Of a stretch of DNA of 64,000 nucleotides, positions 1 through 64,000 are shown piece after piece. The notes under the pieces were generated by a model that saw only the letters and a program-made list of their open reading frames with translations, was not told where the DNA came from and did not search any database. Each line of letters begins with the position of its first letter. The stretch's first letter is position 1. This DNA is from Diadema antillarum. Its lineage: Eukaryota. The position numbers were made by a program, and so were the translations under genes. The DNA lies in contig NW_027272134.1 in assembly GCF_040938485.1 (NCBI RefSeq), positions 1,178,001-1,242,000 on the forward strand. The letters are read 5' to 3'.

Positions 1-1012
1 TAACGTGAATAGGCACTTGCTTATTAAATGTCTTGGGCACTTGCTTGCCCATAATTATGCTCACTTTGGCAACTGATAGATCTCAGGATGCTTGCACGGG
101 CAATTCATTGTTTTTACAGTTTATATGTCAGCTGGAAGGCTATTGTAATAGGCCCTTTTGATATATTATGCAGGTTGCAAATGTTGGAAAATTTTTTCTG
201 AGCCTTTTTGTGAAATGTCTTGCCTGTAATTTTTTTTTTTTTTTAAATTCTGTATTGAGTTTCTAAGCCATGTGTATTTTTTTTTTTTGATTTTCTGTAC
301 TTTTGTATACTGGTAACTTTGTAGGTATTTTGGATTGTTTTTATGCAGGGCCCCTTTGTGAATCAGCTTTTTGACTAATAAAAGGGCTACCCCGTGAAAA
401 TAAAACGGAATGAATAAATGAAAAAAAGTGGGGAAACATAAGATATATACAGTATAACACTATGCATATATATTTGTCTGTTTGTTTCTATGTTTTGTAT
501 ATCCTGCCCATCATATCCTGCTGTTGTGGTACTACTCAATTAGTATGCAGACTGAAATCAGTAGTACTTGTTGTGTGCCATGATTGAAAGTTAATAGCTC
601 ATTAGATTTGTGAAGGAAACCTGTGGATGGATTGCTATCAAACCTATCCCGGGTCCTAAACCATTAAGGAAAGTTTAAACAGATTAGATTCTTTGGAGTA
701 TTGTGCCATATGCAGGTCATTTGTGAAGGTTCAGTGAACTGTGACTAAAAAATCTCTCCTCAGTGTACATTTGACATTGCATGACTATCGTGTAGTGAAT
801 GTTTTGGATACAGTTGGGCAGGTAGGGCCAGTGGGAATACAAGGATATGAGTTAAGTGTTTTGTCACAACTTGTGCCCGTCTTAAAGGACTCATTGAAAA
901 GGAACTTGGCTAATGTGCGAAGGCTTTACTGCTGATATAGAAACATTCATGACTGAATTTATCCAAGCTCTACATTTTTGTTGTAGCAGAACATGATAGA
1001 TGTATAAGCATG

Positions 1013-1188
1013 CAGGGGCGGATCCAGGAATTCTGTAAAGGGGGGGGGGGGGGGGGAGGGGGCGCAAATATTATTTCTGGTGCCACTTCCGGGTTTCATT
1101 TCATTTTTTTCTTTTTATTTCTTTTGTTTTTTTAACGAAAAAAAAAGGGGGGCGTGCGCCGGTTGCGCCCCCTCTGGATCCGCCACTG
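1013..1188. mobile_element. Small non-autonomous TIR element (MITE, hAT-like CAG termini) with internal poly-G
   Basis: CAGGGGCGGATCCAG at 1013 and CTGGATCCGCCACTG ending at 1188 form a 15-bp inverted repeat with 1 mismatch; no clean TSD seen. Confidence 0.6.
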
Positions 1189-3508
1189 TGCATGATTTAG
1201 TCTGCAGTCCAGCTTCCAATCTTCTCTCTCAGTCTTATGCTAAACTGCTTAATTTGATAATCATGAATGTACCATTTGCATCAGTTTGCATAGATGAAGT
1301 GTAACTTCTTGGCACTTTATTTTATAGAACAGATAATGGAGGAGTGTGTAGAGCATGCATTCATTTTCTTTTCTTTGTTGTCAGAGCCTTTGACACACTT
1401 ACAATAACCTTGTGCGCAATCATGTTTCTTAAGTGCATTTCTTAAATATAATATAATGGGAAAAGTGGAGTGTTCAGTACTTTCAGTACCCCGTCTATTA
1501 TGAGCACCCTTTTGTGTCTATATTCAAGTTTCATAATAAAGTCATAAAAGCTGCCATTAGTTTCATGTACGTGGTGATGTATTATTGACTAAGTTAACCT
1601 CATGATATGCTTAAAATCCTTTTGATATGATGGTAAGGTTTCAAGAAAGATTTGCTAAGGCTTTACAATAAAAAAAAAAAATCCCATCTGTATTATCTTT
1701 TGAAATCAAACTGTATTTATTTTGTTGCATATTGGGCATGGTGCTGTTCAAGTGAAATTGGAAGTATTTGTGCAAGTTAAAAGGGCTCAACACTTTCTGG
1801 AAGAAAACAGTCTACTGAACACTATACAGTACTTCAGTGTGTACTTTAATCAACTACCTGCACCTCGTATAAACAATATAATTGCTGTACAGAATGACTC
1901 ATTTCTTATTGCCCAAAGACAATGCTCATAATCACAAGCAATTAAAATGAATCAGCTATAAAGATTTAAAGACCTGCACTTTTCAATCATGATATGTACA
2001 TCTTTTTTTGTTGTTGTTATGTGTCCTGTGAAATAAATGTTTGTTAAAGAGAGAAATCACAAAAGAATGTGTAGCTAATAGGTAAATTCCTTCCACAAGA
2101 TTTTGATATATGTGTACTCTGTAGTGAGGAAAACAGCTAAACTATTTGTCACATGACCCTTGAGTCTGGGAAATAGCTGAGATGAGGCAGGATGTATATA
2201 TCATCTGACTTTTTCTGGCCTATTGCTGCCAGAAATATAATTCTGTAACCCATAATTGTCAGTAATCAGACCTGCTTTTCATTCACATAAAACCATGTTT
2301 GTAGCATTCTTACATTTCCTGAATAGGGTTAACAAGTCAAAGCAAGATTTCCTTTAATCTCTTCTGAGAAGGATTTGTAGCATGTTAATTGATGTTCCAG
2401 AAGTTCCTGAAAATATTAACTTCTTCTAATGAATTATTTACCTGTTGAACAACCATACTACATACTAGCCAACTGTTCCTAGATTGTGTTTTCATTATAG
2501 CCTGAACATTCTTTTATTTTGTTGTATTTTTTTATTTATTATCATTCTTTTTTTTTACAAGAAAGGAGAACCATTTTTACAGCAAATTCCTTATTTCATA
2601 AAATCAGCTAATGGCAAAAAATTAAAATAAACAGAACTAACAATGAAATATTGATAAAAACTCTAATTTTTCTTTTATACATAACTACCCCCATTTGCTT
2701 TCTATAGTATGTGGTGTGCCTAAGGTTGACAGGTGTGATGCCATCCATTAGAAGCAATAAAGATATTTGAATAAACAGACACATTAAATTAATAAATTGC
2801 TTGAAGATATATGTATTATGCTGTTTGCAAATGCACATTCAAATACCACACACCCTAATTCCTTGTAAAAAGGTTTTTGTTTTTTCTTTGCAAGACACTA
2901 AAATGATTTATGAAGAACATTACCTTTTTTTTTGTCAAGCTGTTGATAGGCCTAAGTGTAAAAAAAAAGAAGAAGAGCACCATAATGTCATGCATTACCT
3001 CATACATAGTAAATCATAGAGGAATCAGCTCCTCCGTAACCATGGTGACTTAATACCACTTAAATTCAGTTCAGGCTGTTTGGGCTCTTAAAGGTAGGGA
3101 ATCCCATTTGCACGCCTTAAATGAAGAGTTGTATAAATACAGTGGTATGTTGAAGAGAGTATCATTTTAGAAACTCCCATAAAGTATTGAAAGTGGAAGT
3201 TAACATTTAGTACATTTTTTTGACCGTTAGATTTTGAATTGAATCTGAACAAAAAATAAAAAATAGCATGGAGATTGCAAATCTTATGAAAAGATTCATG
3301 TGCTGTTGTCCTTTTGAAATGTTACAAAATGTTACAAACTTATTAGGAATGAAGGCTAATCATAAAATATCTCTTCTCTCCAAAGTTTGCACAAAAGTTT
3401 GAACATTTACAGAAATGTACAAGTGAGACAAGAGTTGTATAAATAATGGCTTGCGAAAGGAAGTGTTTTTATTTTCTTTGAGCTCACACAATATTCTCTG
3501 TCTCAAGT

Positions 3509-4693
3509 TCAGCATGATGAGGTGTGCACACCAGAGACACTTGTTTCTGTGTTTGACTGTTTAGATCTCGCCTCATTGTCATGTTCAGTTAGCGCTGCTG
3601 CACTCAAAAATCGCCTCAGAAATCTCGAAGGTTCTGGGATCCGATCTAAGTCACAGTGCACCATGCACCCAAAGACGAGCCGAAAGGTGGGATGTTTGAG
3701 GGCATAGATGATTGGATTCAGGCAGCTGTCAAAGACGAGAACCAGCGCAAGGTATGAGGAAACATGCAGAATTAAGCCAGGGGATTTCACAAAAGTCGTA
3801 GCAAAGAGGAGTGCCGTGTATGGCAGGACGCAGAGGAAAAAACCACAGATGACGTAGAGGAGGTTCTTGGTAATTGTGATGTCTAGCCGTGTGGGCTTGT
3901 GCACCTTTTTCTGACCTGGTTCTTTTTTGGCTGTCTCCCCTCCTTCTACCTTAGCTTTTTCCAGCGTTTCCCTCTTCTCTCTGGGAGTGGACGGAGCTTT
4001 GTTTGTGGTTGTCATGGTGTTGCGTACATGCTGCCTCACATGCCTGTATATGAAAAAGTAGCTCGTAACAATGAGGATGAATGATATCATGGCCAGAATG
4101 CCGGCCAGAATCTGGTAGATGTAAGCAGCAGGGTGCATAAAGTCCCATGCACATAGTCGGGAGTTGATGTCATAGCCAAGTTTTCCCTGTCCAGCAGCCT
4201 GTGGCACAACGAGCGTTACTATGGGATACGCCCATGAGAGGATGACCATGGCCGCCACTTTCGGAGCGGTATATATGCGCCTGTAATCCTTCCGAGATCT
4301 TGTGATCAGTATGTAACGGTTGATGGCGATCAACGCCAGGGTCAAGACGCTGCAGCTCACTGCTGTCACAACACTGGAACCGGCAATGGCGCAAATGACG
4401 GGATGCAGTGGCCATCCGCGCTCACCCAGCAAGCCCACTGCTTGAAAAGGCTGGACGATGGAGACCAGAAGGTCCGTCACACTCAGGCTGACGATGAAAA
4501 CGTTCGTGGCTGTCTGGAGCTTTCGGGATAGGAGAACTGCGGCCATCACAAAGAGATTCCCAACTATACCCACAACTCCGATGATGCAATAAAGGGTAGC
4601 CAAAACGGCCCTCTCTGCGTAGTTTGAGATTCCCTGTGATTCCAACCCACTGTTCCATGGGGCTGGAGAGGTACTGAATGACTGAAACTCCAT
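3509..4693 (-). CDS. Class A (rhodopsin-like) GPCR, NRY-type (Moody/Tre1/GPR84/melatonin-receptor-like), 394 aa, single coding exon
   Basis: Seven hydrophobic helices; GN in TM1, LSVTD in TM2, INRY at the end of TM3, LCAWD in ECL2, NPIIY in TM7. The ORF-track start at 4771 is TTG; the first ATG is at 4693, downstream of a strong splice acceptor (ttctttttctttctcag ending at 4784), implying a spliced 5' UTR. Confidence 0.9.
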   Translation of the reverse strand: MEFQSFSTSPAPWNSGLESQGISNYAERAVLATLYCIIGVVGIVGNLFVMAAVLLSRKLQTATNVFIVSLSVTDLLVSIVQPFQAVGLLGERGWPLHPVICAIAGSSVVTAVSCSVLTLALIAINRYILITRSRKDYRRIYTAPKVAAMVILSWAYPIVTLVVPQAAGQGKLGYDINSRLCAWDFMHPAAYIYQILAGILAMISFILIVTSYFFIYRHVRQHVRNTMTTTNKAPSTPREKRETLEKAKVEGGETAKKEPGQKKVHKPTRLDITITKNLLYVICGFFLCVLPYTALLFATTFVKSPGLILHVSSYLALVLVFDSCLNPIIYALKHPTFRLVFGCMVHCDLDRIPEPSRFLRRFLSAAALTEHDNEARSKQSNTETSVSGVHTSSC

Positions 4694-7600
4694 TTTCTTT
4701 GAATAGTAGTCCCTGCAGTCATGTAATCCAGTGCTCCCTACAACAGCAGGATTCACAGTTGAAAATTCCAATGTGATATGAGCCTGAGAAAGAAAAAGAA
4801 TAATGGTATTGATTTAAATGTGCACGTGCATCTGATGTCAGGTAATGTTGGTTAATATGCCCATGATACATGCTACGCTATGCAGTAACTTGTGCAAGAT
4901 TCAACATGACAGTGAATGCCAATTCCGGGTTCACAGATAAGGAGAGATACCATGGAATGATAGACATTTGTCATTCATTGTTTTTGTGGTTAAAAAAAAA
5001 AAAAAACAACGACACCCAGATCCAAGCCCAGCTGTGCATTTCCAGTAATCCATTTTCAGTGTACTTCTTCAAGAACACATCAAGGCACCATTCAGTCATT
5101 TTATTTTCCCTAATCTCAGCTGCTCCCCTTCAACCATGTCACATTGTGCTATTTCTGTTTGCAGGTAAGGTCACATGCACATCCTCAGCCCTGGGACCGT
5201 ACATTGGAGTTTCCTGTGGTAAATGACATCAATCTTAATTTCAAGCACGAATGTCTGTCACTTTCAAGATTCATCTTCGTAGAAAAAAGGGGGATCATGC
5301 AATTCAACAATGATGGCATACACAATAGAAGTTTTTATTTTTTTTAAAAAGTGTTAATGCATAAGTTTTCAGCATCTTTCTGACGCTTGAAGTACAGCAT
5401 TAAGATTTGTTAGTTGAATTTTCTGAATTAGAAAGATATATCCAAACATTGGAATGAAGAAGCCATATGTGATGTGATGCAGAAAAGAAATTCCAATCAA
5501 AATTGCCCTACCTGTGTTTGAGCAGTATGATATGTTAAAATGGAAGTGATGAAAGTAGGGATTTTAAAATTGATATTGGCAATGAAGATGAATCATTGGG
5601 AATCAGTTTAAGTATTTGTGGTTGTTTATCACCAGCTCATTAATAGTCATACATAGTCATTGTGATTAATGTATGGAGGCGGGCGGTTAATGTTACTGGA
5701 AGACTATGATGCCCCTTTTCTTCCCTCCTCCACTTTCAATCTTTTTTTCCCCCTTTTCCCCTTCATGAGTGCGGTTAGGGAGAGAGGAAGTTTTTGCTTA
5801 GAACTTGGCTACTGTTCAGGTGGGGGAAACAGGAAGTAAGCTTGATGGATCCAATCTATTCTTATTTAAGTGATCACATTTAGGATTTGAGTTCAAACTC
5901 ACAGGCATCTGCCTCCTCCACAGCTGACTCCTTCAGCCTTGAAAGTAAGTGAAGGGGGGGGGGGGGGGGAGGGAAGAACCCCCCCCCCAACACACACACA
6001 CAAAACAAACCCAGGGATAGTCTGAGTTGAGATAACAGGCATGTGAGAATGCTACTGAATGTAAGACTACTTCCAACTTAGAGTTGCACCGAAAGTTTTC
6101 GGCATATGAATCGCCTGTAGGCAGGGAGCAGGTCTAGCATTTGCACTTTTGTTGCTAACTGATTATGATAATAATAGTGAATATTTGTAGAGTGCCTTTT
6201 CCACTGGATACAAAGCGCTATGAGATGTCATCTCTGGTTGCCATTCTTTACTTGGAAGTGGCAAGGTTTTGATTCTTATCACATGTTTTGAGTGTACATG
6301 GTGATTTCTACTTCTACTTTAACATTTATCACATTTGACACATGTGCAGGACAAAAACAAATGCTATTCTTGCAGATACAAAGATCATTGTGTGAACACC
6401 GTATGGCCAGCTTAGCCATATTGAATAAGTGCATATGAAAAATTTTTCATTGGACTAGAATTGATTATAATCAGAAACACCTGTCTCTATGATTTTTGCA
6501 TTATTTCATATTAGGATCAGAGAATTTGTTTGAAATTAATTAAAACAAGTTGCCTGAAAATATAGAGTGAGCCCAGGACAACTTTAACAGTGGATTAATA
6601 CCGGTACATTCTTTTGAATGAGAAAAAAAAAAAGGAAGAAAAAGAAAGCAAATGCTTTTGTGCAAGGAATGTGTACTTCAGTTATTTCTTTTTTTGTATG
6701 TGTATATTGAGATAGTGGTTATGATGTAGTTTTCAATGTCAGTAATAGAGTTTCTGTGTGTATGCCCTTAAAATGTCTATTCTGTTAAGCTGTCAAGATT
6801 TGAATGGGTCTGCTCTTTAGAAGCTGTCCCAGAGGTTTCAGACAGGTCTAAAAAAGAAAAACGGGAAAACGTGATTGTAGAAAAATCAGGAACTGGAAAC
6901 AACTACTCCTAGAAAACCTTCTGTGTCCACCCCCTTAAACTAACAATACTCAAGCAGAATTTGCAGAAACTCTCAAACTCAGCAGAATTTGGCAAAGCTT
7001 GAATGCTTTGATGTTAGAAATCCTGTAATATTTGGTTGCGTGACATACAGCTGTGGTAATTTCAAGACTTTTTTTCCCTCTTGAAACTATACAATATTAA
7101 AGGTCACCACTCTGATGGCCAAAAATGACTATTCTAATCGATTGCAACAAAAATGGCTATGATAACCCATTAGCAACCTCCCAGAGCACATTGTCTATAT
7201 TCACAAATGCTGTGAGCTTTTTGCCCAAGGGTTAATACAGTGGCAAAAAAAAAAAAGAAAAAAGGAAAAATGCTTTATGATATCACAATGTTTGCAAGTA
7301 ATCATTGGCCCATTGTAGCAGGATATCATACACTGTATCTGTCATGCAGCAATCACACACTGCACCAACTTACAAAATCAAGTCTCACCTCCCTGTATTG
7401 CTATTCTCAAAATAGATCAAATCAATTAAAACTCTATTAAAGGGTTTTCAAAAATATGCTACAGCCTCTAAAATGGGATACATGTCACTCTCCATCCCCA
7501 AAGTGTTACATAGGAGGATTACTCATCAATATCCGCGCACGTCCTGAGAAGCCAATTAATCATAATGTTTGCTCTAAGAGTTTGCCTAAGCAGTATTAAA

Positions 7601-10600
7601 AACCAATGTCAGACTTTGCCACACGGCATGAACAGACTCCAGCATTTAATAGACGGGATGGAAAGGAATCTTACTGGGATGAAAGTAATACCCTCCTTGG
7701 TAATACCAAGTCTACCTGTAGCTGTAGCTTCATTCGCCTTGGTTGGCATATGAAGATAAGATTCAACAAAAAACTTGTACTTGTATGTATGCACAAGCTC
7801 TGTTTGCAACTTCGTGATTTTGGAAGAGGATCAGAAAAACAAATCTCCCACGAATGATATATGATTGCAAACTTTTGTAAAGAAAGTCATACCACTTTAA
7901 ATCAAAAGAATTTACGTGAACAGATTTCATACTCACTGGATCAATTTTAGAGGCCAATGTGACTAGCAGTAGAATATGCAGCAATGGAAAAGTTTTATTC
8001 CATGTCGCAACTTTTCTCCGTGTATCATATACTTATCAGCACCAATCAGTCAGTGGTAAAACAGAAACCTTCCCATTTGGTTTAGATCCTGCAGTTCAGC
8101 AAAGGTATTACATAACACTCACCTCAACATGGTGTCAAAAAGGACATTAGTCACTACCTATGCAAGATGCACTGGGGTGATAAGAGATTACAACATTGCA
8201 GTATTTGGTATAATATGTTGCTATAGAAAAGTTGCAAGTATCGGTGGATGGAAAAAAAACAACAAAACTCACCTGTCTAAGTTGCCAGGGGCAACAGACT
8301 TTCCTGCCTAATAGTTTCCCACCATGTGAACCAACAAGTGTGATTCGAGAAAATGTTCTATCACAAATGTGTAGTCCATATCATCACGTAAGTATGCATC
8401 CCAAAGAAGAGCGACTTTAATTGGGCCAAGAGTAAATATTGAGCCCCTAGTCCTGCATCACAGGTGGTGATCCACTCTCCTCATGAATGAAAGCGTTTGC
8501 AATGCAGGCTCCACGGAGCGGCAACTCCAGACCATGGCCGTGTGCGCTCCTATGAGCTCTCGATGTCTGAATGGGCCTGTGTGACAGGGCTGAAACCGCA
8601 AAGTGCCTGTCTCGTGTCGTCCGGGCCGAGTCCCTTAGAGGGGGCCGTCACATCCCTGGCTGGGGCATCCGAGACCTGCACGCACAGCACCGTGGGTACT
8701 TGAAGAGGAAGTCACCTGCTAAAGGAGCAGCACGATAGCTGTGAGCAGCCAATTTTAGTGACTGCCAATGCCTCTGTTTCCATGCTGATGGAGAGAGTAG
8801 ACCGGCCTGACCGACTGCGGCAGACATGTAGAAAGTAAAGCTGACAGTTCTAGTCTCGGCTTTAGACTTTACTCCTGCAGACTTTTCCAATTTCCTTGTA
8901 TGTGCAAATCACCAATACAGGCAAAATTTTCTCTTCTTTCATTTCACGGCATAAACTGAGGAGGAAAAGTTTGAGAGAATATTCAATAAAATGTGTGCAT
9001 ATTCCAGCAATGTTGATTGGAGCTCGCTTACGTGATTGGAAATTAATGTAAAGGAAAGAAAGTTATTTTTTTGTGTGCCATTGCTGTAAAATACAACTCA
9101 TGCTTACCTGTGGACATTGTCAGTGTTTAGTTTTTAAATCTGTTTGAATAGGATTTATAAACAGTATCTATTTTTTAATGCAAACGTATTGTTACATATT
9201 TTGCATTTAATCTCCTATGACATTTGTGCAACATATTTATATTCTTAAGTGGTAGGAAAATCTGAAAGAGGAGAAGATTTTGCACAGGCAGCAATAATCA
9301 GAGAAGAAAATGCAGACTGCTTTCTTGACTGAAAAAAAAGAGAAGAAGATACAGGGAAAAATGGCATTCAGTGTCAAAGGTCTGAATGGCAAACTAATCA
9401 CTGTTAAAAGTCAGTTTGTTATGGAAGTTTTCTCCGTCCTCCTGCCAAAATTTTCAGGCCATTTCTTCCTTTCTTTATTTTTTTCCTTTTCTCTCCCTCT
9501 CTTTCTTTTTCCATCTCCCTCTCTCTCCTGCTCTCTCCCTTTCTCTCCATGCAGTCAGGGGCAATTTCCAAATGTACTCCCTAGCTCCCAGTGAATCACA
9601 CATCGCTACCCCTGCATTTCATTTCTCATGCTCCCCCCCCCCCCCCACCCCCTCTCCTCTCTGCTGAAGCTAATTGTGGAAAGTGAGCAGCTGTTTGTAC
9701 ACATCATGGTCATGATCATGCTTTGGTGTCATACATCCAAGAGGAAGTGCAAATCTTCTTCCTCAAAGTGGTTATTGTTTTTTTTTCCTCATCCTTCAGT
9801 CAATCATAGAACTTTGAATGAACCATACTTCATCCATCTCAGCTTTCTTTGGCCATCTTCTATCAGGATTACCTGATTCATTTTATCTTTTCTCTTTTAA
9901 CCTGTCAGCTGATATTCTGCAGCTACACATGAATGTTTACAATGATATGTTGAGACAAGAAATAAATTTGTGTGTGTATGGGGGGGGGGGGGTGAGGGTA
10001 TTTTAATAGGACAACGCATGAACTCTGTTGGTTTACCTCAAAAGTGCAACGCCACTTTGACTTAACTAAGATACAATCAGACAGACAGTTGTGGAAGGCT
10101 CCTTAGGGTTGAACGTGAAGTTCATTGGATGTTGAAGTATCCTTTCACAAAACAGTGCAATTATCGAAATGAAATACATATGCAAATGAAATAAAGTAAT
10201 AATGTCACAGTCTCCCAAGTCTCTCATTGATCTACACATAAGATCTTTCCCAGAATATCTTGAATACCAAAATGCTTCCACCATGTTTTCATTCTATTGT
10301 TTGTTTGCAAAACTGATATCGTCAACTTGATGTTGCTCACAGTAGGCTCATGCTCACACACTGAAAAAGTGTGAGTCAAATCGCGATTCTAATCACACTT
10401 CTTTGCGCTCTGGTTCACACATTGCGATCTAAATTGTGCCAATTAACAATGAACAATTGCAACTCAAATTGCAGCGGTTTAAGCAAGGTTGAATTATGCA
10501 TGGGTGAGTCACAGACTTTGACCTGACTTTGAACCATGCACCTTGTATTTTAAGATATAAGAGCTTCACAGCATTCATACACACTTCACAGCGCAAATAA

Positions 10601-11797
10601 TCGTGACTATTGAGAAAAAATGTGACCTTTTTCAGAAACCTCACATTCTGCAAGGTGGGCAGATTGCAATTTTACTCTCATCAATAGGCGCAATTATCGT
10701 GTCCACACAGATGTAGATAAACCAGTTTTTGCATCGCGATTCAGATCATGGCCCAGATAATTATGACTATTGCTGGCTGTGTGAATGGGCCCATTGAAAT
10801 ACTTTATTTTGTACTGTAATCTACTGAAGATAAGGCTGGTACTTATTTTTTACACTTCCATATGATAGAGAAAGCCATTGATTTTCAAAAGGAACTATTC
10901 AGGAGAGAGAGAAAAAAAGTATGTTTAATTTGTGTTTGTTTGTGTGTGTACAGATGAAAGTGTATGGCAGAAATGTAATAATGACATGACTTTTGTTGAG
11001 CTGTGCATTGACTGTCGTGATTGATGATTAAAAGACAATTGTGATGGAAATAACTTTCTTGTACAATTACAGATTTTGCTCAGTTTTTCTCTTGTCTCCT
11101 TCAACTGTGTGGTTATGTGACAGAACCTATATTAAAGATTATAACCTTATGCCCTTGGGCCATCCCTGCCTTGGGGCATGATCTAGGATAATCACTTTCA
11201 CATGTTTTTTTCTTTTGTTGTGATACATAGTTTAGAATCTGTGTCTCTTTGGACCTCACTTTGTGAAATATAACAATGAGATGAAATCGTCAGCCTCCTA
11301 CTGCTAGCAAGATGAGTGAAACCTGTATCGAATGTCTGTGGGATGACAGCCAGCAGGAAGGAATACTGCCATTTTCCAGAGATTGATAGCAATTATCGAG
11401 CTGATTGTTATCTCATTCTTTAGGGGTAGGGTGGGGGTATTTTTTGGCAGATGTCGCAAATAATTCATGAAGTAAAAAAGAAAATAAAACAACATAACCT
11501 TTTACTGCCTATGATGACGTAAAAGTGAACTTCCCGCATTTGTAGGACAGAACAGGGTTTCAAGTTGCCCTTTTCCCCTCTATGGGTCTTTTTTTTTTTC
11601 CCCGGCCATTGAACTGAAAATTTGTGGCAGACTTCCGATTCTCTTTTCACTGTCTGTTGTGTGATAATTTGCATGTACATCCTATGAAGAAATAACTGTT
11701 TTAAGCGTGCTTTACAGTATGTTCTCTAATGGAAATGTGACTCTTTAGTCTGTCTGCTGATACTGAACAAATGCTGATACTAAATGGAGCGCCTTGA

Positions 11798-11823
11798 AAC
11801 AACAACAACCACAACAACAACAA

Positions 11824-11854
<31 letters not shown>
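11798..11854. repeat. (CAA)n microsatellite
   Basis: Near-perfect CAA run seen directly. Confidence 0.9.
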
Positions 11855-14800
11855 TGCAGAGATGCGAAAGGTGGAAAAGTGTCAAATTAAGTTCTAAAGT
11901 GAAGCAGCACCACATCTTTTTGGTGACATAAAAATCTAGAGTCTTTGGCCAGGTTATGCATTTTCTGTATTGTTTCAATTTCTAGTTTGAACTAACTGCA
12001 TGACATTGATTTTTCAGAAAATATTATTCATTTGATTTATATTTTGCCCTGTGTAATAAAAAATAAAGCATATCATTATGTATTTGTACAGTATAGGCCT
12101 ATACTATATGACCATCCATGCACAGAATTATCAGTATGTCGGGGGAAAATACTTTGGGTATAGGGTGTCAGTTCAAAATATAGCCCTAAAACTTCTCCAC
12201 AGTCCAGCCCAACTCCCTGCCCCCCTCCTTCCCCCCCCCCCCCAAGAAGAAATACAGACACCAATTAAAAATAACAAAACCTACAAAACAAAGCAACAAC
12301 AACAAAAAGCAAGAACAACAAACCAACAACAACAGCAATGATAACACGAAAACAAAAGAGTAAGTTTATACTACCCCACAGAGTTTGGGAATTGGAAACA
12401 CAGCTTCCCCCTTTTTCTTGAATTTCCCCAAGGCATCTTGTAGAGGATCCAAGTGTATTTTTTGCCTTTTCGCTAATCAGTCCTTCTGTATAATATGTAT
12501 TTATGACTAAGTGAACTAAATTGATTCAATGTGTGATGAGGGAGGTAGAAGGGCATGTGTCACACTGGGAAAGTAGCTCCAAGGGAAACGTACCTTGTAT
12601 TTTATATAAAGAACTATATTGGGGTCATACGCCAGAAGCTGTATTCATTTCTTGTCACAATTCATTAGGGTGAGACAGGAAAATCAAGTTTCCTATTGTG
12701 CTTTAAAATCATTATTCATCTGTTGAATTTTTGTGCTCTGCCTCTTCGAGAGATATTGTTTTTCTACGCAAGATCTCTTGCAGTACCAATATAAAATACA
12801 TCTATGTTATCCTCTTTGTAACTTGATGCATTATCATGATTTTATCTTCCTGTCTTATGAATTTCCCATACATTTTGGATCCTAGGTTAAGCTCGTCGGT
12901 GCTCTTTAGATAAAGTGTTATCAGTATGTGACGCTCATTTTCTTCATTAGCAATAGCTGTTATGAAACCAAATATGCCTGTAGTACAGAGTTGCTGGTAT
13001 GTATATCAAAAACCTGCGCCCTCAAGTGGAAAGTGATACTTGATCATCACATTCTCCTCACTGATAACTGAAAGGATGTGCGTGTGTGCTAATTCCGTCT
13101 GTGTAACAGTTTATCTTCTTGTGATAAGAGGTTTAAGGAGAAATTATTTACTGGTGTATAGTTGTGTACAATTGGCGCATCCTAGTTGTGATGCTTTCCA
13201 GGAAAAGTAATTGACTCTGTGTGTGCACAAATCATAATTCTGACCAATCAATTCAAAAGCCTGCAAAGGTAACCTTATTTTCCTTTTTTCTAATTCTTGT
13301 CTATTTGAATTTGGCAGAATCTGAAATTACAATTGAATGTCATTTGATTTTGTATTGGTTATTCATGGAGACCAGATACATGCGTGATGAGAAGGGAGGC
13401 TGCTAGATAAAGACAGTTTTGAAAAAAAAATGACTTTGAATTTAGATGTGTTGAATGCAAGGAAGCAGGGAACACAATATTATGTCATTTATAATGAAAA
13501 GATGAAAGTTAAGGGAGTTTATCTTCATATCATCTAATTGACTGCAGTATCTGACTGGTGGGAAAAAATGCTTTTACAAATTATTGTACTTTAGAATACC
13601 GTAGGCTTTTGATTAATTACAGGGAGTAGTTGACATATTAAAGTTCCCAATTTCAAACATTTGCAAGATTGTATTAATAGTTCTTCACTTTGTTTTTCAG
13701 CTTAAGTGTCTGTTATTTTATCAGTGGATCTCAGTGATTGGTCACAGTAAAGCAACAAAATAAAGAAAATAAACAAATAGGATTATGATAAATTTACTTT
13801 GAGATCTTGGAGGAGAGGAAAAAGAAATCATCCATCATTTCATTTGTACTGAAGTATATTTTTAGATGACATACAATTGATTCAAAGTGTGAAGTAGTGC
13901 AGAGTTCTGTTCACCTATTTGCGGTGCATTGAGTCATGAGAGTTAATGTACAGTGTATGAATTAGATGTGTTTTTCATTATTAGCCGTCAGAAATATTTT
14001 TCTGATTTCACATTCAGGGAATGTACTTCCATCTGAAAGTGACAGACTAATAGACCAATTTCATCCTAGCATGCTGTCATTGTTCATAAACCTGGAAATA
14101 GATTAGACATATGTCTGTGTATATTTTATTCCATTCCTGACTGACAGCTATAGACAGAAATCAAAAGCTGAATGTTTAATCTATTGAACATTTTCTTTTG
14201 TTAATGAAGGAAAATTTGGCAGAAATGGTAGCATATTTTTAGCCTGTTGAAGACAAGTCCGTAGAATACTCAGGCAGATGTCTATGGGATATACGTGTTA
14301 TAGCGAAATCAGTTCATCCTAAACAGGTTAATGAAAGCAAGGAAATCACTGTGAGCCATAAGGGAAAATGTTTTGGTATAAGAGGAAGGCTATTATCCCC
14401 TCCCTCTCCCCCCCCCCCCCAAAAAAAAAAGAAAAGAAAAGAAAAGAAATGTGAAAAAAAGTTTTGACAGTCCGTATACCTGTAGTAAATAAGGAATAGT
14501 ATGGAATCTAAGCAACTGTGATGGTTGCATGATCACATTGTCACAATAAAGCTCATGTTATGGTCGTGAATGTTTAGATTGTGTGAATGATTCAACTTTC
14601 TCTGTCTTATCAAATGTGTGACAATTAACCCTGGAATCATAGGGAGAAGGGAAGTAAAGAGTGTAGTGCCTTTGGAGGTATATGAAATAGTTCTACTGGT
14701 AGTGCAGCTTTATGATTTTAGTGTGCTTGATGAGGTTGAATTCCTGCACAAATGTGCATCACAGGGCTCAGGATTTTGCCCTAGAAATGCCTGTCTATGA

Positions 14801-17148
14801 GCTGTGTATGATGAAAGATGTATGCTTTAATAAACAGTGGAGGAACAACATTTTTTTTTTGACATGGCATGTTTAATAGTTCTGCAGTTTACTGCCTGGA
14901 ATTTGAATGAAAAAAAAATTCCTTGTGGAATGTAGTACAGGGAAAGATCTTTTGAGAGGGAAAAAAAATAAAATGCATAATGCCTGTAATATGCAATGTA
15001 TCTATCATGTTAAGACCCAGTCAGTTAACCTGTGATAACATATGACCTTTAAGAATTATCCTGCTACATGAGATGCCAGTAGGAGTTGTGCGTGCCAGCC
15101 CACACTGCAAAGGATGTGCAATGTTTTTGACATGTAATGAATCCTTGATTGACATCCGATAGTGATGAAAGTACTTCTTGGCTCCTGCATCAATGTTTAA
15201 GGATACTCTATGGCCAGTAGAAACAGAGTCCTCTTCTGTGTTAGAGTGTCAGCTATCAGGAAAATGAGCAACTTTCTTCATATATTTCAGCATTTGGCCA
15301 TTAATGTTACTCATAATGAGTTCAAAATTAAGGAGCAATCATTGTGTACCAGTGAGTATGTCATTTATAGGTCCTTTGATATAACAGCATGATATGTGTC
15401 AGCCATTCAGTGGCAGTTAATTCCAAGTGACTCGCATTAGTGCCTGTGGCAGATGTTTCCTCTACTCTATCTGCTGTGTGTTGTAGTAGGCCTACTCTTT
15501 TGTCAACAAATGTAACCTTCAATGATTGTGCATGTGAATAGTGCCTTTGATCATCAGGCATGTAGCAAAATTGATTCTAAACCAAATTCTTTGACTATTC
15601 AAGATGTAAGTGGACAGTTAGTATAGATCTACTCTTTGAAACTTTCAGACTGGCCTTGTTTGCAAACCATTATATGTGGTCATAGGCAGAATTTATCATC
15701 TTCTTATTGTTTGAAGTGATGGCTTGTATGGTTGATATTTCACCTCATTCAATCATGTAGTATTTCATTGAAGTAGGCCCTACTGAATTAGACTTTGATT
15801 AGAACTGAGAGTCACTGGAAAATTCTTATAGCATTCAAAATCAATGGAAGAAATCATCACCATCATCTGTTTTCTTTTCTCTCATGGGTGCTGTAGAAAT
15901 AGTGCGCTAAAATCTTACACAGGCAAATCAATACCATCTTACACTTTTGTAGGACTTACAAAGGCTCTTAACTCTTTATTTGCCATGGTGGAAACCCCCA
16001 GTGTGCCACGTTATTCTGAGACATGAATGTAGTCATGCTTTGAGAAAGAATTCTGCTTTCCTAATCTATATACCTTCTACAAATTTCTGTTAAGCTGGAC
16101 ATATAGTGAGCAAAGTTGAAGAGGAATGCCAAGCTTTGCTTTGATATAAATGGTACGACAGATCTGTTTTTAGTTTTTCTTTTGAATGACCAGTTGCTAC
16201 ATAACTGTAAAGGCATGGCTTTTGCACATAAAACTGTGACAGAAACTCAAAATTTACACGCAAATCTAATTAGTTGGGAACACCGCTTGATAGTCAATCA
16301 CATATAGATTGCAAGCTGTACGTGAGAGGAACAAAAGCGCGAGAAACACTTTCATTGTACTGCTGCATAAGGCAATTTATCGATCGGTTTGGGCGGCTTT
16401 GTGCGTTTGAGCAAAATATGCGAAGTTGGCATGCCGTCGATTGAGTTGGACGTGCGAACGTGGCACATAAAGAGTTAAAGAGCCACTACCTTTTACTACA
16501 TGTAGGCCTATATTTGAAAGAAGAAAAAGATGATTTAAGATTAGAGGGAATTAGAATTGACAGATCTCCTGTACCCCACAAGCGAATATAAGATATATTT
16601 CTACCCTCTCTCTGACCTCAAATATCAAAATGCCTCACTCTATAAGAGTTTACTGTCTTGAAGATTTGTAGCCTTTGCTTGTGTATGTGTGTGAGTGTGT
16701 GTGGTGTGGTTTCATTGTCATACTCCTTTTGCTTTGAATATCAGGTTTGTCACTACTATTAAAATGATAATGTAGAAAAGAAATCCCCCTCTCCAAACAC
16801 ACACAAGTATGAGTTATACCTGAATATGTTTAGCTCATGGCAGCAGAAGAGAAGCAGAAACATGCTTCAGACAGTGTACTGATCAGACATCTGGTTCACA
16901 ACCCACAATCATTAAAATCAACCAGACGCTGAAAATGCTCAGTCAGATGTGCTTTCCTGTGGCAGAGTGTGTCATCGTGTGTTTATGCCACAGTTTATTT
17001 CAGGACTAATAGACTCTAACCCACACAAGGGAGGTTCACACGGCAGTTTTTGAGTGAGACTTGGATCGCTTTCTATGTACATTGATGTTTGGATCGTAAT
17101 CAAAATCTCACTAATGTGGTGTGTGAATGCCTGGCAGTCGAAGTAATT

Positions 17149-19500
17149 AGGTGATCCGAGTATCCTCTCGGATCACCTTCTGTATCTGTACTGATTCTTT
17201 ATTCTTCTTTCTTTATTTCTTTATTTCTCCGCAAAAGTTGTGCAAGAGTTAGCTCAGAAAGTGCATTGCCTATCAATGTCAAACTTATACCATATATGTA
17301 TCATGTCCCAAAGACGACAGATCAAGTGAAATCATAGTAATCAGTCGACCGTGACGTCACTATGACGTCATTATATGAAAACACATTTTCATGCATATCT
17401 CATTAATGGAATGGAATTTTTCAATGAAATTTACGTCACATATACTTCAAGTCAAGCGGGTTCTACTCATGTTCTCAAAATTCATATTTATCTTAAAACG
17501 CGCGCGTACGCGCGCGTTGACATATTTGTATGCTCAAATCGAGCTCAAATTTTTTTTGCATACGTTTCAGATCATTTGGAGCATTTTTTGAAAAATTGAA
17601 AAAATTGGACGGACGCGTACGCGCGCGCACATATTCGCACGCACAGCTTATATGCAATAGAAATTTTCAGTTTTTTCACACGGATCGGATGTCCAAAATG
17701 TCAAGGAATATTTCTACCAAGTTTCAAGTCAATCTGACTCAATATGACGTCATACGGGCACGTCAAACTCAAAATTCCGCGCGTGCGTCAATGGGGATAC
17801 GCAGTGCAACTATGCCAAAAAACCGTCAATTTTAAATCGGATTTAACTCGTCAGGATGAACGGTGACCCCCCTTTTTCTTGGCATATTCTGAAAGCTGAT
17901 GAGTTGTTCATGTTATTTCATGGGCTGGCTATGCTGACAAAATGATTAAAAGATATCAAATTTCTTAATAAAGTAAAAAAAGTAAATTTTCAAAATGACG
18001 TCATCAAATTTCAAGTTTAATCGAGCGTATCTCACTTATCCTTTGCCAATTTTCACCCAAATTTCAATATAATGTAGCTTATTTAATCATCTTTCAGTCA
18101 TATAATTACAAAATTTTGATTGGATGACGGCATCACTTCGTAAAAATGGATTGAAAGTAACCTTGTCAAATTTGACCAGTTTACGTGTAATCTCTATGGG
18201 AGTGCAATTTTTATGGAAATGAAAATTGACATGACTATCTTCATCGAGCACTAGCTCACTTATGCTTCGGTGAATTTCTCCAAGATTTTAATATGTTGTA
18301 GCTGGGACTTTGGGCTATCGTAAGTGTGCCCTTCGTTTTTTCATACGATGTCGGGATCACGTCAAAAAACTTGCTTGAAATTAAAGCTTATCTTCGATAT
18401 ATTGAAATATTTCTTTCTTTCTGCAACTTTCTGTGCAATAACTCAAGAAAAACACGCCCTATCACTTCCATATTTTGCACATGTTTAGTTCATGTCACGT
18501 GAATTATTTCATAAAATAACAACTACTTGATCGGACACCATCTTGGGTATGTAAATTAGGGTCAAAGGTCATAAGTGTTTCACCCTGTATCTTAGTGAAT
18601 ACATGTCCTATCTTTCCCATATTTTGCACACGTAAGGACTATGTTACAAGGATCATTACACAAAATAACTACTTTTTACTCAGATGCCATCTTGGGTGTG
18701 CAAATTGAGGTCAAAGGTCATATGTACTTCTTTTTGTATCTTCGTTATGACGTGTTATCTCTATGGGAGGGTTTTTTTTATGTGAAAATTGACATGATTG
18801 TCTTTATCGAGCACTAGCTCACTTACCTTTCAGTGAATTTCTCCCAGATTTTAATATGTTGTAGCTGAGACTTTGCGCTATCGTTTTCATACCTTCGTTT
18901 TTTCATACAATGTCGGGATTACGATAAAAATCTTGGTTGAAATTAAAGCTTATCTTCTATGTATTGAGATATTTCTTTCTTTCTGCAACTTTCTTTGCAA
19001 TAACTCAAGAAAAACACGCCCTATCACCCCCATATTTTGCACATGTTTAGTTCATGTCTCGTACATTATTTCATAAAATAACAACTACTAGATCGGACAA
19101 CATCTTGGGTGTGTAAATTAGGGTCAAAGGTCATAAATGTTTCATCCTGTATCTTAGTGAATACCTGTCCTATCTTTCCCATATTTTTCACACGTATAGA
19201 CGATGTCGCGAGAATCATTTCACAAAATAACCACTATTTCATCAGATGCAATCTTGGGAGTGCAAAGGTGGGTCAAAGGTCATATGTACTTGTTGCTGTT
19301 TTTTCGTTATAGTGTATACAGAATTTTGTACCTAACATGGCAGATATGACTCCCTTTGCTAAATGAGAATGCAAACATCACACGGCCAATGTCTCTAAAC
19401 ACAGATGAAACTTGTATGGTCATGCCTATTGCGATCAGGACTCGAATCATTGATAAAAAAAAAAATCGGATCACCTTAATTTGTCAGTGATGACAAATTA
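17149..19500 (+). mobile_element. Helentron-type non-autonomous element (HINE/DINE-1-like), about 2.35 kb
   Basis: 5' sub-TIR AGGTGATCCGAG (17149-17160) is paired with an adjacent inverted copy (17167-17178), followed by a CT-rich tract. The 3' sub-TIR TCGGATCACCT (19466-19476) is followed by the stem-loop TAATTTGTCA-GTGA-TGACAAATTA (19477-19500). Internal tandem duplication; no ORF. Confidence 0.7.
18190..19310. repeat. Two diverged tandem copies of an approximately 565-bp unit inside the HINE-like element
   Basis: Anchor ATCTCTATGGGA at 18190 and 18757; repeated CATCTTGGG...GGTCAAAGGTCAT subunits within each copy. Confidence 0.8.
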
Positions 19501-22500
19501 CAATCTCTAGTTGTTATTTGCATTGCAGTTCTGATTGTAATCCAAATCTTAGTCAGGCATGAGATTTCTCTGTGGATCCATGGATATTGGCGGATGAGAA
19601 GCCATTGAACTGCACGTAAACAGGTCAGCAGTGAGCACATACAATAAGTACATGCAGATGAATGCATACAACATACACAATCATGCTACATGCTGGGTAG
19701 GTCTACTGTAGAAGCCTGAGTGGGTTAGTGAAATTTCCGGTCATCTTGTGAATACCTGCCCCCCCCCCCCCCCAAAAAAAAAAAGAATGATGTTTCGATC
19801 ATGATAATTCAGTAAAATTTTCATGGACGTCATTTGAATGATGATCTGAAAAGTGTGATTTGGGACACGATTTGGACTGTGAGGATCCAAACTCACTCCT
19901 ACTGTCTGAACACACTTTGTATGTGGGCTCCTTCTCTTTGCCATTGTGGCCATGCCTCCCCCCCCCCCCCCAAAAAAAAAAGAAAGAAAAAAGAAAAAAA
20001 AAGAAAAAGAAATAATAATCTCTTCCTTACTACGGTGTTGCAACTTTCCCCACTCCCTCTGAGATTCTTGAATTCCCAAGAACTCTTTGTACGTGGCCCA
20101 CTTGGTTCCTGGAGGAAATGGGTTGAAAGCCACATACAAACAAGGGCTCTATTTATCAACTTTCCCATGTTTGAAACGCGCTTCAATACCCACTATCAAA
20201 ATGCATAATTTGCAAACACCTTTCGGATTGCATTTCTCAAGTTGTTGCATTAATCAATTCTATCATGAGTTAATGGGGAGGCTTCATCACTGTGCAGCTC
20301 TATCGTGCTGTTTGACGCGAGGAGCTGAGATGTGTATTTGGCAGTGGTTGGCTTGGGCAGGTCCAAGTGAGAAACATGTTTCAAAATGACTTTACATTTG
20401 GTTTCTTGGTTTCATGAATCTTCACTTCTCTCTCCTATCTCCATGATTTTCCAACATTCAACTCCTCCCTCTTCCTCTTCCCTTCTATTTCATCTTTCTC
20501 CTTCCAACGATGTCTGAACATCTTACTTGATTCTCACTCTATTCTTTCTTACCACTCTCTCTCTGTTCCTTTCTCTACCGTCTCCACTAGTGCAACTTCA
20601 ACTTCTAGCCCATTACTGTCTCCCACTCTTCACTTTTTGCCCTCCTTACAACCCCCATATGTCGCTTCCCTCTTCATTTCTCCTCTTTCTAGGCTCTTCT
20701 TCTGCCAAACAACGATCCGGTTAAGGACTACATACACATGGTGTCACCGCAAATCTTTCTCCCTCATTTACTTCACCATGCAAACCTTCAAACAACACAT
20801 GACTGTACATTTATCTACTCTACAGGAATGAGTTTATTGCTCAAACACGTTTGCGATCACACGTTTCAGTGTTTCAGAAACATGTTTCTAACCCCGTAAT
20901 CGAACCAGCTTCGTATTTATCGGCTGCCCAAATCTCACTGAAAGTTGTGTGGAAACCTTAATTCTGTGCCAGAAGTGAGTTGGTATGAAAGTGCACCCCC
21001 AAGTTAAGCCACTGTTCCCCCCTCCAGTAGACAGCAGTTATTTTATAGCAAAACAAAACTACAATTATGGGGGGGGGGGGGGGGCACTCTGTTCTATATG
21101 TCTTTTGCAAACAAAAAGGAGCAAAAATCAATATTTACTGCCAGTAGAGTGCATGTAATTAAAGTCCTTCTGGTACTAACCTGACAGTTGCACACCTGAG
21201 CACTGATTATGAAATCTCTGGATGTGTTATCCCAGGTGCAACATCAAAATATGATAGGAAGTTATTTACTGATGGATCATGTGATGTTCCCATTATAAAT
21301 TACTTCCTTGTTATTGTTTCATGTCAGTCCTACATTGTTTGCAGATGTCAGTGAAGAATAAGGTCTTCTTTTAAACTATTAAAACAATGTCTGTTTTCAG
21401 AACTTCATGCTTTTGTCTTGTAACATCTTTTCTATCTTGATCCATGGGATCTCTGATTAATAGTCAAATCTGACTACAAAAGTCAAAACGGCAGATAATT
21501 TTATCATTAATTTCCTTACTTCATGCCCCATGCTGTTCCTGATTATGGCATCAATTTTAGGCCTAATTCCAACAGGCACAGGGTAGGAACATGGGAAATT
21601 CTCCCAAGGTCGAATCAATGAAGTAATTATGGAGAGATACACGGTTGGCAATAGAAGCGCTGTGCAAATTGGACACTGTCCACTTCCAAAATCTTGAGGG
21701 GAGGCTGAACTCAATCTACCCAGAGAACACTTTTTTCCCCCTAATATATCAAACAGATCATGTCTGAGAAAGTTAGCGTGAAGATTTTTTTTGTGTGTTC
21801 CATCACATTACCTGACTTAGCTGTATAATGTATAAGAGAGAACTCATGCTACTGAGAATACTGTTTTCTTTATTATTATGGATGTTTGAAAAAGTCCACA
21901 TGCAGATTTGGCTTTTTATCACATCATTTGCTATCAATTGAGATGTGACGTAAGAGAGGAAAATGTTTCAATGTGTTAACCTCACTCCCTGTGAGTTTGT
22001 CCTGCAGTAGAAAGACTGAGAGGCAATTATTTCTCCTCACCTGAGAAAGCATTGCTCGGGGCCCCAACAGACAATGGTCCATCATGATAGATAGTTGGGA
22101 GATGAGTTCTGAAGTAGAGGTTGCTATCTTTGAAGGCTGGAGCAGCAGGTGCTGCAAAACTGGAATTTCATCGCATGCAGGCCTAGAAATGTCAGGCAAC
22201 TAATAATGAGAGTTCTTTCTACAACTTCTGCCCTTGCCGAGGAAGTTGGATCCTAATTGGCTGAATGATAATGTTAATTACAGTTCCGGTTTCAGCAGAG
22301 GGAGCTCAAAATGAAAGTGAACATTGAAACCAGGAGAACGTGTTCGTGTGGTGTGGGTCACAAAAGAATATCAGAAACTAGTGACCATATGAAGCAACTA
22401 TCATAAAAGAAAAACCATATCCCACCAACAACTGTTTTAATCCTCCATATACAACTGGTTTTGCTTCTGCATGCATTTTTATGTTTGTGCCTGTTTTTAC

Positions 22501-23782
22501 ACATTTTGCTATACATAGTGTGTTTTGTATTATCTATAAGTGCAAGTGAACTTTCTAACTTCATTAGATTTGTATTTTTTCTTTCCCCATTGCACCATCT
22601 TGCTGTAAAGGCTGCCTATCTGAAGTCAATAGTCTGCAAAATTGCAACTACTACACAGACCTGATTCCCAAATAATTTCTTCAAGGCTAGTACGCTGGTT
22701 TTGATGTCCTTATCTACAAATCACATTATTCTAATAGCTCTACTTTTAAAAGTGGTGCAAAGACTGAGTTTCCCATGCCTGTATGTCCTTTATTACATCC
22801 AGCATCAGAAAAATTTAGTGTTGAACCCAACAAAGTACACCTGACAAGGAATTAAGTGGATTGCCCCTCACTATAATGTAATAATATGTTCCTTTCTTTC
22901 CAATTACTTCTTGACGAGCCCATTGATTGTCATTTACAAAAATAAGTGCATATATTGGTCAGGTTGACATTTTACATTGTATGTGCCAGTTTGTTTGAGT
23001 AAACTTTTCAGTAGATCAGGTACAAAAACTTGTACTGATCTAATAAGTGGCTACATTGCCGATGCCTTACAATTTATTAGTGTCAACTTCCGCTTGTTTG
23101 GCCTACTTGAAGGGGAAGTTTCCAAAATGTACAATGTGGATGGAGTGAATGCTGTAACATCAGTAGAACACACCATTGAAGTTTGAGAGAAATTAGACAA
23201 TCCGTTCAAAACATATGGAGTTTTAGAATTTCGGCCGCCATTGCTGGATGAGAAGACTATATCACTTCATCACTTCATTGCAGAACAACGATGTAAAAAA
23301 AATATGAAGATAATTCCACGAAGTTTCACTTGTATGAAAAGTACATGTACATGTTCCTTTGACTTGTCACTGACGTATGTTAAGGATTGTAGCATTCCCC
23401 AGCTGCAAGAAGTACTGTAAGTCAATTGCTCTTGCATTGTCATCTTAAAAATTTTAGTTTAAAAACTTCTCATATCTTTTCTTTATGTAGTTGTTCTGCC
23501 ATGTCATCACAAACTGCAGTTGTCTTTTCATCCAGTTATGGCCGCATTTCGACTTTATTCATAACATTTGAATGGATTGTCTAAATTCCTAAAACTTTGT
23601 GTTCCACTAATCAGTGTGAAACGCTGTCACTGATTTCCCTATGAACAATATAAATTCTGGAAAAAATTTGTTTGACATGCATGTGTGCTATATGTTTCAG
23701 GATGTCGTCTATTGTTTAAGGGGTAGATTGATCAACTTGTTGCCAAGATTACCTGTACTTTTGATGTATTAGTATTGGTTAA

Positions 23783-24162
23783 GGAGGGGATTCAGCTTTA
23801 AACTTTTTGCCAGATATTTAGAAACCACTTTATAAAATGTTACAGAGCATACAATTCTAAGAGGAATTCAAGTTTATTCGATAAAACTTGGTTTTTAAAT
23901 GGCTGAGATATCAAAAAACAATGTAAAACAAAGCAATCCTAATAAAAAGTGGGTCCCACCTTGTATTAGGATCGCTTTGTTTTGGATGTCTTGGCCATTT
24001 CAAAGCCTTTTTTCACTATTAGAATAAACTTTGAATTTCTCTCACAATTATAAGCTCTTTTATGGTTGATAAGATGTTTCTCAGTATCTCCAAAAAAAAA
24101 AAAATCATCAAAAAAATGTCAGAAACCAGAAGCCCTATCTCAACTGAAACTGCATTTTCCCT
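23783..24162. mobile_element. Degenerate TTAA-flanked MITE; related fragment at about 39990-40200
   Basis: TTAA at both ends with weak TIR similarity; shares AATTCTAAGAGGAATTCAA and downstream sequence with the 40001 region. Confidence 0.4.
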
Positions 24163-24328
24163 TTAAGATGGTTTAAATGTATGCATGTTTATGTTACTCT
24201 AATATTTCTAGATTACTAGTGTAGTACCATGTATACTCCATGTGACTGCGTTGGAGGGTTGATGATGACCTAGCTGCTCTCGACTGGTAATGTGTTGCTA
24301 CCAGCATCTGCAACTTTCGGTTGGCCTG

Positions 24329-24445
24329 GGCCCCGTTTTATCAAAAGATATAATCAATTATAAATTTCCTTGCCATACGGGCTGCCATAGACTTATGATA
24401 GAAATCAACTTTATAATCAATTATAACTCTTCATAAAACAGGGCC
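24329..24445. mobile_element. Short MITE (Harbinger-like GGCC termini)
   Basis: GGCCCCGTTTTATCAAAAGATATAAT versus the reverse complement of ATTATAACTCTTCATAAAACAGGGCC: long imperfect TIR. Confidence 0.6.
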
Positions 24446-25631
24446 TTTTCGCACCACTACTTGCACCATTAGCAGGCATGCTTGATTTTACTTGCAAGAT
24501 GCACTGATGCATTCCCAAGTTTAATATAGTGTGCAATTTGGTCTGTGCACTCACACTTGAATGATGAGATTGCTCTTGGAAAAGACATGCTCACATTCTA
24601 TCAGTCATGTACTTTGTATTTTTTTATTCATTTGCCGACTTCTGAGTGGCGGACTATTTTCGAATGGACCCACTTGTTGTTCTTGTGAAGCTACGCTGAA
24701 GTGACTCAATTTTCTATTTATGCATTTGTCAGGAATGCCAGGCATTTGTTATATAACTACATGTGACAGCTTTACAAGACAGATGTCACTGACTAAATGG
24801 TTTATATAACACTCTTCTGCAGCTGTAAATATAATGAGTTAATGCAGGAGGATACAAACATGCAACCTGCTATGTTTTTAAGGACAAATGTTTTACCGTA
24901 CAGGTGTTATTAGCTGCAAATGTATTGTAGCTGAGATGTATTGGGATTTAATGTTGTAGTTTCATGAAGGTGCCAGACTTGGACCCCATTTACAGTGCAG
25001 GGCTTGGCTGAGCCCGAGCTGAGCCCAGGCTGAGCATGGCCTCAATTGCCACTCACTGTGAACGGGGTCTGAGACTGATTTAGCACTCATGTTTTTTTAC
25101 TGGTTCCTTTTATCAGTAACATCAAGAAATCTCCATTAATACTCCATTCTCCATTAGTCTATTCAGAATTGGGTTATCACAGTGCACGAATTGTGAAGCT
25201 GGGGTGTGTTTGTAGGCATGATTATCATATTTAATTACAACACAAGGTGCATCAAAATCAAGGTTTCCAGATCCCAAAATTGCAGTGTGCTCATTCATAT
25301 GGGATTGGTAAAATGAATCTAGTGATTTTTTAAAGGAATGTTGATTTTTATTGAGGTTGATATGCTGATGTATCAAACATCCTTTGCTGTGATCAATGTA
25401 TCAAAGCTTGTAATGAAAGATGTGTGCCATTAAATACATAATTTATCTATAGAGGGAGAGAGTTCTAGTTCCCAGTCATGTTTTGTATTGTGTCATACAT
25501 CATCACAACAGCATCAACAGATCATATCTCAGCAAGAATATGTCCTTCATTTCAAATCGATCATATGAAATATCTATATCTATGCTTCTGGAGAACGATT
25601 CCTGTTTTTTCTTTTCTGTCTCTGTATCTTG

Positions 25632-25635
<4 letters not shown>

Positions 25636-25671
<36 letters not shown>
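25636..25671. repeat. (CT)n microsatellite
   Basis: Perfect CT run. Confidence 0.95.
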
Positions 25672-25673
<2 letters not shown>

Positions 25674-27036
25674 CTGACACACCATACATTATCTTTATCT
25701 TTCTATAGGGAATTCAAAACCTCATGGTTTTTCTTTTTTCTTTGTCTATTGATATCACATCACTTTTCCTTGCTAGATGCTGTTTCATCATCAGTCAACC
25801 TTTGCATTACAGCTATACCTAAGCTCTCCTCCTTTCATATTTCTTCTAAAGGAGAATTCAAGCCCGGTTTCAGATCGACTGTTAGCAGAAATCAATTTTG
25901 TGTCATTAGGTCTAATTCATCCCTAGAAATATCCATAGGTTTCGTGCATTGCTCTTCTTTCACAAAAGAAAAAGATAAATGAATAGAAAAATAGACTAAA
26001 AGAAGTGAAGTGGGAGACAGAATGAGAGGTAACAGTACACAAACATTCTCTCCTTTTCATTTCCTTGGACCATTTCCAGGTCAGGTCTACTCAATGCCAA
26101 AATTACTTTCTATCCAATCTGACACAGTCACCTACTCACATCAATGTGGTGTATGTCAGATTTGATTGACCCAGTTCATATCAATGGCAGTCTTTGTGCA
26201 CCCACCCACCACTCTGACCATGCCACTGTGCCCTCATTCTGTGGATGTGTCGTATACCAATTTCCAATTAACCCTCTGCATTGTGTGTTCGTGTGTGTGT
26301 TTGTGTGAGAGGATAGGTCTGGAAAAAGATCACATTTACAGTTTTTATTTCCTTTATAAATCTGTAAACTTGAGTGGGTGTTAACATCCCACTTTACCTG
26401 ACCCCTTTTCCCCCTAAATTCATTTATTCATGGTGTCAAACACCACCCTGAAATGTTAGTAGCCCTGATAGCAAAGATATGCCATCAAATCTTTTCGGAC
26501 TGTATCTGATTACTCCAGTGTATGATATTGTAGCTCACACGAAAGGTAGATGACTCTTTACGCCCAGTCAAAATAATCCAGGACAAGTCTGCATTGCACA
26601 ACCAACAGATGTTTGAGGAAATGGGTCGCAGAGGGGGGTCACATGTATTACGTCTGACATGAAACTGTGAAGGTGCTTGGTACATCATGTACAGTAGGTT
26701 CAAGTGTGTTTCCATGTTCATATTCTAAGTACAAAGTGCGCATGTATGTGTATGGTGATATTTATTCTCACAAAAGTCACAAAAAGGGTTTCTTTTTTGT
26801 TGTTGTTGAATGCAATATATGAATATGGACATGTAAAAAACAGATGGCTTTTATTGCCAATGATATGATGTGAAATGATTGCTAGACCTATGTTGAGTAG
26901 GTATATTGTATAAGGTTGAGGTTTGCATTCTGATTAAGTCATGAAAGTCAAATTCCTTTCAGTTACAGTGAAACCCAAAAGAAAGAATGACAAAAAACTT
27001 AACTGATATATCCATACTATTGCACAATTTCTTTAA

Positions 27037-27121
27037 CCTGTTGAGGACGGACTGATTTTGCTACAACACACATTTTCCATAGACACCTACCAGAGTACAC
27101 TCGGGACTCATCCTCAATGGG
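27037..27121. mobile_element. 85-bp piggyBac-like MITE (same family as 59202-59286, opposite orientation)
   Basis: TTAA-CCTGTTGAGGACG...CATCCTCAATGGG; internal sequence is the reverse complement of the 59202 copy. Confidence 0.7.
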
Positions 27122-29148
27122 TAAACCAAGCTGTAAAAAAAAAATGAAGAGATAATATATGGTAGAATGGCCTGAGGATGATATAATTAGGAAAACATGA
27201 TGTCCACTTGTACAAGTACACTTCTAGCTGTCTCTAGTATTGAACAACTAACAGATTTTATAAAAGCATTTAATATCTTTTGAGGTAGTTGGAAACAATT
27301 TCATATTGTTTCCACTGCCATACTTTTAACTGCACCCTAATTAAAAATGTGGACACATGTGATCAAGCAATTCTGTTCCATTCAGGTGTGCATAATCATG
27401 CTATTTTCCAACCCACAGCTATGATGCAAAACATATATTAGCATTACTGCCAAGGTAAAGTGACATGCACGTTTCTGAATAGTGGACTGATATCGGGAGA
27501 ATCTGTGATATCCTTGTGGTATATCATATCACGCTTGTTTACGATATTTGGAAATGAAAATGATTTGCATTAATTTTTGTTCTATGAAGTATAGGCCTAA
27601 ATCCCAACATACATTTAGGTCCACATTGTATCTAATGTACATTGCATATCTGGTGGTATGGTAGAGCACTATGCCAAAGGTATTATCTGGAAAAACAAAA
27701 CAAAACAAAAACATTGAGTTAGTCATGCTTATATTACTGTGTGTTTAATCTACTGCATATTATTGCACCAAGATATCAGAATCATATCATGACTTATCAA
27801 TGTTGAAACAGCTGCATAATCATTAAATTTAGACAAATGAAATGCAGATAAGTAGGCAACATGAACACATGAACATGAACATACATGAAAAAAAAAAGAC
27901 TGCTGTGCATTTCATTTATAGAATGAGTTTGTTGTGATAGCATGACACAACATTGTGGCACAGCATCTCAAACTACTCCTCTGACTATAATGGGGTCAAG
28001 AGTACTTCAGTTTACATCCTGATATAAATAGTGAAACGAAAATATTGTTTTCCATGAAGCGTGCCTGCAGTGATATGGATGATAAATGAAAACACAAAAG
28101 CAAGATGATATGTGAAGTGCTTTTATTTTTAAGTCTATCCTCATCTGCAGGTACTGACTCTCATTTCCCATAGAGTGAAATCAATGTTTAACCCGTCCAA
28201 AACATTTGCTTACTTCACAAGCAAACATGGCTCTTTATGGCATCAGATCTTATCCAGGATTTACTGGAAATACAGCACCAAATGTCTTAATGATGAATGA
28301 ATATTGATTTGCTGTCCTGTAGCCAGGCATTTTAACAAAAAAAAAAAAAAAAATTGCTCTAGATCTTTAAGAAATTCCTCTCAGGAATATGAATGAATTC
28401 TTACAAGCTGTCATTTTGTTTGATAGAGTTTTGGTCATTTTACTATTATATGAGCATTTGAAATTGAAGATTTCATTCATTTTGAAGGACCTGCTGATAT
28501 GTTGGCAGTGAAAGTGCCTTTAGCGATTATTTCAGCTTTTCTCTTTTCAATGACTTGTTGCAGTATTGTGTGGCATGTCTGCAAAATAGGTCACTCTCGA
28601 AGGAAAGAAACCCCCTTTTAGGCGACTGGAAAAGGTCAGAGTTTGTTCCAGCAGGTCTTTTCCACATACACCGTCTAACTGGAGATATTTTGGGCATGGT
28701 CTTTAATGGGCTGAGTTCAAAGTTTTTAACGAGTAATTCACAAAATAATCCCACTGGGCAGCTGTTTGTCTGGCCCAGGAAGGGTTAACCACACTCACAG
28801 GCAGGGGGAAATGTGAGAATATGCCCGAAGACAATAATTGCAAGTGAAATCACACCGGGTGTTTTTCAAGCAGGTCCTCTTGCTCTATTGCATTATGAGT
28901 CAGGCTTCCTCCTGACTGGGGGGAAGAAAGGCAAATAAGTCAAGTCACAGGAATGATATTGGCAATTTCATTTTTTTGAAGGGATCTTCACAGTCACTGT
29001 ATGAAACACAGCAAATGTATTAAAAGATGTCTGACATTTTAATAGGGGGGTGGGTGGGGAGGTGTTGGAACATTGTCAGTAGACATCTACTTGAATGTCG
29101 CAATCCATTGGGAAAGACTTTGTAACAACCATTTTTTGCTGATATTAA

Positions 29149-29231
29149 CCCACTGAAGACTAGTCCTGTGTACACTTGGGCAGGAGTCCTTGGGATATGT
29201 GCTATAGCAAAATCAGCCCATTCTCAACGGC
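29149..29231. mobile_element. Degenerate copy of the 85-bp piggyBac-like MITE
   Basis: TTAA-CCCACTGAAGACTAGTCC...TTCTCAACGG, colinear with the 59202 copy. Confidence 0.55.
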
Positions 29232-43902: not shown

Positions 43903-44640
43903 CTACTCTGAGCTGTAAGGATTCAAAGTTTTTGGCTACAATTTTAGGGTTATCTGACGGGGAAAGTGATGGACGCATTCTCCCAAAAACCAACTTTCTT
44001 CCATTTACTCATGGCTTTTGGAGTAGTCTATGATATAATAATGGTAATGATTTTGTTAATGAAAGTGATAATATGATGAGGATGATGTTGATAGTGATTA
44101 AAATAATGCTAAAGCTAATTATATAGTTGATTATGATGATTCCATGATTGATGTAGACATTTTGTAGTAAAGATGACTCCAGGACTTGATGAAACAGAAT
44201 GATGTTGGCTCTACTTCAAAGTTACGGACTTTTAGCAGCACTCAGCGAGGTTTAAAATATTTTTCCATTATGCAGCATTTCACAGTTTGTAGATTATATT
44301 TAGTATATACTGTGTAAGCAGTTTTGCTAAATTTTTTCCTTTTTTTCTCTCCAAAAGTGAGGGATGGGTTAAAAATCTTGGGAGGTTGGAGAGTATATGT
44401 GTGGAATGCTAAAATTGAAATCATAGAAAGCAATGTGCAGTCATCATGGTATCCGGAGAATTATTTGATTTGATCAGATTAACCCCCCCCCCCCCCCTTA
44501 ATATTTTCTGTTTGAATGTAGTGAAGAGATGTAGGGTCATGATGACGACTAAAATCTGATGGATGTAGCCTATATATTTCTACCAGCAGCTGTCTGATCC
44601 CCCCACCCCCATGTAAGTTTAGGTCTGGGTTATGTTTGAT

Positions 44641-44672
44641 CAAGGAGCTTCAAACACATGGAGATACAACGC
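44641..44672 (+). repeat. Left terminal inverted repeat CAAGGAGCTTCAAACACATGGAGATACAACGC
   Basis: Exact reverse complement of 58818-58849. Confidence 0.97.
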
Positions 44673-44785
44673 TCACTTTCCTTTAGAAGTAAGCTGTGAT
44701 GCCGCCGTCGTAAAACAGTGGGTGGTTGACCCTTATCTAATCTACTGGAATGTCACTCTGACCGCAATTCGAAAGCCCCGCGGAA

Positions 44786-44873
44786 AAATACGTCATCGGA
44801 AGTCAACGCTCTCGCAATGCATTGTGGACAAATACGTCATCGGAAGTCAACGTTCTCGCAATGCATTGTGGAC
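44786..44873 (+). promoter_or_regulatory. Subterminal 44-bp direct repeat x2 upstream of the PHD gene, containing ACGTCA (CRE half-site) and CGGAAGT (ETS-type) motifs
   Basis: AAATACGTCATCGGAAGTCAACG(C/T)TCTCGCAATGCATTGTGGAC twice with 1 mismatch, in a CpG-rich segment about 140 bp upstream of the ATG at 45010. The regulatory role is inferred. Confidence 0.6.
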
Positions 44874-45009
44874 GCGAAGCGATATTCGGTGATGTTTAGC
44901 CATACAGCTCTATGGCGATACTGTACTGTAGCGTGTATTAGCTAGCTAACTCATCGCGCTCGTTAATTGCTTGACAAGCTTCCGTAATTCCGTGGCGGAC
45001 AAAACAAAA

Positions 45010-45262
45010 ATGACTTCGTCTTCACTGACACTGGATGATAGAGACGTGATATGTATTTGTTCCATCCCCAAAACATCTAATCTCATATCCTGTTCTAATG
45101 TTTCGTGTACAATCGGTATTTACCACTCCGAATGTGTTGGACTGCAGCTGCACGGGCACGGGAGTGCTGGAAAATCGGATTGGTTTTGCGAGTTATGCGA
45201 TGCCGATGAGACAGACGACGTATTGGAAGGGGATGTTGAACTTAATTCGGAAACTAAAAAAG
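45010..45262 (+). CDS. Exon 1 of accessory gene (PHD finger and acidic stretch)
   Basis: CIC-x10-C-x4-C-x5-H-x2-C-x15-WFCELC; ATG in aaaATG context; donor AAG|GTACCG. Confidence 0.85.
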
Positions 45263-47633
45263 GTACCGTTGAATTCATTGTTCTTACTGAGTGATATCAT
45301 TACAAAAAAAAAAAAAAAAAATTGATAGGTACAGTCAGTGTCAGCATATGCAGCTGCAGGAGGTGGTGGTCTGGATGATCGCTGAGCAAGTTTTTTTTTG
45401 AACACTGAAAGTTGGATCATTTGAGCTGTAGACTTTACAATACGAAAACCAAGGAGCTTCAAACACACTGTTTGAAGCTCCTTGAAATCCCTGTCTGCCA
45501 CAGATAATATTTTCTGATAATTGATAGTACTTCAGAGAGGTATTAAATAGTAGCCAGTTAATACTTGATTTATAATAGACCTACCACGTCACTAATATTA
45601 ATGATAATCATTTCCATTTGAAAAAAAAATAATAATAATGTGTCTCCAAAAGAAATAGTTACACTTACAATAATACAAATTAATGGTTACAGTAATCAAA
45701 TAACAGTCGTGATGCAATGCTGATTAAAAATAAAAATGATAAGTAATTTACCAATGATAAAAATAATTTAAGCGATAGTCATAAGGATACTGCAGTTACT
45801 GCTGCTGCTAACAAGAAATATGATGGGGGGGGGGGGTTGGTGTCGGGCTTGTATTCAGGGAAAATTTGATATCCGAGTATGTCATTGCAGAATCATTGCT
45901 ACAGTACATGGCATGAACAAGTCTTAAAATGAAAATCCCATAATTTTTATTGTCAATAATGATCTACCTACAGCGTACTAGTAGTGTATTTGACTACTAG
46001 TAATAGTATGTCGAAGTGGCTTTGCACCCTCAGCCTGATTTTGTTTAGGAGCTGACGGAGGGCTCTTGAGAAAAATTAATAAAATGACAAAAATTCTCTT
46101 TCCTTTTCTCTATAGTTATACTTGCTGCTTTGTGCTTGTATGTTTTATTTGCATGTATCAAAATATTAATAGGTCCAATAGGAATCAAGCTGATTACCTC
46201 TTCTTTAATCCTCATCTTCAGATGACCATATGGAACAATCATATGAACAGCATGAACCAGGATCTTCGTCTGATCAACAACCGAAACTGCCTAAGCAACA
46301 ACAGAAGGTGATTCCATGTAAGTACAAGTGTATACCCAAAATTGGGTCCAATTCTGGTCATTTAAGGAAGAGCAATTTGATGAATTTTAAAATCAAAAGG
46401 CATACATGTAGTTCTTAAATGTAACATTGAAAAAAAAATTGAGGAAAAAATAGAAATGACTGGTACTTCACAAATTTAGTTGGTGAATTTAAAAGTACAT
46501 GTATATGAGGTTTCATTCTTTTTTTCCCCCATTTCAATCTAATTTCTCTTTCATCAACAACGTAAACTATATATGTACATTTCTTAATGAAGAAAATTTT
46601 TAAAGCCTGTTGTCCTTTTTCTTTTCTAGTGCACGGCTCCAAGGTCGTTAAGAGTGTCATGGAAGCAGGGTACGACATCTATAAGGAAGCACTTGAAAGG
46701 GCACAAAAGGATGATCATTTAAAAAACTACCCTACAGGCCGAGAAGTCATTAGAGTTTGTGAACTTTTGTTAAAGTCCCCGACCGATGAGAGCAGGAAAT
46801 CAGCCCTTGGACTTGTTGAGAGCGTACATACTTGTGCATGTGCTGGTGATGCATTTCCTGTTGGACCAGCAGCCAACGAGAAAATTTGCAGTGCCTTTCA
46901 CCGCCTTCGAACGCAGACATCTCTACAACATACCTGGCAGACACTTCTTCTTCAGAGCAACATAACATCCTCACCCCAAACTTCACATCTTTCACTTCAG
47001 TATATACTGCGCCAACTTCTTCACATCATCACACACCGGAGACTCATTCAGCCCGATGAAATCCAGACTGATGACTCAGCAAATCTCACAGAGCATGATG
47101 AAAATGTCTTGAGATATGTGGCTGGCTACATCCCTTTCGCATTAAGTAAAAGATACACCAAGACAAACTCCAAATTCTACAGGACTTTACAATCTTGGAG
47201 GGGTTCAGATGAAGACATTGTTGCAGATACATTTCTTGAGTACACATGTACTTGGACGAATCTTGTTAATAGAGGGGGGCTTTTCCGTGTTAAGGACAAT
47301 GTTTACATGCTGTTCCGGGCCATGGAAATTCAAACAAAAAGAACACTTAATATGAATCTTGCTCAATCTCCTGACCTTGGAGGCTTGTTGACCAAAGCTT
47401 TACTGCAAAGTGAACATGTTCTACATTGTTGGACCTCCCTCATTGAAGATTTGACTGAAAGTGAAGCACAAACATTGCTGCTTACTGTTGTAAGATACTG
47501 GGTAAAGATCAGGGTTAATGCCTTTGTACGAGTGTTTCTAAATCTACGCAAAGAGGAACAAGCAAAGAAAAAAAGGAGTAAGAAAATAGCACGCAAAGGA
47601 GAAAAGAGTTTAAGGAAAACTCTTCAGAAGTAA
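45010..47633 (+). CDS. Transposon accessory gene: PHD finger + acidic linker + P-transposase C-terminal-like domain, 450 aa; exons 45010-45262, 46222-46317, 46630-47633
   Basis: Canonical GT-AG introns with matching phases (1 and 1); 253+96+1004=1353 nt with no internal stop. C4HC3 PHD in exon 1; YVAGY, RGGL and KIRV motifs in exon 3. Confidence 0.85.
45450..45484. repeat. 35-bp TIR-to-TIR hairpin (putative excision footprint)
   Basis: CAAGGAGCTTCAAACA-CAC-TGTTTGAAGCTCCTTG = first 16 nt of the TIR and its reverse complement; flanks are not duplicated. Confidence 0.85.
46222..46317 (+). CDS. Exon 2 of accessory gene (Q/E/S-rich linker)
   Basis: Acceptor ctcatcttcag, donor T|GTAAGT; phase-compatible with exons 1 and 3. 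Confidence 0.75.
46630..47633 (+). CDS. Exon 3 of accessory gene (P-transposase C-terminal-like domain)
   Basis: Acceptor ccttttcttttctag; long ORF with ENVLRYVAGY, WTNLVNRGGL, YWVKIRV and a basic tail. Confidence 0.88.
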
Positions 47634-48986
47634 TGAGCGAATCATTTGTGACAATCAGCAACATTGTCCTTAATTTCTACCGGTAGTATAATCTGGGATC
47701 ATTGATGTCAAAAAAACAAAAAATTTTTCAGTTATACAGTTTGAAGTACAACTTTGGTCAACATTCATTCCTAAAATTAAGAACAGATGGAGAGGAGAGC
47801 AATTGTCCATGTATAACAACTGATGAAGCTAAATGCTGTAATGCTGTGATTATTCATGGAATCTTTATTAATGGTGCCTGTCAGTATTGTACGTTGTAAC
47901 ATTGTACATCCATCCTTCAGCAAGCTTTGTATTTGGCAATACACATATTAACAGAAAAGAAGTTTGTTAATGTATACATTAAAAACAGCTAGCACAATGA
48001 AATAGATCCCTAAGTGTTCATTGATTAACCATTCTGGTCACTTCATCTACAGGTCCATTCTTTGCTAGAATACGAGTTTCATAAATTGCTATGTTGGGCA
48101 AGCTGCTGCATTATATCGCTTTGAATTGAGTTAAGTGCCTAACCAACGGAGAAAAATGAAGGGTCGTTTGTACCCATGTGCACATGAGATATCCCCGATC
48201 TGGCTTGGTCCGTACGCTGATACCACCCAGCAGTTACCTGGCAACAGGGTGAATGCACCTGCAATAATGTTGTATTTGCATAGTGTGTTATTGTACAGTG
48301 AACGAGGAGTCTCTCTATTTCTCTCTCTCCTGTTCTTTCTCACCATCTTTCATAATCGCTGCCCCCTTCTTCTTTGTTTTTCTTTCTTAGCATCACCTGC
48401 GTTCCTGTCCGTGTATGTTTTGTTGTGTAACTGTTTTTGTTGTGTAAAATTAGGTTGTCTTGTTGTAAAAACTCTTAATTTATTTATCTTTGTATGAGGC
48501 CCCAATATCAAGTTCGGCTTACTGGGGATCCTCCTGTATGGTACCTTGACTTTTTTGTTTGTTATCATTATGTGTTCGTTCTTTATCACTATGATTTGAT
48601 TACCTGTCATGTGCAAAATCAGCCATAAATTATTATAAATCATGTGTTTACATCTGAAAGTGATCAGAGTTGATTATGTTGTACCATGCAGAAACAATAA
48701 AATGAAATGAAATGAAATGAAATAGTGTTATAGCTTACAATGTTATATAAATTATCTACAAACGAAACAGAATATGACCACTAAAATAATGATGATAATG
48801 ATGATAACAGCTCTGATAAAGATGCATCAATTTTAGATGTAACAAAGATATATTTGACAGCTTGTCCAGTCACAATGCAGGTCTCAAGTAACAGCTTTGC
48901 AGTTGTATTGCTAGACCTTGCCAGTATGTACTAAATGTTGACAAGATACATTTTCATTTTGCAAGTGAAAATTGCCATAGATAATA

Positions 48987-49168
48987 CAGTGCACTCCCGT
49001 TATAACGAACACGGTTATAATATTCCGGTCATAACGAAGTAAAAATTTGGGCTGCAATGTCATCCACTGCATGTATTTCTATTGTTTATTTTCGGTTATA
49101 ATGAAATTCCGATAATAACGAAAGAAAACTGCCGGTCCCGAGGACTTCGTTATAACGGGAGTCCACTG
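48987..49168. mobile_element. 182-bp Tc1/mariner(pogo)-type MITE nested in the P-like element
   Basis: 23-bp TIR CAGTG(C/G)ACTCCCGTTATAACGAA with TA on both sides. Confidence 0.8.
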
Positions 49169-50096
49169 TACTTAAAAAAAAAAATACTTGAAAAAAAAAA
49201 TTCTTAAACCTCCTTCAGACACGATTTGCAATTATCACACAGGTAGCTAAATAGACAGTGACATGAATGTGTAAGCTGATATAATTCGAAGACAAAGTAA
49301 ATGCATCTTTATCAGCAAATTTTGCACCATTCCTGTTCATCTGGAAAAAATAAATAAAATGTGCACATGGTGATGTCAGGACTGTACAGTGTTTATATTG
49401 ATCATGATTTTTTTTTTTTTTTGGTATGAAAGTTACATTGACAGAGCAAGAAGCAACATTCAAGTTGTTATTTATGATATGAAATCAATTATGAAATATA
49501 CAAATGCATAGCATATCACGACCTTTATTTGCTCTCGACAAGGAGCCTGAATAATGGAGAGAAAGAGAGAGAGAGAGAGAAAGAAAGGAAGAGGAGGGAA
49601 TGAGGGCTAGAGAAAAAGTATCAAAATGACAGGACATGAAATTAAAAGAGAAAAATTAGCATTTTCTTTCCCAACAAAAAGTAACAAGTAATCAGGGTCG
49701 GCGAAAAAACATAGCGTGTTTTGACACATGTTTTAAAACATGTCTTAAAACACCTTTTTTTTTTAGCAAAAAAAAAAAAAAAAATGTTTCGAAACACCCC
49801 ATTGACACATCTACTAAACATATGTTTGTCTATGTGAATTGTAATTTTCATTTTTTCAAATGCTTTTCTCCTGACCAGTGCATGAACATAAATCCAAAGA
49901 AAGTAGGAAATCTCTATCTTCTCCTGTATATCTCCCCTCTTTCTTTCTTTCTCTCTCCCTGTACCTCTCTCTCTCTTCCTCTCTCTCTTCTGCCTTTCTA
50001 GCTCTATCACTGACTCTCTTTTGCTCTTTCTCTTATATTCTCTATCTCTCCCCCTCCCACCTCTTTAACATTAGTTCTTCTCACATAAAACCATAC

Positions 50097-50119
50097 CAAG
50101 GAGATTCAGAAGCTCCTTG
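50097..50119. repeat. Excision footprint with perfect 7-bp TSD ACCATAC
   Basis: ACCATAC-[CAAGGAGATTCA GAAGCTCCTTG]-ACCATAC. Confidence 0.85.
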
Positions 50120-51013
50120 ACCATACTAATATTCATATGAAATGTGATACAGTGTATGATTATTTTACAACTCTAGATCCCTGTAACACCTCCTCAATCA
50201 TGATGAAAAGCAGCACAAGTCAATTTTTTTTGGTGATAAATTTGTTACTTTAATAGCATGCAACGCGATATTTCATGACCGTATACCCAGATATGCAATT
50301 CGAGAGTCATGCAACATTTAACAAGTGCATATCAAGCCCCAAATTTAAAACAAACAAAACAAACCCAAAAAAAAAAAAGAGCTTTCACCTACAAATCCAA
50401 TGCAATTTCTGTTGTTAGTCAGAATTCATAAAGAATTATTTTCTTGGAGTAAAAATAAAAATTATAGATTTGTTGTTGATCGAAAAAGCGTTACTGACGA
50501 TTACCTTTAAAACAACACTAATAAAAGTTGAAAACAAATAAATACAGCTGTATACAGTATGAGAAAGTTATTTAAAAAATAAAATACTTGAGAGCAAGTG
50601 GTGGCCCCGCCCCGCCCATGTTTACTTGCATTCAGACTGCAATGTATTGTGTACAGTTTTGTTAGGTTTCTTGCGTGGAGAACTTACACAAATCTGTACA
50701 TGAGGGACCAAGGAGCTTAGCTTGGTGATCATACACACGAGTCAATTTTCATCCATTTCATCTAAGTCAATATAGTAAAATATGAAGTGAGAACATTCAG
50801 GATAGGGATTTCAACATCTTTGAATTCTGTGAAGGGGCATAGATCCAGTGATATTGGCCTCATAAATGAACTGTAAGTACATGAACATTGCACATTCAGT
50901 GCAGCAGTTGTAGCTGTTTATTCAGCACTAACAGCGGTGCAATGGGTCTCTAGTTAGCCGGAGCTAGCGGGGCAGGGTGCTAGGTATAGGACTAAGGAGC
51001 AATAAGGTGACAG

Positions 51014-51039
51014 TAAGGACCTTCAAACAAAGCTCCTTG
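51014..51039. repeat. Excision footprint with near-perfect 7-bp TSD
   Basis: GTGACAG-[TAAGGACCTTCAAACA AAGCTCCTTG]-GTTACAG. Confidence 0.75.
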
Positions 51040-52088
51040 GTTACAGTAGCCTCCTACCTGAAGCTGCACAGTTTCGGTCTCGAAGCTGAGGTACATGTAT
51101 GTTTGACTGTTGATCATTATCATCTAATAAACTATTATGATTTGAAACTTCGCATGTTCAATGTAGGTTTATCATAAAGCAAATGACTACAGTGATAGTT
51201 CAATTCTGTTTCCATGAGGAGCGTGCAAATAGAAGTCTATAGCATACTCGACGTGATGACAGGAATGGACATTCTGAAGACTGAAAATGTGGTCTAATAA
51301 CCTCAACCTATGTGCAAATCAGCAAAATTTCACATCAGAGATATGACCAAGATCTGAAGGGGGGCAATTTAACAATTTAAAAGCTGATTTCAAAAAAGCC
51401 TAGTTAAAGTAGGGTTAATCATCCTTTCAAAAGAAATGCATCAGAAAGGTCAATAACCGAGCTCAATTTTTTTGCCCATTGTATTGAATTGCACTTTTGT
51501 TCCGATTTCACACTGACTTTCAAATAAAATGGAAAATTTAAAGAACTCTTAGAATATACAAAAGAGATGCACGCTTCCATTTACAATTGACTAATTTCAC
51601 TCGTGAAATACAGTAAACGTTGCACAAGGTGACCTTCAAATCAAGTCCAATAGGTCTGCATGTAAGTCAATGCAATAGACATTATGTACGATGTGTCATT
51701 TCCTCGTACAGAAAAAGTCAAATCTTCTCTTTAAATTGAATAGATTTCTGTGATCCCAAGAAATGGATCGAGGCGTGGAGTTACTCGTATAATATCATTT
51801 GTTGAAAAATAATTACTGCTGCATACTCCATAGAAACATCAGTTGAAGTATTATCAGTTTTTTTCTCCAACATTTGTTTAGTCAAAGGAATAAGACTTCA
51901 TTAAGCAAACCAACCAAAAACAGGTTAGAGGAGTTCAAATCTTAGACTTAACATGCTTATTGCTGATTATTGTGCATGCCATGTGCTCGTGTAAATCTGG
52001 CTTCTTATTCAAGAAATAAATCAAAACGTTATTTCACATGTCGTGAAAACAAATGAGAATCACAGGCAAATGTCAAGATTGCAAACAT

Positions 52089-52375
52089 TCATCGCTTTCT
52101 CTTTCTACTCTGCAAAGGAGTAGAATCCACAGCAGTTTTTCGTTTTTGTGACTTCACATTAGCTTTTGCTGAGACTGCAATGCTTGAACCTGCTACATGC
52201 AGTGGCAGAATGTTTGAGCCAAACTGATGAACATCAGGGTTGTCAAACCGTCCTCCAACTCCTCGCTGACGACTGAAGTACTCTTCCAAAGGATCTTGGC
52301 TGAATTTTTCTGAAAGAACAAACTCCACACCATCCTCCAAGAGAAGCTCCTTGGCAAGTTGAACAAATGAGCGCA
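52089..52375 (-). CDS. Transposase exon 6 (catalytic Glu, SQDPLE; basic C-terminal tail RKRKR)
   Basis: Acceptor ttaataccacag; phase 1 restores VRSFVQLAKELL. Confidence 0.9.
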
Positions 52376-55300
52376 CTGTGGTATTAACAAGACACACACA
52401 CAAAAAAAAAATGTGAAAACACTCTGAAAGAAATGTTTATGGCAAAATAAAAGGGAAGAAAGAGCATATGATCATGGATGTTGTATTGACTAAGAGTAAT
52501 AAACCTGTAAAAAAAAAAAAAAAAAAACACAAAGTACAAAATATCTTGATAAGTTCATGCAATGAGCTTCTTTTTTAAGTTCCTTGGTTCATGCATGAAA
52601 GATAATACAAATCAATATACAAACCATGAAAAATCTCCAGAATTTAAATAACCACGCGAATATTAAGTGCAGGTAGAGAAGAAATGGGAATAAAACAAAA
52701 CATGTGAGTTCTTTATTGCACCTAACATTAGAAAAATGCAATGTCTCTTATCCATACTTTTTCCTTTTCTTTTCATTTTTTTATGAAATAAGGAATAAAC
52801 AAGAAATAGGAAATCATGTTTAGAACGTACATGTATTATAGTACATTTGCATGCATGTGTGTGTGTGTGTGTGTGTGTGTGCGTGCGTGTGTGTGTTTGC
52901 ATTCAAATTTGTCTGTTCTTGAAGATAATGTTCTTATTTTGTTCTAAATTGAACATGGAATTTGTATCAATACTAGTAGTTAAAAGTAGTTCTGAGAATG
53001 TCTGCGCTAATGTGGCAATGTGCATGTGCTATGTCTATGGTGCAATATAGGTAGCCATCTCTGTCAACCTACCCTGAGACAAACACTCTCCCAGGCCCAT
53101 CCCACCTCCATTGAACAAAACCTACAGCCAGTCGGGCACGCACAAACAAGCTCCGCCCACTTGGCCTGTCACTAAAATATTAAAGCAGCGATTGGTTGAC
53201 CAAGGAGTTCTGGCTTGACATGGATAAAGTATGGATGTGCTGTGTGTATGGATAAAGTATATGGATCGATGTGCTGTGTGTATACATGTATACATGTGTA
53301 TGTATTCGACATGCGTGCAGAGCGGTGCATGCTTACCTGCAGCGGGCCAGGGACGGGGTTCTTCGACATGCCGATTTTTTTGTTCTCTAAATGTAATGAG
53401 AATGCCAGACAAATCTTCTTCGGCTCAAGTGATGTAAACTACGTGTATTATGTACAAAAGGGACTGAATGTTTTACTTCGACACAGCCGAAATTCGACTC
53501 TCGTACTTCGGCTTATCCAAATATTTCTTAGAGAAAACACATAGGGAAAAATCGGGACTTCTTATTTTGCTTCGAGTTAAGTGATTTTCGACTCACTCGA
53601 CGTCGACTTATCCGAGGTTTACTGTACGTTATAATCACCTGTTAATCTCAGGCCATCAAGAGTTGCTTTACTGAGACACAGCTTCTGGCGATCAGCTGCC
53701 TTAAGACCGGGGACAAGCATGCCTTCAGACTCCCACTCATCCAGTAAGCCAAGGAAGTCTTCCTCTAGCCACTAAAAGGAAATAAATTAGAAGGAAATCA
53801 GATTATTAGGAATTAACACAGTCTGAAGCTCCTTGATAATACTCATATTAAAAAAAAAAATAATAATTTATGCAAAAGCCTTTCCCCCTTATTTAAAAAA
53901 GGGGGGGGGGGTGCAGCAGAAATTTTTCTTGTAGCTTAATGTTGGCCTAATGGAACACTGAGGTCTAGTTTCATCTGCTGAGGTCAATTAAAATGTGTAC
54001 TTGCACATGTATACCAGACTCCCTTTTGTCTTGAAGGGTTAACAACAAATGTGTCTAAATCTCCCAATTTTAACTTCTTCATTGTTCATCTACAAGTACA
54101 TCACAACATACCACAGAGCTTAAAACTGTTTTAAGCTCCTTGAACATACCAACAATCTCCAGTCATCCACAGATTTGTAAGGGGCAAGAGCTGGATTTCG
54201 GGATTTGATGTGCTGGGAGATGTTCGACACATTCATGCAGTCAAAGAACTGGTTGAAATATTCTATGAATGTGATGGTGCTGGATGTCTCCAATGGTTTA
54301 CTGCTTTGCTGTTGTTGCATCTTCAGAGCACTAGCCATAGATGTGCTGAGAACCTGTAAATAGAAAAAAAAGTTCAGATACATTCATGAACATTCCACTA
54401 TTTCTACAGACCCTGTGTGAAACAATTGGTGTGGGGTGTATGTGTGCAGGTGTATGTGTTTTGATATCGATTATCTAAAGATAAGAGTCTTACATGTACT
54501 ATTAATGGTAGATTATTTGAACCAAGGAGCTTAATTGTAGATTATCTGAACCAAGGAGCTTAAAACAGACGACTACTGTTTGAACATAAATGCATGTTCT
54601 ATAATTGAATACTTTGGAAAAATAAAAAAGCACTCAAAATAAAGCTATGATTTCACATAAATAGGACAAAAACACAGAAATCAATGAAATTAGATTACAT
54701 GCACAATTTAAGTTATTATAAGTACACATATTTTTAAATGCTTCAAGAGAAAACTAATCCACATTAACAAGGAGCTTGTTTGAAACTCCTTGACATTTCT
54801 GAATTTTGCTATTAACCCATAGAGGTACATGGCTTTGCACGGGTATAAATCAATCAGCTTTTTTACTTGAAATCCAATTTTGATGAGATTTTCAGCATTA
54901 TGCTTTTTTTATTTTTTTATTTTTTTATTCAAATCAACTTTTTGCTGGGGTGGACTTCCCCTTTAAGAGAAACTGCAAAAGTGTCTCCTCTGTGGGTTAA
55001 TGGATGTAGTGACAACCTTGCTTTGCTGCTATATGATGTTTACAGCAATTACATAATATTCTTACCTGTGCAGCAAGGGAAACTCGCATGCGTGATGAAG
55101 GAGTCAGGTTAAGATGTTCTGCGGTGATTTTGTTGAGCATTCGCAGTCCTTGTGCTGTACCATCTGGATTGATGTGCCCAGTGTCCCAAGCGTTGACATC
55201 AAGGATATGTCTCCAGGAAATTGGAGCACCTCTAAGCTACAGAGAATAACAAGTAATATTTAGAATTACCATCAAATGATCTTACACAAGAAACATAATG

Positions 55301-58300
55301 CTACACTAACAGAAATTGTCAAAGGAAATGATTTAGCACTATAATTAAGGACTAATAAGAGGCTACTTGGTGAATTGAAGTCTGAAACATTTTTTTTTTA
55401 TAAAAAACAAACAAACATATATATATGAAAAAAAAACAAACATATATATATGATATACAAGAATTCTTAAATCTACATGAATATCAAAAGTAAGAAATGT
55501 AAGACCAAGAAGTACTTTAGAGACATTACCTACGTGTACGTGATAATCTGAATAACTTTTCTACTGACACAGCATCATTACTATTTTGTACTTAGAGGAT
55601 GAATCAATTCGATAATTCCAAAACTATTTACCATCATATTTCTGGTGTTGTTATGGCTGCCAGAGTTTTCGAAGTTGTTTCTTGTTGTTTTGATCAGGTG
55701 AGGGACATCAGAGATAAAATATATCTTGTGGTCAGGGTTGAAGGGGTTTATTGTGAAGTGCTCTGAACTGCACAATTTGTAGAATTTCCTGTTTGTGGTG
55801 GCCCCATCTGACACAAATGCACGAACATGGAATCCTGCAAAATGCAGTCGCTCCACCCCCTCCCAGATAATGTGGTACAACTGATCGGCTGTCATGGCAT
55901 CACATGGAAAAAAACCAACTGGAGTGTGAAGATTATGAAAGATCCCTCGGATCATGATGGTAAGTGCATGTGTTGCAATGTTCTGCGTAGTGTTGTCTTC
56001 TGCCTCTTTTCGATACTTCAAAAGTTCATTGTTAATGTCTCCAAGGTCTGTAAATCCGACCAGTTTACCTCTTGACGTGTAGACAAGGCCTGATTTCACC
56101 TTCATTTCATCAAAGACGACCGATACATTTTTCTGATGGGGTGGCAGAGACTCAATGTTTATGTCCTTCGCAATCTTGGAAAGGAAGTCTGAAGAGTATC
56201 CAGGGTTGATGTCAAAGCAGTGTGTGTAGTTGAAGAGTGTGTTTTTATGGGGAAGGTGGAGATACCCGGAAGACCGAAGAAGGTCATATGCAGCAGGGCT
56301 TTTGGAGTGAATTGCAATGCAGAGGCGGAGAATTGAAGGATGCCAACGCATCTGGCGGGGTGGCTTTGTGAAAAACTTCTGTTGTTCCTCCCACAGAAGC
56401 TTTGCAGGTGACCCTTCTGGGAAGTCGGCATTGTGGGCTTGAAAAATATCCTTGAATGACTTGCTCACTTTCTTATCGATGATTTCCCCTTCCTTTCGGA
56501 TCATCTTGTGCAAGGACTTGCGTAGCCGCACTAAGTTCTCCCCCATGGCCTTCCTTTCCTTACTCATTTTTTCCAAGCGATTACGCATCTCCGTTTTTGA
56601 CAAGTGAGCATGTGGCTTGAAGCTTGACGTACTCGCTGTTTCTTTCTCCTTCTTTAACCTTTTGCGAAGAATGCCAAGATCCGTCCTGTAGATGGTACAG
56701 GTACCGCACCGTCCAACATCACCTTTGAGGATGGGGCAACTGTTGTGTCTCAATGACACATTCAGAGAGTCATATTTACTCGGATGATGGTATACAGGAC
56801 GGTTCATAACATCTTCTGGGCTAATATCACCAAAGTCTTCATTGCCTGGGCAGACATGTGACTTCATGATTGCTTCTAAAAACTCTAGAATCTGCGATGG
56901 AGACAAATTGGGCGGAAAATCTTTGAGAATGTCAATTCCCGGATCTATTACCTTGCCATAGTGGCGAACCCTCCAACTTCCGTCACAATTAATGATGCAG
57001 CATTTCTCCGACATGCCTTCATCATCCAACTCGACAATGATCACCTTCCCCTCTCTCTGATTGAACACCATCTTTCCTTGGAGCACATCCTGCGCATTCA
57101 TCACTGCATCTAGAATGCCACCATCTTCCTCTTCATGCGAAACACAATATTTGCAGTCCGGTGCATGAGGCTCAAAATCAGGAACAACAATGCTGATACT
57201 TGCAGTTTGCCTCTTTCGTTGCTTCTCACGCCATCTCGATAACTTCTTCGAGCAAAGCCCACAAACCGAAGGAGGATGAATATCATCAATGTCGAGAGAA
57301 ACATCGATGTCAAGAGCCCTTTTGATAACAGCAGACCATGTTGACTTTGCTTGGTGTCGCTTATTTGGCAATGTGATACCATCGCTACCACACAATCTAC
57401 AGATGTCCTGAAGTTTTTCCTTGTGTCTGTCCTTGTCGTCTAAAAAAACAATAATAACAATAACAACAACGATAATAATAACAGTAATAATAATTTTAAA
57501 AAAATAATTCTATAATAATTCGGTGATACTTAATCACATCAGTTTTCTAAAGCTCTATGAAGCTGAATATAATGTACACAACAAAATCACATATATTTGT
57601 TTTAAAAAAATCTTTTATGTGTCATGTTGTTTAATAGTATTTTATAAATTCACATGATAAAGTAAACCTAATATAATAAGAAAAATAACTGAATGAAATG
57701 AACATATAAAATTTCACATTTACACTTTGGTCACTATTCAATTATTTTTCAATAATCTAAAGCAAAACAAGCAACAAAATACTGGTTCAAGTGAAACATG
57801 ATGTAGCTCACAGGATATTGACTGAAATTATGCATGGGATCAGCGCACGGGATAGCCATTAAATTTACAAAGTTAGAGCGTCGATTCGGGTAAACATGCA
57901 GTCATTTGTACATCCACAAGAAGATTAAGATCGAGAACCTTGTCGGACTACAGTACGCCTGCTTGTACTTTGTTTTTAATGTTCTGAATGGAAGCTATGA
58001 ACATGTAAATTCCAGACCATGCGCCACATAGGCAGGCTGGAGGATTCAACTACCGATGTCATCTCAGTGACACTTTTGTACAGTCCCATATATAAGACTT
58101 TGAGTGATAAAAAAAGCTACTTTTAAATAGACGCTACGTAAACATCACACCAAAATGACTCACAAATATCACTTCTTCAACGATTATTTTCAATTGCAAC
58201 AACATAAAACATGAAAAAAATGTATGACCTACGGATAATTTTCCATAACTCGAGGAATACGAAACACAAGAGTGGAAAAAAAAGCTGAAAATCTCGGCCA

Positions 58301-58502
58301 ACAAGCATTCGAAACTCGGCTTTCCTGAAGTTGGCCGCTGCTGGCCGCAGTGCAGATGAAAGCGTTTGTAAAGACGAGACTTCGATCTTCAAATTCATAT
58401 ATTGCGCATCATGTGGATATTTGCGGAATTTTACTTATCATAATCATAACTTAGCTAATTAGATATTCATAAAAACACATGATAACATCATAACTCACCC
58501 AT
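52089..58502 (-). CDS. P-superfamily (THAP9-like core) DDE transposase with RAG1-N-terminal-like zinc domain, 868 aa; exons 58502-58499, 57439-55632, 55236-55066, 54353-54150, 53771-53639, 52375-52089
   Basis: All junctions GT-AG and phase-consistent (1,0,0,0,1); 2607 nt with no internal stop. P-type motifs RWHP..SPAAY..LR, VFDEMK, SDGA, SDVPHLIK, HLNL..MRVSLAAQVLS, FDCMN, FSQDPLEEYF..GG..DNP. Confidence 0.9.
52560..52586. repeat. Excision footprint with perfect 7-bp TSD GTTCATG
   Basis: GTTCATG-[CAATGAGCTTC TTTTTT AAGTTCCTTG]-GTTCATG. Confidence 0.8.
53639..53771 (-). CDS. Transposase exon 5
   Basis: Acceptor atttccttttag, donor G|GTGATT; WLEEDFLGLLDEWE...LSKATLDGLRLT. Confidence 0.85.
54112..54142. 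repeat. Excision footprint whose perfect TSD (AACATAC) is the splice donor of transposase exon 4
   Basis: AACATAC-[CACAGAGCTTAAAAC T GTTTTAAGCTCCTTG]-AACATAC; the reverse complement GTATGTT is the intron start at 54149. Confidence 0.85.
54150..54353 (-). CDS. Transposase exon 4
   Basis: Acceptor ttttctatttacag, donor G|GTATGT; VLS...FIEYFNQFFDCMN. Confidence 0.88.
54768..54792. repeat. Excision footprint with partly decayed TSD
   Basis: ACATTAA-[CAAGGAGCT TGTTTGAAACTCCTTG]-ACATTTC. Confidence 0.7.
55066..55236 (-). CDS. Transposase exon 3 (insertion/GTP-binding domain region)
   Basis: Acceptor ttattctctgtag, donor CAG|GTAAGA; ISWRHI...KITAEHLNLTPSSRMRVSLAAQ. Confidence 0.88.
55632..57439 (-). 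CDS. Transposase exon 2 (RAG1-like zinc domain, second Cys/His cluster, coiled coil, HTH-like region, first two catalytic Asp)
   Basis: Acceptor ttgtttttttag, donor ATG|GTAAAT; 1808-nt open frame. Confidence 0.92.
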
Positions 58503-58572
58503 TTTTTGTCCGATTTTCGTGATTTTTTTTGGAGAACGAAGAGAAAAGCCAGCAGAGTCGATTGAACATAAA

Positions 58573-58584
58573 TGCGCATGCGCA
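58573..58584. promoter_or_regulatory. Perfect NRF1-type palindrome TGCGCATGCGCA upstream of the transposase ATG
   Basis: Consensus match about 70 bp upstream of the ATG at 58502 in a CpG-rich subterminal region; function inferred. Confidence 0.55.
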
Positions 58585-58817
58585 TGGGATACCCCTACAC
58601 ACTGCGCAAGCATCGACATGCTACAGCTCCCCAGCCCACATCATGCTAACACGGTCGAGTGAGCAAACACTACAGCACCGAGCGGCATCATACCTCTCGG
58701 ATAAAGGAAGGGGAAATGGGACCCAGGGGACCAAGGGGACCGTGTTATCAGTGAAATATCTTTACTTTCTCCTCGCGCACTAATCCGCTGGCATGCTGTG
58801 CATTTTTTCCTGCTCCG

Positions 58818-58849
58818 GCGTTGTATCTCCATGTGTTTGAAGCTCCTTG
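58818..58849 (-). repeat. Right terminal inverted repeat (32 bp)
   Basis: GCGTTGTATCTCCATGTGTTTGAAGCTCCTTG followed by TSD GTTTGAT. Confidence 0.97.
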
Positions 58850-59201
58850 GTTTGATGTGATTGATGGAGAGTGTGCTGGTAATCTGTCAAGGAGGGAACA
58901 CAAATCCTCACAGATGGGATCAGATCCAGTTTGACTTGATTGATGTGCACATCCAGGGGTTTGGGAGATTTTGTTCTTATTGGCCATATCTTCCATCACC
59001 CTGTCAGAGTTAGTATGCCTCCCTCCACCTATCCAGTCTCAGATCAGTTTGCAGAGAGGGGTCATTGAACACTTTCAAGCTCCATTAGTCATCACTTCTG
59101 CACCTTATTTTTTTTTTCCAGCTCATCTCTGAGAAGCGAAGGTATGAATACAGATGCCCACTATTTTCGTTGAATACCTGTGATGTTGGGATGATCTTTA
59201 A

Positions 59202-59286
59202 CCCGTTGAGGACGAGTCCCAAGTATACTCGGGCAAGCGTCTATGGGAAATGCATTTTGTAGAAAAATCAAACCGTCCTCAACGGG
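59202..59286. mobile_element. 85-bp piggyBac-like MITE, cleanest copy
   Basis: TTAA TSD on both sides; perfect 13-bp TIR CCCGTTGAGGACG. Confidence 0.85.
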
Positions 59287-59414
59287 TTAAGGAAGCTGAC
59301 ATTTTCAAATACCATGATATCATACAAAGAAAGCTCTCAAGAAGAACAGAAACAGATTCAAATCAAAGCAAATGACCACTTTCCATCTCCCACCCTTCCT
59401 ACAAACTGAACATA

Positions 59415-59624
59415 CTGTAAAAGGGGATATTTTTGCATGGCTAATTTTTCACGCTTGGCCGGGTAAGATGAGTTTTTTTTGTGTGTTTAATTCCGCAGAA
59501 TGGAGGCATCAACTACTGGAACATATGGTAAACAATAATATTTGTGTGCATTTATTTTTGCGCTAGTTTCAGCTGCAGGAAATGTGCAAAAATGTCAACA
59601 CCGGAATAATTTTCACTTTTACAG
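59415..59624. mobile_element. About 210-bp TA-flanked MITE (CTGTAAAAG termini)
   Basis: TA-CTGTAAAAG...CTTTTACAG-TA. Confidence 0.6.
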
Positions 59625-60235
59625 TAATACCCTCCCCCTCCCCCCCCCCCCCCTTACACAGACGTTCAGTACCAGCACCTTTCAAATGTTTTCATTGAGT
59701 ATGAAAAAGTGTCCAGAAACAAACTACGCGTGTATGCTGTCGGTTCCAATTCCTGAATTGTGCTATCATCATGATTTATGCATCGAAAAAGAAATGTAAT
59801 ATCGGTCTTTAACTGCACCATGACTGCCATGTCTACCATGTGGTTATTGTGTCAAAAATATATTTGATAACACCGCACTGGATGTATATCCTGTAGAAAA
59901 GGTGTTGCTATACGTATATCTAAATGTTCATTACTATATAGCAGCACTACAGTTGTCATTCATGTTTTGAAATTGCCATATATTTGCAATTCCATAACAA
60001 CTTCACCATTTTTGTGCTGTTATTGAGTGTATCAAAATGTGACAATTTCAAGAAACAAATTAGTTCAGTGTTATACATATATTTTGACTTTATTTCTGTG
60101 TGATTAGGCCCAGAAAACATTTTGCAGGATAACTTCATTACCAATAACCACTAGCTACTATTCAATGAAACATTATATTCAAAGGCATGATTTACCATTT
60201 GCAGATGAAACAAAACCCCAGCATTAGTGCTCTAA

Positions 60236-60320
60236 CCCGTTAAGGACGAGTCCTCAGTATACTCGGGCAGGTGTCTATGGGAAATGCTTGTTGTAGCAAA
60301 ATCAGTCCATCCTCAACGGG
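60236..60320. mobile_element. 85-bp piggyBac-like MITE copy
   Basis: CCCGTTAAGGACGAGTCC...CATCCTCAACGGG, colinear with 59202-59286. Confidence 0.75.
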
Positions 60321-61762
60321 TTGAAATATTTCTAAAATGTGAGTTAGGGATAGAAATGACCAATGTAAAAAATTGAACCAGTATAATCAATGTTAAGTAT
60401 TGGTAGATATACAAAATGTGAACAATAGATATGATAAAATTGTTTCCAGACTATAAACCATCTACAGTTACGGTTTTATGAGAAAAAATAGTGATATCTC
60501 CTTATATTTTAGACTTTATTGCAAAAATTTTATATGGTAGGATGTTTTGTGATACAACTGACCTACAGATATGCATCAAAAGTGATATCTTGAACATTTT
60601 TTAAAGCACTGCTCTCAAAGGTAAACCGGACCTTTAATCTGCAATCAGCAGACATTGAAGGGCATGTATCTGTCTGTATGAATGTTTTCTTGGTTTGATC
60701 TTTTTATATACAATTAAAGAGAAAAAACAATCTCAGTCTGATAACTTTTGTCAAAAACAAATCTCCCAAAAAGCCCAGTTTTGATATTTATGATGTAAAG
60801 AGAACAGCACATGATTTTAATTCCAATGGTGTTATTGGTATAATGTTTACAATGATAAAGTTCTACCTTTAAATGATGGTAATGAAAATAAAGTTAATAT
60901 GAAGACTGTCATGACTCTGATGCCATCAACATAGAAGAATATTAGTAGAATCAGTAATATGTCATTTTGTGTGACCAAATATGACAGCTATAATGAGGAA
61001 TTTCATTGTGTCTTTGTTAGTGGTACGATGAATTCGATTTTGCATCTTTCATAATCATATTATCATGTAGCATGCTTTGTCAGCACAAATACTGCTTCCC
61101 TTCCACAGAAGTCATGAATGATCTGACTAAAATTCTTGCATGTCTTAGACTCAGCACTACAAATAAACTTACAATGTACCTTTAAATGATTGTCAAATTC
61201 TTCTTCTTTTATTTTTGCCAGATATACTGTCAGCCAGATATACATTGTATACTGTCAGATATACTGTCAGCGTGTAACGTGTGTGTGTGTTTGTGTGATA
61301 TTAGTGCAAAATTTAAACTGTCTTTTTTTTTCTGATGAGGGTAATTTTGTTTTAACGCGCTAATGGCTTATGACACTCCAGATTGAGCCAAGTCTGAACA
61401 TTGAGCATACTATATTAATAGACACTCTCCCCTTGAAGGGTCGTGATGTGCCGAAGCAGGTGTGTTTTCAATTTTCAGCGTTATTGAAGAGACATGGCAA
61501 GACAATGTATTCATGAAACAATTAAGAAGTCTTAAAGGGTATATGACTGTAAACTACACTAGTATGTATGTCATTCATCATCCCAGATGAAGAAAATTAT
61601 TAAGAAAAATTGCATTTTCACCTCATACTTTTCCGTCTTCATTCTTTGAATGCTGTATCATGCAGCAAAGACAGTGTTATTACTTACGAATGAAAGTGCT
61701 ATTCATATGTTAATATTCATTTCGACACGTCTAAGGTGCTTCAGTGAGAGTATTGGAGAATA

Positions 61763-61970
61763 CTGTAAAACATGATATATTCGCGGCATGAAATTTTTGC
61801 AAATTGGAGCCGATGGCCTTTTTCGTGGCATGAAATTTTCGCAAATTGCCGCTGGCGTTCAATGCATATAATGTAGACAAGAACTTTCGCGTGCATTAAT
61901 AATTTCGCGAAACTTGCCGCTCGCGAAATTCGCGAAATTAAAATGCACGCGAATATTCCTCGTTTTACAG
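61763..61970. mobile_element. About 208-bp TA-flanked MITE (CTGTAAAAC termini) with internal TTCGCG/CGCGAA repeats
   Basis: TA-CTGTAAAAC...GTTTTACAG-TA. Confidence 0.7.
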
Positions 61971-62804
61971 TAACTTTTTATTTATATCGCCTGTACTGAC
62001 TAGCACTTGGAAATCTGGGGGGCGTTTCATCTACGAGTTCGTCGGAGGTTTTCATCGACAAATTTGATATCAGCCAATCATACGCAAGGATTTCAGTAGC
62101 TTTTAACAGTTGTCGGTGTAAATCACGGACAAAAAGTTTCATGAAACGGTCCCCAGTATAGTAATATTCAAGAAAGGAACCCAAATGACAATCCAGCAGC
62201 AATATGATTCACATCAAAACAAATGTGTGTTTTTTATGACCAACATAGATTGTGTTTTCAAAAATTTCGCATTTTAACCAGAAGCTTCATTCATCAGCAC
62301 TGTGCTGAATGTCCCTGTGTGCTGTGTGGTAAAGCGAGGGATGGGATCAAGACGAGATAAAAGGCAGAGAAGCTGACAGGATTAGATCTTAGGGATAAGC
62401 AACAGGTTCGAGCATAGCAGCAAATCCGCATTGTGGACGTGAGCTCATTAATCATTCCACAGCTTCCAATGGTTATGAATTATGGCATTCCCTTGAGGCT
62501 TTGGCAAAGGACAGCAAGTGTTCCGTGAAGAGAGGATTCATGCTTTTTTATGCCAGCGTTTATTTGTTACATGCTGTGTGTGTTGGGCATACATGGGAAG
62601 GAGGCTGTTTTTCTGTCTGTCTGTTGTTTGTTTGTTTGTTTGTGTGTGTGTGGGGGGGGGGGGGGAGGGAAGATTGAGTCTCAGGCTGAATTTGCCTTCA
62701 TCTTTGTGTTTTTTAAGTGTTTTTTTTTCCAAACAGAAAACATTCTTCACTTTATCATGTGTATGAGGATATGTAGGCATATATCATATTCAATTAAACA
62801 CTGA

Positions 62805-63249
62805 TACCCCTTTTATACTGGGCAAGACTTTTAGCTGAAGCGAGCTAACTTTAGCTCGGGCTATGTCGTTTTATACTGCCATTCTCGACCACCCAAGGTT
62901 ACGTGCGAGACCAGACCTATCTCCCCCCCCCCCCCCCATTAGCCTACTGTCCTTCCCTCGAGCGTGAAAATTCAGTGACAGTTTTCATGCTTACTTACGA
63001 GTACAATAAGGTGTACGAATTCAGTTCCGTTGTTACTCGCGAAATTCAACCAATCATCGGCATATATATAGTGTATATGTACTGAGCTGGTCTATTTTTT
63101 TCTAATGATTTAATTACGTCGTTCGCTAGTTCAAAGAGTTCATTGAGAGTTTTATCAAACAGCGAACAGTGACAGCGTAAACTACTATTGATACACCAAT
63201 GTGCTGCGTAATACACAGCACGCCAGTAACGCCCAGTATAAAAGGGGTA
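62805..63249. mobile_element. 445-bp MITE, superfamily unassigned
   Basis: Perfect 19-bp inverted repeat TACCCCTTTTATACTGGGC at both ends. Confidence 0.7.
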
Positions 63250-64000
63250 ATAGATGATTACAAATATGTATTAAAGTGATTGATTTATTTGAATCTATTT
63301 CAACTATATTTCTACAACAAACAAAGAAACAAATATAGCTGAAGTACAATGATTATTGCAATACAATGGCATTTTGTTTTTCACGAGGTAAAAAAATAAT
63401 TTTGTCAATGATTTCTCAAGTTAGGCCACATGAAAGAAATGTTTTTATTGTGATTTTAGAAGCCTTATCTTGAAGGGAAAATGAAAGACAGGAGATGAAA
63501 CAGAAGGGAGACAAAAACAAATCTAGAGAAGGAAGCTTCCAAGAATATTTGATGCATTCCAGCGCTGAAATTGTGCAAGGATTTATGAAGCGCTTTTACA
63601 TCTGATTGCCAACAGATGAATATTGTCTATAAGCTAAATTGTATTTGACAGAGGCAAATAATATCTGAATAAAATTCTTTGGAATTTAGGAAGGTTTCCA
63701 TTGATGAAGTCTGAAGATAGCAGAAAATACTCACAGCTCCCAATTCAAAAGCCTCTGTAGCATTTTGTGAGTGCTCAAAAATTTAGTCTTATTTCAGTAT
63801 CATGTTTTTGAAACTGTTTCTGGAAGCATACACTTCCATTTTGAAACAGCGAGTTTTCCTTACAAGTGTGAGTAAATCAAAGTAATGAGACAGATTTAAA
63901 AGGATCAACAATTCTTGAAAAATCTGTGAGGGTCTTGCTTCATTCGTAAAGCATGCATTAGCTGTCAAATTATGTTTTATCACATTATGAGTCTACCCTT

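Follow-up and report, generated by a model that had tools for sequence, protein, structure and literature searches.

The window analyzed here, 64,000 nucleotides of Diadema antillarum DNA (contig NW_027272134.1), contains two convergent genes that combine features of P transposases with features of RAG1 and RAG2, which raises the question of what kind of element the pair forms and where its second protein comes from. The first-pass annotation of this DNA had read the locus as a P-core element that independently reached a RAG-like design of recombinase plus chromatin reader. Our analysis points elsewhere: the locus is likely a P-superfamily cut-and-paste transposon, 14.2 kb long, autonomous and active in recent times, from an old conserved lineage in which transposase function is divided between the two genes.

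Boundaries, copies and gene order

The element occupies positions 44641-58849 of the window (14.2 kb), with both spliced genes placed between terminal inverted repeats (TIRs). The left 32-bp TIR (44641-44672, plus strand; CAAGGAGCTTCAAACACATGGAGATACAACGC) is complementary to the right one (58818-58849, minus strand) at 32 of 32 positions, and an identical 7-bp target-site duplication (TSD), GTTTGAT, flanks the element on the left (44634-44640) and on the right (58850-58856); an 8-bp TSD does not fit. A second genomic copy (L001), found at another locus with unrelated flanks, is 99.8% identical to the window element, with 21 substitutions across about 12.5 kb; this comparison covers the left end and those 12.5 kb, the right end lying beyond the locus examined. 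The match between the copies begins exactly at 44641, which independently confirms the left boundary. Two copies were seen in the Diadema assembly, and the one in the window sits inside an intron of a SNF2-family helicase gene. Close to the left end, a 44-bp direct repeat (44782-44873, plus strand; 2.1 copies, 95% match by TRF) has its sole occurrence in the window and is a putative transposase-binding site. The genes run tail-to-tail, with stop codons at 47633 (partner) and 52089 (transposase). The perfect TIRs, the exact TSD and the two convergent spliced genes free of stops that had been described from the letters alone were thus all recovered with verified exon models, and the near-identical second copy at another locus bears out the view that the element is recently active.

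P-type core and RAG1-type zinc domain of the transposase

The transposase gene lies on the minus strand, and the translation of its six GT-AG coding exons equals the NCBI protein P0001 (868 aa) exactly. Exon 1 (58502-58499) consists of the ATG plus one base, is spliced after ATGG (ATGG/GTGAGT donor) and is required to obtain P0001 exactly. Exon 2 (57439-55632) encodes a RAG1-type N-terminal zinc domain (NZD; aa 7-100), a second Cys cluster, an HTH and the N-terminal part of an RNase H fold with D445 and D546. Exons 3 (55236-55066) and 5 (53771-53639) are exact exon models; exon 4 (54353-54150) covers part of a GTP-binding insertion domain (Pfam TNP-like_GBD), and exon 6 (52375-52089) encodes the C-terminal part of RNase H (Pfam TNP-like_RNaseH_C) with the catalytic E804, a basic tail and the stop codon. 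Pfam matches to TNP-like_RNaseH_N (1e-25), TNP-like_GBD (1e-17, residues 582-708) and TNP-like_RNaseH_C were accompanied by a match of the core to PDB 6p5a (E 4e-23), in which the triad D445/D546/E804, invariant in the transposase family, aligned to Drosophila D230/D303/E531. Judged by its sequence, the core is of the P type, and not of the Transib type, as the first-pass annotation had held, and the element belongs to the P superfamily. The GTP-binding insertion domain sits within the RNase H fold, between beta5 and alpha4, and use of GTP by the enzyme can be predicted.

The two ends of the protein depart from this pattern. No THAP domain was matched by Pfam in the transposase; instead, the N-terminus matched RAG1_imp_bd (3e-8, above the gathering score) and zf-AD (5e-4). 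A THAP domain is shown by the THAP-type relative P0198. A profile built from 12 family N-termini matched the solved RAG1 NZD (21wb_A) with an E-value of 1e-13 over chain residues 15-131, and RAG1 residues 101-217 with 3e-10, all His/Cys ligands being aligned. H7, C15, C18, C61, C64, C97 and C100 vary little or not at all in the transposase family, and the ligand pattern H, CxxC, CxxC, H, CxxC covers both zinc modules (ZFa and ZFb). The RAG1 match is limited to residues 25-102 of the transposase (RAG1 positions 139-215), and nothing in the protein matches the RAG1 core. In Foldseek, an AF2 model of the domain (pLDDT 85) retrieved ZAD domains as its best matches (prob 0.94, TMt 0.58) and gave no match to the solved NZD structure; the ZAD result is in line with a recent preprint that describes a similarity between ZFa and ZAD (10.64898/2026.01.24.700457). 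The profile alignments establish true homology between this N-terminus and the zinc domain of RAG1, with the full NZD present and standing in the place of THAP, which substantiates the RAG1-like zinc domain noticed at first reading. The Chapa domain has been stated to be absent from transposons other than Chapaev (PMC4411706), and Chapaev has been described as the only other lineage retaining NZD/Chapa outside RAG1/RAG1L (10.64898/2026.01.24.700457). A P-type family with an NZD contradicts both reports on this Chapaev-only distribution.

At the other end, the C-terminal domain (CTD) is absent from P0001, since just about 40 aa follow the C-terminal part of RNase H, and it is likewise absent from all full-length relatives, which end about 40-60 aa past RNaseH_C. 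In contrast to these NZD-bearing transposases, P0198 has a 220-aa C-terminal tail.

The partner protein and the missing C-terminal domain

The partner gene, on the plus strand, encodes 450 aa without stops when its PHD exon is included. Exon 1 (45010-45262) carries an ING-like PHD finger and the start of an acidic linker and is spliced after AAG (AAG/GTACCG donor); exon 2 (46222-46317, GTAAGT donor) continues the linker, its end at 46317 being verified by exact translation; and exon 3 (46630-47633) encodes the conserved all-alpha core, with the P-transposase CTD-like motifs LRYVAGYIPF, NRGGLF.V.D and W.KIR. The NCBI model P0013 (363 aa; 46230-46317 plus 46630-47633), whose ATG lies at 46230, leaves the PHD exon out. 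The donor at 45262/3 and the acceptor at 46221/2 are phase-consistent and join this exon to the annotated part, and the same N-terminal PHD, alignable to exon 45010-45262, is found in Lytechinus, Acanthaster and S. purpuratus homologues, including P0016, P0017 and the S. purpuratus partner. The PHD finger and acidic linker claimed earlier are present as a Cys4-His-Cys3 pattern and a linker in exon 1, but the Pfam PHD score of the Diadema finger (E 0.0085, 16.5 bits) stays under the 24-bit cut-off; some partner homologues give PHD matches down to 2e-6. At the two positions that, by eye, would form the ING-type aromatic cage, Acanthaster P0040 has Tyr/Trp and Diadema Ile/Ile. The finger varies by lineage, with PHD confined to the echinoderm members, a C2HC-like module in Hydractinia and C2H2 in Branchiostoma.

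The conserved core of about 330 aa (AF2 pLDDT 87.6) has homologues in echinoderms, amphioxus and Hydractinia, and the partner family comprises at least 4841 representative clusters (50% identity) at E<=1e-3. Its sole structurally meaningful Foldseek match was 6p5a_B, a CTD chain (prob 0.98, TMt 0.67, E 0.73). The partner HMM also matched 6p5a_B (E 0.075, two collinear motifs), and hhalign matched the partner to the C-terminal tail of P0198 (E 0.004, four collinear motifs). In addition, Tnp_P_element_C was the commonest Pfam match among partner homologues (8 of 74, weak and below threshold), and the amphioxus partner has a weak precomputed THAP9_C match. These lines of evidence are weak individually but concordant, and it is their agreement that makes the case for the partner core corresponding to the P transposase CTD. 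Because the core is CTD-like and the transposase ORF lacks a CTD, the pair has the appearance of a P transposase split in two. Against this, the partner has an additional N-terminal helical half (about residues 30-170), for which no counterpart was recognised.

Related elements extend this arrangement to other taxa. The convergent gene pair was found in Diadema (three families), S. purpuratus, Apostichopus, Branchiostoma and six Hydractinia copies. Eight full elements combine 7-bp TSDs with 32-bp TIRs whose tips are shared, namely the window element, five Hydractinia copies, Apostichopus L004 and Diadema L013, and the CAWGGAG...GGAGA motif of the window element's TIRs is common to related elements in four other taxa. 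The Hydractinia copies are 99.8-99.9% identical to each other, and S. purpuratus and Apostichopus have single annotated loci. No matching TSD pair was seen at the Branchiostoma copy, whose transposase is uncalled in the annotation, and no TIRs turned up at S. purpuratus L005 or Diadema L012. Across the related elements examined, which range from cnidarian to cephalochordate, the two genes always occur together, and the partner is therefore not a captured host gene, an origin that the first-pass annotation had named as fatal to its own reading. The searchable literature, a scope that excludes Repbase and the original N-RAG-TP paper, yielded no published description of a two-gene P-type family.

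Other explanations of the partner have to be set against these data. It could be an independently acquired RAG2-like chromatin-reader cofactor, not derived from a transposase, so that the pair converged on the RAG1/RAG2 design. This would suit the PHD pattern and acidic linker, the stronger PHD matches of some homologues, the convergent gene order and the RAG1-type NZD on the transposase. However, the PHD is not family-wide, the conserved part of the partner is all-alpha and CTD-like, with neither a kelch propeller in the model nor kelch Pfam matches, and a CTD is missing from the transposase itself. Together with a TSD that is not 5 bp and an end that is not heptamer-like, these results argue against the RAG-like convergence originally proposed, and we consider it unlikely. 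We are about equally doubtful that the partner regulates or represses transposition, for instance as a CTD-like decoy akin in role to the 66-kDa and KP repressors of the P element, and is not an obligatory catalytic subunit. P elements do encode truncated repressor proteins (PMC7776569), a separate gene on the opposite strand allows independent expression, and CTD-like homology suits a competitor as well as a subunit; yet there is no CTD on the transposase to compete with, the partner gene stays intact in each young copy and from phylum to phylum, as expected of a required function, and a repressor is normally not indispensable for the propagation of every lineage. Finally, the sighting of just two copies in the Diadema assembly and the single annotated loci in S. 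purpuratus and Apostichopus might suggest a domesticated or immobile gene pair, or chance neighbours. This is very improbable given the perfect TIRs and TSD, the 99.8% identical second copy in unrelated flanks, the at least six near-identical Hydractinia copies with their own TSDs and the position of the element inside a helicase gene intron.

Possible excision traces and relation to known transposons

For the split P transposase that we favour, the first gene (868 aa) would supply, in order, NZD/Chapa, HTH and a P-type RNase H fold interrupted by the GTP-binding insertion domain, and the second (about 450 aa) a variable N-terminal zinc module, an acidic linker and the all-alpha CTD-like core. 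Both proteins would assemble on the 32-bp TIRs (conserved CAWGGAG...GGAGA), presumably in physical contact, make P-like staggered cuts at the ends, offset by perhaps about 17 nt, and integrate through a 7-bp staggered target cut; the partner would presumably be required for transposition, and its zinc module may contribute chromatin or DNA targeting. P excision leaves footprints with at most 17 nt of each end. In this regard, the window contains several footprint-like remnants of TIR tips that keep at most 17 nt per tip, several with perfect 7-bp direct-repeat flanks: 50097-50119 (ACCATAC on both sides, 7/7), 52560-52586 (GTTCATG, 7/7), 54128-54159 (GTATGTT, 7/7) and 54768-54792 (flanks matching at 5/7). 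Remnants like that at 50097-50119 appeared in none of 200 shuffles of the window. The longest, an internal tip-to-tip palindrome at 45450-45484 (17 + 1 + 17 nt), also occurs in the second copy and lacks matching 7-bp flanks. The remnants indirectly suggest P-like staggered cleavage, and the tip-to-tip palindromes could instead be tiny non-autonomous elements or binding sites.

The element shares with Drosophila P and with human and zebrafish THAP9, as also with Galileo and 1360, the RNase H core, the GTP-binding insertion and the aligned DDE triad. Also in common are an HTH that precedes the core, TIRs that begin with CA(T/A)G and are about 31-32 bp long, and TSDs of 7-8 bp, the TSD of Galileo being 7 bp (PMC4168063). 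Unlike P and THAP9, it has an NZD in place of THAP, its presumed CTD is encoded not on the transposase polypeptide but by the convergent second gene, which has a zinc module too, and its genes have conserved introns. With the Transib-derived ProtoRAG and RAG1-RAG2 it shares two convergent genes between TIRs and an NZD at the recombinase N-terminus, and its echinoderm members share with RAG2 a PHD finger and acidic stretch in the partner; but the core is P-type with the RAG1 match confined to the NZD, the partner is all-alpha where RAG2 is a kelch propeller, the TSD is 7 and not 5 bp, and the ends read CAAGGAG. Chapaev (CMC) has a similar N-terminal Chapa/NZD without the vertebrate H2 helix and with the type I ligand pattern, that is, one N-terminal His plus His-Cys-Cys (10.64898/2026.01.24.700457), although it belongs to another transposase superfamily. 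The Diadema element may belong to the same family as N-RAG-TP of Aplysia californica (Panchin and Moroz 2008). A second element-encoded protein, needed or presumed needed beside a DDE transposase, is also known from PIF/Harbinger (a Myb-like protein) and from CACTA (TnpA/TnpD), but there it is an unrelated DNA-binding factor, whereas the Diadema partner is apparently a detached transposase domain.

An NZD on a P core, at the usual position of the sequence-specific THAP, offers a testable hypothesis for NZD function, recognition of transposon ends or subterminal sites, for which natural copies of young age and the conserved TIRs could serve as substrates. A more speculative extension, to which we give little credence, is that NZD/Chapa is a portable end-recognition module moved between P, Chapaev/CMC and Transib/RAG, that elements like those of the P-NZD lineage (possibly N-RAG-TP itself) were the source of the N-terminal region of RAG1, and that the pairing of a recombinase with a histone-reading subunit, as in the layout with a PHD partner, had more than one origin or passed between elements; if true, that combination existed in marine-invertebrate transposons before V(D)J recombination. 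A naturally split transposase with its CTD in trans, fused to interchangeable zinc modules, would also give a route to CTD function in P and THAP9 and an existing two-component system whose targeting might lie on a detachable subunit. Furthermore, the uncharacterised partner family now becomes interpretable as ORF2 products of transposons, and two gene models are corrected, by the PHD exon in the Diadema annotation and by the uncalled transposase in Branchiostoma.

P-type transposase with a RAG1-type zinc domain

The contig analyzed here (JBFRCO010001246.1, assembly GCA_040938485.1) comes from the long-spined sea urchin Diadema antillarum, and the element (44641-58849) lies in an intron of a SNF2-family helicase gene. 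Its terminal inverted repeats (TIRs; 44641-44672 and 58818-58849) are complementary at 32 of 32 positions and GTTTGAT flanks it on both sides, which confirms the perfect TIRs and the exact 7-bp target-site duplication (TSD) described in the first-pass annotation; an 8-bp reading of the TSD was rejected. The minus-strand transposase gene consists of six GT-AG exons, the first supplying only ATG plus G, and its translation is exactly the NCBI protein P0001 (868 aa). Pfam matched the TNP-like RNaseH_N (1e-25), GTP-binding insertion (GBD, 1e-17) and RNaseH_C domains in this protein and detected no THAP domain. Comparison with the Drosophila P transposase structure 6p5a gave an E-value of 4e-23, with D445, D546 and E804 aligned to D230, D303 and E531, the Drosophila catalytic residues. 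These matches support the earlier assignment of the catalytic core to the P type and not to Transib/RAG1.

The N-terminus is of a different kind. The Pfam domain RAG1_imp_bd was found at residues 7-100 above its gathering score, and the alignment of this N-terminal zinc domain (NZD, or Chapa) with that of RAG1 matched all the zinc ligands, so the RAG1-like zinc domain noticed from the sequence alone stands. The ligand columns (H7, C15, C18, C61, C64, H93, C97 and C100) are invariant or nearly so in the family alignment. The alignment with RAG1 contains one large gap, where a recent preprint places a vertebrate-specific H2 helix (10.64898/2026.01.24.700457). When an AF2 model of the domain (pLDDT 85) was searched with Foldseek, ZAD domains were matched and the solved RAG1 NZD was not among the matches; a similarity between the ZFa module and ZAD is described in the same preprint. 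Additionally, a second invariant cluster, R232, C236, C246 and C249 (T.RH.SC...RC..C.IYR), was observed at residues ~232-249 (window ~56750-56697, minus strand), between the NZD and the HTH and with no Pfam match; it is probably a further zinc-binding element.

Partner gene and the split-transposase reading

The convergent partner gene was modelled by NCBI as a 363-aa protein (P0013) on the plus strand at 46230-47633. A canonical donor (45262/3) and acceptor (46221/2) join to it an in-phase upstream exon (45010-45262), giving a 450-aa product with no stops. This exon, absent from the public annotation, encodes a PHD-like finger (Cys4-His-Cys3) which aligns with the PHD at the N-terminus of its homologues from Lytechinus, Acanthaster and S. 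purpuratus, and for this reason we consider the longer model of the first-pass annotation better than P0013. The two genes are thus convergent, spliced, phase-consistent and stop-free, as had been proposed, and their stop codons face each other across 4.4 kb.

A PHD-like finger is present as claimed, but as a module the PHD is not conserved outside echinoderms: the Hydractinia partner starts with an acidic stretch followed by a C2HC-like finger, and that of Branchiostoma with a C2H2 finger. Furthermore, a Tyr and a Trp of the Acanthaster PHD are both Ile in the Diadema copy; if these positions are the ING-type cage residues, methyl-lysine reading by this PHD would be doubtful.

The last exon of the partner encodes a ~330-aa core that is conserved across the range from Hydractinia to amphioxus and contains the motifs LRYVAGYIPF, NRGGLF.V.D and W.KIR. 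When 1.84 billion cluster representatives were searched with a partner profile, 4841 relatives were retrieved at E<=1e-3; the best 150 are without exception stand-alone proteins, 170-535 aa long. No Pfam family scored above its threshold; the commonest weak match was Tnp_P_element_C (8 of 74 partner sequences), and the amphioxus partner has a weak precomputed match to THAP9_C. The AF2 model of the partner is confident (pLDDT 87.6) and all helical, and its only Foldseek match in the PDB with a meaningful superposition was 6p5a_B, the separately modelled C-terminal domain (CTD) of the P transposase (probability 0.98, target TM 0.67, rmsd 5.1), all others having TM values of 0.1-0.2. At the sequence level, the A1 profile of the partner matched only designed helical repeats in the PDB, the deeper 74-sequence profile A2 matched 6p5a_B with an E-value of 0.075 and two collinear motifs, and hhalign aligned the partner with the C-terminal tail of P0198, a THAP-type relative, with an E-value of 0.004 and four collinear motifs. 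The P transposase CTD is all-alpha, has a flexible link with the RNase H domain, and makes contacts with target as well as transposon DNA (PMC7776569).

P0001 ends ~40 residues past RNaseH_C, as do all its full-length relatives, whereas P0198 continues for 220 residues more. The tests relating the partner to the CTD are individually weak, independent and concordant, and the CTD-like core supplies precisely the part that the truncated transposase lacks; on these grounds we think it likely that transposase and partner together represent a split P transposase. An origin of the partner as a captured host gene was also considered and rejected. The first-pass annotation had instead proposed a RAG-like two-component design. 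The element shares with RAG/Transib the NZD and the gene orientation and differs in every other feature compared, and the core of its partner is CTD-like, so this part of the proposal was not upheld as stated. With the P superfamily it shares core, GBD, TIR and TSD, although it lacks the canonical THAP domain and fused CTD.

According to Kapitonov and Koonin, the Chapa domain is not encoded by other known transposons (PMC4411706), and the NZD preprint names Chapaev as the only other lineage retaining it, with no mention of P elements (10.64898/2026.01.24.700457). Neither statement holds for the NZD-bearing P family described here. No description of a two-gene or NZD-bearing P-type element was found in the literature searched. 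N-RAG-TP of Aplysia, reportedly from Panchin and Moroz in 2008, may be the one precedent; the papers citing it do not state its transposase class.

Conservation and mobility of the gene pair

The convergent pair was found in the element, in a second Diadema copy, in two further Diadema families (L012 and L013), in S. purpuratus (L005) and in all six Hydractinia copies. It is also present in Apostichopus japonicus (L004), with the partner apparently frameshifted, and in Branchiostoma belcheri (L014), where homologous transposase exons including the NZD exist though unannotated. Co-occurrence of both genes thus extends to other copies and species, and transposase exon boundaries recur among these loci at residues ~605, 662, 729 and 773. 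As to gene models, the Branchiostoma transposase (16281-12452, minus strand) is wholly unannotated and P0186, the 1292-aa model of the L012 transposase, includes a fused upstream region that contains a B-box.

The TIR tips are similar across phyla (CAAGGAGCTTCAAACACATGGAGA, CATGGAGCTACAAACAGAAGGAGA, CAAGGAGGTTTAAAAAGAAGGAGA, CATGGAGGTAAAAAAGAGAAGGAGA and CATGGACCTAGCAAAAATGGACA). A fixed CAAGG-tip search missed CATGG-type ends, and a general inverted-repeat search, used instead, recovered TIRs at L004, L013 and L014 and found none at L005 and L012. TSDs of 7 bp surround eight full elements, the amphioxus copy alone lacking one; Galileo, of the P superfamily, also makes 7-bp TSDs (PMC4168063). 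Across the insertions and footprints compared, 12 in number and drawn from the window, L004, L006, L008-L011 and L013, the duplication has T at position 2 in 11 and G at position 1 in seven, which in so small a sample hints at a target preference.

The second Diadema copy (L001, contig JBFRCO010000984.1) begins its homology precisely at the first TIR base; an allelic haplotig was rejected as its origin because the flanks are unrelated. It differs from the window copy by 21 substitutions over about 12.5 kb, the right end of L001 being left out, with seven in transposase exons and none in partner exons, and by two larger changes in introns or spacer, a deletion of 798 bp and an insertion of 517 bp (L001 16594-17531 against window 52827-53624 and 54046). 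The deletion reaches to within 15 bp of the exon-5 donor; the insertion lies in the intron separating transposase exons 4 and 5. As L001 has no transposase gene call, this copy may be defective. A related 7.3-kb element of Hydractinia symbiolongicarpus is represented by at least six copies with 99.8-99.9% identity; the five full-length ones each have perfect 32-bp TIRs and a 7-bp TSD of their own. The similarity among copies in both species agrees with the recent activity suggested earlier. One Hydractinia copy, L007 (9371), keeps both genes intact although 195 bp at its start, the left TIR among them, are missing.

Tip-to-tip remnants and other features of the window

In the window the TIR tip motif was found nine times, where 0.23 occurrences would be expected, and always inside the element. 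The internal motifs form short tip-to-tip palindromes keeping 9-17 nt per end, at 45450-45484 (17+1+17), 50097-50119, 51014-51039, 52560-52586, 54128-54159 and 54768-54792; three have perfect 7-bp direct-repeat flanks (ACCATAC, GTTCATG and GTATGTT), and no such remnant arose in 200 shuffles. A further remnant, at 54552-54590, likewise keeps no more than 17 nt per end. Comparable remnants (L013 9056-9077 and 25181-25203) exist for the L013 family and, in L013 but outside any element, for the family of the window element. They resemble footprints that the excision of nested insertions would leave. P excision, with its 17-nt staggered cut, leaves at most 17 nt per end, and the ceiling of 17 nt indirectly fits a cut of this kind; the remnants could instead be minimal non-autonomous elements.

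Located 140 bp in from the left TIR, a 44-bp direct repeat (44782-44873; 2.1 copies with a 95% match) has no counterpart at the right end and is a candidate subterminal binding site. Upstream, 740 bp from the element, there is a run of 254 N (43649-43902), and an Rfam scan of the window gave no matches. Lastly, two intronless rhodopsin-family GPCR ORFs were found at 3509-4771 (minus strand) and 37918-38997 (plus strand; Pfam 7tm_1, 2e-46 and 2e-33, respectively), at least the latter inside the annotated span of the helicase gene hosting the transposon, which was followed from window ~36230 onward.

Follow-up and report, generated by a model that had tools for sequence, protein, structure and literature searches.

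P elements and THAP9 are regarded as single-protein transposases, and PIF/Harbinger is a two-protein DNA transposon that encodes a transposase and a Myb-like DNA-binding protein. Elements of the P superfamily have terminal inverted repeats (TIRs) with target-site duplications of 7–8 bp (Repbase classification). The C-terminal domain (CTD) of the P element contacts transposon DNA, with a basic helix and tail that face the target DNA, and in the strand-transfer complex it touches both donor and target DNA (PMC7776569). P elements also make truncated regulatory proteins (PMC7776569).

A mobile element of Diadema antillarum carries this architecture in two pieces. We analysed a 64,000-nucleotide window of the genome and found a three-exon accessory gene and a P-type transposase gene, P0156, convergent with one another inside the TIRs of a single element. 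We consider it likely that the accessory gene encodes the detached CTD subunit of a split P-superfamily transposase. The element and its genes comprise the following features:

44634–44640 and 58850–58856: 7-bp target-site duplication GTTTGAT, flanks read directly
44641–44672, + strand: left TIR, 32 nt, arms 100% complementary; homology to a second copy starts at 44641
45010–45262, + strand: accessory exon 1, 253 nt, start codon and ING-type PHD finger
45052–45198, + strand: C4HC3 ligands of the PHD finger (residues 15–63), within exon 1
46222–46317, + strand: accessory exon 2, 96 nt, a polar linker of 32 codons that holds ATG 46230
46630–47054, + strand: accessory exon 3, part 1, an all-helical middle domain, family-specific and without a recognised relative
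47055–47633, + strand: accessory exon 3, part 2, the P/THAP9 CTD homologue with RYVAGY, NRGGLF, KIR, a long basic helix, tail and stop
47547–47630, + strand: basic tail, at the end of exon 3, part 2
52092–57443, − strand: partner transposase P0156, P-type, 868 aa, five exons mapped by tblastn
58818–58849, − strand: right TIR, 32 nt, arms 100% complementary

The element has moved recently. It spans 14,209 bp (14.2 kb) between perfect 32-bp TIRs, and a second copy elsewhere in the genome (L007) is 99.3–99.6% identical to it. Homology to that copy starts precisely at the TIR and the flanking sequence is different; the three accessory exons are identical in both copies. TIRs with a duplication of 7–8 bp, as in the P superfamily, are found in the Diadema element and likewise in a related Lytechinus element. 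A subterminal 44-bp repeat occurs at the left end only.

The accessory gene encodes a predicted protein of 450 aa. Joining its exons (253, 96 and 1004 nt) at the junctions proposed in the preliminary description gives a spliced length of 1353 nt, or 450 codons plus stop, with canonical sites at intron 1 (AAG|GTACCG...CTTCAG|) and intron 2 (CAT|GTAAGT...TTCTAG|), both introns in phase 1 and the frame open to the stop. The motifs quoted in that description, ENVLRYVAGYIPFAL, TWTNLVNRGGLFRV, RAME and YWVKIRV, all occur in the product, and the basic tail is equally evident: the C-terminal 45 residues hold 17 K/R against 3 D/E.

Evidence for splicing of the PHD exon comes from sites, frame and relatives. 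The second junction, 46317/46630, also appears in NCBI's model P0001 (363 aa), which starts at ATG 46230 in exon 2, in the frame shared with exon 1. We accept the first junction, 45262/46222, because its sites are canonical and in frame, because exons and phases match in the Lytechinus variegatus homologue P0004, and because relatives combine a PHD finger with the same CTD. P0004 has three exons (427, 120 and 1010 nt) that we re-spliced exactly; both its introns are in phase 1, and its 120-nt middle exon is the equivalent of Diadema exon 2, with equal intron phases. Seven more relatives (P0005, P0015, P0016, P0025, P0040, P0044 and P0051) have the PHD plus CTD architecture; one is a Diadema paralogue annotated as such. 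RNA support for 45262/46222 was not found in three runs, whose contigs are parts of exon 3 without joints. The earlier claim that the PHD exon is spliced to exon 3 thus stands for the second junction and for the relatives, where a homologous PHD exon is joined to the CTD exon; at the first junction the splice is predicted. The 450-aa product with its PHD exon is supported as the predicted gene product.

The last ~185 aa of the accessory protein are homologous to the CTD of Drosophila P transposase, in sequence and in predicted fold. Searching 177,635 PDB sequences with a family profile built from 136 sequences (A3) returned P transposase, 6p5a_B, as the best match (E 0.001), aligned over three collinear segments containing YIAGY, GGL and KIR. 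The match was weaker with profile A2; the small first profile A1 missed P transposase, which appeared only with deeper profiles. Structure searches used AlphaFold2 models made without templates (pLDDT 90.9 and 90.2). VIA-align against 48,161 chains placed 6p5a_B first (Z 10.2, rmsd 2.9 Å, 114/118 residues) and as the sole match with Z ≥ 8, the next reaching Z 7.0. At the domain level, Foldseek against the PDB also ranked 6p5a_B first (probability 1.00, TM by target 0.66), Drosophila P transposase residues 605–750 led among Swiss-Prot models, and the five leading rows of the ESM Atlas belonged without exception to THAP9_C or P-transposase clusters (query TM 0.66–0.53, then ≤0.38). Domain-level searches thus gave the P CTD as the best match in each library. 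With the whole model, Foldseek gave noise only against the PDB and weak P and THAP9 matches against Swiss-Prot. We discarded protein-language-model atlas searches with the whole protein and the core, which returned helical-repeat noise (Integrator, Tra1, HEAT).

Pfam found no family at E ≤ 1 in the exon-3 product alone, and the gathering scores of PF12596 and PF22824 were not reached. Sub-threshold matches to Tnp_P_element_C occur in 17 of 139 family members, making it by far the commonest family; the best PF12596 match among the 139 relatives has E 0.0019, against a cutoff of 22.6 bits. Some relatives carry precomputed matches to PF22824 (THAP9_C). Identity between the accessory and Drosophila CTDs is only 16–19%. 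The alignment to Drosophila P given in the preliminary description is borne out, with collinear motifs and with both profile and structural similarity.

Compared with the P/THAP9 CTD (6P5A chain B; PF12596 Tnp_P_element_C, PF22824 THAP9_C), the accessory domain shares the all-helical fold over 114/118 residues, the collinear YxAGY, GGL and KIR motifs, the long basic C-terminal helix and the basic tail. It differs in its setting. In P and THAP9 the CTD sits in the transposase polypeptide after RNase H, whereas the accessory CTD is its own polypeptide, encoded by a convergent gene and preceded by a PHD finger and a ~145-aa helical domain that is absent from the P/THAP9 matches.

The partner transposase ends soon after its RNase H domain. 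Pfam identifies TNP-like RNaseH_N, GBD and RNaseH_C (residues 797–825) in P0156, with E-values for the transposase core of 1.4e-25 (PF21787), 1.2e-17 (PF21788) and 0.0025 (PF21789), and phmmer aligns it to 6p5a_A over P residues 135–555 (E 3.9e-23). The protein stops about 40 aa past the RNase H alignment to P transposase, and Pfam does not find Tnp_P_element_C in it; the CTD is missing from P0156, P0157 and P0158. No THAP domain was matched in the partner transposase, whose N-terminus instead gave matches to RAG1_imp_bd and the RAG1 NZD. The two genes occupy opposite strands and converge, which excludes that they are exons of one gene. The suggestion that the CTD resides on a separate protein holds: it has its own convergent gene, beside a transposase without a CTD (P residues 135–555, +40 aa). 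The two-gene state may have originated in either direction, by fission or by fusion.

Exon 1 encodes a PHD finger of the ING type. Its product alone matches the ING1 PHD (E 8.6e-6), with further ING/Yng proteins as the next matches, and a family PHD profile run against the PDB returned ING, Yng, Pho23 or Png2 in all top 20 positions, down to E 5e-19. The Pfam PHD match on exon 1 (E 0.0049) falls under the gathering score. ING-family PHD fingers (ING1-5, Yng1/2, Pho23) are H3K4me3 readers. ING PHDs are the best PDB matches to the accessory PHD and share its C4HC3 zinc-ligand spacing, with CxC at the start; the accessory PHD departs from them in its aromatic cage and in the loop ahead of the final Cys pair, which is longer. 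Both cage positions, the Tyr ahead of the first Cys and the Trp of WFH, are occupied by Ile in the Diadema copy; among the other family PHDs aligned, the Trp is kept in 8/8 and Tyr/Phe in only two. Since both cage aromatics are Ile, H3K4me3 reading by the Diadema copy is doubtful, judging from its residues.

A middle helical domain of about 141–145 aa, predicted by AlphaFold2 at a mean pLDDT of 90.9, separates the PHD finger from the CTD. P/THAP9 structure matches are confined to exon-3 residues ~142–326; fold searches with the middle domain found no relative, structural matches to exon-3 residues 1–146 stayed at Z ≤ 7, and Pfam gave no match. The N-terminal module itself varies across the family, as a PHD finger, a single C2H2 finger or no detected finger: echinoderms carry the PHD form, of ING type, and the C2H2 form occurs in amphioxus, acorn worm and anemone. 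A regular-expression search of the N-terminal module found neither PHD nor C2H2 pattern in a second Diadema family (L002) and in an Amphiura protein. The module may be dispensable, and many family members of 300–360 aa may be without one. Of the histone-reader module first proposed, then, the ING-type PHD finger is present; the cage aromatics are replaced, the module type varies and an additional middle domain intervenes.

The pairing of accessory and transposase genes is widespread. At all seven loci examined, in four phyla, a P-like transposase (−) lies downstream of the accessory gene (+), with a partial locus in Exaiptasia. Outside the window, the loci are:

L001, Lytechinus: accessory (+), transposase (−); 37-nt TIRs, 7-bp duplication CTAAGAC
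L002, second Diadema family: accessory (+), transposase (−)
L003, Branchiostoma: accessory (+), transposase (−)
L004, Exaiptasia: last transposase exon only (tblastn)
L005, Ptychodera: accessory (+), transposase (−)
L006, Amphiura: accessory (+), transposase (−)

The family profile matches 4759 cluster representatives at E ≤ 0.001, so the gene is not a chance reading frame. No fused CTD and transposase was seen among the best 150 of these 4759 matches, none of which exceeds 535 aa, and a word-limited search with the P0005 CTD gave 42 matches, all of 294–535 aa, which weakly suggests that fused forms are absent. Among sources that list family members by name, none goes beyond the label "uncharacterized" or a generic domain. 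Exact-protein look-up found P0005 and P0157 not on record, and we did not find a split P transposase or the accessory protein family described in the literature, Repbase lying outside that search.

Three other readings of the accessory gene deserve weight, the strongest of which concerns only the Diadema product. The PHD exon could lie outside the mature protein, the real product being the 363-aa form from the exon-2 ATG and exon 1 being alternative, decaying or unused. P0001 starts in exon 2, the exon-3 fragments of three runs show no read joint, the cage residues are degenerate with the Pfam PHD match below threshold, and relatives of 300–360 aa are numerous. Even so, exon 1 is an open frame of 84 codons with all eight zinc ligands, canonical sites and the right phase; its three-exon, phase-1/phase-1 structure is common to Lytechinus, it is identical in L007, and the annotation of a Diadema paralogue includes both PHD and CTD. 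We therefore regard the shorter product as unlikely.

A separate question is whether the accessory protein is needed for transposition at all. It might instead be a regulator or inhibitor, titrating transposon ends or holding the transposase on chromatin, a role that would liken it to the truncated repressors made by the Drosophila P element (PMC7776569) and would suit N-terminal modules of chromatin- or DNA-binding type. Yet the transposases lack their own CTD at every locus with a readable transposase C-terminus, and in the strand-transfer complex of the P element the CTD contacts donor as well as target DNA (PMC7776569). The pairing is also kept in mobile elements of different phyla, and the Diadema element moved recently, which argues for need rather than restraint; we judge a purely regulatory protein to be distinctly improbable. 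Least probable by far is an unrelated gene of the host, or a captured fragment, that lies inside the element by chance and whose likeness to the P CTD reflects convergent helical packing. Middling structural scores are frequent for helical folds and the sequence E-values here are modest, but four independent libraries and methods all single out the P CTD as the best match, the conserved motifs keep equal order, the partner lacks exactly the CTD, and the two genes are adjacent at 7/7 loci in four phyla.

A detached CTD subunit suggests how the two proteins would work together. The transposase gene stops soon after RNase H, and the CTD would be supplied by the second, convergent gene of the same element. 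Accessory and transposase would then join to complete the transpososome, probably with two of each and with the accessory giving the target-facing basic helix, an arrangement we hold with somewhat less assurance than the split itself. The middle helical domain may serve as a docking surface in place of the covalent linker, although we put this at a little below even. More tentatively, and by analogy with the RAG2 PHD acting for RAG1, the exchangeable N-terminal module might tether or bias the complex to particular chromatin or DNA; such tethering is less plausible still in the Diadema copy with its Ile cage residues. The split would also act as two-key control, since the transposase would be inert or repressor-like in the absence of its CTD. 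The accessory protein may have roles in target choice and regulation, as the preliminary description suggested.

The split bears on how transposases are built and might be engineered. A natural break at the disordered linker of the cryo-EM structure implies that the CTD is able to act in trans. Joining a domain that faces target DNA in the P structure to interchangeable reader or zinc-finger heads amounts to a natural experiment on the target and chromatin preferences of cut-and-paste transposases, and the family is a possible template for retargetable transposases. The RAG1/RAG2 parallel on a P-type core bears on how module shuffling among marine-invertebrate transposons could give rise to the RAG architecture.

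That parallel is one of layout rather than of membership. Like RAG1/RAG2 and the ProtoRAG-type RAG-like transposons, the Diadema element has two convergent genes within TIRs and an accessory protein with a PHD finger; the N-terminal zinc domain of its transposase also resembles the RAG1 NZD. It lacks the combination of Transib-type core and kelch accessory that defines RAG-like elements. Their core is of the Transib type; the Diadema core is of the P type, its RNase H fold interrupted by a GTP-binding domain, and the element duplicates 7 bp of target. Their accessory carries a kelch propeller; that of Diadema has no kelch in Pfam, is all-helical and is a piece of the transposase. A broader proposal, speculative and on balance rather unlikely, is that an ancient and widespread P-superfamily lineage (cnidarians, echinoderms, hemichordates, cephalochordates) is obligatorily two-part, with a swappable targeting head (ING-PHD or C2H2) on its detachable CTD steering integration to particular chromatin or DNA; together with the RAG1-NZD-like domain of the catalytic subunit, it would be an independent RAG1/RAG2-like solution on another core. 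PIF/Harbinger elements likewise encode, beside the transposase, a protein with a DNA- or chromatin-binding module, and that protein is presumed to be needed. The Harbinger protein, however, is not a detached transposase domain, whereas the Diadema accessory is.

The accessory gene is predicted to encode a 450-residue protein from three exons:

45010-45262, + strand, accessory exon 1, canonical GT-AG border
46222-46317, + strand, accessory exon 2, canonical GT-AG borders
46630-47633, + strand, accessory exon 3, canonical GT-AG border

Joined, the exons form an open frame of 1353 nt (450 codons plus stop), whose product contains every motif quoted in the preliminary description. Its last 45 residues hold 17 K/R against 3 D/E. 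The NCBI model P0001 (363 aa, Diadema antillarum) matches the exon-3 product at 100% identity and uses the same 46317/46630 junction, starting at an exon-2 ATG in frame with exon 1. RNA contigs from three runs covered parts of exon 3 only and none of the joints. Relatives lend good indirect support to the predicted exon 1-2 junction. In Lytechinus variegatus, the relative P0004 (518 aa) likewise runs from PHD finger through linker to C-terminal domain; it was re-spliced exactly, into exons of 427, 120 and 1010 nt (253, 96 and 1004 nt in Diadema), with both introns in phase 1 in both genes; its exon 1 matches window 45043-45261 (tblastn E 4e-10). Seven more relatives, one a Diadema paralogue, join a PHD finger to the same C-terminal domain (P0005, P0015, P0016, P0025, P0040, P0044, P0051).

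Both profile and structure searches establish that the C-terminal part is homologous to the P-transposase C-terminal domain (CTD). The single protein matched no Pfam family at E <= 1, and the evidence for homology comes from deeper profiles and structure. Searching 1.84 billion representatives by profile returned 4759 relatives (E <= 0.001). The top 150 of them span 171-535 aa, so none of those 150 is transposase-length. Among 139 relatives scanned singly, Tnp_P_element_C was by far the commonest Pfam match (17 relatives, all below threshold), and every other family, zinc fingers apart, matched at most two. A profile of the 139 sequences ranked 6p5a_B first in the PDB (E 0.037); this chain, deposited separately, comprises residues 617-734 of Drosophila P transposase. 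The profile A3, confined to the C-terminal core, improved the match to E 0.001, with three collinear segments, one around YIAGY, one around GGL and one in the KIR helix.

Structure prediction gave the same answer. AlphaFold2 models, made without templates and with weights older than the 2019 release of 6P5A, were all-helical and confident (pLDDT 90.9 for exon 3, 90.2 for the core). Against 48,161 PDB chains, VIA-align placed 6p5a_B on top (Z 10.2, rmsd 2.9 Å, 114 of 118 residues, model residues 150-309) as the sole match at Z >= 8, the runner-up reaching 7.0. Foldseek with the core model also put 6p5a_B first in the PDB (probability 1.00, TM by target 0.66). In the Swiss-Prot models, the top Foldseek match was Drosophila P transposase, residues 605-750. 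The best five ESM Atlas rows were THAP9_C or P/THAP9 transposase clusters (TM by query 0.66-0.53), with all lower rows at <= 0.38. Foldseek with the whole accessory model returned only noise, so the match is domain-level. The alignment to Drosophila P transposase proposed in the preliminary description is borne out by the A3 profile, VIA-align and Foldseek alike.

The P/THAP9 matches cover only exon-3 residues ~142-326. Residues 1 to ~141 form a separate helical domain, absent from the preliminary description, that is conserved across the family and whose remaining structural matches are weak (Z <= 7).

The accessory gene shares a transposon with a transposase that lacks a CTD:

44641-44672, left terminal inverted repeat (TIR), 32 nt, perfect
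58818-58849, right TIR, 32 nt, perfect
57443-52092, - strand, partner transposase gene (P0156, 868 aa, five exons), tail to tail with the accessory gene

A 7-bp duplication, GTTTGAT, borders the repeats. P0156 contains TNP-like RNaseH_N, a GTP-binding insertion and RNaseH_C (Pfam). Its alignment with P transposase chain A covers residues 135-555 (E 3.9e-23), and 40 residues later the protein stops. The relatives P0157 (Strongylocentrotus) and P0158 (Diadema) have the same kind of ending. The domain missing from P0156 is precisely the one encoded by the accessory gene. A word-limited search found no transposase-length protein with an accessory-type CTD. P0156 has no THAP domain, and its N-terminus (57144-57443, - strand) carries an NZD-like zinc domain. 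The Chapa/NZD domain is stated to be known only from RAG1/RAG1L and Chapaev transposases (PMC4411706; 2026 preprint), and a P-type core that carries it seems not to have been described before.

The element is mobile. A second copy, L007, lies on a different contig of Diadema and shares 99.3-99.6% identity with it; the three accessory exons are identical. Homology starts exactly at the TIR and the flank differs, so the element moved recently. Indels between the copies lie in transposase introns (window 52830-54050 versus L007 16595-17531), with ~0.8 kb in the window copy only and ~0.5 kb in L007 only. The element's introns and intergenic space also hold short copies or hairpins of its TIR (CAAGGAGCTT...) at 45447-45491, 50094-50126, 52550-52591, 53813-53842, 54120-54149 and 54549-54570, including a back-to-back pair in accessory intron 1; these may represent footprints or miniature derivatives nested in the element. 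The stretch from the left TIR to the accessory start codon includes two tandem 44-bp units (44782-44869, 95% identical), whose 19-nt core is absent from both strands of the rest of the window; they may serve as promoter elements or as subterminal binding sites. The spacer between the genes contains a 25-nt inverted repeat (48985-49009 / 49146-49170, 96% complementary, arms 136 nt apart), which may be an unrelated miniature element. A run of N at ~43700-43950, an assembly gap or a mask, closely precedes the element. Two intronless rhodopsin-family GPCR ORFs in the window, at 3509-4771 (- strand, 7tm_1 E 2e-46) and 37918-38997 (+ strand, 7tm_1 E 2e-33), are ordinary host genes.

The gene pair is conserved. 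All seven loci examined, the window included, have the accessory gene followed by an opposite-strand P-like transposase:

L001, Lytechinus variegatus, both genes within 37-nt TIRs, 7-bp duplication CTAAGAC
L002, Diadema antillarum, second family, ~31-33% identity to the window's gene pair
L003, Branchiostoma belcheri, both genes
L004, Exaiptasia diaphana, transposase detected by its last exon only
L005, Ptychodera flava, both genes
L006, Amphiura filiformis, both genes

Further named relatives occur in starfish, sea cucumbers and a crinoid. The orthologous-type Lytechinus element (L001, 9798-22269) sits within an intron of a large DUF4502 + DUF4503 host gene.

By its sequence, the N-terminal PHD finger is of the ING type. 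The exon-1 product alone matched ING1 (E 8.6e-6), with subsequent matches nearly all ING/Yng proteins, and a profile of nine family PHDs had ING1-5, Yng1/2, Pho23 and Png2 as its top 20 PDB matches (down to E 5e-19). ING fingers hold trimethyl-lysine in a cage of two aromatics, the Tyr preceding the first Cys and the Trp in WFH, as in ING2-H3K4me3 structures. The Diadema finger keeps all eight zinc ligands, but both cage positions are Ile, whereas the eight other family PHDs all retain the Trp. The suggested histone-reader role is therefore plausible for the family and doubtful, or altered, for the window's copy. Heads also vary by member: amphioxus, acorn-worm and anemone proteins carry a single C2H2 finger in place of the PHD, and neither finger was detected in some members, among them the protein from Amphiura and the Diadema second family.

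Most likely, the accessory protein is a transpososome subunit that supplies the CTD in trans. The middle domain would hold it to the transposase, and the head at its N-terminus would bias the complex or tether it. In P transposase, the wholly alpha-helical CTD is tied to the RNase H domain through a flexible, disordered linker, contacts both transposon and target DNA, and directs a basic helix and an unmodelled basic tail at target DNA (PMC7776569). A break at that linker is thus structurally plausible. The earlier idea of a separate subunit is supported. CTD homology, the split, the sharing of one element by both genes, its recent movement and the conserved pairing are demonstrated; we infer assembly of the complex, its requirement for the accessory protein, and targeting. 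The two arrangements could have arisen either when a fused ancestor lost its CTD or when the parts were fused in the P/THAP9 lineage.

Searches of published papers found no description of a split P transposase of this accessory plus CTD-less type. The accessory domain is homologous to the P/THAP9 CTD and may work as it does, yet that CTD is part of the transposase polypeptide, and its Pfam thresholds are not reached by the accessory protein. The element also resembles RAG1/RAG2 in its convergent genes, the PHD finger on the accessory protein and the NZD-like zinc domain on the catalytic subunit. Unlike RAG1/RAG2, it has a P-type core and no kelch domain, and its accessory protein is a piece of the transposase.

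What the first reader, a model, noticed from the sequence alone, without database searches (positions are those of the whole stretch)
50090..54799. The element carries a fossil record of its own self-insertions: clustered TSD-flanked excision footprints
Seen: TIR-end fusions flanked by 7-bp direct repeats at 50097 (ACCATAC x2), 51014 (GTGACAG/GTTACAG), 52560 (GTTCATG x2), 54112 (AACATAC x2) and 54768 (ACATTAA/ACATTTC). Complex or partial ones lie at 54523-54578 (TTTGAAC x2 with duplicated filler), 50709 and 53821, plus the hairpin at 45450. All are in introns or the spacer, and by eye I found none in the roughly 50 kb outside the element. Inference: repeated insertion into its own copies (local hopping or homing) followed by excision, with only non-coding hits surviving. 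This is direct evidence of past mobility, mechanism and target preference.
Basis: partly seen in the sequence, partly recalled or inferred. Interest (0 to 1): 0.85.

Follow-up and report, generated by a model that had tools for sequence, protein, structure and literature searches.

The report
Transposon carrying its own excision scars
A 14-kb P-element-type jumping gene in the sea urchin Diadema antillarum carries about ten scars in its introns and spacer, left when copies of the same family jumped in and out again; this is a natural record of behaviour known from fruit-fly P elements, not a new kind of system.

Summary
The window is Diadema antillarum DNA. It holds a 14.2-kb transposon (44641-58849) with perfect 32-nt terminal inverted repeats (TIRs) and a 7-bp target-site duplication (TSD). 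It encodes a P-element-type transposase and a conserved accessory gene.

Six fusions of the two TIR tips and four to five partial ones lie inside it. All are in introns, the 5' region or the spacer. None lies in the other 49.8 kb of the window. Five of the six are flanked by 7-bp repeats: three perfect, one with one mismatch, one with two.

Each scar is 9-18 nt of the left tip joined to 4-16 nt of the right tip, with almost no filler. This is the expected scar of a P-type 17-nt staggered cut.

- All scars are identical in two further copies (99.3-99.8% identical, at other loci). They are therefore inherited ancestral events, and no empty-site allele was found.
- Two scars of the same family lie outside copies elsewhere in the genome. 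The enrichment is about 20-fold, not absolute.

Two other sea-urchin families show the same thing, each with its own tip only. The TSDs favour GT at the start, as in Galileo.

The mechanism is known; the natural record is new. Interest is moderate.

The parts
44641..58849 (.). Whole element (family A), 14,209 bp, nested in an intron of a host SNF2-type helicase gene
   Evidence: Perfect 32-nt TIRs (I3). The 7-bp TSD GTTTGAT lies at 44634-44640 and 58850-58856. Two more copies start at the same first base at unrelated loci. Host gene.
44641..44672 (+). Left terminal inverted repeat
   Evidence: (I3), 100% complementary to 58818-58849
58818..58849 (-). Right terminal inverted repeat
   Evidence: I3
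52092..57443 (-). Transposase gene with 5 coding exons (57443-55629, 55236-55063, 54356-54150, 53771-~53640, ~52379-52092). It is P-element type, with an N-terminal region like the RAG1 N-terminus.
   Evidence: tblastn of NCBI model P0001. Pfam TNP-like RNaseH_N, GBD and RNaseH_C, plus RAG1_imp_bd. PDB hit to Drosophila P transposase 6p5a, E 3.9e-23.
46230..47633 (+). Accessory gene (363 aa, no Pfam domain), convergent with the transposase gene
   Evidence: P0013 mapped. Homologues sit in the same position in families B and C.
45450..45484 (.). Largest scar: 18 nt of left tip + 1 nt + 16 nt of right tip. No clean TSD.
   Evidence: Shared by L003 and L005, which have 14 extra nt just to its right.
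49539..49563 (+). Diverged solo left end of about 25 nt, running into a GA-rich microsatellite. Weak.
   Evidence: Identical in L003 and L005.
50090..50126 (.). Scar 50097-50119 (12+11 nt) with perfect TSD ACCATAC, in the spacer
50709..50725 (.). Partial scar: left tip of 10 nt plus a damaged right tip. No TSD.
51007..51046 (.). Scar 51014-51039 (16+10 nt), TSD GTGACAG / GTTACAG, in the spacer
52553..52593 (.). Scar 52560-52586 (11+16 nt, 4 mismatches), perfect TSD GTTCATG, in intron 4
53201..53212 (.). Weak candidate scar (flanks GGTTGAC / GCTTGAC) inside a 798-bp insert (52827-53624) that only this copy has
   Evidence: Read by eye, not significant on its own.
53815..53835 (.). Partial scar: right tip of 12-15 nt, left side truncated, in intron 3
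54105..54149 (.). Scar 54112-54142 (15+16 nt) with perfect TSD AACATAC. On the coding strand this 7-mer reads GTATGTT and is the 5' splice site of intron 3.
54516..54585 (.). Complex scar 54523-54578: two left tips, with about 27 nt of the left junction copied again, perfect TSD TTTGAAC, in intron 2
54761..54799 (.). Scar 54768-54792 (9+16 nt), TSD ACATTAA / ACATTTC, in intron 2

Best explanation
The motifs are donor-site scars. Copies of the same transposon family, full-length or shorter relatives with the same ends, inserted into an ancestor of this element. Each insertion duplicated 7 bp of target.

The copies were later cut out by the family's P-type transposase. That enzyme cuts one strand at the element tip and the other about 17 nt inside. 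Each flank therefore keeps up to about 17 nt of the TIR as a 3' overhang. End joining of the two overhangs leaves 'TSD - left-tip remnant - right-tip remnant - TSD'.

The scars pile up in the element because this kind of transposase reinserts close to its donor. The nearest target is the copy on the sister chromatid or homologue, or a site tethered by transposase bound to the element. Only hits in introns, spacer and 5' region were compatible with a lineage that kept amplifying. The accumulated scars then travelled with the element to new loci.

Shown: the anatomy of the scars, the TSDs, the 18-nt upper bound, the family-specific enrichment, the inheritance by three copies, and the P-type transposase.

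Inferred: the 17-nt stagger in this enzyme, local hopping or homing as the cause of clustering, and selection as the cause of the non-coding-only pattern.
For: - The element has TIRs and a 7-bp TSD.
- The transposase is P-type: Pfam TNP-like RNaseH_N, GBD and RNaseH_C, and PDB 6p5a at E 3.9e-23.
- There are six tip fusions. Three have perfect 7-bp flanks, one has one mismatch and one has two.
- All internal TIR matches start at TIR nt 1-2 and none exceeds 18 nt.
- The scars split into 9-18 nt of left tip plus 4-16 nt of right tip, with 0-1 nt of filler. This matches the 17-nt staggered cut reported for P transposase (PMC7776569, PMC10983969).
- Enrichment: 11 exact tip hits in the 14.1-kb interior against 3 in 77 kb of Diadema non-element DNA. 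Counted as events, about 8 of 10 lie inside, binomial p = 1e-5.
- Family specificity: A, B (L001) and C (Lytechinus, L007) each hold only their own tip inside: 11, 4 and 3 exact hits, with no cross-family hits.
- Perfect TSDs also flank scars in B (L001 9056) and in C (L007 17768 and 21128).
- Three copies at unrelated loci are 99.3-99.8% identical. Their transposase coding blocks show 0 frameshifts and 0 new stops. The family was therefore mobile recently.
- 12 of 16 TSDs start with GT or end with AC (p = 5e-9), like Galileo's GTAGTAC (PMC2775673).
- In the laboratory, P elements hop locally and insert into themselves (PMC7776569; PMC4744444: 3 self-insertions among 39 mapped hits).
Against: - No empty-site allele was found. 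All scars are identical in the three reachable copies, so insertion is inferred from the TSDs alone.
- The outside sample is small (about 77 kb), and it does contain two scars.
- The scar at 45450 has no TSD. Those at 50709 and 53821 are one-sided.
- A related Hydractinia element of 7.2 kb has no internal scars.
- Some scars differ from the present tip at 2-4 positions. The donors could have been diverged relatives, or the scars may be far older than the copies.
- The non-coding-only pattern is only mildly significant: about 0.74^11 = 0.04.
Confidence: 0.8

Rival explanations
1. The scars are real, but there is no self-targeting. The family, or its short non-autonomous relatives, was simply very active. 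The apparent clustering would then reflect a small sample, or a general preference for open, germline-expressed chromatin that the element happens to offer.
For: - Two scars lie outside copies in only about 77 kb.
- P elements are known to favour promoters and open chromatin (PMC7776569).
- All events are ancestral, so the chromatin context at the time is unknown.
Against: - Density is about 20-fold higher inside (p = 1e-5).
- The B element in the same genome is similar in size and layout but holds no exact A tip (one match with one mismatch). The A element holds no B tip. A general hot-spot model predicts cross-family hits.
- The external scar in L005 is only 4.2 kb from a copy, as local hopping predicts.
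Confidence: 0.12
2. The motifs are not excision scars. They would be insertions of tiny mobile units (micro-MITEs of 14-35 bp made of two fused tips) that transpose as such.
For: Both readings give TSD-flanked tip pairs.
Against: - Sizes run from 14 to 35 nt. The junctions differ in every case and look like different splits of the same two tips. They do not look like copies of one master sequence.
- None holds anything beyond TIR nt 18.
- In P elements the transposase binds internal sites next to the 31-bp repeats, not the tips (PMC7776569).
Confidence: 0.04
3. The motifs are chance palindromes, or built-in functional motifs of the element such as protein-binding or RNA-hairpin sites, unrelated to insertion.
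For: One tip-like 10-mer, at 52344, lies in a coding exon. It has no partner and no TSD, and is probably such a chance match.
Against: - None of 100 shuffles reached the observed count.
- Three perfect and two near-perfect 7-bp flank repeats exist in A, and more in B and C.
- The same structure occurs at two loci outside any copy.
Confidence: 0.02

Closest known systems
Drosophila P element: donor-site footprints, local hopping and self-insertion
   Same: - The transposase core is homologous (PDB 6p5a, E 3.9e-23; the three TNP-like Pfam domains).
- The scars keep remnants of both TIR tips between both TSD copies. The upper bound of 18 nt fits the 17-nt stagger (PMC7776569).
- Nearby reinsertion and insertion into the element itself are seen in laboratory screens (PMC7776569, PMC4744444).
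   Different: - The TSD is 7 bp, not 8.
- The element is 14 kb with two convergent genes, against 2.9 kb with one gene.
- No THAP domain was detected. The N-terminus resembles the RAG1 N-terminal region instead.
- Here the evidence is a natural, inherited series of scars, not laboratory events.
Galileo (with Newton and Kepler), P superfamily, Drosophila buzzatii group
   Same: 7-bp TSDs with a GT...AC-type consensus, GTAGTAC (PMC2775673). Here 12 of 16 TSDs start with GT or end with AC.
   Different: - Galileo has very long, internally repetitive TIRs. Here the TIRs are 29-40 nt.
- The host phylum and the gene content differ.
Nested same-family insertions in other cut-and-paste transposons (for example maize double Ds; nested MULEs, PMC3903597)
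   Same: A transposon serves as the target of its own family.
   Different: In those cases the nested copy is still in place. Here only excision scars remain, and there are many in one lineage. My searches of the paper library found no report of such a series inside an autonomous element. That search is not exhaustive.
N-RAG-TP of Aplysia (transposon-borne RAG1 N-terminal-like sequence; PMC8355894)
   Same: The transposase N-terminus matches Pfam RAG1_imp_bd (E 6e-9). It also matches RAG1 residues 139-215 in PDB chains (E 3e-5).
   Different: Here that region is fused to a P-type catalytic core. I did not fetch or compare N-RAG-TP itself. This is a side observation, not part of the finding.

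Membership tests
P superfamily of DNA transposons (P element / THAP9 / Galileo) | Transposase with an RNase H-like catalytic domain interrupted by a GTP-binding insertion domain | tested here: met
   Pfam PF21787 (E 7.8e-26) and PF21788 (E 4.4e-9). PF21789 at E 9e-5, just under its cut-off. Exons were searched apart. PDB: Drosophila P transposase 6p5a, E 3.9e-23.
P superfamily of DNA transposons (P element / THAP9 / Galileo) | Terminal inverted repeats and a 7-8 bp target-site duplication | tested here: met
   32-nt perfect TIRs. 7-bp TSD GTTTGAT. 7 bp is the Galileo value (PMC2775673).
P superfamily of DNA transposons (P element / THAP9 / Galileo) | N-terminal THAP zinc-finger DNA-binding domain | tested here: not met
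   No THAP hit at E <= 0.01 in the 604-aa first exon. The N-terminus hits RAG1_imp_bd instead. This is a departure from the canonical P/THAP9 architecture, not from the catalytic family.
P superfamily of DNA transposons (P element / THAP9 / Galileo) | 17-nt staggered donor cleavage | tested here: inconclusive
   Indirect only. No remnant exceeds 18 nt in 8 family-A scars (16 sides scored) or in the other internal tip matches; by eye none exceeds 16 nt in the B and C scars. The largest is 18+1+16 nt. This is compatible with the stagger but is not a biochemical demonstration.
P superfamily of DNA transposons (P element / THAP9 / Galileo) | GTP as cofactor | not testable with these tools
   Only the presence of the GTP-binding insertion domain can be seen.
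Cut-and-paste excision footprints (donor-site scars) | Both copies of the TSD are retained and flank the remnant | tested here: met
   3 perfect, 1 with one mismatch and 1 with two in the window, plus the complex scar with perfect TTTGAAC. Perfect or near-perfect flanks also at L005 4230, L001 25181, L001 9056, and L007 17768 and 21128.
Cut-and-paste excision footprints (donor-site scars) | The remnant is made of the outermost bases of both element ends, with junctions that vary from event to event | tested here: met
Cut-and-paste excision footprints (donor-site scars) | An allele or orthologous site with the empty, single-copy target | tested here: inconclusive
   All scars are identical in the two other copies reachable, L003 and L005. 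No more diverged copy could be fetched.
MITE-like micro-elements | Copies share size and internal sequence by descent from a master | tested here: not met
   Sizes run from 14 to 35 nt and every junction differs.

The most novel reading that the evidence does not exclude
Self-insertion could be a built-in property of this echinoderm clade of two-gene P-type transposons. The transposase, perhaps with the conserved accessory protein, would tether incoming copies to resident copies of the same family. That would make a 'safe harbour' that spares host genes. The own-tip scars in three families would be its signature. The same data would also be the first natural evidence that the roughly 17-nt staggered cut is conserved from flies to echinoderms.
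Probability: 0.25. Interest if true: 0.65.

Novelty: new member of a known kind. Interest (0 to 1): 0.5.

Why it matters
Local hopping, self-insertion and the TIR-retaining footprints of P elements are known almost only from Drosophila laboratory genetics. Here a wild sea-urchin transposon lineage has recorded the same three behaviours in its own introns, and two sister families repeat the pattern.

This gives a sequence-only way to read cleavage geometry (18 nt or less per side), target preference (GT-start 7-mers) and reinsertion distance. It works for transposases that have never been studied at the bench. It also makes the question of how local P-type reinsertion is in nature testable by genome scans.

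It does not reveal a new mechanism.

Tried and rejected
- **Empty-site search.** I fetched two more copies through the accessory protein. They proved 99.3-99.8% identical and carry every scar. No pre-insertion allele was found.
- **More copies through the transposase.** Its 90% cluster has a single member. The S. purpuratus, Apostichopus and one Lytechinus relative are not on record for look-up.
- **De novo scan** for any short palindrome with 7-bp flanks. The background is too high to be useful: 1-9 per 64 kb in simulations.
- **Unexcised nested copies** (tip pairs 60-8000 bp apart with matching flanks). None found. The one hit pairs two separate scars with similar TSDs.
- **Idea that the introns were created by these insertions (introner-like).** Rejected. 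Intron positions are conserved between families A, B and C, and the element tip supplies no AG acceptor.
- **Autointegration of an excised copy into itself.** Rejected by reasoning. It gives circles or inversions, not a TSD-flanked nested copy in the chromosome.
- **The PHD-like ORF at 45011-45262.** The Pfam hit is weak (E 0.0085, below cut-off), and it does not match the accessory proteins of relatives. Left open.
- **Sequences not built.** I built no joined-exon model of my own. Exons were searched apart by reference, and the splice model used is NCBI's P0001 as returned by the tool.
- **Masked stretch.** The N run at 43649-43902 was left untouched.


Full report
**What the window is.** The 604-aa ORF at 55581-57395 (minus strand) is 100% identical to an NCBI protein of the sea urchin Diadema antillarum (P0001, 868 aa). 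The locus lies on contig JBFRCO010001246.1 of GCA_040938485.1, inside a host SNF2-type helicase gene. TIR below means terminal inverted repeat; TSD means target-site duplication.

**The element.**
- A perfect 32-nt inverted repeat bounds 44641-58849 (I3).
- Both ends are flanked by GTTTGAT.
- NCBI's model maps to five coding exons on the minus strand.
- Searched exon by exon, these hit the three Pfam domains of P-element-type transposases: RNaseH_N at E 7.8e-26, the GTP-binding insertion domain at E 4.4e-9, and RNaseH_C at E 9e-5.
- P0001 hits the solved Drosophila P transposase, 6p5a, at E 3.9e-23.
- No THAP domain was detected. The N-terminus resembles the RAG1 N-terminal region instead.
- A second gene (363 aa, no known domain) runs convergently at 46230-47633.

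**Checking the observation.**
- The terminal 10-mer with at most one mismatch occurs 18 times, against 4.5 expected. None of 100 shuffles reached 18, and all hits fall within the element.
- There are 11 exact internal hits and none in the other 49.8 kb.
- A scan for a plus-strand tip followed by a minus-strand tip within 70 nt gives six real pairs, all internal. Simulated sequence gives 0.9 pairs.
- The flanking 7-mers are identical at 50097, 52560 and 54112. They differ at one position at 51014 and at two at 54768.
- The complex site 54523-54578 has perfect TTTGAAC flanks. It holds two left tips, and about 27 nt of the left junction is copied again. This is what templated end joining produces.
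- 45450-45484 has no clean TSD.
- 50709 and 53821 are one-sided remnants. 49539 is a diverged solo left end. 53201 is a weak candidate.
- The 10-mer at 52344 lies in exon 5 with no partner. I take it as a coding or chance match.
- On the gene model, all scars lie in introns 2-4, the spacer or the 5' region.

**Anatomy of the scars.**
- All internal matches to the element ends begin at TIR nt 1-2, and none is longer than 18 nt.
- A best-split analysis resolves each family-A scar into 9-18 nt of left tip plus 4-16 nt of right tip, with 0-1 nt of filler. The largest, at 45450, is 18+1+16 nt.
- P transposase makes an unusual 17-nt staggered cut at each end (PMC7776569, PMC10983969). From established knowledge of that reaction (Beall and Rio 1997), each donor flank keeps up to 17 nt of the repeat as a 3' overhang. 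Joining of the two overhangs gives exactly this kind of scar.
- The upper bound seen here is therefore indirect evidence that the stagger is conserved in this distant relative.

**Other copies.**
- The accessory protein led to two further loci in the same assembly.
- L003 and L005 align to the element from its first base at 99.3-99.8% identity. Their flanks match neither each other nor the window, so these are three transposed copies.
- Their transposase coding blocks show 0 frameshifts and 0 new stops.
- Every scar is identical in all three copies, apart from two single-base differences in the complex one. The scars therefore predate the last round of amplification and travel with the element.
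- Several scars differ from the present tip at 2-4 positions, and two TSDs have diverged. The copies differ by under 1%. This suggests the scars are much older than the copies, although error-prone repair or diverged donors could also account for it.

**Scars outside copies.**
- L001 (another contig) has a 23-nt fusion at 25181-25203 with flanks ATGATAT / ATGACAT.
- L005 has a 14-nt one at 4230-4243 with perfect CCTGCAC flanks, 4.2 kb from the copy.
- In about 77 kb of Diadema non-element DNA there are 3 exact tip hits, against 11 in the 14.1-kb interior. That is roughly 20-fold.
- Counted as events, about 8 of 10 lie inside, p = 1e-5.

**Replication in other families.**
- L001 holds a second Diadema family, B (transposase 33% identical). 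The element is at 7956-22885, its TSD is GTGAAAC, and it has the same two-gene layout.
- B contains fusions of its own tip at 9056 (perfect GTATAAC flanks), at 14990 and 18705, and a complex site at 14799-14907. All are non-coding.
- A Lytechinus variegatus relative, C (L007 9798-22269, TSD CTAAGAC), has own-tip scars at 16128, at 17768 (perfect GCCATAT flanks) and at 21128 (perfect GTTTATG flanks).
- The tip-by-locus matrix is diagonal. Own-tip exact hits are 11, 4 and 3, and cross-family hits are 0.
- A Hydractinia relative (L006 9176-16345, TSD GTAAAGC) shares the first seven bases of the family-A tip. It has no internal scars.

**Target preference.** Of 16 TSDs collected, 12 begin with GT or end with AC. 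Chance expectation is 11%, giving p = 5e-9. Galileo, a P-superfamily element with 7-bp TSDs, has the consensus GTAGTAC (PMC2775673). One hit duplicated the GTATGTT 5' splice site of intron 3 (54149-54143 and 54111-54105, minus strand).

**Interpretation.**
- The scars are excision footprints of same-family copies that had inserted into the ancestral element.
- Their concentration and family specificity fit the local hopping and self-insertion documented for P elements in the laboratory (PMC7776569; PMC4744444, 3 self-insertions among 39 mapped hits).
- The non-coding-only pattern is as expected if disruptive hits were lost, but it is only mildly significant (about 0.04).
- Whether clustering comes from proximity (sister chromatid or homologue) or from active tethering cannot be told from sequence.

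**Limits.**
- No empty site was found.
- The outside sample is small.
- The stagger is inferred.
- The rest of the genome could not be scanned with these tools.

**Novelty.** The element is a new member of the P superfamily, with a two-gene layout and a RAG1-N-terminal-like region. The scars follow a known mechanism. My literature searches found no earlier report of a natural autonomous element carrying a series of its own family's footprints, but the library is incomplete.

Noticed in passing
window 57395-57140 (minus strand; aa 12-87 of the first exon): The N-terminus of this P-type transposase matches Pfam RAG1_imp_bd (E 6e-9). It also matches residues 139-215 of RAG1 in PDB chains (E 3e-5). 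The same Pfam pair is precomputed for relatives from Apostichopus and for three unnamed ENA proteins. It may relate to the RAG1-N-terminal-like transposon N-RAG-TP of Aplysia (PMC8355894), which I did not compare.
   Followed up: partly
window 46230-47633 (+); L001 19714-22539 (-); L007 10001-12929 (+): A conserved accessory gene with no known domain lies convergent to the transposase in families A, B and C. A versus B is 31% identical, E 1e-51. Homologues are found in Lytechinus, Acanthaster, Apostichopus and Branchiostoma. Its function is unknown.
   Followed up: partly
L006 9176-16345 (Hydractinia symbiolongicarpus) versus window 44641: The first seven bases of the TIR tip (CAAGGAG) and the 7-bp GT-start TSD are shared between a cnidarian element and Diadema family A, although the transposases are only about 32% identical.
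   Followed up: partly
window 52827-53624: A 798-bp insert in intron 4 is present only in this copy and absent from L003 and L005. It holds a GT microsatellite and the weak scar candidate at 53201. Its origin was not determined.
   Followed up: no
L003 17018-17530 and L005 17023-17535 (corresponds to window ~54050): An insert of about 514 bp ending in a GAAATT-type tandem tail is shared by L003 and L005 but absent from the window copy. It looks like a retroposon, and suggests those two copies are each other's closest relatives.
   Followed up: no
window 44787-44874: Two tandem 44-bp units lie about 150 bp inside the left end. They are a candidate subterminal transposase-binding repeat.
   Followed up: no
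window 45011-45262 (+): An ORF near the left end has a cysteine/histidine pattern that hits the Pfam PHD finger weakly (E 0.0085, below cut-off). It is not part of NCBI's accessory-gene model and does not match the accessory proteins of relatives.
   Followed up: partly
window 40216-40309 and 60233-60326: A 94-nt inverted repeat (80% complementary) lies about 4.4 kb to the left and 1.4 kb to the right of the element. These are probably two copies of an unrelated short repeat in opposite orientation.
   Followed up: no
window 43649-43902: A run of 254 N lies about 740 bp upstream of the element's left end.
   Followed up: no
window 50090-50096 and 54143-54149: Two separate scars have nearly the same target 7-mer, ACCATAC and AACATAC. 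Both read GTATG.. on the other strand, so the target motif resembles a 5' splice-site consensus.
   Followed up: partly

Follow-up and report, generated by a model that had tools for sequence, protein, structure and literature searches.

A P-superfamily transposon of the urchin Diadema antillarum whose transposase is probably made in two pieces by two convergent genes

In textbooks the P transposase figures as an enzyme made of one protein; humans carry a relative of it, THAP9, of unknown function. The best-studied members of this group, the Drosophila P element (87-kDa transposase, structure 6p5a) and vertebrate THAP9/Pdre2, combine a split RNase H fold with DDE residues and a GTP-binding insertion domain. 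The C-terminal domain (CTD) of P transposase is all-helical and is tethered to the rest of the protein by a flexible, disordered linker (PMC7776569). Cut-and-paste transposons that encode a second protein in addition to the catalytic subunit are found among PIF/Harbinger and the RAG-like elements (ProtoRAG), and in ProtoRAG the two genes, RAG1L and RAG2L, are convergent (PMC7204232). A search of the literature, with Repbase reports outside its scope, returned no published P-type element with two open reading frames and no detached Tnp_P_element_C domain.

The element described here, from Diadema antillarum, shares with the P element and THAP9 the catalytic fold and the insertion domain, terminal inverted repeats (TIRs) of about 31–32 bp, a target-site duplication (TSD) of the 7–8 bp class, and introns; it also has scars compatible with a long staggered cut. 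It differs from Drosophila P and THAP9 in that the CTD is a separate, convergently encoded protein, and in that the N-terminus is a RAG1-type zinc finger, where theirs is a THAP domain. From the Drosophila P element it differs further in the length of the TSD, 7 bp as in the P-superfamily members 1360 and Galileo (PMC3698922) rather than 8 bp, and in size, 14 kb rather than 2.9 kb. The possession of a second element-encoded protein is a likeness to PIF/Harbinger and ProtoRAG, and the convergent arrangement a further likeness to ProtoRAG; however, the catalytic folds and the partners of those systems are unrelated to the ones found here, and the second protein in the present case corresponds to a segment that the best-studied relatives carry covalently within the transposase itself. 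An N-terminal RAG1-like zinc-finger module is also present in Chapaev (the Chapa domain), but the catalytic core of Chapaev belongs to the Transib/CMC lineage, whereas the core here is P-type. A RAG1-N-terminal-like region is likewise common to this element, to N-RAG-TP of Aplysia, and to the sea-urchin proteins of Kapitonov and Jurka.

The transposase gene lies on the minus strand of the window (the whole stretch of 64,000 nucleotides that was analyzed). P0001, an 868-aa “uncharacterized protein” of D. antillarum at NCBI, is 100% identical to the 604-aa open reading frame that adjoins 52089–52375, and a six-exon model on the minus strand translates to P0001 exactly. Its features are as follows.

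58499–58502, minus strand: exon 1, coding end (ATG and a G, then a GTGAGT donor); the model reproduces P0001
55632–57439, minus strand: exon 2, a RAG1 N-terminal zinc-finger-like domain (CRLCG at 57401), then the N-terminal part of the RNase H fold; from Pfam and PDB matches
56111–56109 and 55808–55806, minus strand, in exon 2: the codons of D445 and D546; from the 6p5a_A alignment
55066–55236, minus strand: exon 3; from the P0001 model
54150–54353, minus strand: exon 4, the end of the GTP-binding insertion domain (PF21788); from Pfam and the P0001 model
53639–53771, minus strand: exon 5; from the P0001 model
52089–52375, minus strand: exon 6, the end of the RNase H fold with Glu804, a 64-residue tail with a KRKR end, and TGA; from Pfam, the 6p5a alignment and the P0001 model

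Between the right TIR and exon 2, the sequence ATGG|GT occurs only once. The last coding exon, read on the minus strand from 52375 to 52089, is bounded by an AG acceptor at 52377–52376 and a TGA stop at 52091–52089. The order of domains in P0001 according to Pfam is an N-terminal RAG1_imp_bd domain, in place of a THAP domain (for which Pfam gave no match in P0001), followed by the TNP-like RNase H-N, the GTP-binding insertion domain, and RNase H-C. The corresponding matches of the exon translations are PF21787 (E=8e-26), PF21788 (E=4e-9), and PF21789 (E=9e-5). Among solved structures, P0001 aligns with the Drosophila P transposase (chain A, 6p5a_A) at E=3.9e-23, and residues D445, D546, and E804 align with the catalytic D230, D303, and E531 of that enzyme.

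The original prediction held that the transposase stops about 65 aa after the catalytic Glu and lacks the YxAGY and GGL motifs, which would instead be found in the convergent gene. Both points agree with the gene model. The SQDPLEE motif corresponds to residues 799–805, with the Glu804 codon at 52286–52284, and the protein continues for 64 residues past this Glu to end in ...DSTPLQSRKRKR (...SRKRKR) at a true stop codon; the KRKR end of this tail resembles a nuclear-localization signal. A scan of the whole of P0001 found no AGY, GGL, or RGG string. The alignment between P0001 and 6p5a chain A runs to residue 555 of 569, and the gene is thus split at the disordered linker, where the depositors of the structure broke the chain.

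The sequences of its relatives show the short end to be a clade-wide character, the fixed architecture of a large clade and not a peculiarity of this locus. When the catalytic half of the protein served as the query and proteins of up to 1519 aa were allowed, 143 relatives were returned from urchins, sea stars, crinoids, holothurians, brittle stars, a hemichordate, lancelets, mussels, hydrozoans, corals, anemones, and Ciona. None of these 143 transposase relatives has a precomputed match to Tnp_P_element_C (PF12596) or THAP9_C (PF22824). C-termini were counted in 118 sequences; the catalytic-Glu motif is present in 59 of them, and the C-terminus is complete in 58 of these 59. Every one of the 58 complete relatives stops 53–127 residues past the Glu (within 80 residues in 57 cases), most of them directly after a (D/E)xPLPKRK-like tail, and YxAGY and NRGGL motifs occur in none. 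The three long members (1012–1292 aa) have their extension at the N-terminus, not at the C-terminus. The gene fission that had been proposed for this locus therefore stands only in part: the CTD is indeed encoded by a separate gene, but the split is a clade-wide architecture and not an event at this locus. The direction of the change may have been fission, or it may have been fusion in the P/THAP9 lineage.

The convergent gene on the plus strand, hereafter the partner gene, had been expected to hold the missing CTD. It consists of two exons, the model of which translates exactly to the protein P0013.

46230–46317, plus strand: partner gene exon 1; from the two-exon P0013 model
46630–47633, plus strand: partner gene exon 2 with the stop codon; from the P0013 model, the product being all-helical with a basic tail

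P0013 is a protein of 363 aa that contains RYVAGY (47112–47129), NRGGLF (47268–47285), and a strongly basic C-terminal tail. Pfam contains no family that matches P0013 alone. A phmmer search of the PDB with P0013 yielded only a chance match, the homology being visible only by way of family profiles and the fold model. The partner family comprises 4751 clusters at 50% identity (E<=0.001), and the best 150 of these 4751 clusters are all stand-alone proteins of 171–535 aa. A profile of 123 members of the partner family matches 6p5a_B, the separately deposited chain of the P-transposase CTD, with E=0.021; the alignment consists of two collinear stretches, which place the RYVAGY of the partner on YIAGY of the fly protein and NRGGLF on HGGLIK. 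The AlphaFold2 model of P0013, built on the family alignment, is entirely helical with a mean pLDDT of 87.2. Foldseek compared this model with the PDB and found 6p5a_B at a probability of 0.97 (TM 0.68, target-normalized; rmsd 5.2 Å; E-value 0.97), the other matches listed having TM values of at most 0.19 and rmsd values of ~17–29 Å. Relatives of the partner score 15.6–20.6 bits against Tnp_P_element_C, below the 22.6-bit cut-off, in matches centered on the YVAGY region, and precomputed matches to THAP9_C (PF22824) exist for the partners at loci L006–8 (unmarked) and at loci L009–11 (weak).

Each of these lines is modest singly, but because the profile, the model, the Foldseek match, Pfam, and THAP9_C combine, the homology of the C-terminal half of the partner to the P/THAP9 CTD is well supported. 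Alignment with the P protein, the check that had been suggested, gives a matching catalytic triad in the transposase, whereas the C-terminal domain of P and THAP9 is absent from it and encoded by the convergent gene. The partner does not consist of a CTD alone: a further ~150 aa of helical sequence make up its N-terminal half. In addition, an N-terminal PHD finger is found in some partners and C2H2 fingers in a few (L004:8579–8866, P0016, P0017). The PHD finger of some partners recalls the PHD finger of RAG2 in ProtoRAG, the other convergent two-gene transposon.

Both genes lie within a 14.2-kb DNA transposon at 44641–58849, an intact member of the P superfamily with the following boundaries.

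44634–44640, no strand: left 7-bp TSD, GTTTGAT; an identical 7-mer abuts both inverted repeats
44641–44672, plus strand: left TIR, 32 bp, starting with CAAGG; 32/32 complementary to 58818–58849
58818–58849, minus strand: right TIR, 32 bp; 32/32 with the left repeat
58850–58856, no strand: right 7-bp TSD, GTTTGAT; matches the left 7-mer

The TIRs and the TSD of 7–8 bp that characterize the P superfamily are therefore present (32/32 and 7 bp). The classical P feature of a CTD in the same polypeptide is absent, this domain being in the convergent gene. The same 31 nt of the TIR are found in another urchin at L001:4663–4693, where the flank differs. Constraint on the TIR is far stronger than that on the coding sequence, since between the window and L001 it is 31/31 identical and the partners are only 43% identical.

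Host genes flank the insertion, namely intronless open reading frames for rhodopsin-family G-protein-coupled receptors (GPCRs) at 3509–4771 (minus strand; 7tm_1 E=2e-46) and 37918–38997 (plus strand; 7tm_1 E=2e-34). Tandem repeats with units of ~565 bp and ~195 bp and 83–91% identity are found at 18183–19310 and 36007–36740. A dispersed repeat of ~90 bp (27029–27125, 40216–40309, 59196–59294, 60230–60326, 14240–14329, and 29146–29235), present in both orientations at 75–87% identity, is probably a MITE or SINE that is unrelated to the P-like element. Some 0.7 kb to the left of the element, 254 consecutive N (43649–43902) mark either an assembly gap or a masked stretch.

The first 10 nt of the TIR (CAAGGAGCTT) have 13 exact occurrences in the 64-kb window against 0.17 expected, and 18 occurrences when up to one mismatch is allowed. 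All 18 fall within 44641–58849. Short palindromes made of two TIR tips occur at the following sites, here and in related elements.

45450–45484, no strand: mini-palindrome of 18 + 17 nt of two TIR tips; candidate excision footprint without a preserved duplication
50097–50119, no strand: probable excision footprint of 11 + 11 nt of TIR tips; ACCATAC on both sides (7/7)
52560–52586, no strand: probable excision footprint in intron 5; GTTCATG on both sides (7/7)
54768–54792, no strand: TIR-tip mini-palindrome in intron 3; flanking 7-mers match at 5/7 positions
51030, 54133, and 54523–54561: further TIR-tip mini-palindrome sites
L001:9698–9719: TIR-tip mini-palindrome at L001; CTGATAC on both sides (7/7)
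L003:9056–9077 and 14990–15015: mini-palindromes of the tip sequence of L003 itself

Because perfect 7-bp direct repeats flank several of the mini-palindromes, these are probably the excision footprints of kin elements that were once inserted in this element. The same direct repeats disfavor the interpretation of CAAGGAGCTT as internal transposase-binding sites or as a generic repeat. The P transposase makes a 17-nt staggered cut inside its repeats (PMC7776569), and the 11–18 nt that the footprints keep of each TIR tip are compatible with such a cut. It is possible that the confinement of the footprints to the element reflects self-targeting, or else accumulation along the lineage of the element.

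The association of partner and transposase was examined at about ten loci, and the two genes are found as a tail-to-tail pair at L001, L003, L004, L005, L006–8, L009–11, and L012.

L001, another urchin-like genome: the same 31-nt repeat in another flank; partner 43% identical; the last transposase exons convergent with it
L003, a Diadema paralogue with a transposase 33–38% identical: the pair lies between its own related repeats (starting with CATGG), with a 7-bp TSD, GTGAAAC
L004, L005, and L012, ENA assemblies: tail-to-tail pair
L006–8, one ENA assembly: a 5.5-kb two-gene element; copies 99.9–100% identical with differing flanks; a clear 7-bp TSD in L007
L009–11, one ENA assembly: a 4.45-kb two-gene element of the THAP type in three copies, all flanked by a perfect 7-bp TSD

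At L002, no partner is found within the 2.8 kb of downstream sequence that make up the whole available flank. The copies within L006–8 and those within L009–11 are 99.9–100% identical to one another and have differing flanks, and perfect 7-bp TSDs are seen in four of these six copies (L007, L009, L010, and L011). At L006:14819–14845, one 5.5-kb element lies directly against a piece of the terminal repeat of another copy; this is a nested or rearranged insertion, in which the TSD is unreadable. Since the pair recurs, including in near-identical copies with 7-bp TSDs, the two-gene layout is the structure of autonomous, recently mobile elements, and it is combined with two or more kinds of DNA-binding domain at the N-terminus. 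This domain varies within the clade, being RAG1-type in many members and THAP or ZAD in others. In Acanthaster, the transposase (LOC110988468) and the partner (LOC110988470) have neighboring numbers and are both on a contig of 398 kb, probably the same one; in Apostichopus, too, the two proteins come from contigs of equal length. A comparison of transposase identity with partner identity across seven loci shows weak co-divergence (rho 0.50, from 21 non-independent pairs).

We propose that the element probably specifies a P-type transposase made in two pieces by two convergent genes, in which the partner joins the dimer and both proteins are needed. The catalytic subunit, encoded by the minus-strand gene, would bind the transposon ends, presumably via its zinc-finger N-terminus, and would dimerize and cut. 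The partner would dock in trans, non-covalently, at the position that the CTD occupies in the fly complex, and would supply contacts to the looped-out transposon strand and to the target DNA. Both proteins would be required for excision and for integration. We infer both the physical association of the two proteins and the dependence on the partner. In our assessment such dependence is, on balance, likelier than an accessory or targeting role, since in Drosophila only the full-length protein transposes and a 66-kDa form without the C-terminal third is a repressor (PMC7776569).

An alternative that we regard as unlikely, although worth serious consideration, is that the short transposase is self-sufficient and that the partner is a CTD-related accessory or regulatory protein, such as a repressor, a targeting factor, or a chromatin reader. 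Such a role could be consistent with the flexible linker by which the Drosophila CTD is tethered (PMC7776569), and the PHD or C2H2 fingers on some partners suggest chromatin or DNA targeting. The partner also diverges faster than the transposase, with 43% identity between the window and L001 as compared with ~79%. However, an accessory role is disfavored by the need for the full-length protein in Drosophila transposition, where the 66-kDa form represses, and the partner is present in every examined element with a long enough flank.

It is also conceivable, but quite improbable, that the host has domesticated the two genes as a pair and that they no longer form a transposon. The element is present as a single copy in the window, P0001 is found on one contig, introns have been acquired, and the size is 14 kb, all of which could point in that direction. 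Yet the 32-bp TIRs are perfect and accompanied by a 7-bp TSD, the TIR is conserved at 31/31 positions in another urchin with a differing flank, the sister elements are multi-copy and near-identical, and footprints of kin elements are present, which together argue for a transposon. Lastly, an annotation artefact, in which a further exon (the downstream exon named as a possible refutation of the original prediction) would provide the CTD in cis, is conceivable in principle in a gene with five introns, where a 3′ exon might be unannotated, but is effectively excluded because the short end is clade-wide (58/58 homologues in many phyla end 53–127 aa past the Glu, mostly with a PLPKRK-type tail), because intronless relatives (a single open reading frame of 886 aa at L009–L011) end identically and have the partner on the opposite strand, and because an HMM of the partner family, run against the six-frame translation of both strands of the window, found no other partner-like coding segment, the minus strand having none and the sole CTD-like coding sequence lying on the opposite strand.

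Residues ~1–100 of P0001 (57439–57150) constitute a RAG1 N-terminal zinc-finger (NZD/Chapa-like) domain, which matches PF12560 (RAG1_imp_bd, E=6e-9) and the RAG1 NZD structure 21wb_A (E=3.4e-5). A protein of this kind, N-RAG-TP of Aplysia, was reportedly described by Panchin and Moroz in 2008. Secondary sources describe N-RAG-TP only as RAG1-N-terminal-like, and the element described here is probably related to it. RAG1-N-terminal-like proteins of sea urchins were described by Kapitonov and Jurka in 2005 (PMC1131882), and both of their motifs, H-x3-L-x3-C-R-x-C-G and D-x3-I-h-P-x2-F-C-x2-C, are present in P0001.

According to papers of 2015 and 2026, the RAG1 NZD module is confined among transposases to RAG1L and Chapaev, the 2026 preprint stating that, besides RAG1L, only Chapaev retains it consistently. 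A coherent P-type clade with a RAG1-type domain thus appears to be unrecognized in these sources. Because the 2026 preprint limits consistent retention to RAG1L and Chapaev, this clade bears on the origin of the non-core region of RAG1. A more far-reaching proposal, which we consider possible but rather doubtful, is that the P-type transposase is an obligate two-subunit enzyme, that the clade is a third, unrecognized transposase lineage in possession of the RAG1 NZD/Chapa module, for which it would be a candidate donor or sister, and that the P superfamily could have started from the split state, Drosophila P and THAP9 having arisen by fusion.

If the transposase is indeed made in two pieces, these elements would be a widespread natural version of the P system in which the DNA-contacting CTD is a separate subunit, which would mean that the CTD can act in trans. 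Action in trans fits the cryo-EM structure, where the CTD sits between domains from different subunits. The elements would then offer a ready-made system for dissecting the role of the CTD, and the P superfamily would become one of the few cut-and-paste superfamilies in which a second protein is essential. The partner genes, which number in the thousands, are now labeled “uncharacterized” by annotation pipelines.

What the first reader, a model, noticed from the sequence alone, without database searches (positions are those of the whole stretch)
57144..57425. THAP domain replaced by a RAG1-N-terminal-like (Chapa-type) zinc domain
Seen: H-x7-CRLCG-x31-D-x4-H-x4-C-x2-C...FEPHAPDCKYC (HKEKLQDICRLCG...TWSAVIKRALDIDVSLDIDDIHPPSVCGLC). 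From memory, human RAG1 non-core reads LRHLCRICG...[30 protein letters not shown]...WHPHTPSCDIC, a motif-for-motif match. Known: this domain also occurs in Chapaev transposases and Aplysia N-RAG-TP. I am not aware of it on a P-type catalytic core. Inference: the domain is a mobile module exchanged among DDE superfamilies, which bears on how RAG1 was assembled from a Transib core plus a separate N-terminus. No RING finger follows it here.
Basis: partly seen in the sequence, partly recalled or inferred. Interest (0 to 1): 0.9.

Follow-up and report, generated by a model that had tools for sequence, protein, structure and literature searches.

The report
RAG1-type zinc domain on P transposase
A sea-urchin P-element-type transposon encodes a transposase whose N-terminus is not the usual THAP finger but the two-zinc domain known from the start of RAG1, and this combination defines a whole, apparently undescribed clade of P transposases in echinoderms, lancelets and hydrozoans, which widens the list of possible sources of RAG1's N-terminal region.

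Summary
Window 57425..57144 (minus strand) encodes H7...C100 of an 868-aa Diadema antillarum protein.

- **RAG1 zinc domain (NZD/Chapa).** The stretch matches Pfam RAG1_imp_bd above its cut-off and the mouse RAG1 NZD chain 21WB (family profile E 7.6e-15). A profile comparison with invertebrate RAG1L NZDs gives E 4.8e-31. The pLDDT-90 model's best matches are RAG1 residues ~98-219.
- **P-type core.** Everything after residue ~124 aligns with THAP-bearing P transposases (hhalign E 1e-127). It has the GTP-binding insertion and a DDE triad matching Drosophila P.
- **No THAP or RING**, here or anywhere in the window.
- **Real transposon.** The gene sits between perfect 32-bp inverted repeats with a 7-bp target duplication. 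Public runs hold a second copy.
- **One clade.** All 23 NZD-bearing P transposases form one clade (SH-aLRT 100), found in echinoderms, Branchiostoma and hydrozoans.
- **Novelty.** Papers from 2015 and 2026 place this domain only in RAG1/RAG1L and Chapaev. I could not read the N-RAG-TP paper.
- **Open points.** The domain tree is unresolved, so donor and direction are unknown. Function (DNA-end binding or nuclear import) is inferred.

The scan also noted this architecture on another piece of this genome (s1-211227, unchecked).

The parts
57126..57443 (-). Whole NZD/Chapa-type two-zinc domain, residues 1-106 of the transposase (P0001)
   Evidence: Pfam RAG1_imp_bd E 3.9e-12. AF2 model has mean pLDDT 90.1 with helices at 3-12, 33-44 and 62-76. 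Best structural matches are RAG1 residues 98-219.
57144..57425 (-). The finding's stretch, from H7 to C100, holding all eight predicted zinc ligands
   Evidence: Translation. Ligand columns are invariant or nearly so in 26 family members.
57387..57425 (-). H7 (first ZFb ligand, 57423-57425), helix H1, and CRLCG with C15 and C18 (first half of ZFa)
   Evidence: Aligned with mouse RAG1 H102 and the FCRICG motif. The paper names H102 as a ZFb ligand. C15, R16 and C18 are invariant.
57252..57263 (-). C61-x2-C64, the second half of ZFa, preceded by invariant P57
   Evidence: Aligned with RAG1 [10 protein letters not shown]. C61 is Cys in 66/66 and C64 in 64/66 P-linked domains.
57207..57260 (-). 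Basic helix H4 and tail (GLCSKKLSRWREKQRKRQ)
   Evidence: Helix 62-76 in the model. Net charge of segment 62-85 is median +6 in P-linked and +7 in RAG1L-linked domains.
57144..57167 (-). H93-x3-C97-x2-C100, the three C-terminal ZFb ligands (type I pattern)
   Evidence: Aligned with mouse RAG1 H206, C210 and C213, which the NMR paper names as ZFb ligands.
55629..57443 (-). First coding exon. One uninterrupted reading frame carries the NZD, a conserved middle region, a coiled coil, the HTH and the RNase H N-terminal half with D445 (56109-56111) and D546 (55806-55808).
   Evidence: ORF. tblastn of P0001. Pfam TNP-like_RNaseH_N E 8.1e-26. Alignment to 6p5a places D445 on D230 and D546 on D303.
55063..55236 (-). 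Exon 2 (residues ~605-662)
   Evidence: tblastn, 100% identity.
54150..54356 (-). Exon 3 (residues ~661-729), part of the GTP-binding insertion domain
   Evidence: tblastn. Pfam TNP-like_GBD E 4.4e-9.
53622..53771 (-). Exon 4 (residues ~730-779)
   Evidence: tblastn.
52089..52379 (-). Last exon (residues 773-868 plus stop): RNase H C-terminal part with catalytic E804 (52284-52286)
   Evidence: tblastn. Pfam TNP-like_RNaseH_C 22.8 bits. E804 aligns with P element E531.
44641..44672 (+). Left terminal inverted repeat of the 14,209-bp element
   Evidence: 32 nt, 100% complementary to 58818-58849. Zero matches expected by chance.
58818..58849 (-). Right terminal inverted repeat
   Evidence: A second copy in public runs ends exactly at 58849 and continues into unrelated sequence.
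44634..44640 (.). Target-site duplication GTTTGAT, left copy
   Evidence: Read directly.
58850..58856 (.). Target-site duplication GTTTGAT, right copy
   Evidence: Read directly.

Best explanation
The stretch encodes the N-terminal domain of the transposase of an intact, recently mobile P-superfamily DNA transposon of Diadema antillarum. The domain is a true homologue of the two-zinc N-terminal zinc-finger domain of RAG1/RAG1L (NZD, also called the Chapa domain). ZFa is formed by C15, C18, C61 and C64. ZFb is formed by H7, H93, C97 and C100. It has the invertebrate form, without helix H2. It sits where canonical P transposases carry THAP, and the rest of the protein is ordinary P-type: a conserved middle region, coiled coil, HTH, and an RNase H fold split by a GTP-binding insertion, with the triad D445/D546/E804. 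This architecture defines one clade of P transposases present in echinoderms, cephalochordates and hydrozoans. All of this is shown. The following is inferred. As the N-terminal module in the THAP slot, with a conserved strongly basic helix H4, the NZD most likely acts as a zinc-dependent nucleic-acid-binding and/or nuclear-import and assembly module. It would help bring the transposase to its own ends, and it is not part of catalysis. The N-terminal module was swapped between transposase superfamilies at least once. The direction is unknown.
For: **Homology to RAG1 NZD.** Pfam RAG1_imp_bd is above its cut-off and is hit by 24 of 26 family members. The family profile scores E 7.6e-15 against mouse RAG1 NZD 21wb_A. 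hhalign against NZDs taken from proteins with RAG1 cores gives probability 99.9, E 4.8e-31, over 100 collinear columns. The AF2 model has pLDDT 90.1. Its top 8 of 550,129 Swiss-Prot models are all RAG1 residues ~98-219, with TM by query 0.60-0.70. The top AFDB clusters are RAG1 importin-binding, RAG1 and ProtoRAG RAG1L. Solved structures give only ZAD over residues 13-80, as reported for RAG1 NZD itself (bioRxiv 10.64898/2026.01.24.700457). All eight ligands are kept in 51/66 P-linked and 10/10 RAG1L-linked domains, and R16 and P57 are invariant in both.

**P-type core.** 6p5a scores E 3.9e-23 with the triad aligned. Pfam finds TNP-like RNaseH_N, GBD and RNaseH_C. hhalign against THAP-bearing P transposases gives E 1e-127 from residue 124 onward.

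**One exon.** The NZD and the first two catalytic Asp lie in one exon.

**Real transposon.** It has perfect 32-bp TIRs, a 7-bp TSD, and a second copy ending at the same terminus.

**One clade.** SH-aLRT is 100.
Against: The function is not tested, and the role of the NZD in RAG1 itself is undefined according to the 2026 structure paper. Other parts of the protein (the HTH aligned to the P element, and a conserved Cys-rich middle region) could carry end recognition, leaving the NZD a regulatory or import role only. About a fifth of P-linked domains lack a full ZFb, so the second zinc site is dispensable in some lineages. The 5' exon that supplies the ATG is known only from the public gene model. 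The runs I laid showed no spliced reads, so an extra upstream coding exon is not formally excluded, although no THAP is encoded anywhere in the window. Both structures compared are predictions.
Confidence: 0.85

Rival explanations
1. The domain is an ordinary ZAD (zf-AD), a single-zinc dimerisation domain common in animal zinc-finger proteins, and the resemblance to RAG1 is secondary.
For: Pfam zf-AD is hit by 21 of 26 members at E<0.01. The only solved structures that match are ZADs, with Z 4-5.7 over residues 13-80. ZAD 7po9 scores E 6.8e-5 against the family profile.
Against: For this protein zf-AD scores 21.3-24.5 bits, below its cut-off of 28, while RAG1_imp_bd scores 34.6-46.8 bits against a cut-off of 23.3. 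The profile scores RAG1 NZD ten orders of magnitude better than ZAD. ZAD covers only ZFa; the flanking H7 and H93-C97-C100 that make a second site are conserved and align with RAG1 ZFb ligands. The best predicted-structure matches are RAG1 over the full 104 residues. The 2026 paper itself derives ZFa from a ZAD-like ancestor, so this is a deeper relationship and not an alternative.
Confidence: 0.05
2. The fusion is an artefact: a gene model or assembly joins a RAG1L or Chapaev fragment to a neighbouring P transposase.
For: The start codon lies in an unverified upstream exon. Several database relatives are clearly chimeric models, for example one that also carries an indoleamine dioxygenase domain.
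Against: The NZD, the middle region, the HTH and the first two catalytic Asp lie in one uninterrupted 1.8-kb reading frame of the raw window. The same order is found in at least 23 full-length proteins from more than 15 species in three phyla. An independent, slightly diverged copy in public runs covers 56024-58849 collinearly.
Confidence: 0.01
3. It is a domesticated host gene rather than a transposase of a mobile element, and the NZD was added for a host function.
For: The 90% cluster of this protein has a single member on a single contig. The gene has introns. Relatives are annotated as ordinary genes in many genomes.
Against: It has perfect 32-bp TIRs with a 7-bp TSD. A second, frameshifted copy ends at the same TIR base with a different flank. 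Five divergent paralogous lineages occur in this one genome. The DDE triad is intact.
Confidence: 0.07
4. [quoted passage not shown]
For: I could not read that paper. A truncated Mytilus protein falls inside the NZD-P clade, so molluscs probably have the family. A 2017 preprint says 'many other families' turn up in searches with RAG1L.
Against: Kapitonov and Koonin 2015 state that the Chapa domain is encoded in no other known transposable elements and list Aplysia among the Chapaev-group species. Hong et al. 2026 use a 'Chapaev-3Aca' Chapa domain and call Chapaev the only lineage that retains it. No Aplysia protein appeared in either P-family search. Full-text searches for the domain together with P/THAP9 found nothing.
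Confidence: 0.12

Closest known systems
[quoted passage not shown]
   Same: It has the same eight ligand positions, with ZFb H-H-C-C aligned to H102/H206/C210/C213. It shares the CRxCG and hP motifs, helices H1, H3 and H4, and a basic H4. The profile E-value is 7.6e-15 and TM by query is 0.60-0.70.
   Different: It lacks the jawed-vertebrate helix H2; mouse has about 19 extra residues between CRICG and the next helix. No RING/ZDD follows. It is attached to a P-type core and not a RAG1/Transib core.
NZD of invertebrate RAG1L transposases
   Same: It is collinear over 100 columns with no large gaps (hhalign E 4.8e-31). Length, ligands and the invariant R16/P57 are the same, and the net charge of the basic segment is similar. 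It is likewise the N-terminus of a transposase of a TIR-bounded element.
   Different: The catalytic core belongs to a different DDE superfamily. The domain tree neither separates nor nests the two sets with support.
Chapa domain of Chapaev/Chapaev3 (CMC superfamily) transposases, including Aplysia N-RAG-TP as far as can be told
   Same: It is an N-terminal two-zinc domain on a transposase other than RAG1. [quoted passage not shown]
   Different: The core here is P-type.
Canonical P-superfamily transposases (Drosophila P element 6P5A, THAP9, cnidarian and Ciona THAP-bearing relatives)
   Same: The architecture is the same from residue ~124 to the end, including the GTP-binding insertion and the DDE triad. 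The element has ~31-32-bp TIRs, a 7-8-bp TSD and an intron-containing gene.
   Different: The N-terminal site-specific THAP finger is absent and the NZD stands in its place. The cores form a separate clade from the THAP-bearing ones.
ZAD (zf-AD, PF07776)
   Same: ZFa (residues 13-80) superposes on ZAD crystal structures with Z 4-5.7 and rmsd 2.3-2.9 A.
   Different: ZAD binds one zinc and dimerises. Here a second site is built from the N- and C-terminal extensions, and the sequence score is below the ZAD cut-off.

Membership tests
RAG1-type NZD / Chapa domain | Significant sequence similarity to the RAG1 N-terminal zinc domain | tested here: met
   PF12560 scores 34.6-46.8 bits against a cut-off of 23.3. 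21wb_A scores E 9e-8 for the single sequence and 7.6e-15 for the profile. hhalign to RAG1L NZDs gives E 4.8e-31.
RAG1-type NZD / Chapa domain | Two interdigitated zinc sites: ZFa with four Cys, and ZFb with one N-terminal His plus His-Cys-Cys at the C-terminus | tested here: met
   C15/C18/C61/C64 and H7/H93/C97/C100 align with the RAG1 ligands. They are conserved in 51/66 P-linked domains. This rests on sequence and model only.
RAG1-type NZD / Chapa domain | Fold with helices H1, H3 and H4 (H2 only in jawed vertebrates) | tested here: met
   The AF2 model has pLDDT 90.1 with helices 3-12, 33-44 and 62-76. Its top matches are RAG1 98-219 and RAG1/RAG1L clusters. These are predicted structures; 21WB was not in the structure libraries.
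RAG1-type NZD / Chapa domain | Binds two zinc ions per domain, and the fold collapses without zinc | not testable with these tools
   Needs ICP-OES or NMR on purified residues 1-106.
P-superfamily transposase | RNase H fold split by a GTP-binding insertion domain | tested here: met
   PF21787 E 8.1e-26, PF21788 E 4.4e-9, and PF21789 22.8 bits, just under its cut-off of 24. 6p5a scores E 3.9e-23 over residues 496-828.
P-superfamily transposase | Catalytic D, D, E | tested here: met
   D445, D546 and E804 align with P element D230, D303 and E531 and are invariant in 15 relatives.
P-superfamily transposase | N-terminal THAP DNA-binding domain | tested here: not met
   There is no THAP in Pfam or by tblastn over the whole window. 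hhalign leaves THAP unmatched. This is the point of difference. By core it is a member of the superfamily, but not of the THAP-bearing (THAP9-like) group.
P-superfamily transposase | Terminal inverted repeats of about 31 bp and a 7-8-bp target duplication | tested here: met
   Perfect 32-bp TIRs and the 7-bp duplication GTTTGAT.
Chapaev / CMC transposase | CMC-type catalytic core | tested here: not met
   The whole protein after the NZD aligns with P transposases at probability 100. No Chapaev reference was available for a direct negative comparison.
RAG1 / RAG1L (Transib superfamily) | RAG1 core (PF12940), and in many members a RING/ZDD after the NZD | tested here: not met
   There is no PF12940 or RING hit. 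Genuine RAG1L proteins in the same search do have them.
ZAD (zf-AD) | Pfam PF07776 at or above its cut-off, with a single zinc site | tested here: not met
   It scores 21.3-24.5 bits against a cut-off of 28. A second ligand set is present.

The most novel reading that the evidence does not exclude
The NZD is a general, portable end-recognition or synapsis module of animal cut-and-paste transposases, and P-type elements are its main reservoir. On this reading, the N-terminal region of RAG1L/RAG1 was captured from a P-type element (or both captured it from a common pool), not only from Chapaev. The element here also carries a second gene with a weak PHD-like finger. It would then be a P-superfamily parallel to the RAG1(NZD)-RAG2(PHD) pair.
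Probability: 0.15. Interest if true: 0.85.

Novelty: new variant of a known kind. Interest (0 to 1): 0.66.

Why it matters
Where the non-core N-terminus of RAG1 came from is an old open question. The current answer, repeated in a January 2026 structure paper, is that this zinc fold is specific to RAG1/RAG1L and is shared only with Chapaev transposases.

This finding shows the same two-zinc domain as the standard N-terminus of a third, unrelated DDE superfamily. It occurs in a coherent clade spanning cnidarians, echinoderms and cephalochordates.

- Among the best 150 cluster representatives and earlier hits, 71 NZDs are linked to P-type sequence and 9 to RAG1 cores. The search profile was built from P-linked domains, so this ratio is biased.
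- The domain therefore looks like a portable transposase module rather than a RAG-lineage invention.
- It adds a candidate donor, or sister, for the RAG1 N-terminus.
- It offers a tractable system for asking what the NZD does. P-type transposition is well studied (excision assays, cryo-EM), and here the NZD stands in the slot of a domain (THAP) whose job is known.
- Several of these proteins are annotated as 'THAP9' although they have no THAP domain.

Tried and rejected
- **Foldseek against solved structures and VIA-align wide.** Both found only ZADs. The experimental RAG1 NZD (21WB) is evidently not in those structure libraries, so no comparison with an experimental NZD structure was possible.
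- **Third homologue search, restricted to residues 1-110.** It returned only the query itself. The word index is too coarse for this short domain, so the search was wasted.
- **Domain phylogeny.** I built a 91-row quick tree and a 31-row careful tree. Both are unresolved. Monophyly of P-linked NZDs is not rejected (p-AU 0.12). RAG1L-linked NZDs as one clade are marginally rejected (p-AU 0.02), but long branches make this unsafe. No donor can be named.
- **Identifying Chapaev transposases among long hits without a P or RAG1 core (P0123-P0126, P0203).** Pfam gave nothing, and the protein atlas gave only weak, low-complexity look-alikes. These hits remain unclassified.
- **RNA evidence for the 5' exon.** The three runs found hold an unspliced second copy, with no splice joints.
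- **Subterminal binding-site repeats shared by both ends.** None were found. There is only a 2 x 44-nt tandem repeat near the left end.
- **Panchin and Moroz 2008 and Fugmann 2010.** Neither is held in the library.
- **Rejected readings.** I rejected a plain ZAD, a gene-model chimera and a chance Cys/His pattern, for the reasons given under rival explanations.
Full report
**What is there**

The minus strand of window 55581-57446 is one open reading frame. Its first ~106 residues read MDDKDRHKEKLQDICRLCG...IHPPSVCGLCSKKLSRWREKQRKRQ...FEPHAPDCKYCVSHEEE.

The public protein collection holds the product as an 868-aa 'uncharacterized protein [Diadema antillarum]' (P0001, 100% identity). tblastn places its five coding blocks at 57443-55629, 55236-55063, 54356-54150, 53771-53622 and 52379-52092. 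With that register, H7 is 57425-57423 and C100 is 57146-57144.

The exon starts at a good acceptor (tttttttag|AC). In the public model the ATG comes from a short upstream exon, which I could not verify with RNA.

**Is it the RAG1 domain?**

- **Pfam.** RAG1_imp_bd (PF12560) is hit above its curated cut-off: 34.6 bits on the exon and 46.8 bits on the domain, against a cut-off of 23.3.
- **PDB sequences.** phmmer finds mouse RAG1 at residues 139-215 and the isolated NZD chain 21wb_A at E 9e-8.
- **Family alignment.** Twenty-six relatives (A1) have C15, R16, C18, P57, C61, C64, C97 and C100 invariant and H7 nearly so. The profile of this alignment scores 21wb_A at E 7.6e-15, against 6.8e-5 for the best ZAD.
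- **Ligand positions.** The HMMER alignments put H7 on mouse H102 and H93/C97/C100 on H206/C210/C213. The NMR paper names these as the ZFb ligands (bioRxiv 10.64898/2026.01.24.700457).
- **Invertebrate RAG1L.** I aligned nine NZDs from proteins that carry a RAG1-type core (all nine match the core of P0154 by phmmer; Pfam RAG1 confirmed for P0154 and P0216). hhalign against them gives probability 99.9, E 4.8e-31, over 100 collinear columns.
- **Predicted fold.** AlphaFold2 on A1 gives mean pLDDT 90.1 with helices at 3-12, 33-44 and 62-76. These correspond to H1, H3 and H4, without the jawed-vertebrate H2.
- **Structure searches.** Of 550,129 Swiss-Prot models, the eight best matches are all RAG1, at residues ~98-219, with TM by query 0.60-0.70. 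ZAD proteins follow. Among AFDB fold clusters, the first hits are a 'RAG1 importin-binding domain-containing protein', RAG1 entries and the amphioxus ProtoRAG RAG1L.
- **Solved structures.** These give only ZADs over residues 13-80. The NMR paper reports the same for the RAG1 NZD itself: no solved homologue, and ZFa resembling ZAD.

**Is the core P-type?**

Pfam finds the three P-specific families: RNaseH_N at E 8.1e-26, the GTP-binding insertion at E 4.4e-9, and RNaseH_C at 22.8 bits.

The Drosophila P transposase structure 6p5a is hit at E 3.9e-23. D445, D546 and E804 fall on its D230, D303 and E531.

No RING, RAG1-core or THAP family is detected. THAP domains taken from two relatives find nothing in the whole window.

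**Is it a swap at the THAP slot?**

I compared a profile of 15 full-length NZD-bearing proteins with a profile of 19 THAP-type P transposases, three of which retain the THAP. hhalign aligned 712 columns at E 1e-127. P0001 residues 124-861 match P0099 residues 144-879. Only the N-terminal modules are unrelated. The NZD and the first two catalytic Asp lie in one exon, so the fusion is not a gene-model artefact.

**The element**

Perfect 32-nt inverted repeats lie at 44641-44672 and 58818-58849 (no chance matches). They are flanked by the 7-bp direct repeat GTTTGAT.

Contigs of three public runs hold a second copy that is about 98.6% identical. It runs collinearly and unspliced from 56024 to exactly 58849, then continues into different sequence. 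It carries a 1-base deletion at 56567.

The element is therefore a real, multi-copy, recently mobile transposon of 14.2 kb with an intact transposase.

**How wide is the family?**

- **Size of the hit list.** A search of 1.84 billion cluster representatives with the NZD profile gave 2171 proteins at E<=0.001 and 560 at E<=1e-10.
- **Which cores carry it.** The profile came from P-linked domains, so the ratio is biased.
- **Named species.** The family includes all five echinoderm classes (Diadema, Strongylocentrotus, Lytechinus, Acanthaster, Patiria, Anneissia, Antedon, Amphiura, Holothuria, Apostichopus). It also includes three Branchiostoma taxa, some labelled 'THAP9', and the hydrozoans Clytia, Hydractinia and Hydra.
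- **Core tree.** On a tree of 78 P cores, all 23 proteins with an NZD fall in one clade (SH-aLRT 100). THAP-bearing ones form another clade (99). Mytilus, Ptychodera and Frankliniella proteins with neither domain lie between them. The tree is unrooted, so 'THAP replaced by NZD' rests on the wider occurrence of THAP in the superfamily. That is established knowledge and was not tested here.
- **Conservation of the zinc sites.** All eight ligands are kept in 51 of 66 P-linked domains and ZFa in 64 of 66. The basic segment after C64 has a median net charge of +6, against +7 in RAG1L.

**Direction of transfer**

Domain trees are unresolved. One clade of P-linked NZDs is not rejected (p-AU 0.12). 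No donor can be named.

**What is known**

Hong et al. [quoted passage not shown] They describe Chapaev as 'the only lineage' that consistently retains a similar N-terminus. [quoted passage not shown]

The present family is such a coherent group. Full-text searches combining the domain with P/THAP9 found nothing.

[quoted passage not shown] Later papers treat the Aplysia element under Chapaev3. The first-stage scan also flagged the same architecture on another piece of this genome (s1-211227), unchecked.

**Mechanism**

What is shown is a two-zinc NZD in the THAP position of an intact P transposase.

What is inferred is its role. In P elements, THAP is the site-specific DNA-binding head. The conserved basic H4 and the reported need for both zinc sites for RAG cleavage in cells (Hong et al.) make a DNA-binding, import or assembly role the most likely one. 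I put this at about 40-50% for DNA-end binding specifically. The HTH and a conserved Cys-rich middle region could share or take over that task.

Noticed in passing
window 56024-58849: Public runs X1-X3 hold a second copy of the element's right part, about 98.6% identical. It ends exactly at the TIR base 58849 with a different flank, is cut at 56024, and has a 1-base deletion at 56567 and a 3-base insertion after 57223. It looks like a defective sister copy.
   Followed up: partly
window 44971-45291 (+) and 46587-47633 (+): The same element holds a second gene on the other strand. Its first ORF has a weak PHD-like finger (Pfam PHD 16.5 bits, below the cut-off of 24). The 348-aa ORF has no Pfam match. 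Other first-stage notes compare this with RAG2; I did not evaluate that.
   Followed up: partly
window 45446-45470; 52550-52591 and 54547-54588: There are internal sequences resembling the element's terminus (CAAGGAGCTTCAAACAC with 2 mismatches at 45450-45470). There is also a 42-nt imperfect inverted pair containing AACCAAGGAGCTT that brackets exons 3 and 4. Their origin is unexplained.
   Followed up: no
window 44782-44869: Two tandem 44-nt repeats (95% identical), each containing the palindrome CAATGCATTG, lie about 140 bp inside the left end. They are a possible subterminal protein-binding array and are not mirrored at the right end.
   Followed up: no
window 53500-53626: Word depth in the public runs is in the thousands here, against 15-72 for the transposase. 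A highly repeated short element sits in the intron.
   Followed up: no
P0121, P0122, P0123-P0126, P0169, P0166, P0205 (hits): Some proteins carry two or three tandem NZDs. One combines NZDs with five CXXC fingers and three RINGs. One is fused to an indoleamine dioxygenase domain plus a RING, probably a chimeric model. The NZD therefore also occurs outside recognisable transposase cores.
   Followed up: partly
P0251, P0265, P0266, P0271, P0291: Several members or relatives of the family are named 'THAP9' in public records, yet the Branchiostoma ones carry an NZD and no THAP. The name was transferred from the core alone.
   Followed up: partly
P0283, P0291, P0281, P0317: Full-length P transposases of Mytilus, Ptychodera and Frankliniella that branch between the THAP and NZD clades have long acidic or low-complexity N-termini with neither zinc domain.
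   Followed up: no
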